From IMG/VR virus record IMGVR_UViG_3300020042_002437, positions 1-39,434 of that record: a DNA stretch of 39,434 nt; one strand, 5' to 3'. Under the pieces are notes generated by a model. It saw only the letters and a program-made list of their open reading frames with translations. It was not told the DNA's origin and made no database searches. Shown piece by piece: positions 1-39,434 of the stretch. This stretch comes from a virus. Taxonomy: Duplodnaviria > Caudoviricetes. A program made the translations under genes and the position numbers. Numbering within the stretch: the stretch's first letter is position 1; every line of letters starts with the position of its first letter.

Positions 1-167
1 CGAGCATTGACGAGAGCGGTGCGCTGCTGTCGGAAGACTACCACTTCTGCGAACTGTTTCGCAAGCACGGGGGGAAGATATACGCCCACCCCTTCGTGAA
101 ATTAGACCACGTTGGGACATACACCTACAACGGGGACATTTTGAAATCGGGCGGCAACCTAAAGTAA
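1..167 (+). CDS. 3' end of a GT-A/GT2-like glycosyltransferase-like protein (partial, not in ORF track)
   Basis: Frame from nt 3 reads SIDESGALLSEDYHFCELFRKHGGKIYAHPFVKLDHVGTYTYNGDILKSGGNLK* (TAA 165-167). It aligns with the C-terminus of 37800-38534 (GEDYLFCDRAREQGFEVWIDPTIKLGHMGVQEYEG). Confidence 0.75.
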   Translation, partial: SIDESGALLSEDYHFCELFRKHGGKIYAHPFVKLDHVGTYTYNGDILKSGGNLK

Positions 168-179
168 GGAGCAAGCGAC

Positions 180-776
180 ATGGAATTGAAAATGAATAAA
201 GCAGCGGCAGTTTTGAAACTGCTACGAAAAGGTTATTCTGCTAAGGAAATACAGGAACAGCTTGGGGTAAGCCTAAGCTACGTGCATCTACTAAAGAAGA
301 AGTTAGCAGAAGGTATAGGGGAAGTGGTAGAAACGGTGCGACAGACTGCCACAGAACACAATAACAAGATCAAAGAGATAATTACAGACGGAAAAGCACA
401 ATCTAAGACAACTATTCTTAGCATGACTCCGGAATTTGCCTTCTCAATATCGCAGGGTAGGCAGAAGCGCCGCGAGGAAGCAGAAGCAGAGGCAAAAGCT
501 AATGCTGACGTAGACGATATCCTTGACAAACGCGCAGCCACTTACGGTAGCTTCATTAACGTAGCGCTTTTTGCACAGGAAATGAAAGAACTCATCCGTG
601 GCGCCCTAGACGAACAAAATGCAGGTCTACAAGCAGACCATCAAGAAGCCCTTGATATGATAACGAGTAAGATTGCGCGTATCATCATTGGTGACTCAAA
701 TCATATAGATAGCTGGATTGATATAGCGGGGTATGCTACGTTAGTGGCTGATCGCCTCCAAGGGAAATCTAGATAG
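180..776 (+). CDS. N-terminal HTH plus C-terminal DUF6378-like domain protein
   Basis: HTH pattern LLRKGYSAKEIQEQLGVSLSYV. The C-terminal ILDKRAATYG...KIARIIIGD...DSWIDIAGYATL resembles phage DUF6378 (recalled). RBS AAGGAG at 166-171. Confidence 0.7.
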   Translation: MELKMNKAAAVLKLLRKGYSAKEIQEQLGVSLSYVHLLKKKLAEGIGEVVETVRQTATEHNNKIKEIITDGKAQSKTTILSMTPEFAFSISQGRQKRREEAEAEAKANADVDDILDKRAATYGSFINVALFAQEMKELIRGALDEQNAGLQADHQEALDMITSKIARIIIGDSNHIDSWIDIAGYATLVADRLQGKSR

Positions 777-777
777 C

Positions 778-1452
778 ATGACAGCATGGTCCTATAGCAG
801 TATCAAGACCTTCGACCAGTGTCCGAAGAAGTACTTCCACCTCAAGATTGTGAAGGACGTCAAGGATATTCCGGGGGAAGCTGCTGACTATGGGACCGCA
901 GTCCATGGAGCCGCCGAGTTGTTCATTAAGGATGGTACACCCATCCCTGAGAAGTTTTCTTACATGCGACCCATCATGGAGCCACTGGCTGCTAAGAAAG
1001 GTACAAAGCACACCGAGTTGCGGCTAGGTGTCAGGAAGACGGATACTGGTTACGAGCCTACCACCTTCTTTGCCAAGGATGTGTGGTGGCGCGGCATCGT
1101 CGATTTGCTGATCGTCAATGGTAGCACAGCTTATATGATTGACTACAAGACGGGCAAGAACGCCAAGTACGCAGACATGAAGCAGCTTGACTTAATGGCA
1201 GCGGCCACCTTCGTGCATTACCCAGAGGTGCAGAAGATCAAGTCAGCATTAGCCTTCGTGGTTAGCAACGAGTTCCCTAAGAAAGTACACGTACGAGAGA
1301 AGCAGGATGAGTATTTTTCTGTGTTTAACGACCAGTTAGATCAGTTGGAATCTGCCATGGATAATGGTATATGGAACGCCAAGACAAGCCCACTATGCGG
1401 ATGGTGCCCAGTTAAAAGCTGCGAACACTACAAGCCGCCACGGAGAAGATGA
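778..1452 (+). CDS. PD-(D/E)XK exonuclease, Cas4/RecB-like
   Basis: SYSSIKTFDQCP, GTAVH, E...RGIVDLL...IDYKTGK and QLDLMA motifs. C-terminal CGWCPVKSC completes a four-Cys set. Confidence 0.9.
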   Translation: MTAWSYSSIKTFDQCPKKYFHLKIVKDVKDIPGEAADYGTAVHGAAELFIKDGTPIPEKFSYMRPIMEPLAAKKGTKHTELRLGVRKTDTGYEPTTFFAKDVWWRGIVDLLIVNGSTAYMIDYKTGKNAKYADMKQLDLMAAATFVHYPEVQKIKSALAFVVSNEFPKKVHVREKQDEYFSVFNDQLDQLESAMDNGIWNAKTSPLCGWCPVKSCEHYKPPRRR

Positions 1453-1733
1453 TGGCACGGAACTACAGGAGCGAATACGACACATACCAAGGCAGCGAAC
1501 AGCAGAAGAAGAACCGAGCGCAGCGCAATGCGGCCCGTGCTAAGATGGCTAAAGCTGGTAAGGTACATAAGGGTGATGGCAAAGACGTTGCCCATACGAA
1601 AGCATTTGACAAAGGCGGCACTAACAAGACAGGGCTGCGTGTAGAAAGTAAGGCCACTAACCGCTCATTTAAGCGGGACAGCAAGGGCAACCTAGTATCG
1701 GAAGTGAGTACGCGAGAGCGCAAGAAGAAATAA
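1449..1733 (+). CDS. Small basic HNH-like protein
   Basis: GDGKDVAH...KGGTNK..LRVESKATNRS matches the phage HNH-like DVDH...GG.N...NR pattern, with Asp replaced by Ala. Confidence 0.65.
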   Translation: MMARNYRSEYDTYQGSEQQKKNRAQRNAARAKMAKAGKVHKGDGKDVAHTKAFDKGGTNKTGLRVESKATNRSFKRDSKGNLVSEVSTRERKKK

Positions 1734-1751
1734 TACCGCAAGGAGCAAACT

Positions 1752-3293
1752 GTGGAAATCATTGACAACAAGGCGCTGCTAGTCAGCGCTCAAGACCCGT
1801 CTGTCATCACGGATCATATACATAAGAGCGCTGCCGTTAAGGAAGGCGTGGTTGTCAAATGGGGACACACTGAAGCTGAGATACTAGCTGGGCTGGGGTT
1901 CATCGACACACCATCGCCCATGCTTAAGTCCTATGAGTGGACAGGTAAGCTAACTCCGTTCGAGCATCAAAAGGTTACAGCCTCTTTCTTGTCAATCCGC
2001 AAACGCGCATTCTGCTTCAACGAACAGGGTACAGGTAAGACAGCCAGCGTCATATGGGCTGCGGACTACCTCATGAAACGTGGTGATATCAAACGTGTGC
2101 TGGTGCTATGCCCACTTTCTATCATGAAATCTGCGTGGCAACAGGATTTGTTTAAGTTCGCTATGCACCGTTCGTGCAGCGTAGCGCATGGTGCCGCTAA
2201 GCAACGTGAGAAGATCATTGCAGCAGGGGCCGAGTTCGTCATCATTAACTTCGATGGGCTGGCTATCGTGAAGGACCAGATCATTGCCGAGGGGTTCGAC
2301 CTTATTGTGATCGACGAAGCAAACGCCTACAAAAATGCACAGACCAACCGTTGGAAAACAATTAAACAAATAGTTAACGCGCTGAATCCGCGTATCTGGA
2401 TGCTTACAGGTACGCCAGCAGCACAAAGCCCCCTTGATGCTTACGGCCTCGCTAAGTTAGCTGATGGCCCCAACTGCCCTAAGTTCTACGGTCAGTACCG
2501 CGAACAGGTTATGATGAAGGTGACCCAGTTCAAATGGGTTCCTAAGCCGCACTCGCAGGATGTGGTGCATAGTATTCTTCAGCCAGCCATACGGTTTGAG
2601 AAGAAGGATTGCCTTGACCTACCAGAAGTGACGCACATTGAACGCGAAGCGCCGCTCACCCCACAGCAGCAGAAATACTACAACAAGCTAAAGAGCCAGA
2701 TGCTGTTCGAAGCCGATGGCGAAGAGGTCAGCGCGGTGAACGCTGCCGCCCGTATTAACAAGCTACTCCAGATCAGCGGAGGCGCGGTATATACGGATAC
2801 TGGAGAAGTCCTAGAGTTCGACGTATCCAACCGACTGAACGTGGTGTTAGAAGTGATCGAGGAAGCCAGCAACAAGGTACTGGTCTTTGTGCCGTTTACT
2901 CACACCATTGAGTTGCTACGTGCCAAGCTAGGTAAAGCTGGTGTCCCTTGTGAGGTCATCAACGGTAAGGTGTCGATGAACAATCGCAGCGACATCATCC
3001 ACCAGTTCCAAACGCAACCCAACCCACATGTGCTTATCATTCAGCCACAGGCTGCATCGCACGGACTTACACTTACGGCAGCAGACACAATCATTTGGTA
3101 TGCCCCGGTGACAAGTGTAGAAACCTACCTCCAAGCCAATGCCCGTATTGATCGTCCCGGCCAGAAGAACGCCATGACCATCGTGCATATCAAAGGCAGC
3201 GAGGTGGAAGACCGCTTATACAATATGCTTCGCGGTAATATCGAGAACCACAAACGTATCATTGATTTATACAGACAAATGACGGAGGAATAA
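1752..3293 (+). CDS. SNF2-family (SF2) helicase/ATPase
   Basis: EQGTGKT (motif I), IVIDEA (II), LTGTP (III), HGLTLTAA (V), QANARIDRPGQ (VI). GTG start with AAGGAG RBS. Confidence 0.95.
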   Translation: MEIIDNKALLVSAQDPSVITDHIHKSAAVKEGVVVKWGHTEAEILAGLGFIDTPSPMLKSYEWTGKLTPFEHQKVTASFLSIRKRAFCFNEQGTGKTASVIWAADYLMKRGDIKRVLVLCPLSIMKSAWQQDLFKFAMHRSCSVAHGAAKQREKIIAAGAEFVIINFDGLAIVKDQIIAEGFDLIVIDEANAYKNAQTNRWKTIKQIVNALNPRIWMLTGTPAAQSPLDAYGLAKLADGPNCPKFYGQYREQVMMKVTQFKWVPKPHSQDVVHSILQPAIRFEKKDCLDLPEVTHIEREAPLTPQQQKYYNKLKSQMLFEADGEEVSAVNAAARINKLLQISGGAVYTDTGEVLEFDVSNRLNVVLEVIEEASNKVLVFVPFTHTIELLRAKLGKAGVPCEVINGKVSMNNRSDIIHQFQTQPNPHVLIIQPQAASHGLTLTAADTIIWYAPVTSVETYLQANARIDRPGQKNAMTIVHIKGSEVEDRLYNMLRGNIENHKRIIDLYRQMTEE

Positions 3294-3294
3294 A

Positions 3295-3564
3295 ATGACT
3301 GAGACTACAATGTTTGAACGCCCCCCAGTATTTAATTTTAAGGTGGGTGACCGTGTCGAGGTGAAAGAGCACCTGCACCTTAGAGCTACTGGCTGCACCA
3401 AGGGGTCATATGCCCTGACCTACCCTGAGGGTTTCACGGTAGTGGATATAATTTCGCCTAACAGACATACCCATGAATATCAGTGTGAACCAATCGTTGA
3501 AACACCCCATTCTAGAACGATGCTTATTGAAGAAAGATATCTCAAGGAGCTTGACACTGTATAG
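3295..3564 (+). CDS. Hypothetical protein (FKVGDRV SH3/KOW-like start)
   Basis: GGAGG RBS at the end of the helicase gene; fills the gap between neighbours. Confidence 0.7.
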   Translation: MTETTMFERPPVFNFKVGDRVEVKEHLHLRATGCTKGSYALTYPEGFTVVDIISPNRHTHEYQCEPIVETPHSRTMLIEERYLKELDTV

Positions 3565-3579
3565 TACGGGGTCTAGAAG
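3551..3579 (+). promoter_or_regulatory. Sigma70-type promoter
   Basis: TTGACA (3551-3556), 17-nt spacer, TAGAAG (3574-3579), upstream of the 3614 gene. Confidence 0.7.
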
Positions 3580-3613
3580 GGGACTACGGCAATAGCCGAG
3601 CAAGGAGCAAACC

Positions 3614-4018
3614 ATGTCAGAACCAGTACTAATCAACGACCTCGTGGCTGCGTACCGCAACATTCGTGCGGCGGTTGCAGCGGAGGAAGAAGCCCACGAT
3701 ACTAAACTTAGGGGTCTGAAAGACCAGTTGGAAATTATCTCCACTGAGCTTCTCAACTTCTGCAACTCGCAGAACCTCGACAGTGTCCGCACCCCTGCTG
3801 GCACTTTATCCCGCCGTGTCCAAACGCGATATTGGACAACAGATTGGGAACATATGTACAAGTTTATCGCAGACAACGATGTGCCTTTCGTCCTCGAAAA
3901 GCGTATTCACAATGGCAACATGAAGCAGTTTCTGGAGGAGAATCCGGACGTTCTCCCTATCGGTCTTCAGATCGACAACAAGTACGTAATCCAAGTCCGT
4001 AAACCAACTGAGAAGTGA
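3614..4018 (+). CDS. Conserved phage replication-module protein (N-terminal coiled coil)
   Basis: Strong RBS; coiled coil followed by SVRTPAGT...DW...F...LEKRI, typical of the gene preceding SSB in such modules. Confidence 0.75.
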   Translation: MSEPVLINDLVAAYRNIRAAVAAEEEAHDTKLRGLKDQLEIISTELLNFCNSQNLDSVRTPAGTLSRRVQTRYWTTDWEHMYKFIADNDVPFVLEKRIHNGNMKQFLEENPDVLPIGLQIDNKYVIQVRKPTEK

Positions 4019-4026
4019 GAATACCT

Positions 4027-4962
4027 ATGAGCAATATAACCATATTTGAAGAACCATCTAATGTCGCCACGGTGCACCGTGAGTCTCGTCGTATGGACCG
4101 TATGTCCAGCGGCGGTGGCGGAAGCACCATGCGCCGCATCCAGCTTAGCAATGGCCGCACTTTCAAGCGCGTCATCAATGGTGAGCAAATCGGTAAGGCC
4201 GTTAGCGACAACCTCGACGTCATCGTGGTAGACTGGCTCGTTGAGCCTTCGCGTAAATTCTATGCGGCTGCTTACGACAAAGATGCCAAGGCCACACTGC
4301 CTGACTGCTGGTCAAACGATGGTGTTGCGCCAGAAGCAGGAGCCAACAATAAGCAGAGTAAGGCATGTGCTTCATGCCCTAAGAACGTCAAGGGTTCCGG
4401 TTCCGGTGGTAAGGGTAAAGCTTGCCGCTACGAGCGCCGCCTTGCAGTCCTCGTTGCTGGTGATCCGACTGGTGATTTGTACCAGATTGCTATCCCGGGC
4501 GCTTCGCTGTTCAGTGACAACGATGGCAAAGTCTATGGCTTTGAAGGATACAAAAAGTTTCTTCTCGCCAGTAAACACGCTCTCGACACGGTGGTAACAC
4601 GCCTCGTCTATGATACCGAAGCAGACACGGCCAAGGTTGGGTTTAAACCTATCCGTCACTTGACCGAGGTAGAAGCAGCGTTTGTGGACGCAGCGCAGGA
4701 CGATCCCGCCACAGAGAAGTACACAATGCTGACTGCTGGTGCTATAGATACCACTAAGGCTATTGCTGCTCCTGCTCCTGTTGTCGCTATCGCCGCACCC
4801 ACTGTGAGCGTTAATCCGTTCGGTGATGACGATGACGAAGACGAAGTGCCAGCTACCCCAGTCAAACGGGCCGCTAAACCGAAGGTTGTTCCTGAGGTAA
4901 AGCCCGAACTGGCATCTGTAATGGGTGAGTGGCTTAAGGAAGAAGAGGATGACTTCGCATGA
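4027..4962 (+). CDS. Putative ssDNA-binding/recombination protein with Cys cluster and acidic tail
   Basis: PDCWS...CASCPKN...KACRY Cys cluster, Pro/Ala linker and acidic aromatic end EEEDDFA as in SSBs. ATG 4027 preferred to GTG 4015. Confidence 0.65.
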   Translation: MSNITIFEEPSNVATVHRESRRMDRMSSGGGGSTMRRIQLSNGRTFKRVINGEQIGKAVSDNLDVIVVDWLVEPSRKFYAAAYDKDAKATLPDCWSNDGVAPEAGANNKQSKACASCPKNVKGSGSGGKGKACRYERRLAVLVAGDPTGDLYQIAIPGASLFSDNDGKVYGFEGYKKFLLASKHALDTVVTRLVYDTEADTAKVGFKPIRHLTEVEAAFVDAAQDDPATEKYTMLTAGAIDTTKAIAAPAPVVAIAAPTVSVNPFGDDDDEDEVPATPVKRAAKPKVVPEVKPELASVMGEWLKEEEDDFA

Positions 4963-5192
4963 GTATGCGTGGTTACAGCATCCGTGTAGCCGAGGCTATC
5001 GGGGAGGCCGATATTAACCTCCTCGGGGTACAACTTGGGCGAGCTTGTCTTGCCCAAGATATCCCTGTCGCAGAAGTTGCGGAGAGCCTCGGGATTACAC
5101 GCCAAACGGTATATCACTGGTTTCTTGGGTTGAGTGAACCAAGAGGCAAATCATGTGAGGCCATCCAGTCCTACCTAGCTAATTTGGGTTGA
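4959..5192 (+). CDS. XRE/Cro-like HTH DNA-binding protein
   Basis: VAEVAESLGITRQTVYHWFLGLSEPR; ATGA overlap with the upstream gene. Confidence 0.85.
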   Translation: MSMRGYSIRVAEAIGEADINLLGVQLGRACLAQDIPVAEVAESLGITRQTVYHWFLGLSEPRGKSCEAIQSYLANLG

Positions 5193-5248
5193 GCTTTCAC
5201 AAAGAGCAAACGATAAGTGGGGGTTTCCCCGCAACGGTGAGTGATGCA

Positions 5249-8089
5249 ATGCAACAATATGATCTCTTAAGCCTCGTGCAGCCAGCCGGGGGCTGGTTCG
5301 CTATCACAGGTATCAAAGGGACAGGGAAAGACGCCGATGTCCGCCAAGAACTTGTAGCTACGCGGGAAGAAGCAGATGCTTTAATAGAGCGCTTTGTCGA
5401 TGCTGGCCGAAATGTATTCTTCGGGGTAGCCAAGTACACAACTGGTGATAACCGTAAGAAAGAGAACGTCCTTGGTCTCAAGGCGTTCTGGCTCGATGTA
5501 GACTGCGGCCCAACCAAAGCTGAACCCGACCCGAAGACCGGACGACCTGATGGTTACATAGACCAGAGTGCTGCCATAGCGGCGCTGCGTACTTTTTGCG
5601 AATCAGTAGGTCTTCCTGCTCCTACTATAGTAGACTCAGGTGGTGGTATCCACGTATACTGGGCGCTTACGGAAGAAATCACACGGCGGGACTGGGAACC
5701 TGTAGCCGAACGCTTCAAAGAAGTGTGCAAAACCCAGAACTTCTACGTCGATAATGCGGTGTTCGAAGTGGCACGTATCCTACGTGTGCCCGGTACATTT
5801 AACTTCAAAGAAGCAGAGCCTCGTCCGGTTGAGTTTATCCATGTGGGCAAGCCGACCTCCTTTGAGGAGATACGCTCCATCTTTGGGGTCAAGGCGCAGC
5901 CGACAATCTTCGATGAGGACTACCAACCGTCACCACGCCAACTGGCACTGACAAATGGTATAGGCTACAACTTCAGACAAATCATGCAGCGCACAGCTAG
6001 GGGTGACGGGTGTAACCAACTCCTACACGCGTACAAGCACCAAGATACCGTCAGTTACTATGAATGGTTCTACGCGCTGTCGGTGGCAGCTATGTGCGAG
6101 GACGCAGACACTGCGGTCCATATGATGTCGAAGGGCCACCCAGACTATGATCCGGAGTCCGTAGACAGAAAAGTAGAGACCATCCGCAAAGCAACTAGCT
6201 GCGCTAAGTTTCGTAGCGTTAACCAAGAGCTATGTGAGGGGTGTCCGCACCTCGACAAGATCAAAGGCCCCAAGGAACTGGGCAAAGTGGTCAAGGAGTC
6301 CAGCGAGGACTTCATCATAGTGGAAAACGAAGAGGGTGTAGCCGAGCATATTGACATCCCCAAGTATCCGTTCCCGTTTTACAGAGGTGATGGCGGTGGT
6401 GTTTGGAAGAAGCCGCCCAAGGATGATGAGGAAGCTGAGCCGAAGATGGTATACGCAAACGATTTCTATGTCGTGAAACGTATGTACGATCCCGGTGAGG
6501 GCGACTCCGCGCTTATGCGTGTACACCTACCGCAAGACGGGCTGCGGGAATTTACCGTTGCCATGTCCAAGGTTACCCAGAAGGATGAGCTTCGCAAGAT
6601 TCTCTCCGCTAACGGGGTGTATAGCTACGGCAAGCGTTTCGATACGCTGATGGAATATGTACACGCATCCGCTGAAAACTTACAAGATAGACAGAAAGCA
6701 GAAATCATGAGGCAACAATTTGGTTGGGTAGACGGTAACAGTCGGTTTGTTCTGGGCGATCAGGAGATGACCATTGACGGCAATATCTATTCGCCGCCGT
6801 CCAAGGCAACAGGCAAGCTAGCTAAGTTTATTGGCCCTGTCGGGTCGATGGATAAATGGAAAAGCGTATGGAACCTGTACGGTGAGGAGGGCATGGAAGC
6901 CCAAGCATTTGCCGCGCTCAGCGCGTTCGGGTCACCGCTGCTTAAGTTTCTTAACCAAACAGGGGCCGTCATCAACCTGTTTAACTCACACTCTGGTACG
7001 GGTAAGACCACCATCTTGAATATGGTGAATAGCGTCTACGGGCATCCTCAACAACTGCGCTTAAAAGAAATCGACACCATGAACGGTAAGCTTCAGTGGG
7101 TCGGCGTCCTCAACAATCTGCCAGCCACCATGGACGAGCTTACCAACGTCACATCTAAGGAATACTCAGACTTCTTATACTCGCTGTCGAACGGTAAGGG
7201 TAAGGAGCGCATGTTGGCCGGGGCCAACGAACTGCGTGAGAACAATACCACATGGCAGAACATCACGGTTTCGACGTCGAACTCTTCGTTTGTCGAGAAG
7301 TTGTCGATCTTGAAGGATAACCCAGAAGGTGAGCTTATGCGCCTTATTGAATACCCTATAGGGTTGGTAGAATCCATCAATACCGCAAATGCCAAAGAGC
7401 TATTTGATAAGGTGCTGTTCTCTAATTACGGCCACGCCGGACCTATTTACATCCGCTTTGTACTAAACAACATGGAGTATGTGGTGGGTAAGTGCCTCCA
7501 GATGCAGGAGAAGATTGACCGTGAACTTCAGCTTCTACCCAAGGAGCGCTTCTGGTCAGCCACAGTAGCAGCTAATATCGAAGGCGGTATCCTCGCCAAG
7601 AAGTGCGACCTAATCAACTGGGATATGAAGCGCATATACAACCACGCTTGCGATATGGTCGAGCGGCTGCGACAAGATACTAAGGCACCACTTAACGGTG
7701 TCGAGCAGGTTATAGGTGACTACCTCTACCGTAATATGCAGAATATCTTAGTTGTGAACGACAAGTCAGACCGGCGCACTAAGCTGCCCTCCGCGCCTAT
7801 ACGCGAACCAAAGGGTGAGTTGCTGATCCGTATCGAGCCGGATACCGAGATGATGTTTTTGATTGCCAAGCCGTTTCGGGAATACTGCGTCAAGTACCAG
7901 ATCAACTACAACGACACTCTAGACAAGTTAGAGGCACAAGGTCGGTTAGTGAAGCGTGACAACAAGCGTATGTCCAAGGGTATGGCTGTCTCAGGTGATA
8001 ACGTCCACTGCCTATGGTTTAAGCTGGACCCAGACTTTGTGAGCGTCAATGAGTACGCCAAGGAAGATGGTATAGTCGATGCAGATTGA
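5249..8089 (+). CDS. Primase-helicase: AEP/RepB-like primase plus DUF927-type P-loop helicase
   Basis: WLDVDC, SGGGIHVYW and ARILRVPGTFN primase motifs; Cys-rich middle (SCAKF...CEGCPH); FGW, SGTGKTT Walker A and MDE Walker B. ATG 5249 preferred to TTG 5189. Confidence 0.88.
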   Translation: MQQYDLLSLVQPAGGWFAITGIKGTGKDADVRQELVATREEADALIERFVDAGRNVFFGVAKYTTGDNRKKENVLGLKAFWLDVDCGPTKAEPDPKTGRPDGYIDQSAAIAALRTFCESVGLPAPTIVDSGGGIHVYWALTEEITRRDWEPVAERFKEVCKTQNFYVDNAVFEVARILRVPGTFNFKEAEPRPVEFIHVGKPTSFEEIRSIFGVKAQPTIFDEDYQPSPRQLALTNGIGYNFRQIMQRTARGDGCNQLLHAYKHQDTVSYYEWFYALSVAAMCEDADTAVHMMSKGHPDYDPESVDRKVETIRKATSCAKFRSVNQELCEGCPHLDKIKGPKELGKVVKESSEDFIIVENEEGVAEHIDIPKYPFPFYRGDGGGVWKKPPKDDEEAEPKMVYANDFYVVKRMYDPGEGDSALMRVHLPQDGLREFTVAMSKVTQKDELRKILSANGVYSYGKRFDTLMEYVHASAENLQDRQKAEIMRQQFGWVDGNSRFVLGDQEMTIDGNIYSPPSKATGKLAKFIGPVGSMDKWKSVWNLYGEEGMEAQAFAALSAFGSPLLKFLNQTGAVINLFNSHSGTGKTTILNMVNSVYGHPQQLRLKEIDTMNGKLQWVGVLNNLPATMDELTNVTSKEYSDFLYSLSNGKGKERMLAGANELRENNTTWQNITVSTSNSSFVEKLSILKDNPEGELMRLIEYPIGLVESINTANAKELFDKVLFSNYGHAGPIYIRFVLNNMEYVVGKCLQMQEKIDRELQLLPKERFWSATVAANIEGGILAKKCDLINWDMKRIYNHACDMVERLRQDTKAPLNGVEQVIGDYLYRNMQNILVVNDKSDRRTKLPSAPIREPKGELLIRIEPDTEMMFLIAKPFREYCVKYQINYNDTLDKLEAQGRLVKRDNKRMSKGMAVSGDNVHCLWFKLDPDFVSVNEYAKEDGIVDAD

Positions 8090-8273
8090 GGGCGTAGACT
8101 ATGAAGTTAACTGGCGCGCATTCCAGAAGGGCACTTCTTTGTTCTTCCCTTGCCTCCATATACCACGCGCTCGGGCACAACTTATGGTAGTCATCAAACG
8201 CCTACGCATCAAGATATTGGTCAAGCCCTCAATCGAAAGTGGAATTAGGGGTTTACGGGTATGGCGAATGTAA
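8079..8273 (+). CDS. Small hypothetical protein, last gene of the replication block
   Basis: Overlaps the primase stop; 64 aa ending GLRVWRM. Confidence 0.75.
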   Translation: MQIEGVDYEVNWRAFQKGTSLFFPCLHIPRARAQLMVVIKRLRIKILVKPSIESGIRGLRVWRM

Positions 8274-8280
8274 GTATACG
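8252..8280 (+). promoter_or_regulatory. Predicted sigma70-type promoter for the small RNA
   Basis: TTTACG (8252-8257), 17-nt spacer, TATACG (8275-8280). Predicted start about 8287, at the base of a hairpin. Confidence 0.55.
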
Positions 8281-8286
8281 GACCTC

Positions 8287-8359
8287 GGAAGTTTGCTCCT
8301 TCCGCTCGGTGCATTGCATCACTCACTACCCCCGGTTGCTCACTCAGCCGGGGGTTTTT
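8287..8359 (+). ncRNA. Candidate multi-target antisense (anti-RBS) small RNA
   Basis: Hairpin GGAAG-tttgctc-CTTCC. 8291-8301 is complementary to the RBS motifs at 166-176, 1740-1750 and 3602-3612. 8310-8326 is the exact reverse complement of 5237-5253. Ends in an intrinsic terminator. Confidence 0.7.
8329..8359 (+). terminator. Rho-independent terminator
   Basis: CCCCCGGTTG-ctcact-CAGCCGGGGG followed by TTTTT, at the convergence of the two gene blocks. Confidence 0.9.
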
Positions 8360-11300
8360 ATTGTCCTTCAGCTTCCAGAAGCTGCCGGATACGCTCATCC
8401 TGTAGCATATCCCGTATCGGTATTTTCTCGTTAACCCCAAGACCGTAGCTCTTGTCAGAAGCATCTTTCTCCTTGGCTTTGAACGATTTCCGCTTGGTGT
8501 CTTTGGACATTGAGTTCGACGGGTAGTTTTCGTCGTACACGTTAATGTCGTATTCCACCTGCTGCAACGCCAGTTCATTCTTAGGCGATGGGTCTGCATC
8601 GTACTTGAGGATAGCGCGGTACCGCCGATCAAGAAGCTCGGTCTTCTGTGCCGCAACTTCCCGCTCAACGTCACCCGCCAGCATATCAAGCTGCATGTTA
8701 CGTGATGTCTCGGCGTCCTTGAAGCCAAGGCCCTGCAAAATAGTTTTGGGTGTTGTGTAGTAGCTAGGGTCCTTAAGCTGGATGTCCTTGTCTTTCCCAA
8801 TCTTCAACCCTTCCTCTTGGAGACGTAGGGCTTTCAGCGGGTTGCGTATAACCGCTGGGACAGCCGCTTCTATCGCTTGGTCAATATCCCCAGCGTTCCA
8901 CGCCTTCACCGCCCTATCGTACGAAATCAAGACACTACCAAACGGGCCAAGTGCTATTTTTCCCATAGCTTCAAAAGCCCGAACTTCAGATGTATCACCC
9001 TTTAACTGCAAATTACTCCCGATAAACGGCAGGTCGCCCATGGCAACAGAACCAGATATATCCACATCAAAAAGTGCCGGTATACCCATGTCCGCAGCGG
9101 TTGCTAGATTGGCTGCTGACTTATCGCTAAGGCCAAACGCTTTCTGCATGGTACTACCCATACCAAATGTATCGTCAATCCAAGTGGATCGGATATAGTA
9201 TTCCATATCCTTTTTACCTAGTTCGTTCCCGTTCTCATCAGCATACTTAAGGAACTGACGCTCGACGGTTTTCTCCCCGAGGACACCCTCCTTGGTATCC
9301 TTCTCCTCATCATCATCGTCCTCAAGTAGGCTTTCGACAAACTTAACAAGGGTATAAGCGCCATAACCCAAAGCGTAAAACTGAGTAGAGCGAATACCGC
9401 CGTATAGCATGGTGACGGCAGCGGAACCAAAGAACACACGGGCTGCGGCTGCTTTACCTTCCTTATTTAAGAAGGGTATCATACCAACGAAGCTGCGTAG
9501 CAGTAACGACGACAGCGAATGTATATACGAGGTCATCTGAAGCGCAAAACGACCCGCAGGAGCCTTAGCGAAGCGTGACTTATTCCAGTTTGTGAAGTCA
9601 AACATAGCCTTGTTAGTTAAGTCAGCCGCTAACTCACGAGCTTCTATACCCGCTTGCTCTGCTGTCTTACCTTGGCCTATTGCCCGTTCGTAGGCCAGAT
9701 CAAAGCTGGACATATACATGATCGAACGCCCGATTGTTTCGGTAGAATGGAACATGAAACCCATGGCATTCATCGCGGCAGCAGAACCCCGCTGGCCTGC
9801 GGTTAGTAATTCACCACGGCGTACCGCCTGCTGGAAATTAAAGTCTCCGGTAGGTGTGTTGCTGCGATCATATAGCTGTGCGCTTGAGGCAAAAGTGCTC
9901 TCAATGACATCATGGTCTTGCGCGTACTCCCATGCAGCCACCGTCTGCTTGTAACGATCCGGGTCGTTCTTCTTAAGGCTACGCATATAGGCGCTGTTTT
10001 CAAACTTAAACTCTGGAGCTTGCAGCGCAAGGTTACCATCCTCATCACGGAACGGGTTGGGGATTTCTCGGCCTGCCAAGAACGAAGTCGTGTACCGCGC
10101 AGCCATAGCAATAGTCTTAGGTTCCCCAAATTCGCCAGATAGGACTGGAAGCCCTAAAGTATGCAACTGGGTAAGGTTAATCATAGCAGAGGCTGCTGAA
10201 GACAAGTGATGGTAGAACGTAACCTTGGACCCAAATGCTATAAATGCGTTAACGGCATTAAGGAAGGCGCTATTCGTGTCAGGAGCCATCACGCTCTTTA
10301 CCCGTTCTTCAATTTCAGACCTGAGCGCGTCGCGGTAGGGTGTCAGTTCGTCGCTTTCGCTTTCTGCTTTAGCTTCTCCAATGATGTTCTGAAATTTGTA
10401 GTTATACGCCAGACGTCCAAGTTGGTTCGCTGATGCTACTGCCGTAGCAGCAAACGTGCGAAGCGCATCGGTACTAAAACCAGTTACAAACTTGCGGTGG
10501 ACAAAACGCCGCCGCATGTCTGCCTCAGGCAGTGCGGTCAGGTACATCTGGAAGATGAGGTCGCGCAAGCCCTCTATATCGCCATCTTGAACCTTAGGTT
10601 CACCCTTGGTATTTTTACCGTCGAGGGCATCCAAAATACCTTTGAGCGCTGAACTAGCGTCTTTGCTAGCGATTGTGTTGCGGAGGTCCGCACGGCTAGT
10701 ACCCGCTACCTGTGGACGGGTGTCTTTGTTAGCTTTAAGTTGGTCCTGCAATGCCTTTATTTCTGCGGCAGACTCCCGCATATAGAAGTCGTTACCCACA
10801 CTAAGCCAATACTCCCCGAACCGCTTAACGGGGAAGTAGATCGTGCGCTCCCGAGCCTTATTAAACATCTGCTCAACGGAAGACTTAAGTTTTACAGCAT
10901 CGTTGGAGTCAAACTTAGCGTCATCAATCCGCTGCATAAGCAGGCGGTAATGCTCATTGAAGTTGGCGCGGTGGAAGTCACGAGCAGCCTTGAAGATTTT
11001 CTTACCTTCTGGCGGCAAGTCGTTCCAACCTTGGACGGTGATTGGCTTTCCATCTTTATCAAGTACAAGGTTGCCCTTGTCATCTTTAAGTGTACCACCA
11101 AAATACAGGTCCTTAATGGCTTCCTTACGTCTGGTGATCTGCCCCTTCAGGCTTGTCCGTTTACCCGGGCTAGTTTCTGTAGCTAAACTAGCCTCAAGCT
11201 CTTTAAGCTTGGAGTCGATACGCATGTACTCCACCGCAGTCGCAGCCAAGCTCGGGTCTGCATCCAGCATGTTTGAGTACATGATATTGTCATCTAGAGT

Positions 11301-14300
11301 TGTATTACCATCTGGGTTCCGCGCAGCAAACGCTGCCCATTCTTGCTCAAGCGCACTGGCCCGCCGCACGATACGGTTGACGTACGGAATATATTCCTCC
11401 CGCATCATAGTATCGATCTTGCCAATCGACTTCATACCAGCAAGCTTAGCCAAACGGAAAACATCTTCGATCTGTTGGAAGCCAAGTACGAAGTTATATA
11501 AAGAAAGCGGCATACTCTGAGTAAGAGATGCTATGATACCACTATTGGCACCCGGGTTCTGCATAGCCTCCACAAGGCGCTTAATAAGCCCCTTGGTTTC
11601 GCTGTTGTTGCGGCTCTGGATAATGCGCTTCTGAAGCTTATTGACGTCCCTACCTCGGATACCAGCCGCAGCTTCAAGACGTTTAATCTGCGCCTTAGTC
11701 AGCTTAACCGAAACAGCTTCCTCAACATTGGCGTCAGTTAGGGGTTCCGTGCCACCTCCATCGCCTGCTCCAAGGTCGCCCCGTTCTCCAGTGCGGTCAC
11801 GACCTTCATAAGATGGGCTGAGTAAGGATTCCCCGGTGCCTCCTTCTCCGCTAGGTCCGCGTACGTCCCTAGCGTTCCTATCGCCATCTCCATCGGATGT
11901 TTGCTCTGCATCGCCATCCGTAAATTTGTTTCCGCGATACTCGATGCTAATGTCTGAGTTTTGGCCATTAAAAAGCTCCACGCCAAGTTTAACGATGTCG
12001 GCGTAATCTGCCGCAATCGTGTCTGCAAAATTGTCCTTAAACCGACGATAGGCGAACCCTGTGTCAGCTTCCATGTTTAAGTCTATATCCTGATACTCTG
12101 CTGGGAATCTAGCATTATGGCTACGCTCCTTGTAGTGTGCAAGCTCATGGATCATAGTCCCGAAGATGCCGTACCCAGCGCGCAATCCGTCCGCATACTT
12201 GGGTACCAGTGGGTTAATAAAGCTACCAGAGAATGGTAGCCGGATCGAGACACCACGATACTCAGGGTCAAATGATACACCGATAGCTTCATCGCGTAAG
12301 CCGGGATAACCCATAACACGCGCAACTTCGTCACGTAGCTTGAGGAATGCCTCACCATTAAAGCTCATGAAGTCATCAAAGCGCTCGCCAAACTGGCGGC
12401 GCATAAAGTCCGGGATTGGCATTTTCTCGCCGGTAGACTTTATAACTACGTCAGCGTTGTCGTGGACCATAACCAGATTGGTATCAATTAGATCAGGGTT
12501 TATTCTTAGGTCATTTGCGCTTGGGATGCCCGCCTTTAGTTCTTCAGGGGTTAGCTCAGGCATACGTTGCCCGTTGACCAATAACGAACCATCGTCGTCT
12601 ATCTTAATAATGTCACCTTCTGCAATCCGCGTAAAGGCCGTATCTACGACTGGGATGTCAGGTGTGAGGTCTATAGGTGCAGTAAGCTGCCCATTTTCAT
12701 CGAAGTACTGGATAACTCCAAAAGACGTAGCCTCACCCGCACGACTCTTATACGCATATACGGCGTCGATATACGCCTTAACTTTATTAAAGTCGGCCTT
12801 GGCGTCGTCGGTAAAACTCTGGCGGTTAAAGTTAAATGGATAGCCCGGTTCATCTGGCTTCACAGACGGTACGATGTCTACGTAGAACCGGTACGGAACG
12901 GGATCGCTATATATGTTGGATGGGTCTTTACTAACCGAGTTTGAGAATTGCCACAACCCGTTCGATAGGATGTGCATATTCTGACCGTATTTTTGGGTCG
13001 TTTGGTTACGTGTTACATAGACCTTGGCGGTACCCCATGGGAACTTGACCCCAACAAACTGGGTGTAATCTTGGATTGGGAAGTTGCTACCAATGTCCAC
13101 CGCATAAGCACGCGAACCTGTATAGTCCGAGAACGACACCTCAATATCCGCAAATAGCGGGCTAAGCATTAAAGACGGAACACTTTGTGCTTGCCACGGT
13201 AGCGGGTTAATTTTGTAATCCCCTGACTCCTCAGGGATAGTCAACTGGATAATGGTACCATGGCCGTTAGGGAACGCCGCATAGTCAGCGGGTTCTAAGT
13301 CACGAATATCTATGAACGGGCGGGCATCAGGGTCATCCAGTCCATCAAAAAGCTGTTCGCCTGTAGCGTTAAGTTCAGCAATACGCCCATCACGCGCAGT
13401 AACCACGCGGATGTTCTTGTTGGCATACAGAAAGAGCATCTTGGCAATACCGAAGCCGCCAGCGTTCTTGTCGCCTTCCTTGTCGGTACCAGCAATCTGG
13501 AGGAACTTACCGCCTAACAGTTCGGGTGTCATACCGATACCATTGTCTTTAACCGTCAGGGTGCGCTCATCCCGCGAGATAGATATTTCGATCTTACCCT
13601 GCGTAATCTGCCCCTTGTCCACCGCAGTGCGGGTGGCGTCGAACGAGTTCTGCAACACTTCCTTGATGCAAACCTGACCCATATTGGTTGGGTCACCATA
13701 AAGCTGCGGGCCAAGCATCTTGGCCATGCGCTTCGTATTGATACCCGGAGTAGCTCGGATTGTTTCGTACTCAGGGCTATACGGTGTAGCCTGCTCATCT
13801 AGTTCTTCTTTCGGCATGGCATCGACTTCTGCCTGCGCCATGTTGAAGATTTTCTCGGCCACAGTCTTACCGGGCTTACTGTTAATAACCTTTTTAACAG
13901 CTTTACCCTTGGCTCCCTTATCCCCAGTCGCCTTGATCTTACTTGGGCCGCGTGCCTTTGAGGGCTTTGCTCCTGCCGTAGTAGGCGCAGCAACGGATAC
14001 CGGGGCGGCTTGCGTAGCAGCAACTTGTTCTTTCCCCCATTGTTGGCCTTCTTTGTAAGCAGCGAGGACTTCGGGGCTACCCCGCTCAAAGGCAAGAACT
14101 TGTTCGTCAGTTAGAGGCTTAATATCGGGGTTCTTTGCTTCCCGCACACCTTCACCAAACATACCGTGTTCGGCGGTGTTAACCATATAACCACGGCGCT
14201 CGGCTTCTTTGTACCCAAAACGCGTTAGGTTGTCATAGATTTCCTGTGGGGTGTAATCTGCGGGGTCATAAATCTCTTTCTCTTCACGGCTAAGCGGAGC

Positions 14301-16871
14301 TTCCTGTACAGATTTTGGTACAACTGTAGTAGGGCCTGTTTTCACAGCTTTAGTGGGAAGTGGCCCCTCAGTGTCTATCATACGGCGAATAGCTTCTTCA
14401 ACTGGAATGCCAGCTTCAAGCAGGGCGGTTATGTCACCCATAAACTGACCAGTTTCTATGCTAGCTAATCTAGCTTTGCCGGTGACGTTATTTTTTACTA
14501 CCCGCACTGGGAAGGGGGCGCCATCAAGGTCAAACGCATCGTAATCTGTCGTCAAAATATCTGATACAACGGAGCCATCTTTAACGCGAACATTCCTAAT
14601 GCCATCATTATCATTGCGTACAAATCTTTGCTGTGTATTATTAGGATTTCCTATTTCTTCTACAACACTTTCTACCCAGCCGTCTTCGGGACTAAACTGA
14701 GCAGGCGTAGTTTCAGCCGTAGCGGCCTCGGCCACCGTAGTGCGCGAGGTAGACGGTGCCTTCTTGGGAACTGGCTTACCAGTGAGTGTCTCCAAGCCAC
14801 GGTCAAGCACTGACCCAATGGCATCATATGGATCGACTTCAGGGCTTTGGACTATGATACGCGCAGCCAGCGTCTTCTGCTGGGAGTTTAGCTCGTTCTT
14901 CTTGTTAAGAACACTTCCGTAAGGTTCTACAAAATCAAGAGCCGAGGCTGCAAATACCCGCTCGATGATGGGTACCGCAGCTTGAACTTGCTTAGCCGTA
15001 GGCTCAATTAGTGTACCGACTCCTGTTCCCGTGCCAGTTGTAGGAATTGATACGCTAGATACAGACCCGTCCAATCGTCCATCGTCATCCGCTCCAGCGA
15101 CTGTAGTACCGGCTTTGGTCGCCAAGGATTCTCGATCAGTAGCAGTGCCTGCTCCACTTCCTCCGCCGACATCCACTCCGGTACCAGTTGTAACTGGGAC
15201 ATCTAGAACTCCTCTGGTTCCTGATACTATGTTAGCAGTAGCAAGGTTAAATAATGCTTCAGCGCTATCCTCGACAAATTTAACAGCATCGTTCTTCTTC
15301 ATGCCGGGGTTAGCCTTCATAACCTTCCCGACTTGTTCCGCTGCAAGGCTCTGAAACTCTGCCATAACAGCCGCAGGGTCTACTCCCTGCTTCTTGGCTT
15401 TCCCCATGGCTTTTTGTGCGACTTCAGTGACGCCGCGCAGACCGCTACCAACGATACCACCTATGAGTGCGCTGTACCCAACGCCTTCTGTAACGTCACG
15501 GTCTTCGTCGTATAGTCCCTTGGCGATCACGTTGGTGCCAAGTTGTACGCCACCTTCTTGGGCTGCTTCCCCGGCACCGCGCACAGCAATACGCCCAGCC
15601 GCACGGCTTTCAACCGCATTTAAGGCACGCGAGATAGACTTACTAATTATGGTAGGGTCTACGCGGCCAGCAGTACCACGGCGCACGATATCGGTAACGG
15701 TATCCAAAGTAGCGCCACGTTTAGCGACAGGGAGACTTTCAAAAATACGTCTTGCCGCGCCAACTTCAGTAGCGCCCATACCTGCATTTAACACGATAGC
15801 AGTAAACGCATTCGCGTCAGGGATTACTTTACCTGTCCGCTGCTCAGTAGCTTGGATATCTTGAATGCCCTGTTGCGCACCCTGCACGGTGCCAAGCCCG
15901 TACTCAAGTGGGCGGGCAGCTTTAGCAATAGCTTCTGCCCGCGCTGCGCCTACCAGACCTTTACCGGCACCAGCAGCCTTAGACAACAAACCGGGGCCTA
16001 AGAACGTACCGACACTACCTACACCGCCACCAACATCCGCAAGGAACTTTGCAGTGGCGTCATACTTAAGGGCTTCACCCTGTGCGCCAAACGCATCGGC
16101 AGCAAACTTACCTGCTGCGTCGAGGTCGGACTTACCCGCAGCCTTGAGAGTTTCAGCGCCGGGGAGGCCAAATGTTCCAAGGCCGTAACCCGCAGTAGCC
16201 TCAATGGCACCGGGGATACCGGCAATTATTTCAGTAGGAACACGTAAGGTAGAACTGAGAGTCTCACGGAACTTGTTTGCTTTTGGAGCCTTAAGCCCCG
16301 TTTTGGTTATAGTATCAAACTCATTCTGGAGTGCTTTTACTTCTCTACGAGCAAGGTCTGCTTTCCCTTTGTACGCGGCAAAAGCTTCCGCAGCACCACG
16401 ACCTTGGTTTTCCTTAGCTGCTTTTGCAGCAAGTTTATCAAACTTAGCAGCATCCGCTGCAAACTTCTTCTGGGTAGTCGCAATCTGCTTTTGCCGTGCA
16501 GCCAGTTCCTTAGCGGTGTACACCTCAGGGGCTTTGATCTCATTACCCATGACGGTATCATATATACCACCAAAGAAACCACGCTCGGCTTCAAGTTGAG
16601 CTTTGGCCTGTTTCTGGGCGGGTGTTAGAGCGGGGGCTGCGGGCGCAGCGGTAGGTACATCATCCCGAGCCACGCCATCCATTGGCACGGCGTTAGCAGG
16701 TACGGCAGTAGGCGCAGCAATAGGCGCGGTGGGTTTTACCGCGAGCCTCTTAAAGACCTCCGCTTTTGGCAGGTCCGAATAAAATTTACGATGGATCGCA
16801 TCCGCCAACTCGACGTCGCTCATATCGTTGTACTGAGGGTACTGGCGACGGAAGTCGGCAAGATTATCCAT
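8358..16871 (-). CDS. Giant polyvalent internal virion/ejection protein with GHKL ATPase, HEXXH zincin-like and PLxRFG-like regions
   Basis: 2837 aa, last gene of the internal-protein cluster. Motifs: KEVLQNSFDA, KDNGIGM, GGFGIA, HGT; MIHELAH; YFPVKRFG (10810-10839); long helical C-terminus. Confidence 0.8.
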   Translation of the reverse strand: MDNLADFRRQYPQYNDMSDVELADAIHRKFYSDLPKAEVFKRLAVKPTAPIAAPTAVPANAVPMDGVARDDVPTAAPAAPALTPAQKQAKAQLEAERGFFGGIYDTVMGNEIKAPEVYTAKELAARQKQIATTQKKFAADAAKFDKLAAKAAKENQGRGAAEAFAAYKGKADLARREVKALQNEFDTITKTGLKAPKANKFRETLSSTLRVPTEIIAGIPGAIEATAGYGLGTFGLPGAETLKAAGKSDLDAAGKFAADAFGAQGEALKYDATAKFLADVGGGVGSVGTFLGPGLLSKAAGAGKGLVGAARAEAIAKAARPLEYGLGTVQGAQQGIQDIQATEQRTGKVIPDANAFTAIVLNAGMGATEVGAARRIFESLPVAKRGATLDTVTDIVRRGTAGRVDPTIISKSISRALNAVESRAAGRIAVRGAGEAAQEGGVQLGTNVIAKGLYDEDRDVTEGVGYSALIGGIVGSGLRGVTEVAQKAMGKAKKQGVDPAAVMAEFQSLAAEQVGKVMKANPGMKKNDAVKFVEDSAEALFNLATANIVSGTRGVLDVPVTTGTGVDVGGGSGAGTATDRESLATKAGTTVAGADDDGRLDGSVSSVSIPTTGTGTGVGTLIEPTAKQVQAAVPIIERVFAASALDFVEPYGSVLNKKNELNSQQKTLAARIIVQSPEVDPYDAIGSVLDRGLETLTGKPVPKKAPSTSRTTVAEAATAETTPAQFSPEDGWVESVVEEIGNPNNTQQRFVRNDNDGIRNVRVKDGSVVSDILTTDYDAFDLDGAPFPVRVVKNNVTGKARLASIETGQFMGDITALLEAGIPVEEAIRRMIDTEGPLPTKAVKTGPTTVVPKSVQEAPLSREEKEIYDPADYTPQEIYDNLTRFGYKEAERRGYMVNTAEHGMFGEGVREAKNPDIKPLTDEQVLAFERGSPEVLAAYKEGQQWGKEQVAATQAAPVSVAAPTTAGAKPSKARGPSKIKATGDKGAKGKAVKKVINSKPGKTVAEKIFNMAQAEVDAMPKEELDEQATPYSPEYETIRATPGINTKRMAKMLGPQLYGDPTNMGQVCIKEVLQNSFDATRTAVDKGQITQGKIEISISRDERTLTVKDNGIGMTPELLGGKFLQIAGTDKEGDKNAGGFGIAKMLFLYANKNIRVVTARDGRIAELNATGEQLFDGLDDPDARPFIDIRDLEPADYAAFPNGHGTIIQLTIPEESGDYKINPLPWQAQSVPSLMLSPLFADIEVSFSDYTGSRAYAVDIGSNFPIQDYTQFVGVKFPWGTAKVYVTRNQTTQKYGQNMHILSNGLWQFSNSVSKDPSNIYSDPVPYRFYVDIVPSVKPDEPGYPFNFNRQSFTDDAKADFNKVKAYIDAVYAYKSRAGEATSFGVIQYFDENGQLTAPIDLTPDIPVVDTAFTRIAEGDIIKIDDDGSLLVNGQRMPELTPEELKAGIPSANDLRINPDLIDTNLVMVHDNADVVIKSTGEKMPIPDFMRRQFGERFDDFMSFNGEAFLKLRDEVARVMGYPGLRDEAIGVSFDPEYRGVSIRLPFSGSFINPLVPKYADGLRAGYGIFGTMIHELAHYKERSHNARFPAEYQDIDLNMEADTGFAYRRFKDNFADTIAADYADIVKLGVELFNGQNSDISIEYRGNKFTDGDAEQTSDGDGDRNARDVRGPSGEGGTGESLLSPSYEGRDRTGERGDLGAGDGGGTEPLTDANVEEAVSVKLTKAQIKRLEAAAGIRGRDVNKLQKRIIQSRNNSETKGLIKRLVEAMQNPGANSGIIASLTQSMPLSLYNFVLGFQQIEDVFRLAKLAGMKSIGKIDTMMREEYIPYVNRIVRRASALEQEWAAFAARNPDGNTTLDDNIMYSNMLDADPSLAATAVEYMRIDSKLKELEASLATETSPGKRTSLKGQITRRKEAIKDLYFGGTLKDDKGNLVLDKDGKPITVQGWNDLPPEGKKIFKAARDFHRANFNEHYRLLMQRIDDAKFDSNDAVKLKSSVEQMFNKARERTIYFPVKRFGEYWLSVGNDFYMRESAAEIKALQDQLKANKDTRPQVAGTSRADLRNTIASKDASSALKGILDALDGKNTKGEPKVQDGDIEGLRDLIFQMYLTALPEADMRRRFVHRKFVTGFSTDALRTFAATAVASANQLGRLAYNYKFQNIIGEAKAESESDELTPYRDALRSEIEERVKSVMAPDTNSAFLNAVNAFIAFGSKVTFYHHLSSAASAMINLTQLHTLGLPVLSGEFGEPKTIAMAARYTTSFLAGREIPNPFRDEDGNLALQAPEFKFENSAYMRSLKKNDPDRYKQTVAAWEYAQDHDVIESTFASSAQLYDRSNTPTGDFNFQQAVRRGELLTAGQRGSAAAMNAMGFMFHSTETIGRSIMYMSSFDLAYERAIGQGKTAEQAGIEARELAADLTNKAMFDFTNWNKSRFAKAPAGRFALQMTSYIHSLSSLLLRSFVGMIPFLNKEGKAAAARVFFGSAAVTMLYGGIRSTQFYALGYGAYTLVKFVESLLEDDDDEEKDTKEGVLGEKTVERQFLKYADENGNELGKKDMEYYIRSTWIDDTFGMGSTMQKAFGLSDKSAANLATAADMGIPALFDVDISGSVAMGDLPFIGSNLQLKGDTSEVRAFEAMGKIALGPFGSVLISYDRAVKAWNAGDIDQAIEAAVPAVIRNPLKALRLQEEGLKIGKDKDIQLKDPSYYTTPKTILQGLGFKDAETSRNMQLDMLAGDVEREVAAQKTELLDRRYRAILKYDADPSPKNELALQQVEYDINVYDENYPSNSMSKDTKRKSFKAKEKDASDKSYGLGVNEKIPIRDMLQDERIRQLLEAEGQ

Positions 16872-16899
16872 ATTTTCTCTCTAATAAATACTAATAACT

Positions 16900-18300
16900 C
16901 TAACGACGGAAACCAAATGGATCATTGCCCCCACCAAGAGCCTCAGTGAGGTCTTTAAGATATTGATTCCCCTTACCCGCATTAACCGCGTTACGGTATG
17001 GTAGGTAGTTAGCGCCACCCTTACTGGTAAGTTCGCCCACATTTCTAGCTACCTCGGTATTAAACCGGAATCTATCGCTTTCAATCTGACGATCAGAGCT
17101 ATACATGCTAGCGCCTGCTGCGGTAAGTGCATTCTTAATGCTAGCCCCAGCGTTTAGTCTTGCTTCAAGTATACGAACGTTAAACCCTTCGCGCTCAAGT
17201 ATAGTCCTGAATTCACGGTCCTTCATGGCCTCAGCAAAGGTTCCGAAGTCTTTCGATTTCTCGTAAGCGGCATTAGCGCGCTCTTGGAGTTCCGTGTTCC
17301 CTGTCCGCTCTTCAGCGACCAACGTATTGATGGCTTCCCGTTCTGCTGCGTTACGCGCAGCGGCGGTAGAAGATAACTGAGGTATAGCTTCGGCAGCACC
17401 AGCATTAAACGACTGGAACAGTGAACCCGGTGTGGAAGCCATCTTAGCACCCATCATACCAATAGCAGTCATGAAGTCATCTTTGGCCTTGGCCTTCTTC
17501 GTCGCGGGGTCGAGCGCGGCGTCTAGGTACGCCTGAAGCTGCTCAGCCCGTGTAGTCTTACGGGGGGCCATCTCGTCAAACTTATCAAAGTTGGCAAACG
17601 GATCAGCGCTACGACCGTACATTTCACTTGGCACCGCGTAATCTGTTCCGGGCAGCGTTGTAACTACAGGAGGAGCAGCCTTACGCTTGCTAACCCCGAT
17701 ACCGCCAGTGGCCTCTACGGCTGATTCGTCTACTATATCCGTAGTGGTACCCTTGCTTCTAATTATTTCTTCGTCTTCGTCTTCTACTTCTTCGCCCATA
17801 GCAAACGAAACAATACCACCGCCAGCGTAGCTGCCGTTGTTAGGCTCATTAAACATAGCGTTAGGCAGAGGAAGTGTAGCAAGACCGCCTTCAGCCATAC
17901 CCATTGGTGGCTGTTCTGGTGGAGGCATATCCATCGGTGGCATACCTTGTGGGGGCATACCCATTTGCGGCATCTGTGCAGCTTCTGGCGTAGTACCAAG
18001 ACCAGCCGGAGGACCCATCGGAGGCATACCCATAGGTGGGGGAGGCGCAACAGGTAGACCGCCTTGTGGGGGCATACCCATTGGGGCAGGAGGTGCAAAG
18101 ATTTGCTCAGCTACCGTCTGTGTAGGAGCTTGTTCTTGCTGCGCAGCAGCCCGCATCCGGTCGATAAACATACCCGCCAGCGTACCAGCGGTGGGGTCAA
18201 GGACACCCATCTGCATGGCTTCAGCAATCTTCTGCTTGTTACCACCATACTCCTTGGCGATCTGCTCAGGAGCCTGAAGGCTGTAAGGTTTAGTTTCCAT
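16900..18300 (-). CDS. Putative internal virion/ejection protein
   Basis: Pro/Met/Gln-rich N-half and helical Ala-rich C-half; position between the nozzle and the giant protein. Confidence 0.65.
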   Translation of the reverse strand: METKPYSLQAPEQIAKEYGGNKQKIAEAMQMGVLDPTAGTLAGMFIDRMRAAAQQEQAPTQTVAEQIFAPPAPMGMPPQGGLPVAPPPPMGMPPMGPPAGLGTTPEAAQMPQMGMPPQGMPPMDMPPPEQPPMGMAEGGLATLPLPNAMFNEPNNGSYAGGGIVSFAMGEEVEDEDEEIIRSKGTTTDIVDESAVEATGGIGVSKRKAAPPVVTTLPGTDYAVPSEMYGRSADPFANFDKFDEMAPRKTTRAEQLQAYLDAALDPATKKAKAKDDFMTAIGMMGAKMASTPGSLFQSFNAGAAEAIPQLSSTAAARNAAEREAINTLVAEERTGNTELQERANAAYEKSKDFGTFAEAMKDREFRTILEREGFNVRILEARLNAGASIKNALTAAGASMYSSDRQIESDRFRFNTEVARNVGELTSKGGANYLPYRNAVNAGKGNQYLKDLTEALGGGNDPFGFRR

Positions 18301-18301
18301 C

Positions 18302-19591
18302 TTAAATTACCCCGGCCCGGTTGGCAGTATTGTATATGCTAGCTGCACTTAACCCAGTACCCATAATCTGGGAAGCTAGTGACGGCGATGGCGCAGTTGT
18401 CGTTGTCGTGGTGTTCGTAGCCACCGGCACACCGCTCATAAGGTTCATGTACCGCTGAAGCTGCGTGTATGGGTTATCAGCCTCCCTCTGGAAGTCACCG
18501 TATGCTAGGTCCAATTTCTGTTGGTTAAGCGCTTGTTCCTGAGCCGCTGTTTGCTGCTGCAATGCAATACGCTGGGCATCCGCCTGCTGCTGGGCCGAGC
18601 CGATATTGGCAAGTGTCTGGGCCATATCGCCAGCAGTCTGGGCACCCTTGAGGCCAAGCTCAGCACCGAACTGACGGGACTTCTCACCAAAGTCAGCACC
18701 AAACTGCCGAGACTTCTCACCAAGCTCAGCACCAAACTGACGGGACTTTTCTCCAAAGTCGGAACCGTACTGGCGAGACTGTTCACCGGCTTTCTGCGCT
18801 TCAAAGTCATACTGTTGGTTAGCAAGCTGCGCCTGAAGCCTATTCCTAGCTCCCAGTTCCTGCACACCAAGTGCTGCATTAAGGTTAGCGTTATTGACGT
18901 TAAACCCTGCGGCGCGGTCACGCTCAAACTGTTGCTGCGCATTCTCAAAAGCAGATTGTTGCCCTGCGGCTTGGATATCACCCATCTGGCGACCAAGATC
19001 ACGTTCGCGGGTAAGCCCAGCAAGAAGCTGGCGGCTACCGCCATAAGTACCCTGACGGCTCGCACCCAAGTTCTGCATCAACTGGGTTTTCTGAGCATCT
19101 TCTTGAGCACGTTGTTTCTGAACATCCAGTACATTCTGGAAGTAGGGCGACATATACTGCTGGACTTGTTCGTTACCAAACTGCTGAGCAGGACCCATCT
19201 GGAAGTAGTTTAAGTCCTGATCCTGAATTTGCTGTGTAGTAAACTGCGAAGGGGTATACTGAGCAGCGGGAGCGTAGCTGGTAGCGTTGTATTGAGCAGC
19301 GGGATCGTAGTTACCGGCATTGAGCGCAGCAACCCCAGCTTGGTTTGTAAGGTCTGTAGCCTGACCAAACTGGCCCGGTGCCTGCATACCCGCAACCTCT
19401 TTCTGGAGGTTTTGCTGCTGCCCTGTAAACCCAGCAATACGGCCAATAGGCTGGCCCTGTGCATTTACATAGCGCGGGGTCTCGGCAGTAAGCAGCCCCG
19501 CTGCACCTTGCATAGCCATATTATAATACGGCTGCTGGGACGCACCGATGTTCGATGTAACATTAGTAACATTTTGTGTACTAGTAGCCAT
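18302..19591 (-). CDS. Gln/Ala-rich internal virion (DNA ejection/pilot-like) protein
   Basis: YMSPYFQNV...GTYGGSRQ motif, Q-rich coiled coil and Gly-rich hydrophobic C-terminus. Confidence 0.7.
   Translation of the reverse strand: MATSTQNVTNVTSNIGASQQPYYNMAMQGAAGLLTAETPRYVNAQGQPIGRIAGFTGQQQNLQKEVAGMQAPGQFGQATDLTNQAGVAALNAGNYDPAAQYNATSYAPAAQYTPSQFTTQQIQDQDLNYFQMGPAQQFGNEQVQQYMSPYFQNVLDVQKQRAQEDAQKTQLMQNLGASRQGTYGGSRQLLAGLTRERDLGRQMGDIQAAGQQSAFENAQQQFERDRAAGFNVNNANLNAALGVQELGARNRLQAQLANQQYDFEAQKAGEQSRQYGSDFGEKSRQFGAELGEKSRQFGADFGEKSRQFGAELGLKGAQTAGDMAQTLANIGSAQQQADAQRIALQQQTAAQEQALNQQKLDLAYGDFQREADNPYTQLQRYMNLMSGVPVATNTTTTTTAPSPSLASQIMGTGLSAASIYNTANRAGVI
18653..18788 (-). repeat. 33-bp coding tandem repeat, four copies (GEKSRQFGA[ED][LF])
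   Basis: GEQSRQYGSDF GEKSRQFGAEL GEKSRQFGADF GEKSRQFGAEL. Confidence 0.9.
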
Positions 19592-19597
19592 TACAAA

Positions 19598-21067
19598 TTA
19601 TCCTATCCCACGGCGTAGCTTAGTGTCCTGACCGCGCCCTGCCTTTTTACGTGCCTTATGCGCCTTATTCATAAGAGCATATAGCTTATCTGCACCCCGC
19701 TTGGAGCTACCCTTACCAAGGCGGCGGACCACATTAGCAGGCATAATTACTTCATCCCGAGCGACACGAGCAGGCTGACGCTTACCAATACGAGCAGGCA
19801 CACTATCACTTACGCCATCACCCGGACCTTGCACTGGTTGGCCTCCAAGGCCACGAAGGGCTTCTATACCAGCGTTGCTGCTACCGTTACCAATTTCAGA
19901 TACCGTGCGAGCATCGAGCACAAAGGCCCCGTCAGATAACGCTACTTCACCACCATGAGCGTAGCCCGTGTAGTTATACATGTTGTCCTGATTGGGATCA
20001 ACCATACCCTGATTGGGAGCAACCATACCTTGCGGAGGGGCAATACCACCTTGGTATTCCACAGGAACAAACGAGTACATCGGCTTGCCCTTGTCGTCCT
20101 TTGATTTCTTAGAACTCGGGTTTAACACTGGCTGCATGATCTGCGTACCACGAACCGTATGGGAACCGGGCTGTACGACCTGACCCATGGTATTATAGAT
20201 TTCAGGCATATCCACATCGAAGAACCGCTGCTGGCCACCATCACCTGCAAGTATGTCTTCAGTCGTCCCCGAAAATATTTGCTTACGTGGCTGCGCGTAG
20301 TACGGACCTTGGAACGAGTTATCAACCCGACCATCTGCCCCGGGTATACCACCACCGCCACCAGAAGGAGTAAACGCTCCGCCAACACCCTGCATAAGCC
20401 CAGAAGCAGCAATCATGGGAGCAGCTTTAGTAATAAAACTTGGAACGGCGCTGGGGATACCGGCTCTAGCAGCAGTGCCGAAGTTTTGAGCGATACCCGC
20501 AAGACCTGTTTTAGCCGCAGTGGTGCCAGCAAGTCCAACAGCCCCACCGCCCTCTGCGGCAGATTGAGCCAAAAGCTCAGGACTCGTAGCAAATTTACCA
20601 AAACCAGTGGTAGCCGTTTTAGCAGCCGATGTACCCGCACCCAAGCCACCAGCAAGTGAAGCACCGCCATAAGCTTGGAGACCGGCCATTAGACCTTTCT
20701 TAAGGCTACCCGTTTTAAGAACAGAGCCAGCACCAACAATACCAGCCGCAGCTATTGCGTTCACGCCCGGAATAAACATAAGGCCAGCGCCAAGGAGTGT
20801 AGGCGCTAGTTTCTTGAGGATATTACCTAAGAAACCAGCTTCGGGGAGACCTGTTTCTGGGTTGATTGTAAGTGAGCCGCCATGTGCCATAGCTAGACCC
20901 TGAAGGCTGTTAATCTCATTAGGTGTCATGTGGACAAGCATAGTGTCTTCGCCGCGACCCTGCGACTGGACCTGTTGGGCCATAGGAGCCATGGGAGCGC
21001 TAAGCGCAGGCAAACCACCGCCCTGCATCATCCCACCATATGGCTGTTCCATCTGCTGAAAGTCCAT
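19598..21067 (-). CDS. Putative internal virion protein
   Basis: GRGEDTMLVHMTPNE...TINPETGLPEA motif, Gly/Ala hydrophobic segment and C-terminal GPGDGVSDSVPA domain. Confidence 0.7.
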   Translation of the reverse strand: MDFQQMEQPYGGMMQGGGLPALSAPMAPMAQQVQSQGRGEDTMLVHMTPNEINSLQGLAMAHGGSLTINPETGLPEAGFLGNILKKLAPTLLGAGLMFIPGVNAIAAAGIVGAGSVLKTGSLKKGLMAGLQAYGGASLAGGLGAGTSAAKTATTGFGKFATSPELLAQSAAEGGGAVGLAGTTAAKTGLAGIAQNFGTAARAGIPSAVPSFITKAAPMIAASGLMQGVGGAFTPSGGGGGIPGADGRVDNSFQGPYYAQPRKQIFSGTTEDILAGDGGQQRFFDVDMPEIYNTMGQVVQPGSHTVRGTQIMQPVLNPSSKKSKDDKGKPMYSFVPVEYQGGIAPPQGMVAPNQGMVDPNQDNMYNYTGYAHGGEVALSDGAFVLDARTVSEIGNGSSNAGIEALRGLGGQPVQGPGDGVSDSVPARIGKRQPARVARDEVIMPANVVRRLGKGSSKRGADKLYALMNKAHKARKKAGRGQDTKLRRGIG

Positions 21068-21076
21068 CGTTATTTC

Positions 21077-21379
21077 CTAAACCGAAGTCACGGTCTGCCA
21101 AGCAGTACCGTTATATACACAAAGTTTACCCAAAGTAGTATCAAAAACAACCCATCCTGCACTTGGGGCTAACGCATTCTTCTCTGCTGTGGTTACGTTC
21201 TTAGTTGCCATGATACCATTAAATGTATCAGCCGTATACTTCTGAGCGTTGTTTGGTGTGTTAGAGTCAAGCTGTGAGAAGTAGTTCTCCAGTGTGCGTA
21301 GGAATTGCCGTATGTATTGCGCGTCGTACTCAGACGGCGCGTTGGGTAACGGCGGGAACCGGAATCTATCCATAGCCAT
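21077..21379 (-). CDS. Small tail-associated protein
   Basis: ATG 21379 in TAATG overlap with the nozzle stop; PPLPNAPSEYD...VFDTTLGKLCVYNGTAW. Confidence 0.7.
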   Translation of the reverse strand: MAMDRFRFPPLPNAPSEYDAQYIRQFLRTLENYFSQLDSNTPNNAQKYTADTFNGIMATKNVTTAEKNALAPSAGWVVFDTTLGKLCVYNGTAWQTVTSV

Positions 21380-23289
21380 TAGCGTGAACCATCCTGACGA
21401 ACATCGAGACGCGCCGCACCCAGTTGCCATTGAACCCCGAGATTTTCTGACCTAATCTTAAACGCCATCTGACGCGCACGGGCACGCATGAATACCTGAT
21501 TGGTATAGACGCCAACCGAAGTTTCGATGACACGTTGTGTGTCCGTAGGGTCTGCGCTGAATGTGCTTCCGGGAAAGTTACGTGGGCGCATGGTAAGGGT
21601 AGCTTCTGGGGTAGCCGCTGACGAGCCATCAAAGCTAAGGTCAGGGATCATACGGCGCGTCAGCATAAAGTTATCGCCATCACCGATGTCAAAGTCAGAG
21701 GACTGGATATAGCTATCCATAGCGAGGGTGTCGTCGTCCGTGCCGTTCTCGTGGGAGTATAGATAGCCCGAGCCTACAGTAGTACCACCGTTGCTAACCG
21801 GAGTGTTCGTAGCTTGAGGGTATACGCGCAGCGGAGTATCTAGCCATGCCGTACGGTCAATGGTGCCATAATACCAGAGTTTTTCTAAATGGTTATAGAT
21901 AACATAAGCATTATTATAGTCGCTATCCGCCGTAGGATAGAACCACCAGATTTCATTCCATTGTTCATTAGTGCCGCAAATTACTTGATCGGACTGGTTA
22001 TAGTTAAGATCGTTAAACACATGAAGAGTCAAAGTACAGTCCAACGTCTCGACGCGACCAGTATAGGCATAGAACTTGTCCTGCCCCATCCAGTAGACAA
22101 TATTAGACGCAGATACCATACTGCGTGGGGAGATAACGGAGATGTTGTCCGCATATTCCTGAAGGCCAAATACGTCCGCAGTGCCAAGGAACTGAAGTGT
22201 ATATAGATGTGTATCGGTCCAGACTAAGACTTCCTGCCGTGTAGGTAGGGCGCGGACAATACGTGACCCACGAGAAACACGAAGGTCACCAGCCGAACTA
22301 GTGGCTGAGGGAACCCAGTTTTGAGGGTTATCTTGGTCAGCCCAACGGATAAGAAGCGGATCAAAGGAGTTGGGAAGCACGCTGCCAAAGTCGCAGCCAA
22401 AAGCAAGCAGGTGCCTATCCTGCTGGGATACCAGCAACTGCATAACCTGAGTAGGGACATAAGTAGCGTCACCACCCTCGGCTGTTGCGTAGGCTTGCAG
22501 AGTTATAGCATGTGCAGCCAAAGATGCGGCAGGGTCGGAAGTAGCTAGTCGGTACCACCAGTAACCCGCACCGTTGCGAATATTCATCACAAGGTCGTTG
22601 TCAAAGTTGTCAAACCACCAGTCACGCTGTGGCAAGCTAATAGGCGCACCGGTAGTACCAGTACCCCAAGCGTCTCGGCCCCACGTACCAACACCCCAGC
22701 CATAACCACCAGTGGCAATAGCGTTACCCGGTGCAATTTCAGTCTGCACAGTGTAAATTGAGCCGCTTACGGACGTAGTGGAAGTTGCTGCTGTAGTAGT
22801 GAACGTAAAGCTATTAGCGCCAAGCACAGTGACCGTGCGGTCCCCGTTAAGTTGAGCGATTGGGATACCACCAAGCGCCGAAGCAAAACCAGCAATACGC
22901 ACAGTCTCGCCGGTATCAAGCCATGTAGGGAGCGTAGCTGTCGTGGTTACCGTAACCAGTGCAACACCATTAACTACCGCAAATGTATTTGATCCAGCCA
23001 GTGCTGTGTCAAAAGGGGTGATATCGTAATATACACCGCCTGCTTCGATATAGACGCGTTCATTCGTACCGAGTGCAAGGAAGTTATCAGTATAGGATGT
23101 GACCCAGTTCCACATCTGGCGGCACACACCGACAAAAGCCGTAGGCGAAGCTTTTACCCACCCACCAATCTTTGTTGGGGAGCCAGAATTAAATCTAACC
23201 TTGTCGCACTCGTACCAGCCGCCCTCGTTGGAGTAGTCGGTCTGGTCGCGGTTCAAACCCGGCCTAAACTGGAGCTTAATGAAGGGCAT
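21379..23289 (-). CDS. Tail nozzle / stabilization protein (P22 gp10 / T7 gp12-like beta-propeller)
   Basis: 636 aa, Trp-rich beta pattern (WWFDNFDNDL, LLIRWADQDN, EIWWFYP); lies before the internal proteins. Confidence 0.8.
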   Translation of the reverse strand: MPFIKLQFRPGLNRDQTDYSNEGGWYECDKVRFNSGSPTKIGGWVKASPTAFVGVCRQMWNWVTSYTDNFLALGTNERVYIEAGGVYYDITPFDTALAGSNTFAVVNGVALVTVTTTATLPTWLDTGETVRIAGFASALGGIPIAQLNGDRTVTVLGANSFTFTTTAATSTTSVSGSIYTVQTEIAPGNAIATGGYGWGVGTWGRDAWGTGTTGAPISLPQRDWWFDNFDNDLVMNIRNGAGYWWYRLATSDPAASLAAHAITLQAYATAEGGDATYVPTQVMQLLVSQQDRHLLAFGCDFGSVLPNSFDPLLIRWADQDNPQNWVPSATSSAGDLRVSRGSRIVRALPTRQEVLVWTDTHLYTLQFLGTADVFGLQEYADNISVISPRSMVSASNIVYWMGQDKFYAYTGRVETLDCTLTLHVFNDLNYNQSDQVICGTNEQWNEIWWFYPTADSDYNNAYVIYNHLEKLWYYGTIDRTAWLDTPLRVYPQATNTPVSNGGTTVGSGYLYSHENGTDDDTLAMDSYIQSSDFDIGDGDNFMLTRRMIPDLSFDGSSAATPEATLTMRPRNFPGSTFSADPTDTQRVIETSVGVYTNQVFMRARARQMAFKIRSENLGVQWQLGAARLDVRQDGSR

Positions 23290-23843
23290 TAGAACTTTTC
23301 AGCCTCAAGAGTTACGGTCCACGTATCAAGAACTGTAACGGTGCTTACCGCACGGACTTGCATAGACAAAACTACAATATTGAGGGAGGGCGAGATAACC
23401 GCTGCTCGTGTCCACAGCGGGCTTCCAGAGGTAGCGACCCACGAACCTGTGGTGCCTGAGCTTACACTGCCACTGGTGACTGTTGCATAAACTTCGTAAT
23501 TACCGCCCGCCGCCGAGGGGGATACCCACCCGCTAAGTAATGTATCGACAGCATTGATTACTTGGTAATCGAACCCGTTTGTATCTATGCGATACCCCGC
23601 AGATTGGGAAGGAACGCCAGCCGCTGTAACATTTACGTCTACAAAATTAACAGTAGCGCTCGCGCTCTTACCGTAGAAATCGGTCGGCATGGTGATAGCG
23701 CCAGATGCAACATTCGCCAGTGTACGAACATTGGCGTCATTCATAGAAATCTGCGCGGTAGCGGATTGGCTCAGTTCAAGGTTAACGGACGCGTTCGTAG
23801 CGGTGCCACCCAAGCTGATCGGTCCTGATGAGTTAAGCGTCAT
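23289..23843 (-). CDS. Tail-fibre tip / adhesin-like protein
   Basis: MTLNSSGPISL...DFYGKS N-terminal module, immediately downstream of the chaperone-bearing fibre. Confidence 0.6.
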   Translation of the reverse strand: MTLNSSGPISLGGTATNASVNLELSQSATAQISMNDANVRTLANVASGAITMPTDFYGKSASATVNFVDVNVTAAGVPSQSAGYRIDTNGFDYQVINAVDTLLSGWVSPSAAGGNYEVYATVTSGSVSSGTTGSWVATSGSPLWTRAAVISPSLNIVVLSMQVRAVSTVTVLDTWTVTLEAEKF

Positions 23844-25420
23844 TATTTAGCTCCCCGTAGGGCGTCTACCTCGGCGCGTAGTTCAGCAATAGCAGCGAAG
23901 GCCACAGCAACCAGTTTTTCATAGTCAACGGCCAGTGTGCCATCACCGCGTTCACGGACAGCTACAGGGAATACAGCTTGCACATCCTGCGCAATAACAC
24001 CGAAGTCACTCTTACGGACAAAGTAGCCGTCAGCCCCGCCATGTTCTGCAACATAAGCATCCGTCCAGTCAAAGGTCTTACCACCAACTGCCGACACAAT
24101 ACCAAGTGCGTTCTGGATGGGGTGTACATTTTCTTTCAGTCGCGCATCTGACGAATAATATGCTGTGATGTTACCCACCGCACGGATTTCGCCATTAACT
24201 GTTGAAGCTGGAGTGCCGACGCCAAGGCAGTGCATTTGATAATGGTTAGCCGTGTTGAGCGCGTTTGCTGTTGTCGCTGTTGTAGCCAAAGTAGCCGTGG
24301 CCGCGTTACCTGTGGTGTTCTGGTTAAGCGTTGGGAATGTGCAGTTTGTCAGTGTACCGGATGAAGGTGTGCCAAGTGCGCCGCCCGGAACAACGTAGTC
24401 CGTGCCAGCAGTAGCCGCTGAGATTGCGGTACCATTACCTTTGAGGACACCCGTAATACTGGTTGTGATCGTTATAGCAGGGGTCGAAGTCGCCGTGGCC
24501 ACCGTACCCGCGAAGCCATTCGTAGAGACTACAGAAACTGAGGTGACGGTGCCGCTGCCACTACCAGCTTGAGAAATCCATGCGGAGCCGTTTGAGGTAA
24601 GCACGTTATTTAAAGTGCCGGGAGAAACCGAAGTAACTGCCGAAGTGCCAGCACCGATCAGGACCGCGCCTGAAGTTAGTGTAGCAGCCCCTGTACCACC
24701 ACCTGCTACGCCTAACGTGCCGCTAAGAGTTAGGGTGCCAGACGTAGTGATCGGGCCACCTGAGAAGGATAGGCCACTAATAGCTGTAGTAGCATTAACC
24801 GAAGTGACGGTACCCCCGCCGCCGCTAGTTGACGCGATACTAATAGAGCCAGAACCATTTGTAATAGTTATACCAGAGCCTGCGGTCAATGTGGTCTTAG
24901 TGAGCGTGTTGCCGGTGGAATTACCAATCAGCAACTGACCATCGGTGTAAGTGGTTTGGCCAGTACCACCAGAAGCAACTGGAAGAGCAGAGGCGAGCGT
25001 CAGCGATGTAAGGTGAGTAGTTACAGCTACTACGTTAGTACCATTGTTGTAGACCCACATGGTTTTACCAGTGGGGACCGCGATACCTGTACCTGTAGTA
25101 TTTTTAACTGTGATCGTGCCGTCAGTGGCGTTGTTGATGATATACGGCTTTTCAATCTGGCATCCAGAACCAAGTATAAGGTTGTAGCCAGAAGTAGCGG
25201 TACCTGTCAGGTTAAGGCGCACGTTACGCGCAGACTGGGTGGCGTTTGTATTTGTCATCGTAAGCGTGACATCAGCGCTAGAGAAGGCGACATCAGCCGA
25301 ACCGACGATAGCTTCTTCAAGCGCCGTGCCAAGATTGACGTTCGTGACGTTACCCCATGTGGTGGAGTTATCACCTGTGCCCATCAACTGTATGTTAAGG
25401 TTGCTATATGTACTTGACAT
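23843..25420 (-). CDS. Tail fibre with C-terminal intramolecular chaperone (peptidase S74-like)
   Basis: Thr/Gly/Ser-rich, with YSSDARLKENV...GVIAQDVQAVFP...VDYEKLVA and a terminal coiled coil. Confidence 0.9.
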   Translation of the reverse strand: MSSTYSNLNIQLMGTGDNSTTWGNVTNVNLGTALEEAIVGSADVAFSSADVTLTMTNTNATQSARNVRLNLTGTATSGYNLILGSGCQIEKPYIINNATDGTITVKNTTGTGIAVPTGKTMWVYNNGTNVVAVTTHLTSLTLASALPVASGGTGQTTYTDGQLLIGNSTGNTLTKTTLTAGSGITITNGSGSISIASTSGGGGTVTSVNATTAISGLSFSGGPITTSGTLTLSGTLGVAGGGTGAATLTSGAVLIGAGTSAVTSVSPGTLNNVLTSNGSAWISQAGSGSGTVTSVSVVSTNGFAGTVATATSTPAITITTSITGVLKGNGTAISAATAGTDYVVPGGALGTPSSGTLTNCTFPTLNQNTTGNAATATLATTATTANALNTANHYQMHCLGVGTPASTVNGEIRAVGNITAYYSSDARLKENVHPIQNALGIVSAVGGKTFDWTDAYVAEHGGADGYFVRKSDFGVIAQDVQAVFPVAVRERGDGTLAVDYEKLVAVAFAAIAELRAEVDALRGAK

Positions 25421-25429
25421 CTTCGTTCC

Positions 25430-26125
25430 TTACGTCGCTATCTGAACCCAGTTGGGTGTCTGGTTATCGTTTATCTGCTGCCAAATAAGTGGTCTAGTAA
25501 CAGACCCAACAGCCGAAACACCTGTTAGTAATACCGTAGCTCCAAGCTTTACGCTACTAGTGCCAATAAATCCAGAGGCAGATACACCCGTAACACTTAC
25601 ATTTTCGGGGAGCGTAGTAGCGACAGTGCCGAGGGAGCCTATAGCATCGACACCGGTAAGAGTAGCGATGCTACTGGTAGACTCGTTAACTGTACCGATA
25701 AAACCTGTAGCATCAACGCCTGTTACGGTAGCGTTGGCTGCGGCAGCTACGGTAACTGTGCCAATATCTCCGGTAGCCGAGACTCCTGTAAGATTTATGA
25801 TGACTGTGAGTACCGTAACTGTGCCGATATCTCCGGTAGCCGAAACCCCTGTAAGTGTAGTAGATACACTTTCGGGCAGTGCTGCTGTGCCAACCAAACC
25901 GTCTGCGGAAACCCCCGTTAGGGTTACATTAGCTCGGCCAGTAACAGTTGTTGTGCCGATAGACCCAGTAGCCGAGACGCCCGTGAGGATTTCAAGGTTA
26001 CCAAGAAAAACATCGACTGTGCCGATAGAGCCAGTGGCTGAGACGCTAGTTAGGCTAACGCTAACGTCGGGGGTAACCCCAAGGTCAGCAAATGATGCAG
26101 CCGCGAAGGAGGTAAAACCAAACAT
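25430..26125 (-). CDS. Structural protein with about 9 [LV]TGVSATGxIGTV repeats
   Basis: Repeats are visible in the translation; near-identical DNA units at 25752-25792 and 25815-25855. Confidence 0.75.
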   Translation of the reverse strand: MFGFTSFAAASFADLGVTPDVSVSLTSVSATGSIGTVDVFLGNLEILTGVSATGSIGTTTVTGRANVTLTGVSADGLVGTAALPESVSTTLTGVSATGDIGTVTVLTVIINLTGVSATGDIGTVTVAAAANATVTGVDATGFIGTVNESTSSIATLTGVDAIGSLGTVATTLPENVSVTGVSASGFIGTSSVKLGATVLLTGVSAVGSVTRPLIWQQINDNQTPNWVQIAT

Positions 26126-26149
26126 GTGTAATCCTCCTTCCCGTCTAAG

Positions 26150-26422
26150 CTATTTTACAGCTACTGCGTCAGCCCATGCTTTGACCGTCAAGCGGTGCTT
26201 TACACTACAATCCGTATACTTCGCAATGATATCAGCTTCCCAAAGCGCCCGCTCAGGATCAATAAGTACGAGTGGTGGATTTTGAAGCGTCGGGCACTTC
26301 GCCGCTAGGTTTGCCGGTGGTAGCGGCATTGGCGTCACTGACACCGCTTTCGAGCACCCTGCGCAGAGCATCAGAACCAGCGCAATCAACAGGAACGGCA
26401 GGAGCCGTTTTATATATTTCAC
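26150..26422 (-). CDS. Outer-membrane spanin (Rz1-like lipoprotein)
   Basis: GTG 26422 gives MKYIKRLLPFLLIALVLMLCAG-C (lipobox) followed by a Pro-rich segment; overlaps the i-spanin in another frame. Confidence 0.8.
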   Translation of the reverse strand: MKYIKRLLPFLLIALVLMLCAGCSKAVSVTPMPLPPANLAAKCPTLQNPPLVLIDPERALWEADIIAKYTDCSVKHRLTVKAWADAVAVK

Positions 26423-26657
26423 GAATGGTGTTGGTGCGTTCGGTTGCCACCACATTGGCTTGATCTCGTTCAACTTCGTAGGTTTGCGAAACATTATCTA
26501 CTACCTCTTGTTTTTTAACCCGTAGCTTCTCCGCCTTCTCCAGCGCCTTTGCAAAAGCTGCATCGCACTGCCAGTCACGGACTTTATAACCTGAAGCTGC
26601 GCCAATAAGTAAAGCGCCTGCTAATCCATATATCATTACTGGGTTGATTAAAGCCAT
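26259..26657 (-). CDS. Inner-membrane spanin (Rz-like)
   Basis: N-terminal TM, coiled coil and C-terminal Cys; directly after the endolysin. Confidence 0.8.
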   Translation of the reverse strand: MALINPVMIYGLAGALLIGAASGYKVRDWQCDAAFAKALEKAEKLRVKKQEVVDNVSQTYEVERDQANVVATERTNTIREIYKTAPAVPVDCAGSDALRRVLESGVSDANAATTGKPSGEVPDASKSTTRTY

Positions 26658-27259
26658 ATTGCGTACTTCTTTGTCTTAGCCTTGCGGTCATCTAGACCGT
26701 GTGTACCACCATTAATGCGCTTTGTCAGCGCAAGTATTGCACCGCCGCCTGTGCCTTGGTCGCAGATCGACCACAGCTTGTTCTTATCAAAGAACCACAA
26801 TGCGCTTTCAAAACACAGTTCACCCGCCACAAGGTCGGGGTCGTGCATTACTTCGGGTCGGTTGATGTAGTTGGCGAAGGCTTGGTAGTTGTCTTTGCCT
26901 GTAAGCTGGAGAGCGCCACGTCCACGGAATTTCCACCCGTCGCCCGACGCTTCATTGCCATTGCCCATGCGGTTTGCATATACCCGATTAGCAATCTTTT
27001 TTGGCTGGCGTTCATACGCCCTAGCCATTGCATCAGTCGGAAAATACTCGCGGAAGACACTGCGTAAACCTTTCGCACCATAGTTAAGGTTCTCGCTAAA
27101 AGCTTTGAAGCCGCCACTTTCATGCGCTGTTTGAGCAAAGAAATGCGCTGCCCTATCTGGCGAAAGTTTATAGAAAGCCGCAGCCTTTTTAAATGTTCCC
27201 GGACCGAACGCGCCATCTGCCGTTACTCCTATTTTCTGTTGAAGGTTAATCAAACTCAT
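26648..27259 (-). CDS. Endolysin, glycoside hydrolase family 19
   Basis: FFAQTAHESGGF, ENLNY, FRGRGALQLTGKDNY and TKRINGG; N-terminal ADGAFGPGT peptidoglycan-binding-like motif. Confidence 0.93.
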   Translation of the reverse strand: MSLINLQQKIGVTADGAFGPGTFKKAAAFYKLSPDRAAHFFAQTAHESGGFKAFSENLNYGAKGLRSVFREYFPTDAMARAYERQPKKIANRVYANRMGNGNEASGDGWKFRGRGALQLTGKDNYQAFANYINRPEVMHDPDLVAGELCFESALWFFDKNKLWSICDQGTGGGAILALTKRINGGTHGLDDRKAKTKKYAIWL

Positions 27260-27426
27260 TTACCATCCTTCCGATTATTCCACAATTCAAAGAGCGTCTT
27301 GATCTTTTCCTCAACCACGGCGAGACGCACATCCATCTTAGCGAGGATGATGACCAGCGAAATGAACGCAAGAACAAGCGGCCAAAGCTGCCCGATCAGT
27401 TCGACAGTAGAAAGATCGCCCGCCAT
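27256..27426 (-). CDS. 56-aa single-TM protein, holin/antiholin candidate (not in ORF track)
   Basis: MAGDLSTVELIGQLWPLVLAFISLVIILAKMDVRLAVVEEKIKTLFELWNNRKDGK*; ATGA overlap with the endolysin start. Confidence 0.75.
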   Translation of the reverse strand: MAGDLSTVELIGQLWPLVLAFISLVIILAKMDVRLAVVEEKIKTLFELWNNRKDGK

Positions 27427-27921
27427 TTACGCCGCCGGATTGCGCCAATCAGGGAAGTCGTTTTGGTCAACCACGCCGTCGCCGTTAGCATCCCAGCGTA
27501 GGTCGTGGCGGTATTTTTCCCATGGCTCCATGTCGTCATCATCGTCATCTTCTACTACTACCGGCTCAGGCTCAACAGTGCGAGCAAAAGGCACGGACTT
27601 ATGTTCAACGACTTCTGGTTCTGGTTCTGGCGCTTCCGGCTCTTCCGGCTCTTCCGGTTTTTTATCTCGTACATTGGCGTTAAGGCTCAAGCCACCAAGT
27701 AGGCCGACAAGCGCACCGATAATCGTTTGGAAGGCGGGGTTAACCGTCTCAAGGATAGCCGCGCTGCTCACAACGTCATTGGATACAAACAAGCCAACGG
27801 CAAGCGCCAGCACAACGACGAGGATAACCGCCGACAGTGTGACGATGGCCACGCGGATGACAAACTCAACGGTATCGTTGACGCCGTCTTGCTTGCTTTC
27901 AAAATTATTTAGGAAGTTCAT
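27427..27921 (-). CDS. Two-TM membrane protein with acidic tail and EF-hand-like loop; holin candidate
   Basis: Two hydrophobic segments, an E/P/D-rich tail and DANGDGVVDQND; first gene of the lysis cassette. Confidence 0.65.
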   Translation of the reverse strand: MNFLNNFESKQDGVNDTVEFVIRVAIVTLSAVILVVVLALAVGLFVSNDVVSSAAILETVNPAFQTIIGALVGLLGGLSLNANVRDKKPEEPEEPEAPEPEPEVVEHKSVPFARTVEPEPVVVEDDDDDDMEPWEKYRHDLRWDANGDGVVDQNDFPDWRNPAA

Positions 27922-27956
27922 CTTCTTATCCTTCTGACTCCTTGGGTTTGGTTTAA

Positions 27957-28700
27957 CTATAGCTCAGTAGGAGCATCTTTACTAGTGGGTGAAAGCGTGA
28001 ATTTCTTTATGGTTTGGTACATTTTACGGTACATCTGCGAATACCCAGTATACATCTGGTTTGATAGCACGCCTAGTTGTTCGAGGCTGGCAGGGCCAAA
28101 GCCGCCTTTGATACCCTCTGAACGTATGGGTATGACATGGAGCAGTGGGTCCCCAGCGCGGATGCGGATGTCACAAGTGCGGCGCGGTACACAGATCATG
28201 TTGAGCGAGTTAAACTTATCGTAATCCACCGCGCCCGGTAATATCGTGAGATCGTCAAGAAAGTCTGAATGGTAGATAGCGGGCATTATAAGCGCGGATA
28301 CCCCCTTTGCAGCAAAGATACTCCACGGCGACCCGAAGTGAATAACCGTAAGCGGTACGCCATCTTCTGGGTCAAGTACCCCCTCAATGATACTAGCGTC
28401 CATTAGACGCCCAGCGGCAAACGTCGAGCCGCGTTGCTTAGAGCCAACGCGATAGGAAACCCCAGCTTTATTAGCAAGGATGTGGATGTCCGCCCATGCA
28501 GGGATTATGTAGCCCAAGCGGGCGTAGTCGATCATACTGGGACACTGCGGGAACCGCACCTTACTAAACTTCTCTTTCTGGGGAGCGTAACAACGAGGCT
28601 GTACGTCTGAGGCGCGCATGACGGGGTTACGTACGAACGCCTTGTGTGTGGAGTCTACGAACTCAATGTCGAACTCTCGTTTATTAAAGGGCCATATCAT
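27957..28700 (-). CDS. DUF6065-like (dUTPase-like beta-clip) protein
   Basis: CPSMIDYARLGYIIP...PGAVDYD...AGDPLLHVIPIR; paralogue of the adjacent gene. Confidence 0.6.
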   Translation of the reverse strand: MIWPFNKREFDIEFVDSTHKAFVRNPVMRASDVQPRCYAPQKEKFSKVRFPQCPSMIDYARLGYIIPAWADIHILANKAGVSYRVGSKQRGSTFAAGRLMDASIIEGVLDPEDGVPLTVIHFGSPWSIFAAKGVSALIMPAIYHSDFLDDLTILPGAVDYDKFNSLNMICVPRRTCDIRIRAGDPLLHVIPIRSEGIKGGFGPASLEQLGVLSNQMYTGYSQMYRKMYQTIKKFTLSPTSKDAPTEL

Positions 28701-29416
28701 TTACGTGGCTCCCTAATTTCGTTGGTATAAACGCTGCGGCGGCTCTGCTGCTGCTTACGGATAAGCTCGATGTTGTCGAACTCCGCAGTGGTCATATCCC
28801 GTATGATTGGCTTATTAGGGATAGTGTTACGTTTAATCGGCACTACGACCACTAGAGGGGTACCGGCAGGGATAATGTCATCGAAATTAGCGGTATGCCA
28901 CGCAGCGGGGAAGTTAATTTCCTTCACATAGCGATCCGTATCCACTAGGCCCGCGAGACAGGTAAAGTCTTGCCCAAATTGATTCATCAATGGCATCACA
29001 AGGGTAGACCATCCGGGGGCGGTCTTGATAACCCAGTGGTTGATGAACTTAATCGGAGCAGTAGGAAAACCCGGAGCAGTCTTCTCACCGACTTGTTTAA
29101 TGTCGTGGAACTCCGCAATTTTTAGCTCTGGGGGGTTCGTGACCTTAATTTGGGTCTTGTCCCCGTTGGTAAAGACCCCCAAATCACCTTGCAGTGGGAT
29201 AACATACCCAAGCGACATGACGTCCATAACGGGCATACATTGCTTTATGGTCATACTACGACCGCCAAACTGGTCACGGTTATCCAAATTGATTGAGACT
29301 TTTTTGAACCAGTCGGGCATAAACTTAGCTGCGGACTTTGGTTCTGGGATGACACCTCGGTAGGTAGGGTGGCACATGAACTCCATAATCGGAGTTTTCT
29401 TAAGTATATTGAACAT
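28697..29416 (-). CDS. DUF6065-like (dUTPase-like beta-clip) protein
   Basis: CMPVMDVMSLGYVIP...WVIKTAPGWS...GLVDTD...AGTPLVVVVPIKR. Confidence 0.65.
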   Translation of the reverse strand: MFNILKKTPIMEFMCHPTYRGVIPEPKSAAKFMPDWFKKVSINLDNRDQFGGRSMTIKQCMPVMDVMSLGYVIPLQGDLGVFTNGDKTQIKVTNPPELKIAEFHDIKQVGEKTAPGFPTAPIKFINHWVIKTAPGWSTLVMPLMNQFGQDFTCLAGLVDTDRYVKEINFPAAWHTANFDDIIPAGTPLVVVVPIKRNTIPNKPIIRDMTTAEFDNIELIRKQQQSRRSVYTNEIREPRK

Positions 29417-29428
29417 GTTAGTCTTGTC

Positions 29429-30052
29429 CTAACGGTTAAATGTAATGCCTTGGCTAGCGAAAAAATCGTAGTCCCGAGCATAGTGTTGTTTAATACGGTC
29501 TATAAACTCCGGCGACAAGTCGTTAACGTCAAACTTGGAGGGACTTTCATTTTGGTGGGGTACTTCGGCTGGGGCGTCTAACCCCCACAATGCTGCCAAA
29601 CGTACCAGTTCGGCGTCAAAATTCCGAAAATCTAGTAGCTGAACCTCTGGCGCAAACCACGTAGTCTGGGGCCTAGCTAACTCTATTACAGGCCCACGCT
29701 TAAAGCGAGTGCGCACATCAAGGATGTCCTCCGGAGTGAGTTCTTGTATTTCAGCTTGAGCCTTAGCCATGATCTCAGGGCTGATGGGGTAGCTACCCCA
29801 GATTAAATACCATTCACTGACTATGAAGTTGCACATGGATATAAACCGCTCAACAGGGCAGCGGTAGAAAGAGAAGAACTCATATCCATCCTCACCGAGT
29901 GCTGAGGCAGCTTCTTGATAGGGTAAGTGCCCATTAAATATGATACGTATGTGGCCATGGAACTGAGGACGGCGAAAATACTCTAGAGCCGAGCGTGTGC
30001 CCGTCTTAGGGTTAAGTAAGAGGACTGTCTTCGCAGCATTAGAAACAATCAC
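29429..30052 (-). CDS. Sulfotransferase family 2-like protein
   Basis: NPKTGTRS (5'-PSB loop), FYRCPVERFIS (3'-PB) and HYARDYDFF. Confidence 0.8.
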   Translation of the reverse strand: MIVSNAAKTVLLLNPKTGTRSALEYFRRPQFHGHIRIIFNGHLPYQEAASALGEDGYEFFSFYRCPVERFISMCNFIVSEWYLIWGSYPISPEIMAKAQAEIQELTPEDILDVRTRFKRGPVIELARPQTTWFAPEVQLLDFRNFDAELVRLAALWGLDAPAEVPHQNESPSKFDVNDLSPEFIDRIKQHYARDYDFFASQGITFNR

Positions 30053-30645
30053 TAGCTCTGTCTCTTACCCATAACCCAACTTACAATGGAGCGGCGTGAG
30101 CCGGATATCACGGGCTTAACGCGATGTGGCATCCAGCTAGCAAACAGTAGGATATCGCCCTTACTGGGTTTAAGGCTCTTGATGTCGTCGAGGTTGCCGT
30201 TGTTGCAAATCTCGAACTCGCCGCCCTCGTAATCCTCGGGGTCATCAAGCAGCATAACTATGGAAATCTTGCGTTGGTAATTTTCCCACCCGAACGCAAC
30301 GTCCCAATGCCACGTATAGTGTTGATCCAACCCGTATTTTGTATATTGGAGCGCTTCGAGGCCCTCGACGTCGTACATAAAGTGGTCGTAGTTGGCCTGC
30401 GAGATAACGCCAGAAAAGCGTTGAAAAATCCAGTCAGTGTTCTGGTCGGGGTGCAACCAAGCGACGTCAGAGTCCCGTACTTCCTTACGAGCGGGTTTCC
30501 CGTCACCATCACCAACTATGCCGTTCTGGAAATCCATGTGGGCTTCGAGGAAGGTGATACGTGCTATTTCTTCGGGGGTAAATGCGTCTCGCCACACGGC
30601 GAAACACTCTAGGGGTGCTCTATACTTCATTACACCAAATGGCAT
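30052..30645 (-). CDS. 2OG-Fe(II) oxygenase, prolyl-4-hydroxylase-like
   Basis: WHWD (HxD), RKIS, YEGGEF, PHRVKPV and GSRRSIVSW. Confidence 0.92.
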   Translation of the reverse strand: MPFGVMKYRAPLECFAVWRDAFTPEEIARITFLEAHMDFQNGIVGDGDGKPARKEVRDSDVAWLHPDQNTDWIFQRFSGVISQANYDHFMYDVEGLEALQYTKYGLDQHYTWHWDVAFGWENYQRKISIVMLLDDPEDYEGGEFEICNNGNLDDIKSLKPSKGDILLFASWMPHRVKPVISGSRRSIVSWVMGKRQS

Positions 30646-30656
30646 TTTATTTTCCT

Positions 30657-31487
30657 TTAGCTTGACGTAATCGTTACATAGCCTCCTGACGGCACAGAAA
30701 CGGGATACGTCGCGTTGTCTGGGTAGCTATAATAACTAACCAGTGTTGCAGGTGTCACCGGAGCAGGTGAGCCACCAGAGTTCGACCCGGGTAGTGTGAC
30801 ACCCAAGGCAGTCGAGGCGTTACCCGGTACAGCCGGGGTAGTAGGGTTAGTGTTAGCGTAGTTGCCGCCAGAGCTAGGGTTAGTGTTAGCGTAATTGCCG
30901 CCAGAGCCGGGGTTATAACCAGAAACATTACCGCCAGAGCCGGGGTTAGTGTTAGCGTAATTGCCGCCAGAAGGTGGGTTATTGCCAGCAAAGTTGCCGC
31001 CCGAGCCGGGGTTGGAGAACGGATTGCCCGGGGTGGATGGGTTGGTGAACGGATTACCGGGCGTATAGGTTCCGGGGTAGGTGTCATCATAGACAAAGTT
31101 GTAATTACCGGGTTGATAGGTTCCCGGGTTAGTGCCGGAGTTGCCCGGAGTGGAGGGGTTAACACCGGAGTTTCCGGGCGTATAGGGGTTGTAGTACGCA
31201 TTGCCCGGAACAACTGGGTTGTAGTTTGCGTTGCCCGGGACGTACGGGTTGTAGTTTGCATTGCCCGGAACGTACGGGTTGTAGTTTGCATTGCCCGGAA
31301 CAACTGGGTTGTAGTTTGCGTTGCCGGGGATAGCTGCGGTCCCCGTGCCGCCCCGACCGGTAACAGTGATCTGGTAGCGCCCGTAAGGGATAGGGTAATT
31401 ACCCGCCGCGTTAAACGTCTGGGTACCAGTACCCGAGGCACGCCAAGTTTTTTGTAGCCCGAAGGAGGGCTTACCGGGACCCGCCAT
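30657..31487 (-). CDS. Pro/Gly/Asn/Tyr repeat protein, putative fibre-tip adhesin
   Basis: Glycine-rich-domain-like ends (TFNAAGNYPIP...ITVTGRGG; YPVSVPSGGYVTIT) bracket a repeat insert; translationally coupled to the fibre gene. Confidence 0.7.
   Translation of the reverse strand: MAGPGKPSFGLQKTWRASGTGTQTFNAAGNYPIPYGRYQITVTGRGGTGTAAIPGNANYNPVVPGNANYNPYVPGNANYNPYVPGNANYNPVVPGNAYYNPYTPGNSGVNPSTPGNSGTNPGTYQPGNYNFVYDDTYPGTYTPGNPFTNPSTPGNPFSNPGSGGNFAGNNPPSGGNYANTNPGSGGNVSGYNPGSGGNYANTNPSSGGNYANTNPTTPAVPGNASTALGVTLPGSNSGGSPAPVTPATLVSYYSYPDNATYPVSVPSGGYVTITSS
30840..31330 (-). repeat. Coding tandem repeats: 30-bp units (PGNANYNPxV) and 33-bp units (GGNYANTNPxS)
   Basis: 31201-31230 is identical to 31291-31320; GGGTTAGTGTTAGCGTA recurs three times in 30844-30959. 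Confidence 0.95.
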
Positions 31488-32299
31488 TACCTAGAATCCT
31501 TAACCGCCAACGATACAACGTAAAAACTACCGTTGTTGTAGGTGTACACGTTCCAAATGTCCACTGCGCTTGCTGTAGTCGTAATCGGCGGGGCCACAGC
31601 ACCGGCATACTTGCTACCGGTCGGCCAAGTAATTGAACGCCCGCCAGTGCCGTCCTGCGTGGTAATGATGGTGAACCCGTAGGGGGTGGTCGGTAGGCCC
31701 GTGAACGACGAAATGGTCAAATTACCAGTAAGAGTCAGCGAGATCGTGTCGTAGGCTGCTACGTTGATGCTGATCGACCCAGTCTGGTTACCCAGCGCAT
31801 TGATTGCCGACAGCGGCATGAGGCCAGTGGCGGCAATAGTGATCGACCCAGTACTATTGGTGACGTTGATGTTCGTACCAGCAGTTAAAGTGGTTTTGGT
31901 AAGCGTATTGCCTGTGGTGTTGCCGATCAGAAGCTGGCCGTTGGTGTATGTTGTTTGGCCTGTTCCGCCGTTGGCGACCGGAAGAGTACCGTAGCCGTCC
32001 GAAATAACTTTCTCTGCTGGATAGGAAGAGAACACGGTAGATGTGCCCGCCAGCGTGATTGCCCCGCCGCCTATGCTAGACGACAAGATCGTTGTACGTG
32101 CTAGCGTAGTACCAGAGGTAGAATATGTGCCGATACCGACTTCCCAAGCTGTACCGCTGGTGATCGTGTAGTATGTAGTGTTACCGTTCCCGACAACCGC
32201 AAACGACTGGAAACCAGCTACGGCACCAGCAAGAGTTACCGTGCCGGTGCCTGTAGTAGTTGTTGTTTCTTGTACGCGGTTAGCGAGGACGAGAGCCAT
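31487..32299 (-). CDS. Short tail-fibre-like protein
   Basis: NRVQETTTTTGTG...WEVGIGTY N-terminus, PVANGGTG module and TQDGTGGRSITWP C-terminal domain. Confidence 0.75.
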   Translation of the reverse strand: MALVLANRVQETTTTTGTGTVTLAGAVAGFQSFAVVGNGNTTYYTITSGTAWEVGIGTYSTSGTTLARTTILSSSIGGGAITLAGTSTVFSSYPAEKVISDGYGTLPVANGGTGQTTYTNGQLLIGNTTGNTLTKTTLTAGTNINVTNSTGSITIAATGLMPLSAINALGNQTGSISINVAAYDTISLTLTGNLTISSFTGLPTTPYGFTIITTQDGTGGRSITWPTGSKYAGAVAPPITTTASAVDIWNVYTYNNGSFYVVSLAVKDSR

Positions 32300-32772
32300 T
32301 ATGCAATCCTGATGATAGCCGAGGTATTGTTATTCGTTGGGAAGATGATGGTGAAGTCACCTGCCGTCGAAGTCTTATCCGAACCAAAATCAAGCACAGC
32401 TACAGCAGCGTTGGTAAGCGTGGTGTTCGCCGTGCCGTTAGCCGAAGGAGTTGTGTTATAGATCATCGCGCCGCGAGCCGTAACCGTAGCGTTCGAGAAC
32501 GTCAGGTTGCTGAAAGTTGTAAAACCAGTACCAGCCGAGGTCGAGGTGTTCGTAGCAGTTACGCCACCATTAACCAGCGCAGCGCCACCAGCAGTGTAGT
32601 TTGTACCAGTGGACTCGTTAGTAGCCGTATAGGCAGTCGTGTTAGCATCAATCGTAGCTGACGAGGTATACAGCGCCAGCTTGAAGGCGTCGCCACTAGA
32701 GGCGCGGAAGTCGTGGACAGCCAGCAGAATTTCGGCTTTGAAGCTGGTTGTCATAGCTTGTGTAATAGCCAT
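32299..32772 (-). CDS. Virion structural protein
   Basis: MAITQAMTTSFKAEIL...FKLALYTS...AVLDFGSDKTST...FTIIFP, a recurrent phage structural pattern. Confidence 0.7.
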   Translation of the reverse strand: MAITQAMTTSFKAEILLAVHDFRASSGDAFKLALYTSSATIDANTTAYTATNESTGTNYTAGGAALVNGGVTATNTSTSAGTGFTTFSNLTFSNATVTARGAMIYNTTPSANGTANTTLTNAAVAVLDFGSDKTSTAGDFTIIFPTNNNTSAIIRIA

Positions 32773-32783
32773 GGGTATTCTCC

Positions 32784-33068
32784 TTAAGTATCAATAAGTT
32801 TAACTAGCTCAGGAAACCCAGCTTCGGTAAACTTAGCTGCCAGAGTTACGTTACGCGAGCGCATTCCTTCGCGTATAAAGTAGATGAGCACTTCACGCAA
32901 GTTTTCTTGGAAGGCGCGAGCCTGATCCGCAATCACTGGGGGTGCGTTATCACCTACATTGATAATTTGATTAAGAGCACGATCAGCAAGCTCCTCAGCA
33001 GAAAAACCACGGTTATTCGTGGTCATGACCTGCACGGTGCCAAGGGCAGAAGAAAGTTCGTTAAACAT
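32784..33068 (-). CDS. Conserved hypothetical protein
   Basis: GAGG RBS; fills the gap in the operon. Confidence 0.7.
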   Translation of the reverse strand: MFNELSSALGTVQVMTTNNRGFSAEELADRALNQIINVGDNAPPVIADQARAFQENLREVLIYFIREGMRSRNVTLAAKFTEAGFPELVKLIDT

Positions 33069-33072
33069 TATA

Positions 33073-33753
33073 TTACCTCACCGGCTGGCGTATCTGTTGG
33101 GTCCGGTACATATCTTGACGATTCTTACCTTCACCGAGTTGTTTCAACATAGCAAGTGCTTCGCCATATCGCTGTTGGTAGTTAGCGATAATCTCTGGCT
33201 CACCCTTCATAAAGGTGTAGGCTTCAAGTAAAGAGCCATACAACAGCACGCTATCGAAGTTATCGCCAAGCCACGACGTACCAGCAGTTACAATAGATTC
33301 TGGGTAGTAGAAGTAATGTAGTTCGGCTGCATAGCTCGCGTCTGGCGTAGGGCCGAGGATATACGAGTTCTCGTCGAAGAACGCGTAATGAGTAGGTTGC
33401 GCTGTAATACTTGGGTTAGGGAACGACTCACGGATGAAGTTAACATCCTTGTTGATTAAGTAAATGTATTGCCCGCTTACGGTGATTATAGCTAGCGAGA
33501 AGTTTGCAAGCCAATCAGTGGGTACCGCGAGGTATGGATTATTTACTGTGACGTTACCAGTTACGTTCTTACGTAGGTCCAGAAGCTGGACCATATTGTA
33601 TATACGCTGCTCTGCTTCTTGTATGAATGTGTTAATCTGTTCGGTAGACGTAAACGTCACGGTCCCCGTACCAGCGGAGTCCGTCCATGACGTATTGGGG
33701 AAGTCGTTTTCTACGTATCCCTTAATGGTTTCAAACAGAGTAGCGTAGTTCAT
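33073..33753 (-). CDS. Head-tail adaptor-like protein
   Basis: ATG 33753 in TAATG overlap; FIQEAEQRI...GPTPDASY...LLYGSLLEA pattern. Confidence 0.7.
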   Translation of the reverse strand: MNYATLFETIKGYVENDFPNTSWTDSAGTGTVTFTSTEQINTFIQEAEQRIYNMVQLLDLRKNVTGNVTVNNPYLAVPTDWLANFSLAIITVSGQYIYLINKDVNFIRESFPNPSITAQPTHYAFFDENSYILGPTPDASYAAELHYFYYPESIVTAGTSWLGDNFDSVLLYGSLLEAYTFMKGEPEIIANYQQRYGEALAMLKQLGEGKNRQDMYRTQQIRQPVR

Positions 33754-33956
33754 TAGCCCATCTTCGTGCTGCTGCAATTACCTTTGGTAGCCAGCTTGGT
33801 ACCACGAGTACGCAGTGTTTGCGTGTTAGGGATGTTATTTGGGTAGCCGTTATTGCCGAGGTCGATATTAGTACCGCCCTTCATGGTGTGTGGCTTGGCG
33901 TAGACTTCGGCAGAGCCGACTTCCTTACCACCCATTATTTTGCTAAACTTAGCCAT
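33753..33956 (-). CDS. Small basic protein
   Basis: 67 aa with GGAG RBS; ends RTRGTKLATKG... Confidence 0.7.
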   Translation of the reverse strand: MAKFSKIMGGKEVGSAEVYAKPHTMKGGTNIDLGNNGYPNNIPNTQTLRTRGTKLATKGNCSSTKMG

Positions 33957-33967
33957 ATTACTTACTC

Positions 33968-34402
33968 CTACGTTACTATCGTCACTGTACCTATGCTACC
34001 TGTAGCTACTAGCGTATTTGGTAGATTAGGCAAAGCTAAAGGATTATTTAGCCCTACAGGACCCCACCCCCACTGTATAACACGACTACCGTCACTAGGG
34101 CCACCAAAAGCTAACACGTTGCTACTTGGTACTTGCCCGTAAATTTTTATCTTAAGCCCGGTCATACCTGCCTGCCAGAAACTGACGTCAGGGCGTGGGT
34201 TACGTAGTGCCTGCGGATCATCAACCGGATACATACCGAGTTGAAGCTGTGGCTGGTCAGGCTCCCAACAAGTAGGGCACACAAGGATATTGGTGCTCTT
34301 AGTCTTTATGGTGATCTTGCGAAGCTGCTTGAGTTTATACCGGAAGCCACAGCGGTCACATTCCGCAATGGCTCTTTTACCAGAGGCAAATGGATTGGGC
34401 AT
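33968..34402 (-). CDS. CxxC-CxxC zinc-ribbon phage protein
   Basis: ECDRCGF...VCPTCWEPDQPQL; GGAGG RBS. Confidence 0.75.
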   Translation of the reverse strand: MPNPFASGKRAIAECDRCGFRYKLKQLRKITIKTKSTNILVCPTCWEPDQPQLQLGMYPVDDPQALRNPRPDVSFWQAGMTGLKIKIYGQVPSSNVLAFGGPSDGSRVIQWGWGPVGLNNPLALPNLPNTLVATGSIGTVTIVT

Positions 34403-34410
34403 CGTACCTC

Positions 34411-35127
34411 CTAGATAAACATCTGACGCGGAGCGATCCGCAACGGAGCCTTTTCGCGGTCTTCATCCGCAGCCTGCTGCCAAGCTTCATCATACATCTG
34501 CTTCAACATCCCTGTACGTTCCATAGCGCTGGGGAGTTTAAGCGACAAATAATACGCTAGCCCTGCTACCATGCAGGGGAGAAAACGGAATGGGATGTCT
34601 TGCGTGTTAAGACCGTCACCTGCATCCTGTATACGGCGCAGGCGGTAGTAGAAGAAGGTATAATAGTTGCTTTGGTCTGGGGCTGGCCACACGTTAATCT
34701 GCGGGTAGGAAATATTATTACCCTGTCCATTCGCACCAGACTGACGGTTAATCCACACTTGGATAGGACGTCCTTGAGCGTTCTTATTTGGGATCGTGAT
34801 GTACGTGTCGGCGCTAATACGGTTGATGTTGATATCAAGCTGGTTCGAACTTGTACCAGCATTTGTACGTATCACCTGCTCTAACAGGTCAATCGTGTCG
34901 ATTGGCAAGTTGTAGGTGATTGTACCCTGCACCATAGCAATAGAACCTTGGTCGATAGTCCACAGGTTAATACCACGGTTTGCCCACTCAATGGTAAGCA
35001 AGTTCAAGCTGCGACGCGCAGTACGCAGATCATAACCGGTACGAAGCTCAGCCCCACAACGCTCAAAAGCCTCTTCGACTAGGTCGTTGAGGTTAAGGTC
35101 AAATGAGGTGCTTCCGCTTGTGGTCAT
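34411..35127 (-). CDS. Head-tail adaptor / tail tubular protein A-like
   Basis: VEEAFERCG...ARRSLNLL..EWANRG...VWPAPD...PFRFLPCMVAGLAYYL. Confidence 0.75.
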   Translation of the reverse strand: MTTSGSTSFDLNLNDLVEEAFERCGAELRTGYDLRTARRSLNLLTIEWANRGINLWTIDQGSIAMVQGTITYNLPIDTIDLLEQVIRTNAGTSSNQLDININRISADTYITIPNKNAQGRPIQVWINRQSGANGQGNNISYPQINVWPAPDQSNYYTFFYYRLRRIQDAGDGLNTQDIPFRFLPCMVAGLAYYLSLKLPSAMERTGMLKQMYDEAWQQAADEDREKAPLRIAPRQMFI

Positions 35128-35381
35128 TACCTAAAACCTTTTGTTTTCTTAGCTACGGTCTTTGGCTGCTTAACGAACTGCTTACCCTTGGCCTTACCGG
35201 CCCGCTTAGCCTTGGTTGTCGCTGCGTACTCCGCAGAAGACAAGGACTTTATAGCTTTCTCCGGTAGGTAGCGCTCTCCTGTAGCCTTAGACCCTTGCGT
35301 CGATGGTTTACCGCTTTTGGTTCGCCACTTCTGCTCAGTCCAAGACTTCAGGCTTTGCTGGGATTTAGCTAATCCGCTCAC
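35127..35381 (-). CDS. Small basic protein, DUF5872-like C-terminal half
   Basis: SLKSWTEQKWRTK...ERYLPEKAIKSLS...KQFVKQP; GTGA overlap with the upstream gene. Confidence 0.7.
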   Translation of the reverse strand: MSGLAKSQQSLKSWTEQKWRTKSGKPSTQGSKATGERYLPEKAIKSLSSAEYAATTKAKRAGKAKGKQFVKQPKTVAKKTKGFR

Positions 35382-35626
35382 TTGTAACCACCACCTCTTG
35401 CTTTGTACTGCTTAGCCATCATCTGGGCTTTTCTTGCGGACCATTGGCCCGGATTACCGCCCTTACCACCAGCTTTGATGGCATTGAAGATAGCCTTGCG
35501 CATACCGGGTTTGGTGTAGTTTCCGGCCTCATTGACCTTCGACTCACCACCCGCAGCCATACCAATAGCTTCGCCTTTAGGCATCTTGGACTTACTTATA
35601 GTCCCCATACCTCGGCACGGGCGCAT
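35378..35626 (-). CDS. Small basic protein, DUF5872-like N-terminal half
   Basis: NYTKPGMRK...GGKGGNPGQWSARKAQMMAKQYKARGGGYK. Confidence 0.7.
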   Translation of the reverse strand: MRPCRGMGTISKSKMPKGEAIGMAAGGESKVNEAGNYTKPGMRKAIFNAIKAGGKGGNPGQWSARKAQMMAKQYKARGGGYK

Positions 35627-36159
35627 TAGCAGGTTTTCCCACCTTTTTTGAACTTAGCCATCGAAGGCTTAGTCTTGCCCGCACGTAGTGGGACGCCGGT
35701 ATGGCCCTTCTTAGCCAAACCAACGGGCGAACTGCTTTTACCCGCACCGACCATCGCACGACCCATCGTGTCAGCCGACTTCTTCATCATAGCAGCGCCA
35801 AACTTGGTTGCTGCGAACGGCTTACCCTTAGCCGCTGGCTTCATCTTAGCTTTTCCACCCTTTGCCATATTCAAACTCCCCATAGCCTTCGACGAAGGCA
35901 TTTCCTTAGTGACGCCACCAGCGGCATACTTCTTCATTTTTCCACCCTTTTTCATACCGGGCGTGGCGTTACGCCGCATCATTTCTTTGCGGAACTCGTC
36001 ACGCTCGGGGGTCGCCGGTACTGTGTCCGAGCCACCTGTGGATGAGTCGCTTGACATCGTCTTATTTTTCCGTGACCTCTTGGCCGCATCTGCTGCTGCT
36101 CGGGCCGAAACAAACGCCTTTGCGCGTTCGCCGATCTGGGTATCTCTATTCTGTTTCAT
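35626..36159 (-). CDS. Lys-rich low-complexity protein with four [MYF]xxGG motifs
   Basis: MKKGG, YAAGG, MAKGG, FKKGG; AAGGA RBS; TAATG coupling downstream. Confidence 0.75.
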   Translation of the reverse strand: MKQNRDTQIGERAKAFVSARAAADAAKRSRKNKTMSSDSSTGGSDTVPATPERDEFRKEMMRRNATPGMKKGGKMKKYAAGGVTKEMPSSKAMGSLNMAKGGKAKMKPAAKGKPFAATKFGAAMMKKSADTMGRAMVGAGKSSSPVGLAKKGHTGVPLRAGKTKPSMAKFKKGGKTC

Positions 36160-36163
36160 AGTT

Positions 36164-36337
36164 CTATTCCTTACCTAGCCATCTTCGCACGGTCTTCGTC
36201 TCGTATATACGAATTGCCGTCCATATAATAGTAAACAACGCTGCGATTGCTGGAAGCATAGAAACCATCGTCCCAACAACCGTGAAGAATGAAGCTATAT
36301 CTATAGCATACTTAAAAGTTTCGTGCCCATCTAGCAT
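36164..36337 (-). CDS. 57-aa membrane protein (not in ORF track)
   Basis: MLDGHETFKYAIDIASFFTVVGTMVSMLPAIAALFTIIWTAIRIYETKTVRRWLGKE*; exactly fills the 36159-36339 gap. Confidence 0.8.
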   Translation of the reverse strand: MLDGHETFKYAIDIASFFTVVGTMVSMLPAIAALFTIIWTAIRIYETKTVRRWLGKE

Positions 36338-36338
36338 C

Positions 36339-36599
36339 TTAGCAATCCCACTTACGAAGCGACAGGGCTTTACGAGTAGGGCGACCCTTCTCGTCTTTCA
36401 TAGGACCGGGCATACCCGACATACGAGCACAAAAGCTTTTACGTCGAGCGGCTGACTTAGGCGACTTCGCGGCTTGCTTGGCACTAACAGGGGGCTTAAT
36501 ATTCTGCCCTTGCGCTTTTAACGACGCACGACCTTTGGCGTTCAAGCCACCTTTAGGGTCCTTGCCTTCTTTGCGTGTCCAAGCAGGCGTCTTGGCCAT
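36339..36599 (-). CDS. Small basic protein, DUF6321-like
   Basis: KDPKGGLNAKGR...RRKSFCARMSGM...LRKWDC. Confidence 0.75.
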   Translation of the reverse strand: MAKTPAWTRKEGKDPKGGLNAKGRASLKAQGQNIKPPVSAKQAAKSPKSAARRKSFCARMSGMPGPMKDEKGRPTRKALSLRKWDC

Positions 36600-37222
36600 T
36601 AGACCATACGTCCTTTGGTTTTGCCCTTGGTAGCGCAGCCATCACCACGCTTAGAGGCAGTTGATCCGCCCTTAGCAAACTGTTCAACGGGTTTTATCAT
36701 ACGTTTCTCCGGCATCTCCGGTGCACGTTTTGGTGGCGTCCTTGGGAGTTTATCCGGCATCTCCGGTGCACGTTTTGGTGGCGTAGTCTTTGGGCGCTTA
36801 TCCGGCATCTGCGGTGCACTTTTTTTCGGTTGATCCGCTAAAGCTGCGCTTATCTTATCTGCGTCTGCCTTCGCCCGCCCCATCATTCTGTTTACGCCCT
36901 TACTAGCGCCTGCTATCAAGCCACTGGCAATATCCCTAGGAAAGCTACCCAAAGGGCTAAGCCTATCGTTTAACTCCACTAGGCCCGAGCGTAAACGGGC
37001 ACTAGTATCCCTGCTCTTTTTGTCGATAGTGCCGCCAGCAGCGTAGATGTCTTGGTCGGGATAGTTCTCATAAGTCGCGCCGTAACGCTTCTTATTTTCT
37101 ATACGCCGCAAAAGCTCTGCCGTCTCACGCTTCAAACGCGCACTATCGCTCTCACCGGGACGCGGCTCAAAGCCACGGCGATATCCCTTTTTTGGAGGTA
37201 CGGGTTTTAAATACTTAGGCAT
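36599..37222 (-). CDS. Basic low-complexity protein
   Basis: YAAGG and FAKGG motifs, TPPKRAPEMP repeats, and a C-terminus shared with the upstream gene. Confidence 0.75.
   Translation of the reverse strand: MPKYLKPVPPKKGYRRGFEPRPGESDSARLKRETAELLRRIENKKRYGATYENYPDQDIYAAGGTIDKKSRDTSARLRSGLVELNDRLSPLGSFPRDIASGLIAGASKGVNRMMGRAKADADKISAALADQPKKSAPQMPDKRPKTTPPKRAPEMPDKLPRTPPKRAPEMPEKRMIKPVEQFAKGGSTASKRGDGCATKGKTKGRMV
36708..36819. repeat. Coding repeat: two exact 32-bp copies plus a partial third
   Basis: TCCGGCATCTCCGGTGCACGTTTTGGTGGCGT at 36708-36739 and 36753-36784; partial copy at 36801-36819. Confidence 0.9.
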
Positions 37223-37800
37223 TATACAAACCTTCCTTTGGTTTTACCCTTGGTAGCGCAGCCATCACCACGCTTAGAAGCAGCAGAACCGCCCTTGGCC
37301 ATCTTGGTTAGTGGTTGACCCTTGTGCTTGGCACGCTCGTGCTTGTGTACGGCTTCAGCGGCGCTGACCTTACTGCCCTTTTTGAAACCCGGAACACCGC
37401 GCCCCTTGAGTACGTCTGCCCGAGTGACCTTGCCGTCACCAGTAAGATCAGGGAGTTTACCACCTTTTTTAAAAGATGTTCTAAACGTACCACCTACTTT
37501 GCCGCCACCCATAGGGCTTACGCCGACAGATAAACTGCCCTTACCTACAGGGATATCCCTAACCCCAAAGACCTTTCCAACGGGAGTTCGTACTTTACCG
37601 ACGCTCACTTTGGGGCTAGAAGAGCCACCGCCGCCACCGCCACCGCCAGAGTCGTCCCCGCCAAACCTGCTACCGAGGGAGCTGCTAACAAAGCTAGGCT
37701 CACGCATCATACGATCCAGCGCAAGGGCATCCGCTGCACGGCTTCCGCTTACGACGATTTCGCCGCCATCATCATAACGCTTTGCTTTTTTGCGTGCCAT
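37222..37800 (-). CDS. Basic Gly/Lys-rich protein
   Basis: YDDGG, FKKGG and MAKGG motifs; PDLTGDGKVTRADVL loop; TAATG coupling at both ends. Confidence 0.75.
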   Translation of the reverse strand: MARKKAKRYDDGGEIVVSGSRAADALALDRMMREPSFVSSSLGSRFGGDDSGGGGGGGGSSSPKVSVGKVRTPVGKVFGVRDIPVGKGSLSVGVSPMGGGKVGGTFRTSFKKGGKLPDLTGDGKVTRADVLKGRGVPGFKKGSKVSAAEAVHKHERAKHKGQPLTKMAKGGSAASKRGDGCATKGKTKGRFV

Positions 37801-38534
37801 TATGCAGCTTCCTTCTTTAAGGGGACGATCATCGGATAGAGGATGTCGTTGCCGAAATCACCTTCATATTCCTGTACGCCCATGTGGCCTAGCTTGATGG
37901 TTGGGTCGATCCAAACTTCAAAGCCTTGCTCACGCGCACGGTCGCAGAAGAGGTAATCCTCTCCAACGTAACCTTCGTCAGTTAGCATGAAGTCAAATAT
38001 GCAGGGGACAGTACGCTTTGTGCGTTCGTCGTAATAGCGCCACTCAGGATGAGCAGCGTTAAGGGTCTCAAATACATCGCGGCGAACCATCATAAAGGCG
38101 GTAGCCACGCGCTGGGCACGGACAAGGCCCATACCATCCATAGTAATCTCGCCGTCATCTTGGTCAAGAGTAGCGATGTATTGCTTAGCTGTACTGCGCG
38201 TACGTGGTACACCAGCAACAATACCCCTCTTGGGGTCTGAGGTCCAAGCCATCAGGCGGAAAATGTCGGCAGCTTCAAAATTAATGTCAGCGTCGATGAA
38301 CATCAAGTCCGTGCAGTCGGAGTCCAGCATATCCTGCGCGAGCAGGTTGCGAGCACGGGAGACAACAGAGCAGCCACATATGCTACCGATCTGAATATCA
38401 ACCCCGTGCTGCTGGGCTTGCTGAGCAAACTGGGCCAACGAGATAGCCAACTTCAAAGAAACCTTGAAGTCATAAGCAGGTAGCGCAATAAAAACGCTAC
38501 GTCCTGCTAGGTTAAACGCTTGTTCATTTTGCAT
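37800..38534 (-). CDS. GT-A fold (GT2-like) glycosyltransferase-like protein
   Basis: VSRARNLL, LMFIDADI (DxD), ATAFMMVRRDVF, GEDYLFC and LGHMG. Confidence 0.82.
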   Translation of the reverse strand: MQNEQAFNLAGRSVFIALPAYDFKVSLKLAISLAQFAQQAQQHGVDIQIGSICGCSVVSRARNLLAQDMLDSDCTDLMFIDADINFEAADIFRLMAWTSDPKRGIVAGVPRTRSTAKQYIATLDQDDGEITMDGMGLVRAQRVATAFMMVRRDVFETLNAAHPEWRYYDERTKRTVPCIFDFMLTDEGYVGEDYLFCDRAREQGFEVWIDPTIKLGHMGVQEYEGDFGNDILYPMIVPLKKEAA

Positions 38535-38537
38535 ATA

Positions 38538-38816
38538 TCACCCATAGAAAACGGAAATTGTGCAGTTTGCCAACGTAGCATGTACGTTAGTCGCAAACCG
38601 TACACCTTCGCCGGGTATAATAATATTTTGAAAAGCTACCACCGCTGGCGTAGTAATTTCAAGCAGCGTAGTGCCGCCTGAACCGCCATCTTTAAGGACA
38701 ACGGAACCGGCAGCAGCGCTTGAAGTAACAACCACACTCTTTACACGGCTTGGGAACGCCAAAAGGGTACCAGTTGCAGCTAGGGCAACGTTTTTAACAT
38801 CAGTTTGCATAGCCAT
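38538..38816 (-). CDS. Small beta-rich virion protein
   Basis: 92 aa ending IPGEGVRF...SVFYG; AGGAGG RBS. Confidence 0.7.
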   Translation of the reverse strand: MAMQTDVKNVALAATGTLLAFPSRVKSVVVTSSAAAGSVVLKDGGSGGTTLLEITTPAVVAFQNIIIPGEGVRFATNVHATLANCTISVFYG

Positions 38817-38842
38817 AGGAAGGCCCTCCTATTAAGTGGCTA

Positions 38843-39367
38843 TTACGTGGTTAGAAACGGCGTGGCTGTACCACCGGAAGTGATTAATTCACCCTGAATT
38901 AACCATTGGGTCGAGGTGATAGCCGTGACGGTAAAGAACGAACCAACGATACCGCCAGTAGTCGAGCCGTTCAGGTTGATCGAGCGGATAGTCGTACCGT
39001 TAGCAACGAAATTGCTGGCTGCGCTGCTAGCATCAGCCATGCTAACTCCACCGAGCAAGAAGTTGCTTGCAGCCGTTATTACCTTAACCGCAGTAGAAGC
39101 AGTAGTGATAACAAACGTGTAGGTGGTGCCGAGGTTGTTAGGGTTGTTTGGATCAGAACCCGGACCAGACGAAGCTGGGTTAGCCGACGCGTTAAGCGTA
39201 GGTAGCGTGATCGTGGTCGTAGCCAAAGTGATAGGGAGGATTCTACCAGAATAGTTGTTGACGTCGAGTGTCAATGTGGCAGTCGAAACCGCAGAAACTG
39301 CGCCGGGACCCTGTGAAATAAAGCCGTTCAATGAGCGAACGGGACCTTGGAAAGTTGTAAGCGCCAT
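38843..39367 (-). CDS. Putative capsid decoration / minor head protein
   Basis: MALTTFQGPVRS start (ATG 39367, GGAG RBS); Thr/Ser-rich beta protein at the head end of the late block. Confidence 0.6.
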   Translation of the reverse strand: MALTTFQGPVRSLNGFISQGPGAVSAVSTATLTLDVNNYSGRILPITLATTTITLPTLNASANPASSGPGSDPNNPNNLGTTYTFVITTASTAVKVITAASNFLLGGVSMADASSAASNFVANGTTIRSINLNGSTTGGIVGSFFTVTAITSTQWLIQGELITSGGTATPFLTT

Positions 39368-39381
39368 AATAATATCTCCGT

Positions 39382-39413
39382 GTAGTAGCACATTCCCACA
39401 CCATCGCTACTAC
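39382..39413 (-). promoter_or_regulatory. Leader hairpin directly upstream of the RBS
   Basis: GTAGTAGC (39382-39389) and GCTACTAC (39406-39413) form a perfect 8-bp inverted repeat. Confidence 0.5.
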
Positions 39414-39434
39414 GTCTGCTAGGACAGTTGATGC

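Follow-up and report, generated by a model that had tools for sequence, protein, structure and literature searches.

The stretch that follows the last early gene of this phage (8286-8361, + strand) is likely a conserved small RNA gene of about 75 nt. From its complementarities to ribosome-binding sites (RBSs), and from how these are kept in relatives, we put the probability at roughly 0.7 that the product is a trans-acting antisense RNA with two modules, which would block translation of early and replication genes via base pairing. In that case, a single small RNA would probably silence the replication genes of the phage itself. The window that we analysed is the entire virus record of 39,434 bases, with a completeness of 63% according to CheckV. 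Its early block occupies bases 1-8273 on the + strand and encodes a PD-(D/E)XK nuclease, an SNF2 helicase, an HTH protein, a DUF927 primase-helicase and a 64-aa ORF, and the genes from 8358 onward, virion proteins among them, lie on the - strand. The HTH_3 protein (4959-5192, +) is located upstream of the primase leader, and 78 of the 80 loci selected by primase have it in the same place. The primase-helicase of 946 aa (5249-8089, +), with DUF927 and PHROG primase/helicase matches, is followed by the conserved 64-aa ORF (8079-8273, +) as the last early gene. This ORF shows invariant W/F/PC/LRxW residues and has no Pfam, PHROG or isolate match, the Atlas giving unnamed viral clusters only; we consider it a candidate for acting together with the RNA or regulating it. 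From the other side, a 2837-aa ORF on the - strand (8358-16871) converges on the terminator of the element.

The element folds as a hairpin, a linker and a terminator (fold z -4.45), a layout shared with its relatives; its 5' end is inferred from promoter spacing. A -35-like hexamer, TTTACG (8252-8257, +), lies inside the 64-aa ORF, whose last codons double as the -35. Of 100 loci, 77 use TTA and 16 use TTG for the Leu codon at this position, compared with TTA at 553 of 8012 primase Leu codons. A spacer of 17 nt (16-19 nt in relatives) separates it from the -10-like hexamer TATACG (8275-8280, +), which agrees with TATAAT at four or more of six positions in 88 of 100 loci and gives the weaker half of the promoter evidence, as the coding control reaches 21/100 but is less AT-rich. 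Hairpin 1 (8287-8303, +) pairs GGAAG with CUUCC around a UUUGCUC loop, and two-sided changes are found at four of its five stem pairs among 44 sequences. It contains module 1 (8291-8301), complementary to a tag on early-gene RBSs. The linker (8310-8326, +) is module 2, complementary to the RBS and ATG of the primase gene, and an intrinsic terminator-like hairpin with a U tail, whose loop repeats UCACUCA, closes the element (8328-8362, +). Across 88 loci the terminator stems hold 31 G-U against one A-C combination, which identifies the + strand as the RNA strand.

These features are those expected at the sequence level of a trans-encoded base-pairing sRNA: promoter-like and intrinsic terminator-like signals, a location apart from the targets, and short complementarity to target start regions that is kept through covariation. 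Rfam gave no real match, the one hit in 4900-8500 being a chance snoRNA match with an E of 0.77, and nothing reached the gathering threshold in the 20-kb regions of three relatives. RNA run X1 (share 0.05) contributed five contigs, one over 5175-5413 and none over the element, the data being contigs only and the predicted RNA being of about 75 nt. The terminator loop CUCACUCAG (8339-8346) repeats the seed of module 2 and might form a bulged helix with the RBS of ORF 4027 (4007-4026), where we saw no covariation. Two relatives, L188 and L174, carry a second copy of module 1 in the terminator loop (about 10050-10075).

Searching with exact hairpin 1 retrieved 119 viral stretches; among those that lack an upstream primase and 64-aa ORF, most are unrelated coding matches. 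Where both genes precede the hairpin, the primase identity ranges from 44 to 100%, and the hairpin begins 8-16 nt past the stop codon in the 24 loci measured. Overlapping searches provided 249 oriented loci, which filters for a full primase, the small ORF and a terminator-like end reduced to 196, and finally to 100 unique loci in 44 clades; the presence of a terminator in this set is thus a selection filter and not a result. Selection by primase only gave 80 loci, with the small ORF in 70 and the exact hairpin in 25, and of the 61 whose downstream DNA is long enough, 51 have a variant of the module. Six loci (L232, L276, L279, L284, L297 and L293) have an extra 5' hairpin between the small ORF and module 1.

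Three near-complete relatives have genomes of 61-62 kb. One of them, G003, with direct terminal repeats, has DNA polymerase, terminase, portal and capsid matches and no integrase among the 54 ORFs scanned. The phage collection contains no close cultured relative: the best primase identity, 29%, is to Pseudomonas phage Rollin, and the distant Rhizobium phage RHph_TM3_14A reaches 24%. Inspection by eye of the junctions and early RBSs of distant cultured relatives found neither the hairpin nor the tag. A prophage and host search returned four genome stretches, from which no host was inferred, since three lack the promoter-hairpin-terminator layout and the fourth (L137) is an apparently mis-binned phage contig. 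L137, an 8-kb contig in a MAG labelled Actinomycetota, contains the element in full at 5001-5070.

The hairpin mirrors the AGGAGCAAAC tag on early-gene RBSs. Within the window, module 1 (GUUUGCUCCUU) is complementary to the RBS of ORF 180-776 (HTH + DUF6378) over 9 nt (166-174, +; ddG -12.4 kcal/mol), to that of the SNF2 helicase gene 1752-3293 at 11 of 11 positions (1740-1750, +; -10.6) and to that of ORF 3614-4018, again at 11 of 11 (3602-3612, +; -16.3), the last of which has a Mu Gam-like match that is weak and below the cut-off. In 85 loci selected by the hairpin and not de-duplicated, 156 of 166 early-strand occurrences of AGGAGCAA coincide with an RBS, and AGGAG followed by CAA occurs at 156 of 289 early RBSs versus 3 of 60 late ones. 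Likewise, in the three near-complete genomes and with a crude ORF caller, at least 8 nt of the tag precede 30 of 174 early-strand ORF calls and one of 152 late-strand calls. Tagged genes tend to head coupled blocks, being themselves overlap-coupled in 7 of 33 cases compared with 49 of 80, although overlap itself constrains the RBS sequence.

Loop and tag change together at the orthologous ORF 3614 RBS. A UUGCUC loop is accompanied by GAGCAA in 66 of 74 loci, most of which were chosen via the exact hairpin, a UCGCUC loop by GAGCGA in 6 of 7, and a UAGCUC loop by GAGCUA in 5 of 6, plus one wobble; in L292 an 11-nt match has changed at two places. The switches amount to about two to three independent events, UCGCUC being restricted to one clade pair and UAGCUC having one or two origins. 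The original GAGCAA is kept in 6 of 21 matches at other RBSs of the UCGCUC loci and in 6 of 14 of the UAGCUC loci.

The element could alternatively work in cis only, as the 3' end of an early polycistronic mRNA that folds back on the upstream RBSs, so that each finished transcript silences itself. The primase start lies 3 kb away on the same transcript, there is no terminator-like site from the primase to the element, and the early operon ends at 8328-8362, all of which would suit such a fold-back. We nevertheless regard it as unlikely, as the -35 and -10 are conserved at synonymous sites right before hairpin 1, and the 8-12 tagged RBSs distributed across 13-18 kb exceed the reach of one 3' end.

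The second module concerns the primase gene. The sequence GTGAGTGATGCAATGCA (5237-5253, +), covering the RBS and start codon of the primase-helicase, is perfectly reverse-complementary to 8310-8326, and G5236 can form one further G-U pair with U8327, as the original prediction had noted; the cofold ddG is -25.3 kcal/mol. That prediction had also taken ATG 5249 as the true start, which the relatives corroborate: 24 of them have their first Met at the aligned position, the ATG closest to the aligned region having been taken as their start, and an in-frame stop lies within 60 nt upstream of the primase start in 84 of 100 loci. The predicted leader hairpin upstream of the RBS (5217-5232, +) is present, its U-G pair being U-A or C-G in relatives, as is a 10/11 match to module 1 (5201-5211, +), from which it had been proposed that the leader may be bound twice. 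The upstream site in the leader was found in 15 of 78 loci, from two clades, and in none of 78 in a control window, in partial favor of such double binding; with a ddG of -5.7, it is a weak secondary site. Given the order of the sites, one RNA molecule could use both the upstream site and the linker only via a pseudoknot-like topology.

We followed module 2 across relatives by masking module 1 and requiring at least eight contiguous Watson-Crick pairs with the locus's own primase start region. Module 2 or an extra hairpin satisfies this in 24 of 100 loci, belonging to 6 of 44 clades, compared with 1.3% of cross-clade pairs and one of 100 loci when a segment within the primase coding sequence is used as control. 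As a permutation of loci takes no account of kinship, we counted by clade instead: when a single locus is drawn at random from each clade, pairing is seen in 3.8 clades, compared with 0.66 under permutation (99th percentile 3). In the window's clade, pairing extends over 8-17 nt and is present in each of the 11 loci. Two-sided changes in the same register occur in L186 (C-G to U-A), L168 (two adjacent) and L167/L239 (A-U to C-G), and L190-type loci combine two-sided changes with a shifted leader. The pairing in clades 3, 7 and 10 probably has a single shared origin. Three further clades match their primase leader by unrelated sequences: UAACCCUCC in clade 19, UUGGUCAUAG over the AUG in clade 28, and CGUCUCAUCU in clade 44, where the match resides in the loop of an extra 5' hairpin and a matching variant is found in L297. 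A search for the linker in metagenomes gave 14 loci, some of them duplicates of viral loci, and the match is kept in seven of the eight in which the leader is visible.

The proposed antisense pairing with the primase RBS and ATG is thus borne out by the covariation that had been suggested as a check, since compensatory changes and three independent sequence solutions in separate lineages point to selection on it. Its scope has to be narrowed: the module that pairs with the primase is accessory, with 6 of 44 clades having it, and the conserved core targets the tag on many other early RBSs. The other 38 clades have no primase match of at least 8 nt from module 2; in four of them, module 1 provides one of 7 nt or more. 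The perfect 17 nt appear to be a strain-level feature, with a selected core of 8-11 nt across RBS and spacer. At positions flanking the primase helices we found no preference for G-U (G-U 10, A-C 14, other 38; in another count, G-U 20 versus A-C 34).

One lineage, clade 14 (L151, L154, L187 and L318), keeps one copy and has lost the complementarity, which the original prediction had named as evidence against it; it retains the linker core, GCAUCACUC, which its primase leader does not match. Its linker and terminator loop are near-identical to those of the window's clade, and its primase is 49% identical. This combination suggests that the RNA gene has been exchanged horizontally. Among the start regions of G003 we found no convincing substitute target for the clade-14 linker.

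The main task of the RNA might instead be to exclude co-infecting relatives in an incompatibility-like manner, by silencing their early genes and primase. Phages whose primases are 44-100% identical have module 1 in common, the linkers and terminator loops form a mosaic, and the clade-14 linker fits the primase leader of clade 10 and not its own. Against this, changes in module 1 or 2 mostly track the phage's own RBSs, and the lack of an integrase among the scanned G003 ORFs leaves a resident immune state not evident, which makes exclusion as the main role somewhat less likely again than folding back in cis.

That a 17-mer should land on a start codon had further been held to be unlikely by chance, a point that calls for correction. 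Markov shuffles of orders 2 and 4 (150 each) give 0.087-0.127 perfect inverted pairs of at least 17 nt per window, and the window contains a separate perfect 19-nt inverted pair (14976-14994 and 34995-35013), unrelated in appearance, with its arms 20 kb apart and both in minus-strand coding regions; fewer than 0.01 such pairs are expected per window, and it is possibly chance. Repeat length alone is therefore weak evidence. Considering also that the match is reduced to 8-15 nt in relatives and absent in most clades, the 17-mer could be a coincidence or the remnant of a duplication, added to what is otherwise a generic anti-Shine-Dalgarno RNA, with about 0.09-0.13 such pairs expected. We judge this improbable, because conservation and covariation in relatives lift the pair above chance: separate lineages show two-sided changes and unrelated matching sequences, and 8-mer matches of the part outside module 1 number 8.1 per kb in primase start regions, 1.2 in other start regions and 0.56 elsewhere, a 14-fold enrichment of primase start regions over background.

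Both copies could also be DNA sites, either operators for the upstream HTH protein or the ends of an invertible segment. The near-palindromic TGCA-N-TGCA, the adjacent HTH gene and the helix flanks devoid of G-U bias would be compatible with this, which we hold to be very improbable: the matching sequences are wholly different between clades and yet always lie on the RBS or AUG, the stems of the element bear the G-U signature of a + strand RNA, and the HTH-primase order is the retained one in nearly all primase-selected loci. Inversion, suggested earlier as an alternative, left no joints in the contigs bridging both sites (four runs of one study, in contigs, which drop rare variants). It is hardly credible that the functional RNA is the - strand, produced by read-through of the converging late genes and acting as a sense-copy decoy for a repressor protein or as a small antisense ORF, for even though that strand reads as a tag in a hairpin and as RBS plus ATG and has a 71-75-codon frame in the window, a frame of at least 60 codons is confined to 12 of 100 loci, which share no start, so that we rejected a conserved minus-strand ORF, and the G-U excess, the promoter and the U tail are all on the + strand.

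For the preferred reading, a trans-acting RNA with two modules, the data show complementarities that are kept and covary in relatives, promoter-like and terminator-like signals, and the strand; transcription, repression and timing are what we infer. The RNA would be transcribed from its own host-type promoter, in addition to read-through from the early operon that ends at the same terminator. The loop UUUGCUC would seed on GAGCAAA and then invade the stem to cover AAGGAG, and the primase RBS, which is without the tag in this lineage, would be served by its own second module. Pairing with the mRNAs in trans would occlude 30S binding, the predicted ddG being -25 kcal/mol at the primase site, between -11 and -16 at tagged RBSs and -6 at the upstream leader site. 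As a small stable RNA, it may rise with genome copy number and thereby exert delayed negative feedback on the replication genes. The purpose, the least certain part, is most likely a shutdown of replication-gene translation before or during late expression.

Several known RNAs resemble the element in part. Plasmid copy-number countertranscripts (CopA, Inc, ctRNA) provide dose-dependent RNA feedback on a replication initiator, with incompatibility as a side effect; they are encoded in cis and match a single leader over their full length. The proposed feedback on replication would be similarly dose-dependent, whereas the element lies on the same strand as its targets and not opposite them. The C4 antisense RNA of P1 and P7 and the CI RNA of satellite P4 act on their own phage's transcript at a distance via short single-stranded modules, and control a single immunity operon of temperate elements. 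The element would likewise be a short phage RNA acting through short modules on a transcript of its own phage. Unlike them, it has no Rfam match, is complementary to 8-12 RBSs throughout the early region, in phages where no integrase was found, and follows the primase gene and the 64-aa ORF instead of residing in the immunity operon of a temperate element. RNase P processing is described for the C4 antisense and P4 CI RNAs in the available part of PMC5499578.

The alphaR8 sRNAs (MmgR, SisA-D) combine a weak hairpin, a short anti-Shine-Dalgarno seed, a Rho-independent terminator and many targets, and have the 10-mer UUUCCUCCCU after the weak hairpin and linkage to an FGase gene, according to the accessible text of PMC12559287. 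The element has the same general build. However, UUUCCUCCCU is absent from 8286-8361, there is no Rfam match, and the neighbours are the primase, the 64-aa ORF and the 2837-aa ORF of the virion region in place of an FGase gene. The seed of the element also lies in the hairpin loop, reads on into the spacer and changes in step with targets that reside in its own genome, and a second, gene-specific module is present. The available sections of PMC12197685 list cis-antisense phage RNAs, namely OOP and aQ of lambda, sar and sas of P22 and STnc6030 of BTP1, of which sar blocks translation initiation. As in this class, a phage RNA is predicted here to repress a phage gene, but those RNAs lie opposite their single target, whereas the element is on the same strand and 3-25 kb from its targets (3-8 kb within the window). 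Trans-acting phage sRNAs that touch replication or lifestyle comprise PreS/LPR1 of lambda, VpdS of VP882 and DicF (PMC12197685; bioRxiv 2024.10.31.621285); their main targets, as described in the accessible parts of these sources, are host mRNAs or Hfq competition, and no co-evolution with a class-wide tag on their own RBSs is described there. Of the features checked for C4/CI, alphaR8 and cis-antisense RNAs, the element has none. By analogy, it would work like an anti-Shine-Dalgarno trans-encoded sRNA, and like C4 and CI in acting on its own phage. The full-text literature searched, in its available portions (including PMC8040213, PMC12197685, PMC12559287 and PMC5499578), holds no description of an RNA joining this hairpin and tag with primase pairing. 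No sequence matching the hairpin occurs in the four supplementary files of PMC10690425 (Fremin 2023) that were searched; the alignment archives lay outside that search, and the motif may be among the unnamed candidates.

How phages that have neither their own RNA polymerase nor obvious repressors shut down early genes is mostly unknown. Here, RNA and targets reside in one genome and co-vary across lineages, thereby offering ready pairs of cognate and non-cognate RNAs and leaders that can be tested without the host. If the reading is true, the RNA would be a model from nature for building compact translational switches with several targets, and it would define a regulon of the phage's own replication genes with class-wide and gene-specific modules in 75 nt. 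As a tentative and rather doubtful extension, this widespread family of uncultured phages of about 61 kb may time its lytic cycle by a modular small RNA and not by a protein: a constant hairpin would read the tag on the RBSs of an entire class of early genes, a swappable module would be re-aimed at the primase in each lineage, and module exchange might silence a competitor's primase while the phage's own leader escapes.

Follow-up and report, generated by a model that had tools for sequence, protein, structure and literature searches.

A predicted 73-nt phage RNA complementary to a leader tag at early-gene starts and to the primase start

We describe a predicted small RNA, encoded at the end of the early arm of an uncultured phage, that probably acts in trans as an antisense RNA, repressing early mRNAs that carry a shared leader tag as well as the mRNA of the phage primase. 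This reading draws on sequence comparison: the seed of the RNA and, less strictly, its second module change together with their targets across relatives, which suggests that one RNA pairs with these messages. A first-pass annotation had proposed a modular antisense RNA directed at the phage's own early-gene starts, and this core proposal is supported by seed–leader co-variation, by the confinement of the tag to the early arm, by co-variation in the stems and by the features of the + strand. Its further idea of an early-to-late switch is plausible.

Genomic setting and sample of relatives

The window, the whole 39,434-nt stretch analysed here, is a linear virus record of 39.4 kb with an estimated completeness of 63%; near-complete relatives have genomes of 58–63 kb. 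The + strand arm (180–8273) encodes an exonuclease, an SNF2 helicase, a weakly Gam-like gene, an HTH gene and a primase-helicase identified as DUF927 by Pfam PF06048, and the − strand arm carries virion, lysis and modification genes. Two of the relatives, G001 and G003, encode a family A DNA polymerase. A tRNA/tmRNA scan found none. In the late arm, the 2837-aa protein (8358–16871, −) has a DarB-like antirestriction match at residues of about 2000–2270 and a C-terminus that is highly variable among relatives. The tail-gene stretches at 27957–30645 and 37800–38534 (−) contain two phrog_7084 paralogues, a sulfotransferase-like gene, a 2OG-Fe(II) oxygenase and a glycosyltransferase-like gene.

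Primase patterns find matches in about 4000 stored viral stretches, which points to a very large uncultured group. Relatives' loci were collected via the primase, and 239 were examined. A 64-aa gene follows the primase in 190 of them, most others ending too early; these 190 extend past this small gene, and removing redundancy over the first 70 nt leaves 138. The small gene itself has no PHROG or Pfam match. All counts among relatives given below are inflated by relatedness, and the independent changes behind them amount to a handful. The cultured relatives are distant, with best primase identities of 29% (Rollin) and 24% (RHph_TM3_14A group), and the element is absent from both that were examined. 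A primase search of species genomes returned a single match, in a Polaromonas metagenome bin.

A conserved element with a predicted promoter, hairpin and terminator

The element (Table 1) folds better than any of 200 shuffles. A promoter-like TTTACG-N17-TATACG, a GGAAG/CUUCC hairpin and an intrinsic terminator with a U-run had been placed in the gap between the convergent gene blocks, and each of these is present. The −10 box does lie in that gap; the −35 box does not, being within a real conserved gene (8079–8273), so that the gap starts at 8274.

Table 1. Coordinates of the predicted RNA, its parts and its candidate target sites in the window
Feature	Position	Strand	Details
64-aa conserved gene, family not assigned	8079..8273	+	last gene of the early arm
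Predicted −35 box TTTACG	8252..8257	+	within the last codons of the 64-aa gene
Predicted −10 box TATACG, without last T	8275..8280	+	17 nt after the −35 box
Small RNA (predicted; about 73 nt with inferred termini)	8287..8359	+	fold z = −4.4; position and layout conserved
Hairpin 1, GGAAG/CUUCC, with module 1	8287..8303	+	loop UUUGCUC at 8292–8298; stem includes the anti-SD tail CUU
Module 2 (17 nt), antisense to the SD and start codon of the primase	8310..8326	+	exact antisense match
Intrinsic terminator	8328..8359	+ only	stem 8328–8355 plus U-run
Module 2 target: start of DUF927 primase-helicase	5237..5253	+	17 nt exact with 8310–8326; ATG 5249
Tag AAGGAGCAAACT before SNF2 helicase (GTG 1752)	1740..1751	+	12 nt exact with 8290–8301
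Tag AAGGAGCAAAC before gene 3614 (weakly Mu Gam-like)	3602..3612	+	11 nt exact with 8291–8301
Tag AAGGAGCAAGC before gene 180 (HTH plus DUF6378)	166..176	+	9 nt exact (166–174); 11 with one G-U

Codon choice favours a genuine −35 box: the leucine codon that forms it is TTA or TTG in 112 of 114 loci, compared with 182 of 588 (31%) for the other leucine codons of the same gene. At the −10 position, relatives have a TA-rich hexamer at 16–19 nt, which reads TATACT in other clades. The last T of this box is found in 11/54 loci of the window's group, 11/11 of the CGA group and 10/13 of the CTA group; the window's promoter fails the last-T rule of a generic promoter scan and is consequently unlisted there. 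A −10 box without the last T is reported for Alphaproteobacteria in the available text of PMC8407463, and because most of the window's group likewise lacks that base, we would guess at an alphaproteobacterial host.

The terminator is present in 129 of the 138 non-redundant loci, after the same small gene, and its U-run overlaps the stop codon of the 2837-aa late gene. A CTCC seed occurs in 114 of these loci (GCTCC in 101). Its absence from the remaining 24 of 138, and from Rollin and RHph_TM3_14A, means that the seed is not universal in this architecture. What supports both an own promoter and an intrinsic terminator is their conservation. The hairpin plus U-tail is compatible with Hfq or ProQ dependence.

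Both stems co-vary. Across 27 hand-picked aligned sequences, two rows of which are out of register, two-sided changes affect 4 of 6 pairs in hairpin 1 and 5 of 11 in the terminator stem; the overall 9 of 17 exceeds 500/500 shuffles and all slid controls, a control that ignores relatedness. Several features assign the element to the + strand: the U-run lies there, an A-run precedes the stem in only 1/128, and G-U pairs in the stems number 71 on + versus 45 on −. The − strand also folds (z = −3.0). At window 8358–8360 there is no − strand terminator, so late transcripts could read through as a fully complementary strand that titrates the small RNA.

No covariance model of Rfam 15, c4 and alphaproteobacterial sRNAs included, matched at the gathering cut-off in the window or in L034, L064, L092 and L098; the best of seven weak matches, mostly on the terminator, scored 19.5 bits against a cut-off of 42. 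The earlier view that no described family matches thus agrees with the Rfam search at this cut-off.

Other interpretations of the region were set aside. The open reading frames 8239–8448, 8261–8434 and 8099–8800 were rejected as genes because linker lengths vary out of frame among relatives, and a transcription attenuator was rejected because no co-directional gene follows the terminator, the next gene being convergent. A third module in the terminator loop, matching the start of gene 4027 in L031 and L035, was not accepted because phages that lack this loop also conserve ATGAGCAA, as protein sequence. Some relatives elaborate the gap after the small gene: L048 and L058 have a second 5′ hairpin with an anti-SD loop there, L061 and L063 have CU-rich loops, and L059 and L079 hold a second seed copy in the terminator loop.

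Complementarity to early-gene starts

When 8240–8370 was searched for exact antisense matches to the + strand, the four longest matches to the early arm all fell on early-gene starts, recovering every complementarity previously listed (the leaders of SNF2, gene 3614 and gene 180, and the primase start). Exact matches of at least 9 nt occur in 4 of 43 start regions, a number reached by 6 of 5000 dinucleotide shuffles. By our own arithmetic, a 17-mer match is expected about 3e-4 times. Matches of at least 12 nt anywhere in the window arise in 1034 of 5000 shuffles, and the SNF2 12-mer alone is therefore little proof.

A genome-wide pairing check had been suggested, with early starts expected on top, and this is what it gave. 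Ranked by pairing energies that include opening costs, the six best of 43 start regions all belong to early + strand genes: primase (−21.9 kcal/mol), gene 3614 (−11.9), the HTH gene (−7.6), gene 180 (−7.2), SNF2 (−7.1) and gene 3295 (−6.2). Since the best late gene reaches −5.6 kcal/mol, only the primase and gene 3614 stand clear by energy alone.

Module 1 had been described as loop-exposed throughout. This is correct for the seven loop nucleotides, whereas G8291 and CUU 8299–8301 are in the stem. The loop UUUGCUC corresponds mostly to the tag-specific part, and the remaining anti-SD sequence is held in the stem. Six extra pairs claimed between 8304–8309 and the gene-3614 leader do form in the window but do not hold in relatives: L024 and L044 share the window's gene-3614 leader, yet pair at 4 and 0 of the 6 extra positions.

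Upstream of gene 3614 lies a promoter, TTGACA-17-TAGAAG (3551–3579, +). In relatives its −35 box forms half of a palindrome, TTGAC-NNN-GTCAA in the CGA clade and imperfect in the window, which is likely an operator, perhaps for the HTH gene at 4959.

An early-gene tag that changes with the seed

Counting GGAGCAA within 20 nt of starts in six genomes, with gene calls made by a custom script, we found the tag at 42 of 169 early starts and at 1 of 219 late starts; plain GGAG is found at 99/169 and 85/219, respectively. In the five seed-matched genomes the tag marks 41/128 early starts; G005 has its own tag on just 3/41 (p = 0.11). Replication and recombination genes, the targets proposed at first, are therefore included in a wider set of about a third of early starts. 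In G001, tagged genes encode a DUF2201 protein, an AAA ATPase, a Holliday-junction-resolvase-like product, SNF2 and a Gam-like product, and the DNA polymerase is untagged. A gap precedes 36 of 46 tagged genes and 30 of 77 untagged ones. Where the tag departs opposite a U of the seed, the replacement is G, which retains a G-U pair, 16 times, and C or T 8 times.

At gene 3614, 92 loci combine a seed with a GGAG leader, and in 75 of them the trinucleotide following GGAG agrees with the seed. By seed class, the match holds in 54/59 loci for CAA, 10/10 for CGA and 8/13 for CTA (2 more by G-U). The SNF2 leader follows the seed in 40/44 loci. On a primase tree (FastTree, midpoint root, no formal test), the CGA state occupies one branch, CTA two or more and CAAC three, with single cases of ATTT and AAA, and seed–leader matches are spread over several separate branches. 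Misfits at gene 3614 comprise the L098/L103/L191/L204/L242 branch as well as L141, L173 and L234; in the L098 branch another leader, GAAGGAGCTA, matches the seed instead.

The leader of gene 4027 served as an internal control. It agrees with the seed of the same phage in 0/19, 1/11 and 0/13 loci, but carries GGAGCAA in 6/11 and 8/13 loci with a non-CAA seed. That this gene shuns its own seed while using GGAGCAA elsewhere argues that the tag is selected relative to the RNA. The seed is thus complementary to translation starts and kept by selection, as in a trans-acting repressive sRNA. Comparison of the intergenic region in relatives, also advised at the outset, showed modules changing with target leaders, module 2 less strictly.

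A second module complementary to the primase start

For module 2, we considered as close relatives the 22 loci with a primase identity of at least 67%. In 21 of these, the RNA's own primase start ranks in the top 2% of early-arm windows; the most likely start, ATG 5249, is kept in all close relatives. Compensatory two-sided changes occur at two positions in L034 and at one in L044–L047, leader changes in L030 and L040 are tolerated as G-U pairs, and L029–L035 show a split arrangement aimed at the same primase site. The linkers of L034, L044, L236 and L146 prefer their own primase start. In two of these loci the pairing sequence is unrelated to module 2: that of L236 pairs with its own primase start at −29.9, the best of 829, and that of L146 also pairs best with its own. 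The window's module 2 pairs about equally well with the L034 and L044 leaders and with its own.

The pairing breaks down in some cases. L144 has lost the match, L024/L170 and L129 have one broken pair each, and L050 and L218 combine a window-type RNA including module 2 with an unrelated primase start; these two are probably mosaics or recombinants at the arm junction. Beyond the close clade, a primase match ranks in the top 1% in only 3 of 70 loci. By these comparisons, module 2 is a clade-level add-on, real in the window's clade.

In L048, L054 and L056, where module 2 is lacking, the primase begins with ATGGAGCAAACT, so that its start-codon region is matched by module 1 itself. In the window's clade, a hairpin of a G-run and a C-run (window 5215–5233) immediately precedes the ribosome site of the primase; the CGA clade, whose primase has no clear SD, has a similar one (L089 and L092 leaders).

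Proposed mechanism and alternatives

In the mechanism that we favour, a promoter of its own would let the host sigma-70 polymerase transcribe the RNA, with a possible contribution from early read-through, given that the element shares the early arm's terminator. The open loop UUUGCUC would contact the tag-specific GAGCAAA first; the stem would then open, allowing CUU to cover the remainder of the Shine-Dalgarno site. As contact begins with the tag-specific bases, ordinary GGAG leaders would be spared. Module 2 would supply a longer, separate site for the primase, which has no tag. Ribosome loading would be blocked at tagged sites and at the primase start, pairing over the SD and start codon being an established way in which sRNAs repress translation. 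Untagged early genes, most of which overlap their upstream neighbour, would follow by translational coupling.

The chances appear even that a stable RNA, rising with genome copy number, acts, after a delay, as a brake on the early and replication proteins. The RNA promoter and the early promoter at 3551 are both sigma-70-like, and any delay would therefore come from build-up of stable RNA and rising copy number, not from a late promoter. We put forward slightly more tentatively a tag-and-reader regulon whose modules can be gained and lost, with gene 4027 out of its range; the same logic would explain the SAS tags discussed below.

The same pairing could instead come from the 3′ terminus of the early-arm mRNA, working in cis or once processed. 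The element does coincide with the one strong terminator of the arm and immediately follows the last early gene, and the window's promoter lacks the last T; but the codon choice at the −35 box (112/114) and the −10 hexamer at a fixed distance indicate an own promoter, and tags lie up to 20 kb away, past another promoter at 3551. We consider this origin unlikely. A little less likely again is that the pairing serves immunity, silencing a quiet resident genome or excluding superinfecting kin in the manner of c4. Seed alleles divide the group into classes, as heteroimmune c4 alleles do in the available text of PMC12197685. Against this, a search for tyrosine integrases of family PF00589 found none in 5/5 near-complete relatives and found one in 14/14 control genomes. 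In addition, 44 scanned early-arm proteins of G001 and G003 (a subset) gave no match to an integrase, ParA or CI-type repressor, and the single primase match among species genomes is in a metagenome bin. The latent or carrier state once suggested for this phage is likewise unsupported, given the lack of a tyrosine integrase in all five genomes; G001 and G003 also have a polymerase of their own.

An improbable alternative is that a protein, such as a RegB-like nuclease or RegA-like repressor, reads the tag, and that − strand late read-through provides a sense decoy. The RegB requirement for GGA plus an A-rich run over 11 nt, as given in the available text of PMC1702504, resembles GGAGCAAAC; the terminator does not stop − strand transcripts, and the − strand folds. 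The promoter, the U-run and the G-U bias nevertheless all indicate the + strand, and a protein would have to switch specificity with each seed allele and, in addition, copy an unrelated primase start. Among the scanned phage proteins, general family searches, which left many early genes without a family, named no RegB-like nuclease. The element might also be only a terminator with generic anti-SD look-alikes, its matches being chance or a by-product of a favoured ribosome site. The frequency of 12-nt matches in shuffles would fit this, as would the fact that GGAGCAA is an ordinary leader in other clades. The 17-nt primase match and the co-varying stems speak against it, and the early-only tag, the co-variation of the seed with leaders kilobases away and the pairing of module 2 make it very unlikely.

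Relation to known systems

An antisense RNA that represses tagged early mRNAs, our preferred reading, has partial precedents. The c4 RNA of P1/P7 is a phage RNA whose loop pairs near the RBS and blocks translation; it targets the antirepressor mRNA of a temperate phage, and its alleles differ between related phages (available text of PMC12197685 and PMC8201110). The element described here shares the loop-borne complementarity to a ribosome-binding region, but it would address the primase and, in each genome, some ten early starts at scattered sites rather than an antirepressor mRNA, in phages in which no integrase was found, and it has no Rfam match. SviR of the PLE satellite, 210 nt long and aimed partly at the helper phage (accessible part of bioRxiv 10.1101/2022.04.08.487710), is similar in being one small RNA with two seed regions and two target sets that pairs near 5′ leaders; ours is a 73-nt phage RNA directed at the phage's own genes through one shared tag. 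The phage RNAs covered in the accessible sections of a 2025 review (PMC12197685) have one phage mRNA or host genes as target, and the same sections describe the general kind of bacterial trans-acting repressive sRNAs with anti-SD seeds.

These bacterial sRNAs resemble the element in having a promoter, a seed hairpin, a U-tailed terminator and short pairing with several leaders. Here, by contrast, a near-identical tag occurs in the same genome and co-evolves with the seed, and no Rfam family matches. AbcR and the cuckoo RNAs are families of such bacterial RNAs.

In T4, early mRNAs marked by GGAG and an A-rich extension are similarly shut off at the RBS, in the available text of PMC1702504 and PMC3014915, but the readers RegB and RegA are proteins, whereas here the predicted reader is an RNA whose seed changes with the tag. 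Early shut-off in lytic phages is known from these proteins, and a tag-reading RNA would be a further way to achieve it. If our interpretation is correct, an RNA reading a genome-wide tag would help to time the phage programme in a very large uncultured group, and the 73-nt element with its natural orthogonal seed–tag pairs would be useful for synthetic control.

Start-associated sequence (SAS) tags are reported for cluster K mycobacteriophages and cluster EF Microbacterium phages in the available text of PMC3203893 and PMC7302621, respectively. Like these, the tag described here is an over-conserved extended RBS on non-structural genes, mostly after gaps (42/169 versus 1/219; 36/46). It differs in sequence and hosts, sharing only AGGAGC with the 13-base SAS consensus.

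Our literature search, which covered few subscription papers, turned up neither this RNA nor an anti-SAS RNA. Six supplementary files of PMC10690425 (candidate viral RNAs) contained no motif match; its files 1, 2 and 4 lie outside that set and may hold the element.

A reversed SAS in K1 mycobacteriophages

The function of SAS, left open in the available text of PMC3203893, has been open since 2011, and the idea of an RNA reader offers a cheap test of these unexplained motifs in a cultured phage. The same portion of that paper notes one reversed SAS, attached to no gene start, in four K1 phages. We found that the reversed SAS of Adephagia, Anaya, LastHope and Amelie lies within a hairpin loop behind a conserved promoter-like site, in a region that is conserved and non-coding. 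The Adephagia hairpin at 58,660–58,715 (L284:30660–30715) is long (z = −6.1), bears the reversed SAS in its 10-nt loop and is located in a 432-bp gap. Two homologues scanned gave no Rfam match.

The hairpin region is present in 193 phage records, in 169 of them over most of its length. Among 11 aligned sequences, the anti-SAS loop is intact in 4 and replaced by another CU-rich loop in 3; it is absent in Pharb, TribleTrouble and MarkPhew, and the aligned Pixie stretch ends before the loop. Pixie (K3; 22000–61147 only) contains no reversed SAS within two mismatches. As an SAS reader, the K1 hairpin is thus a lead that does not cover all of cluster K. TTG and TAGACT boxes lie upstream of the hairpin in all 11 aligned sequences.
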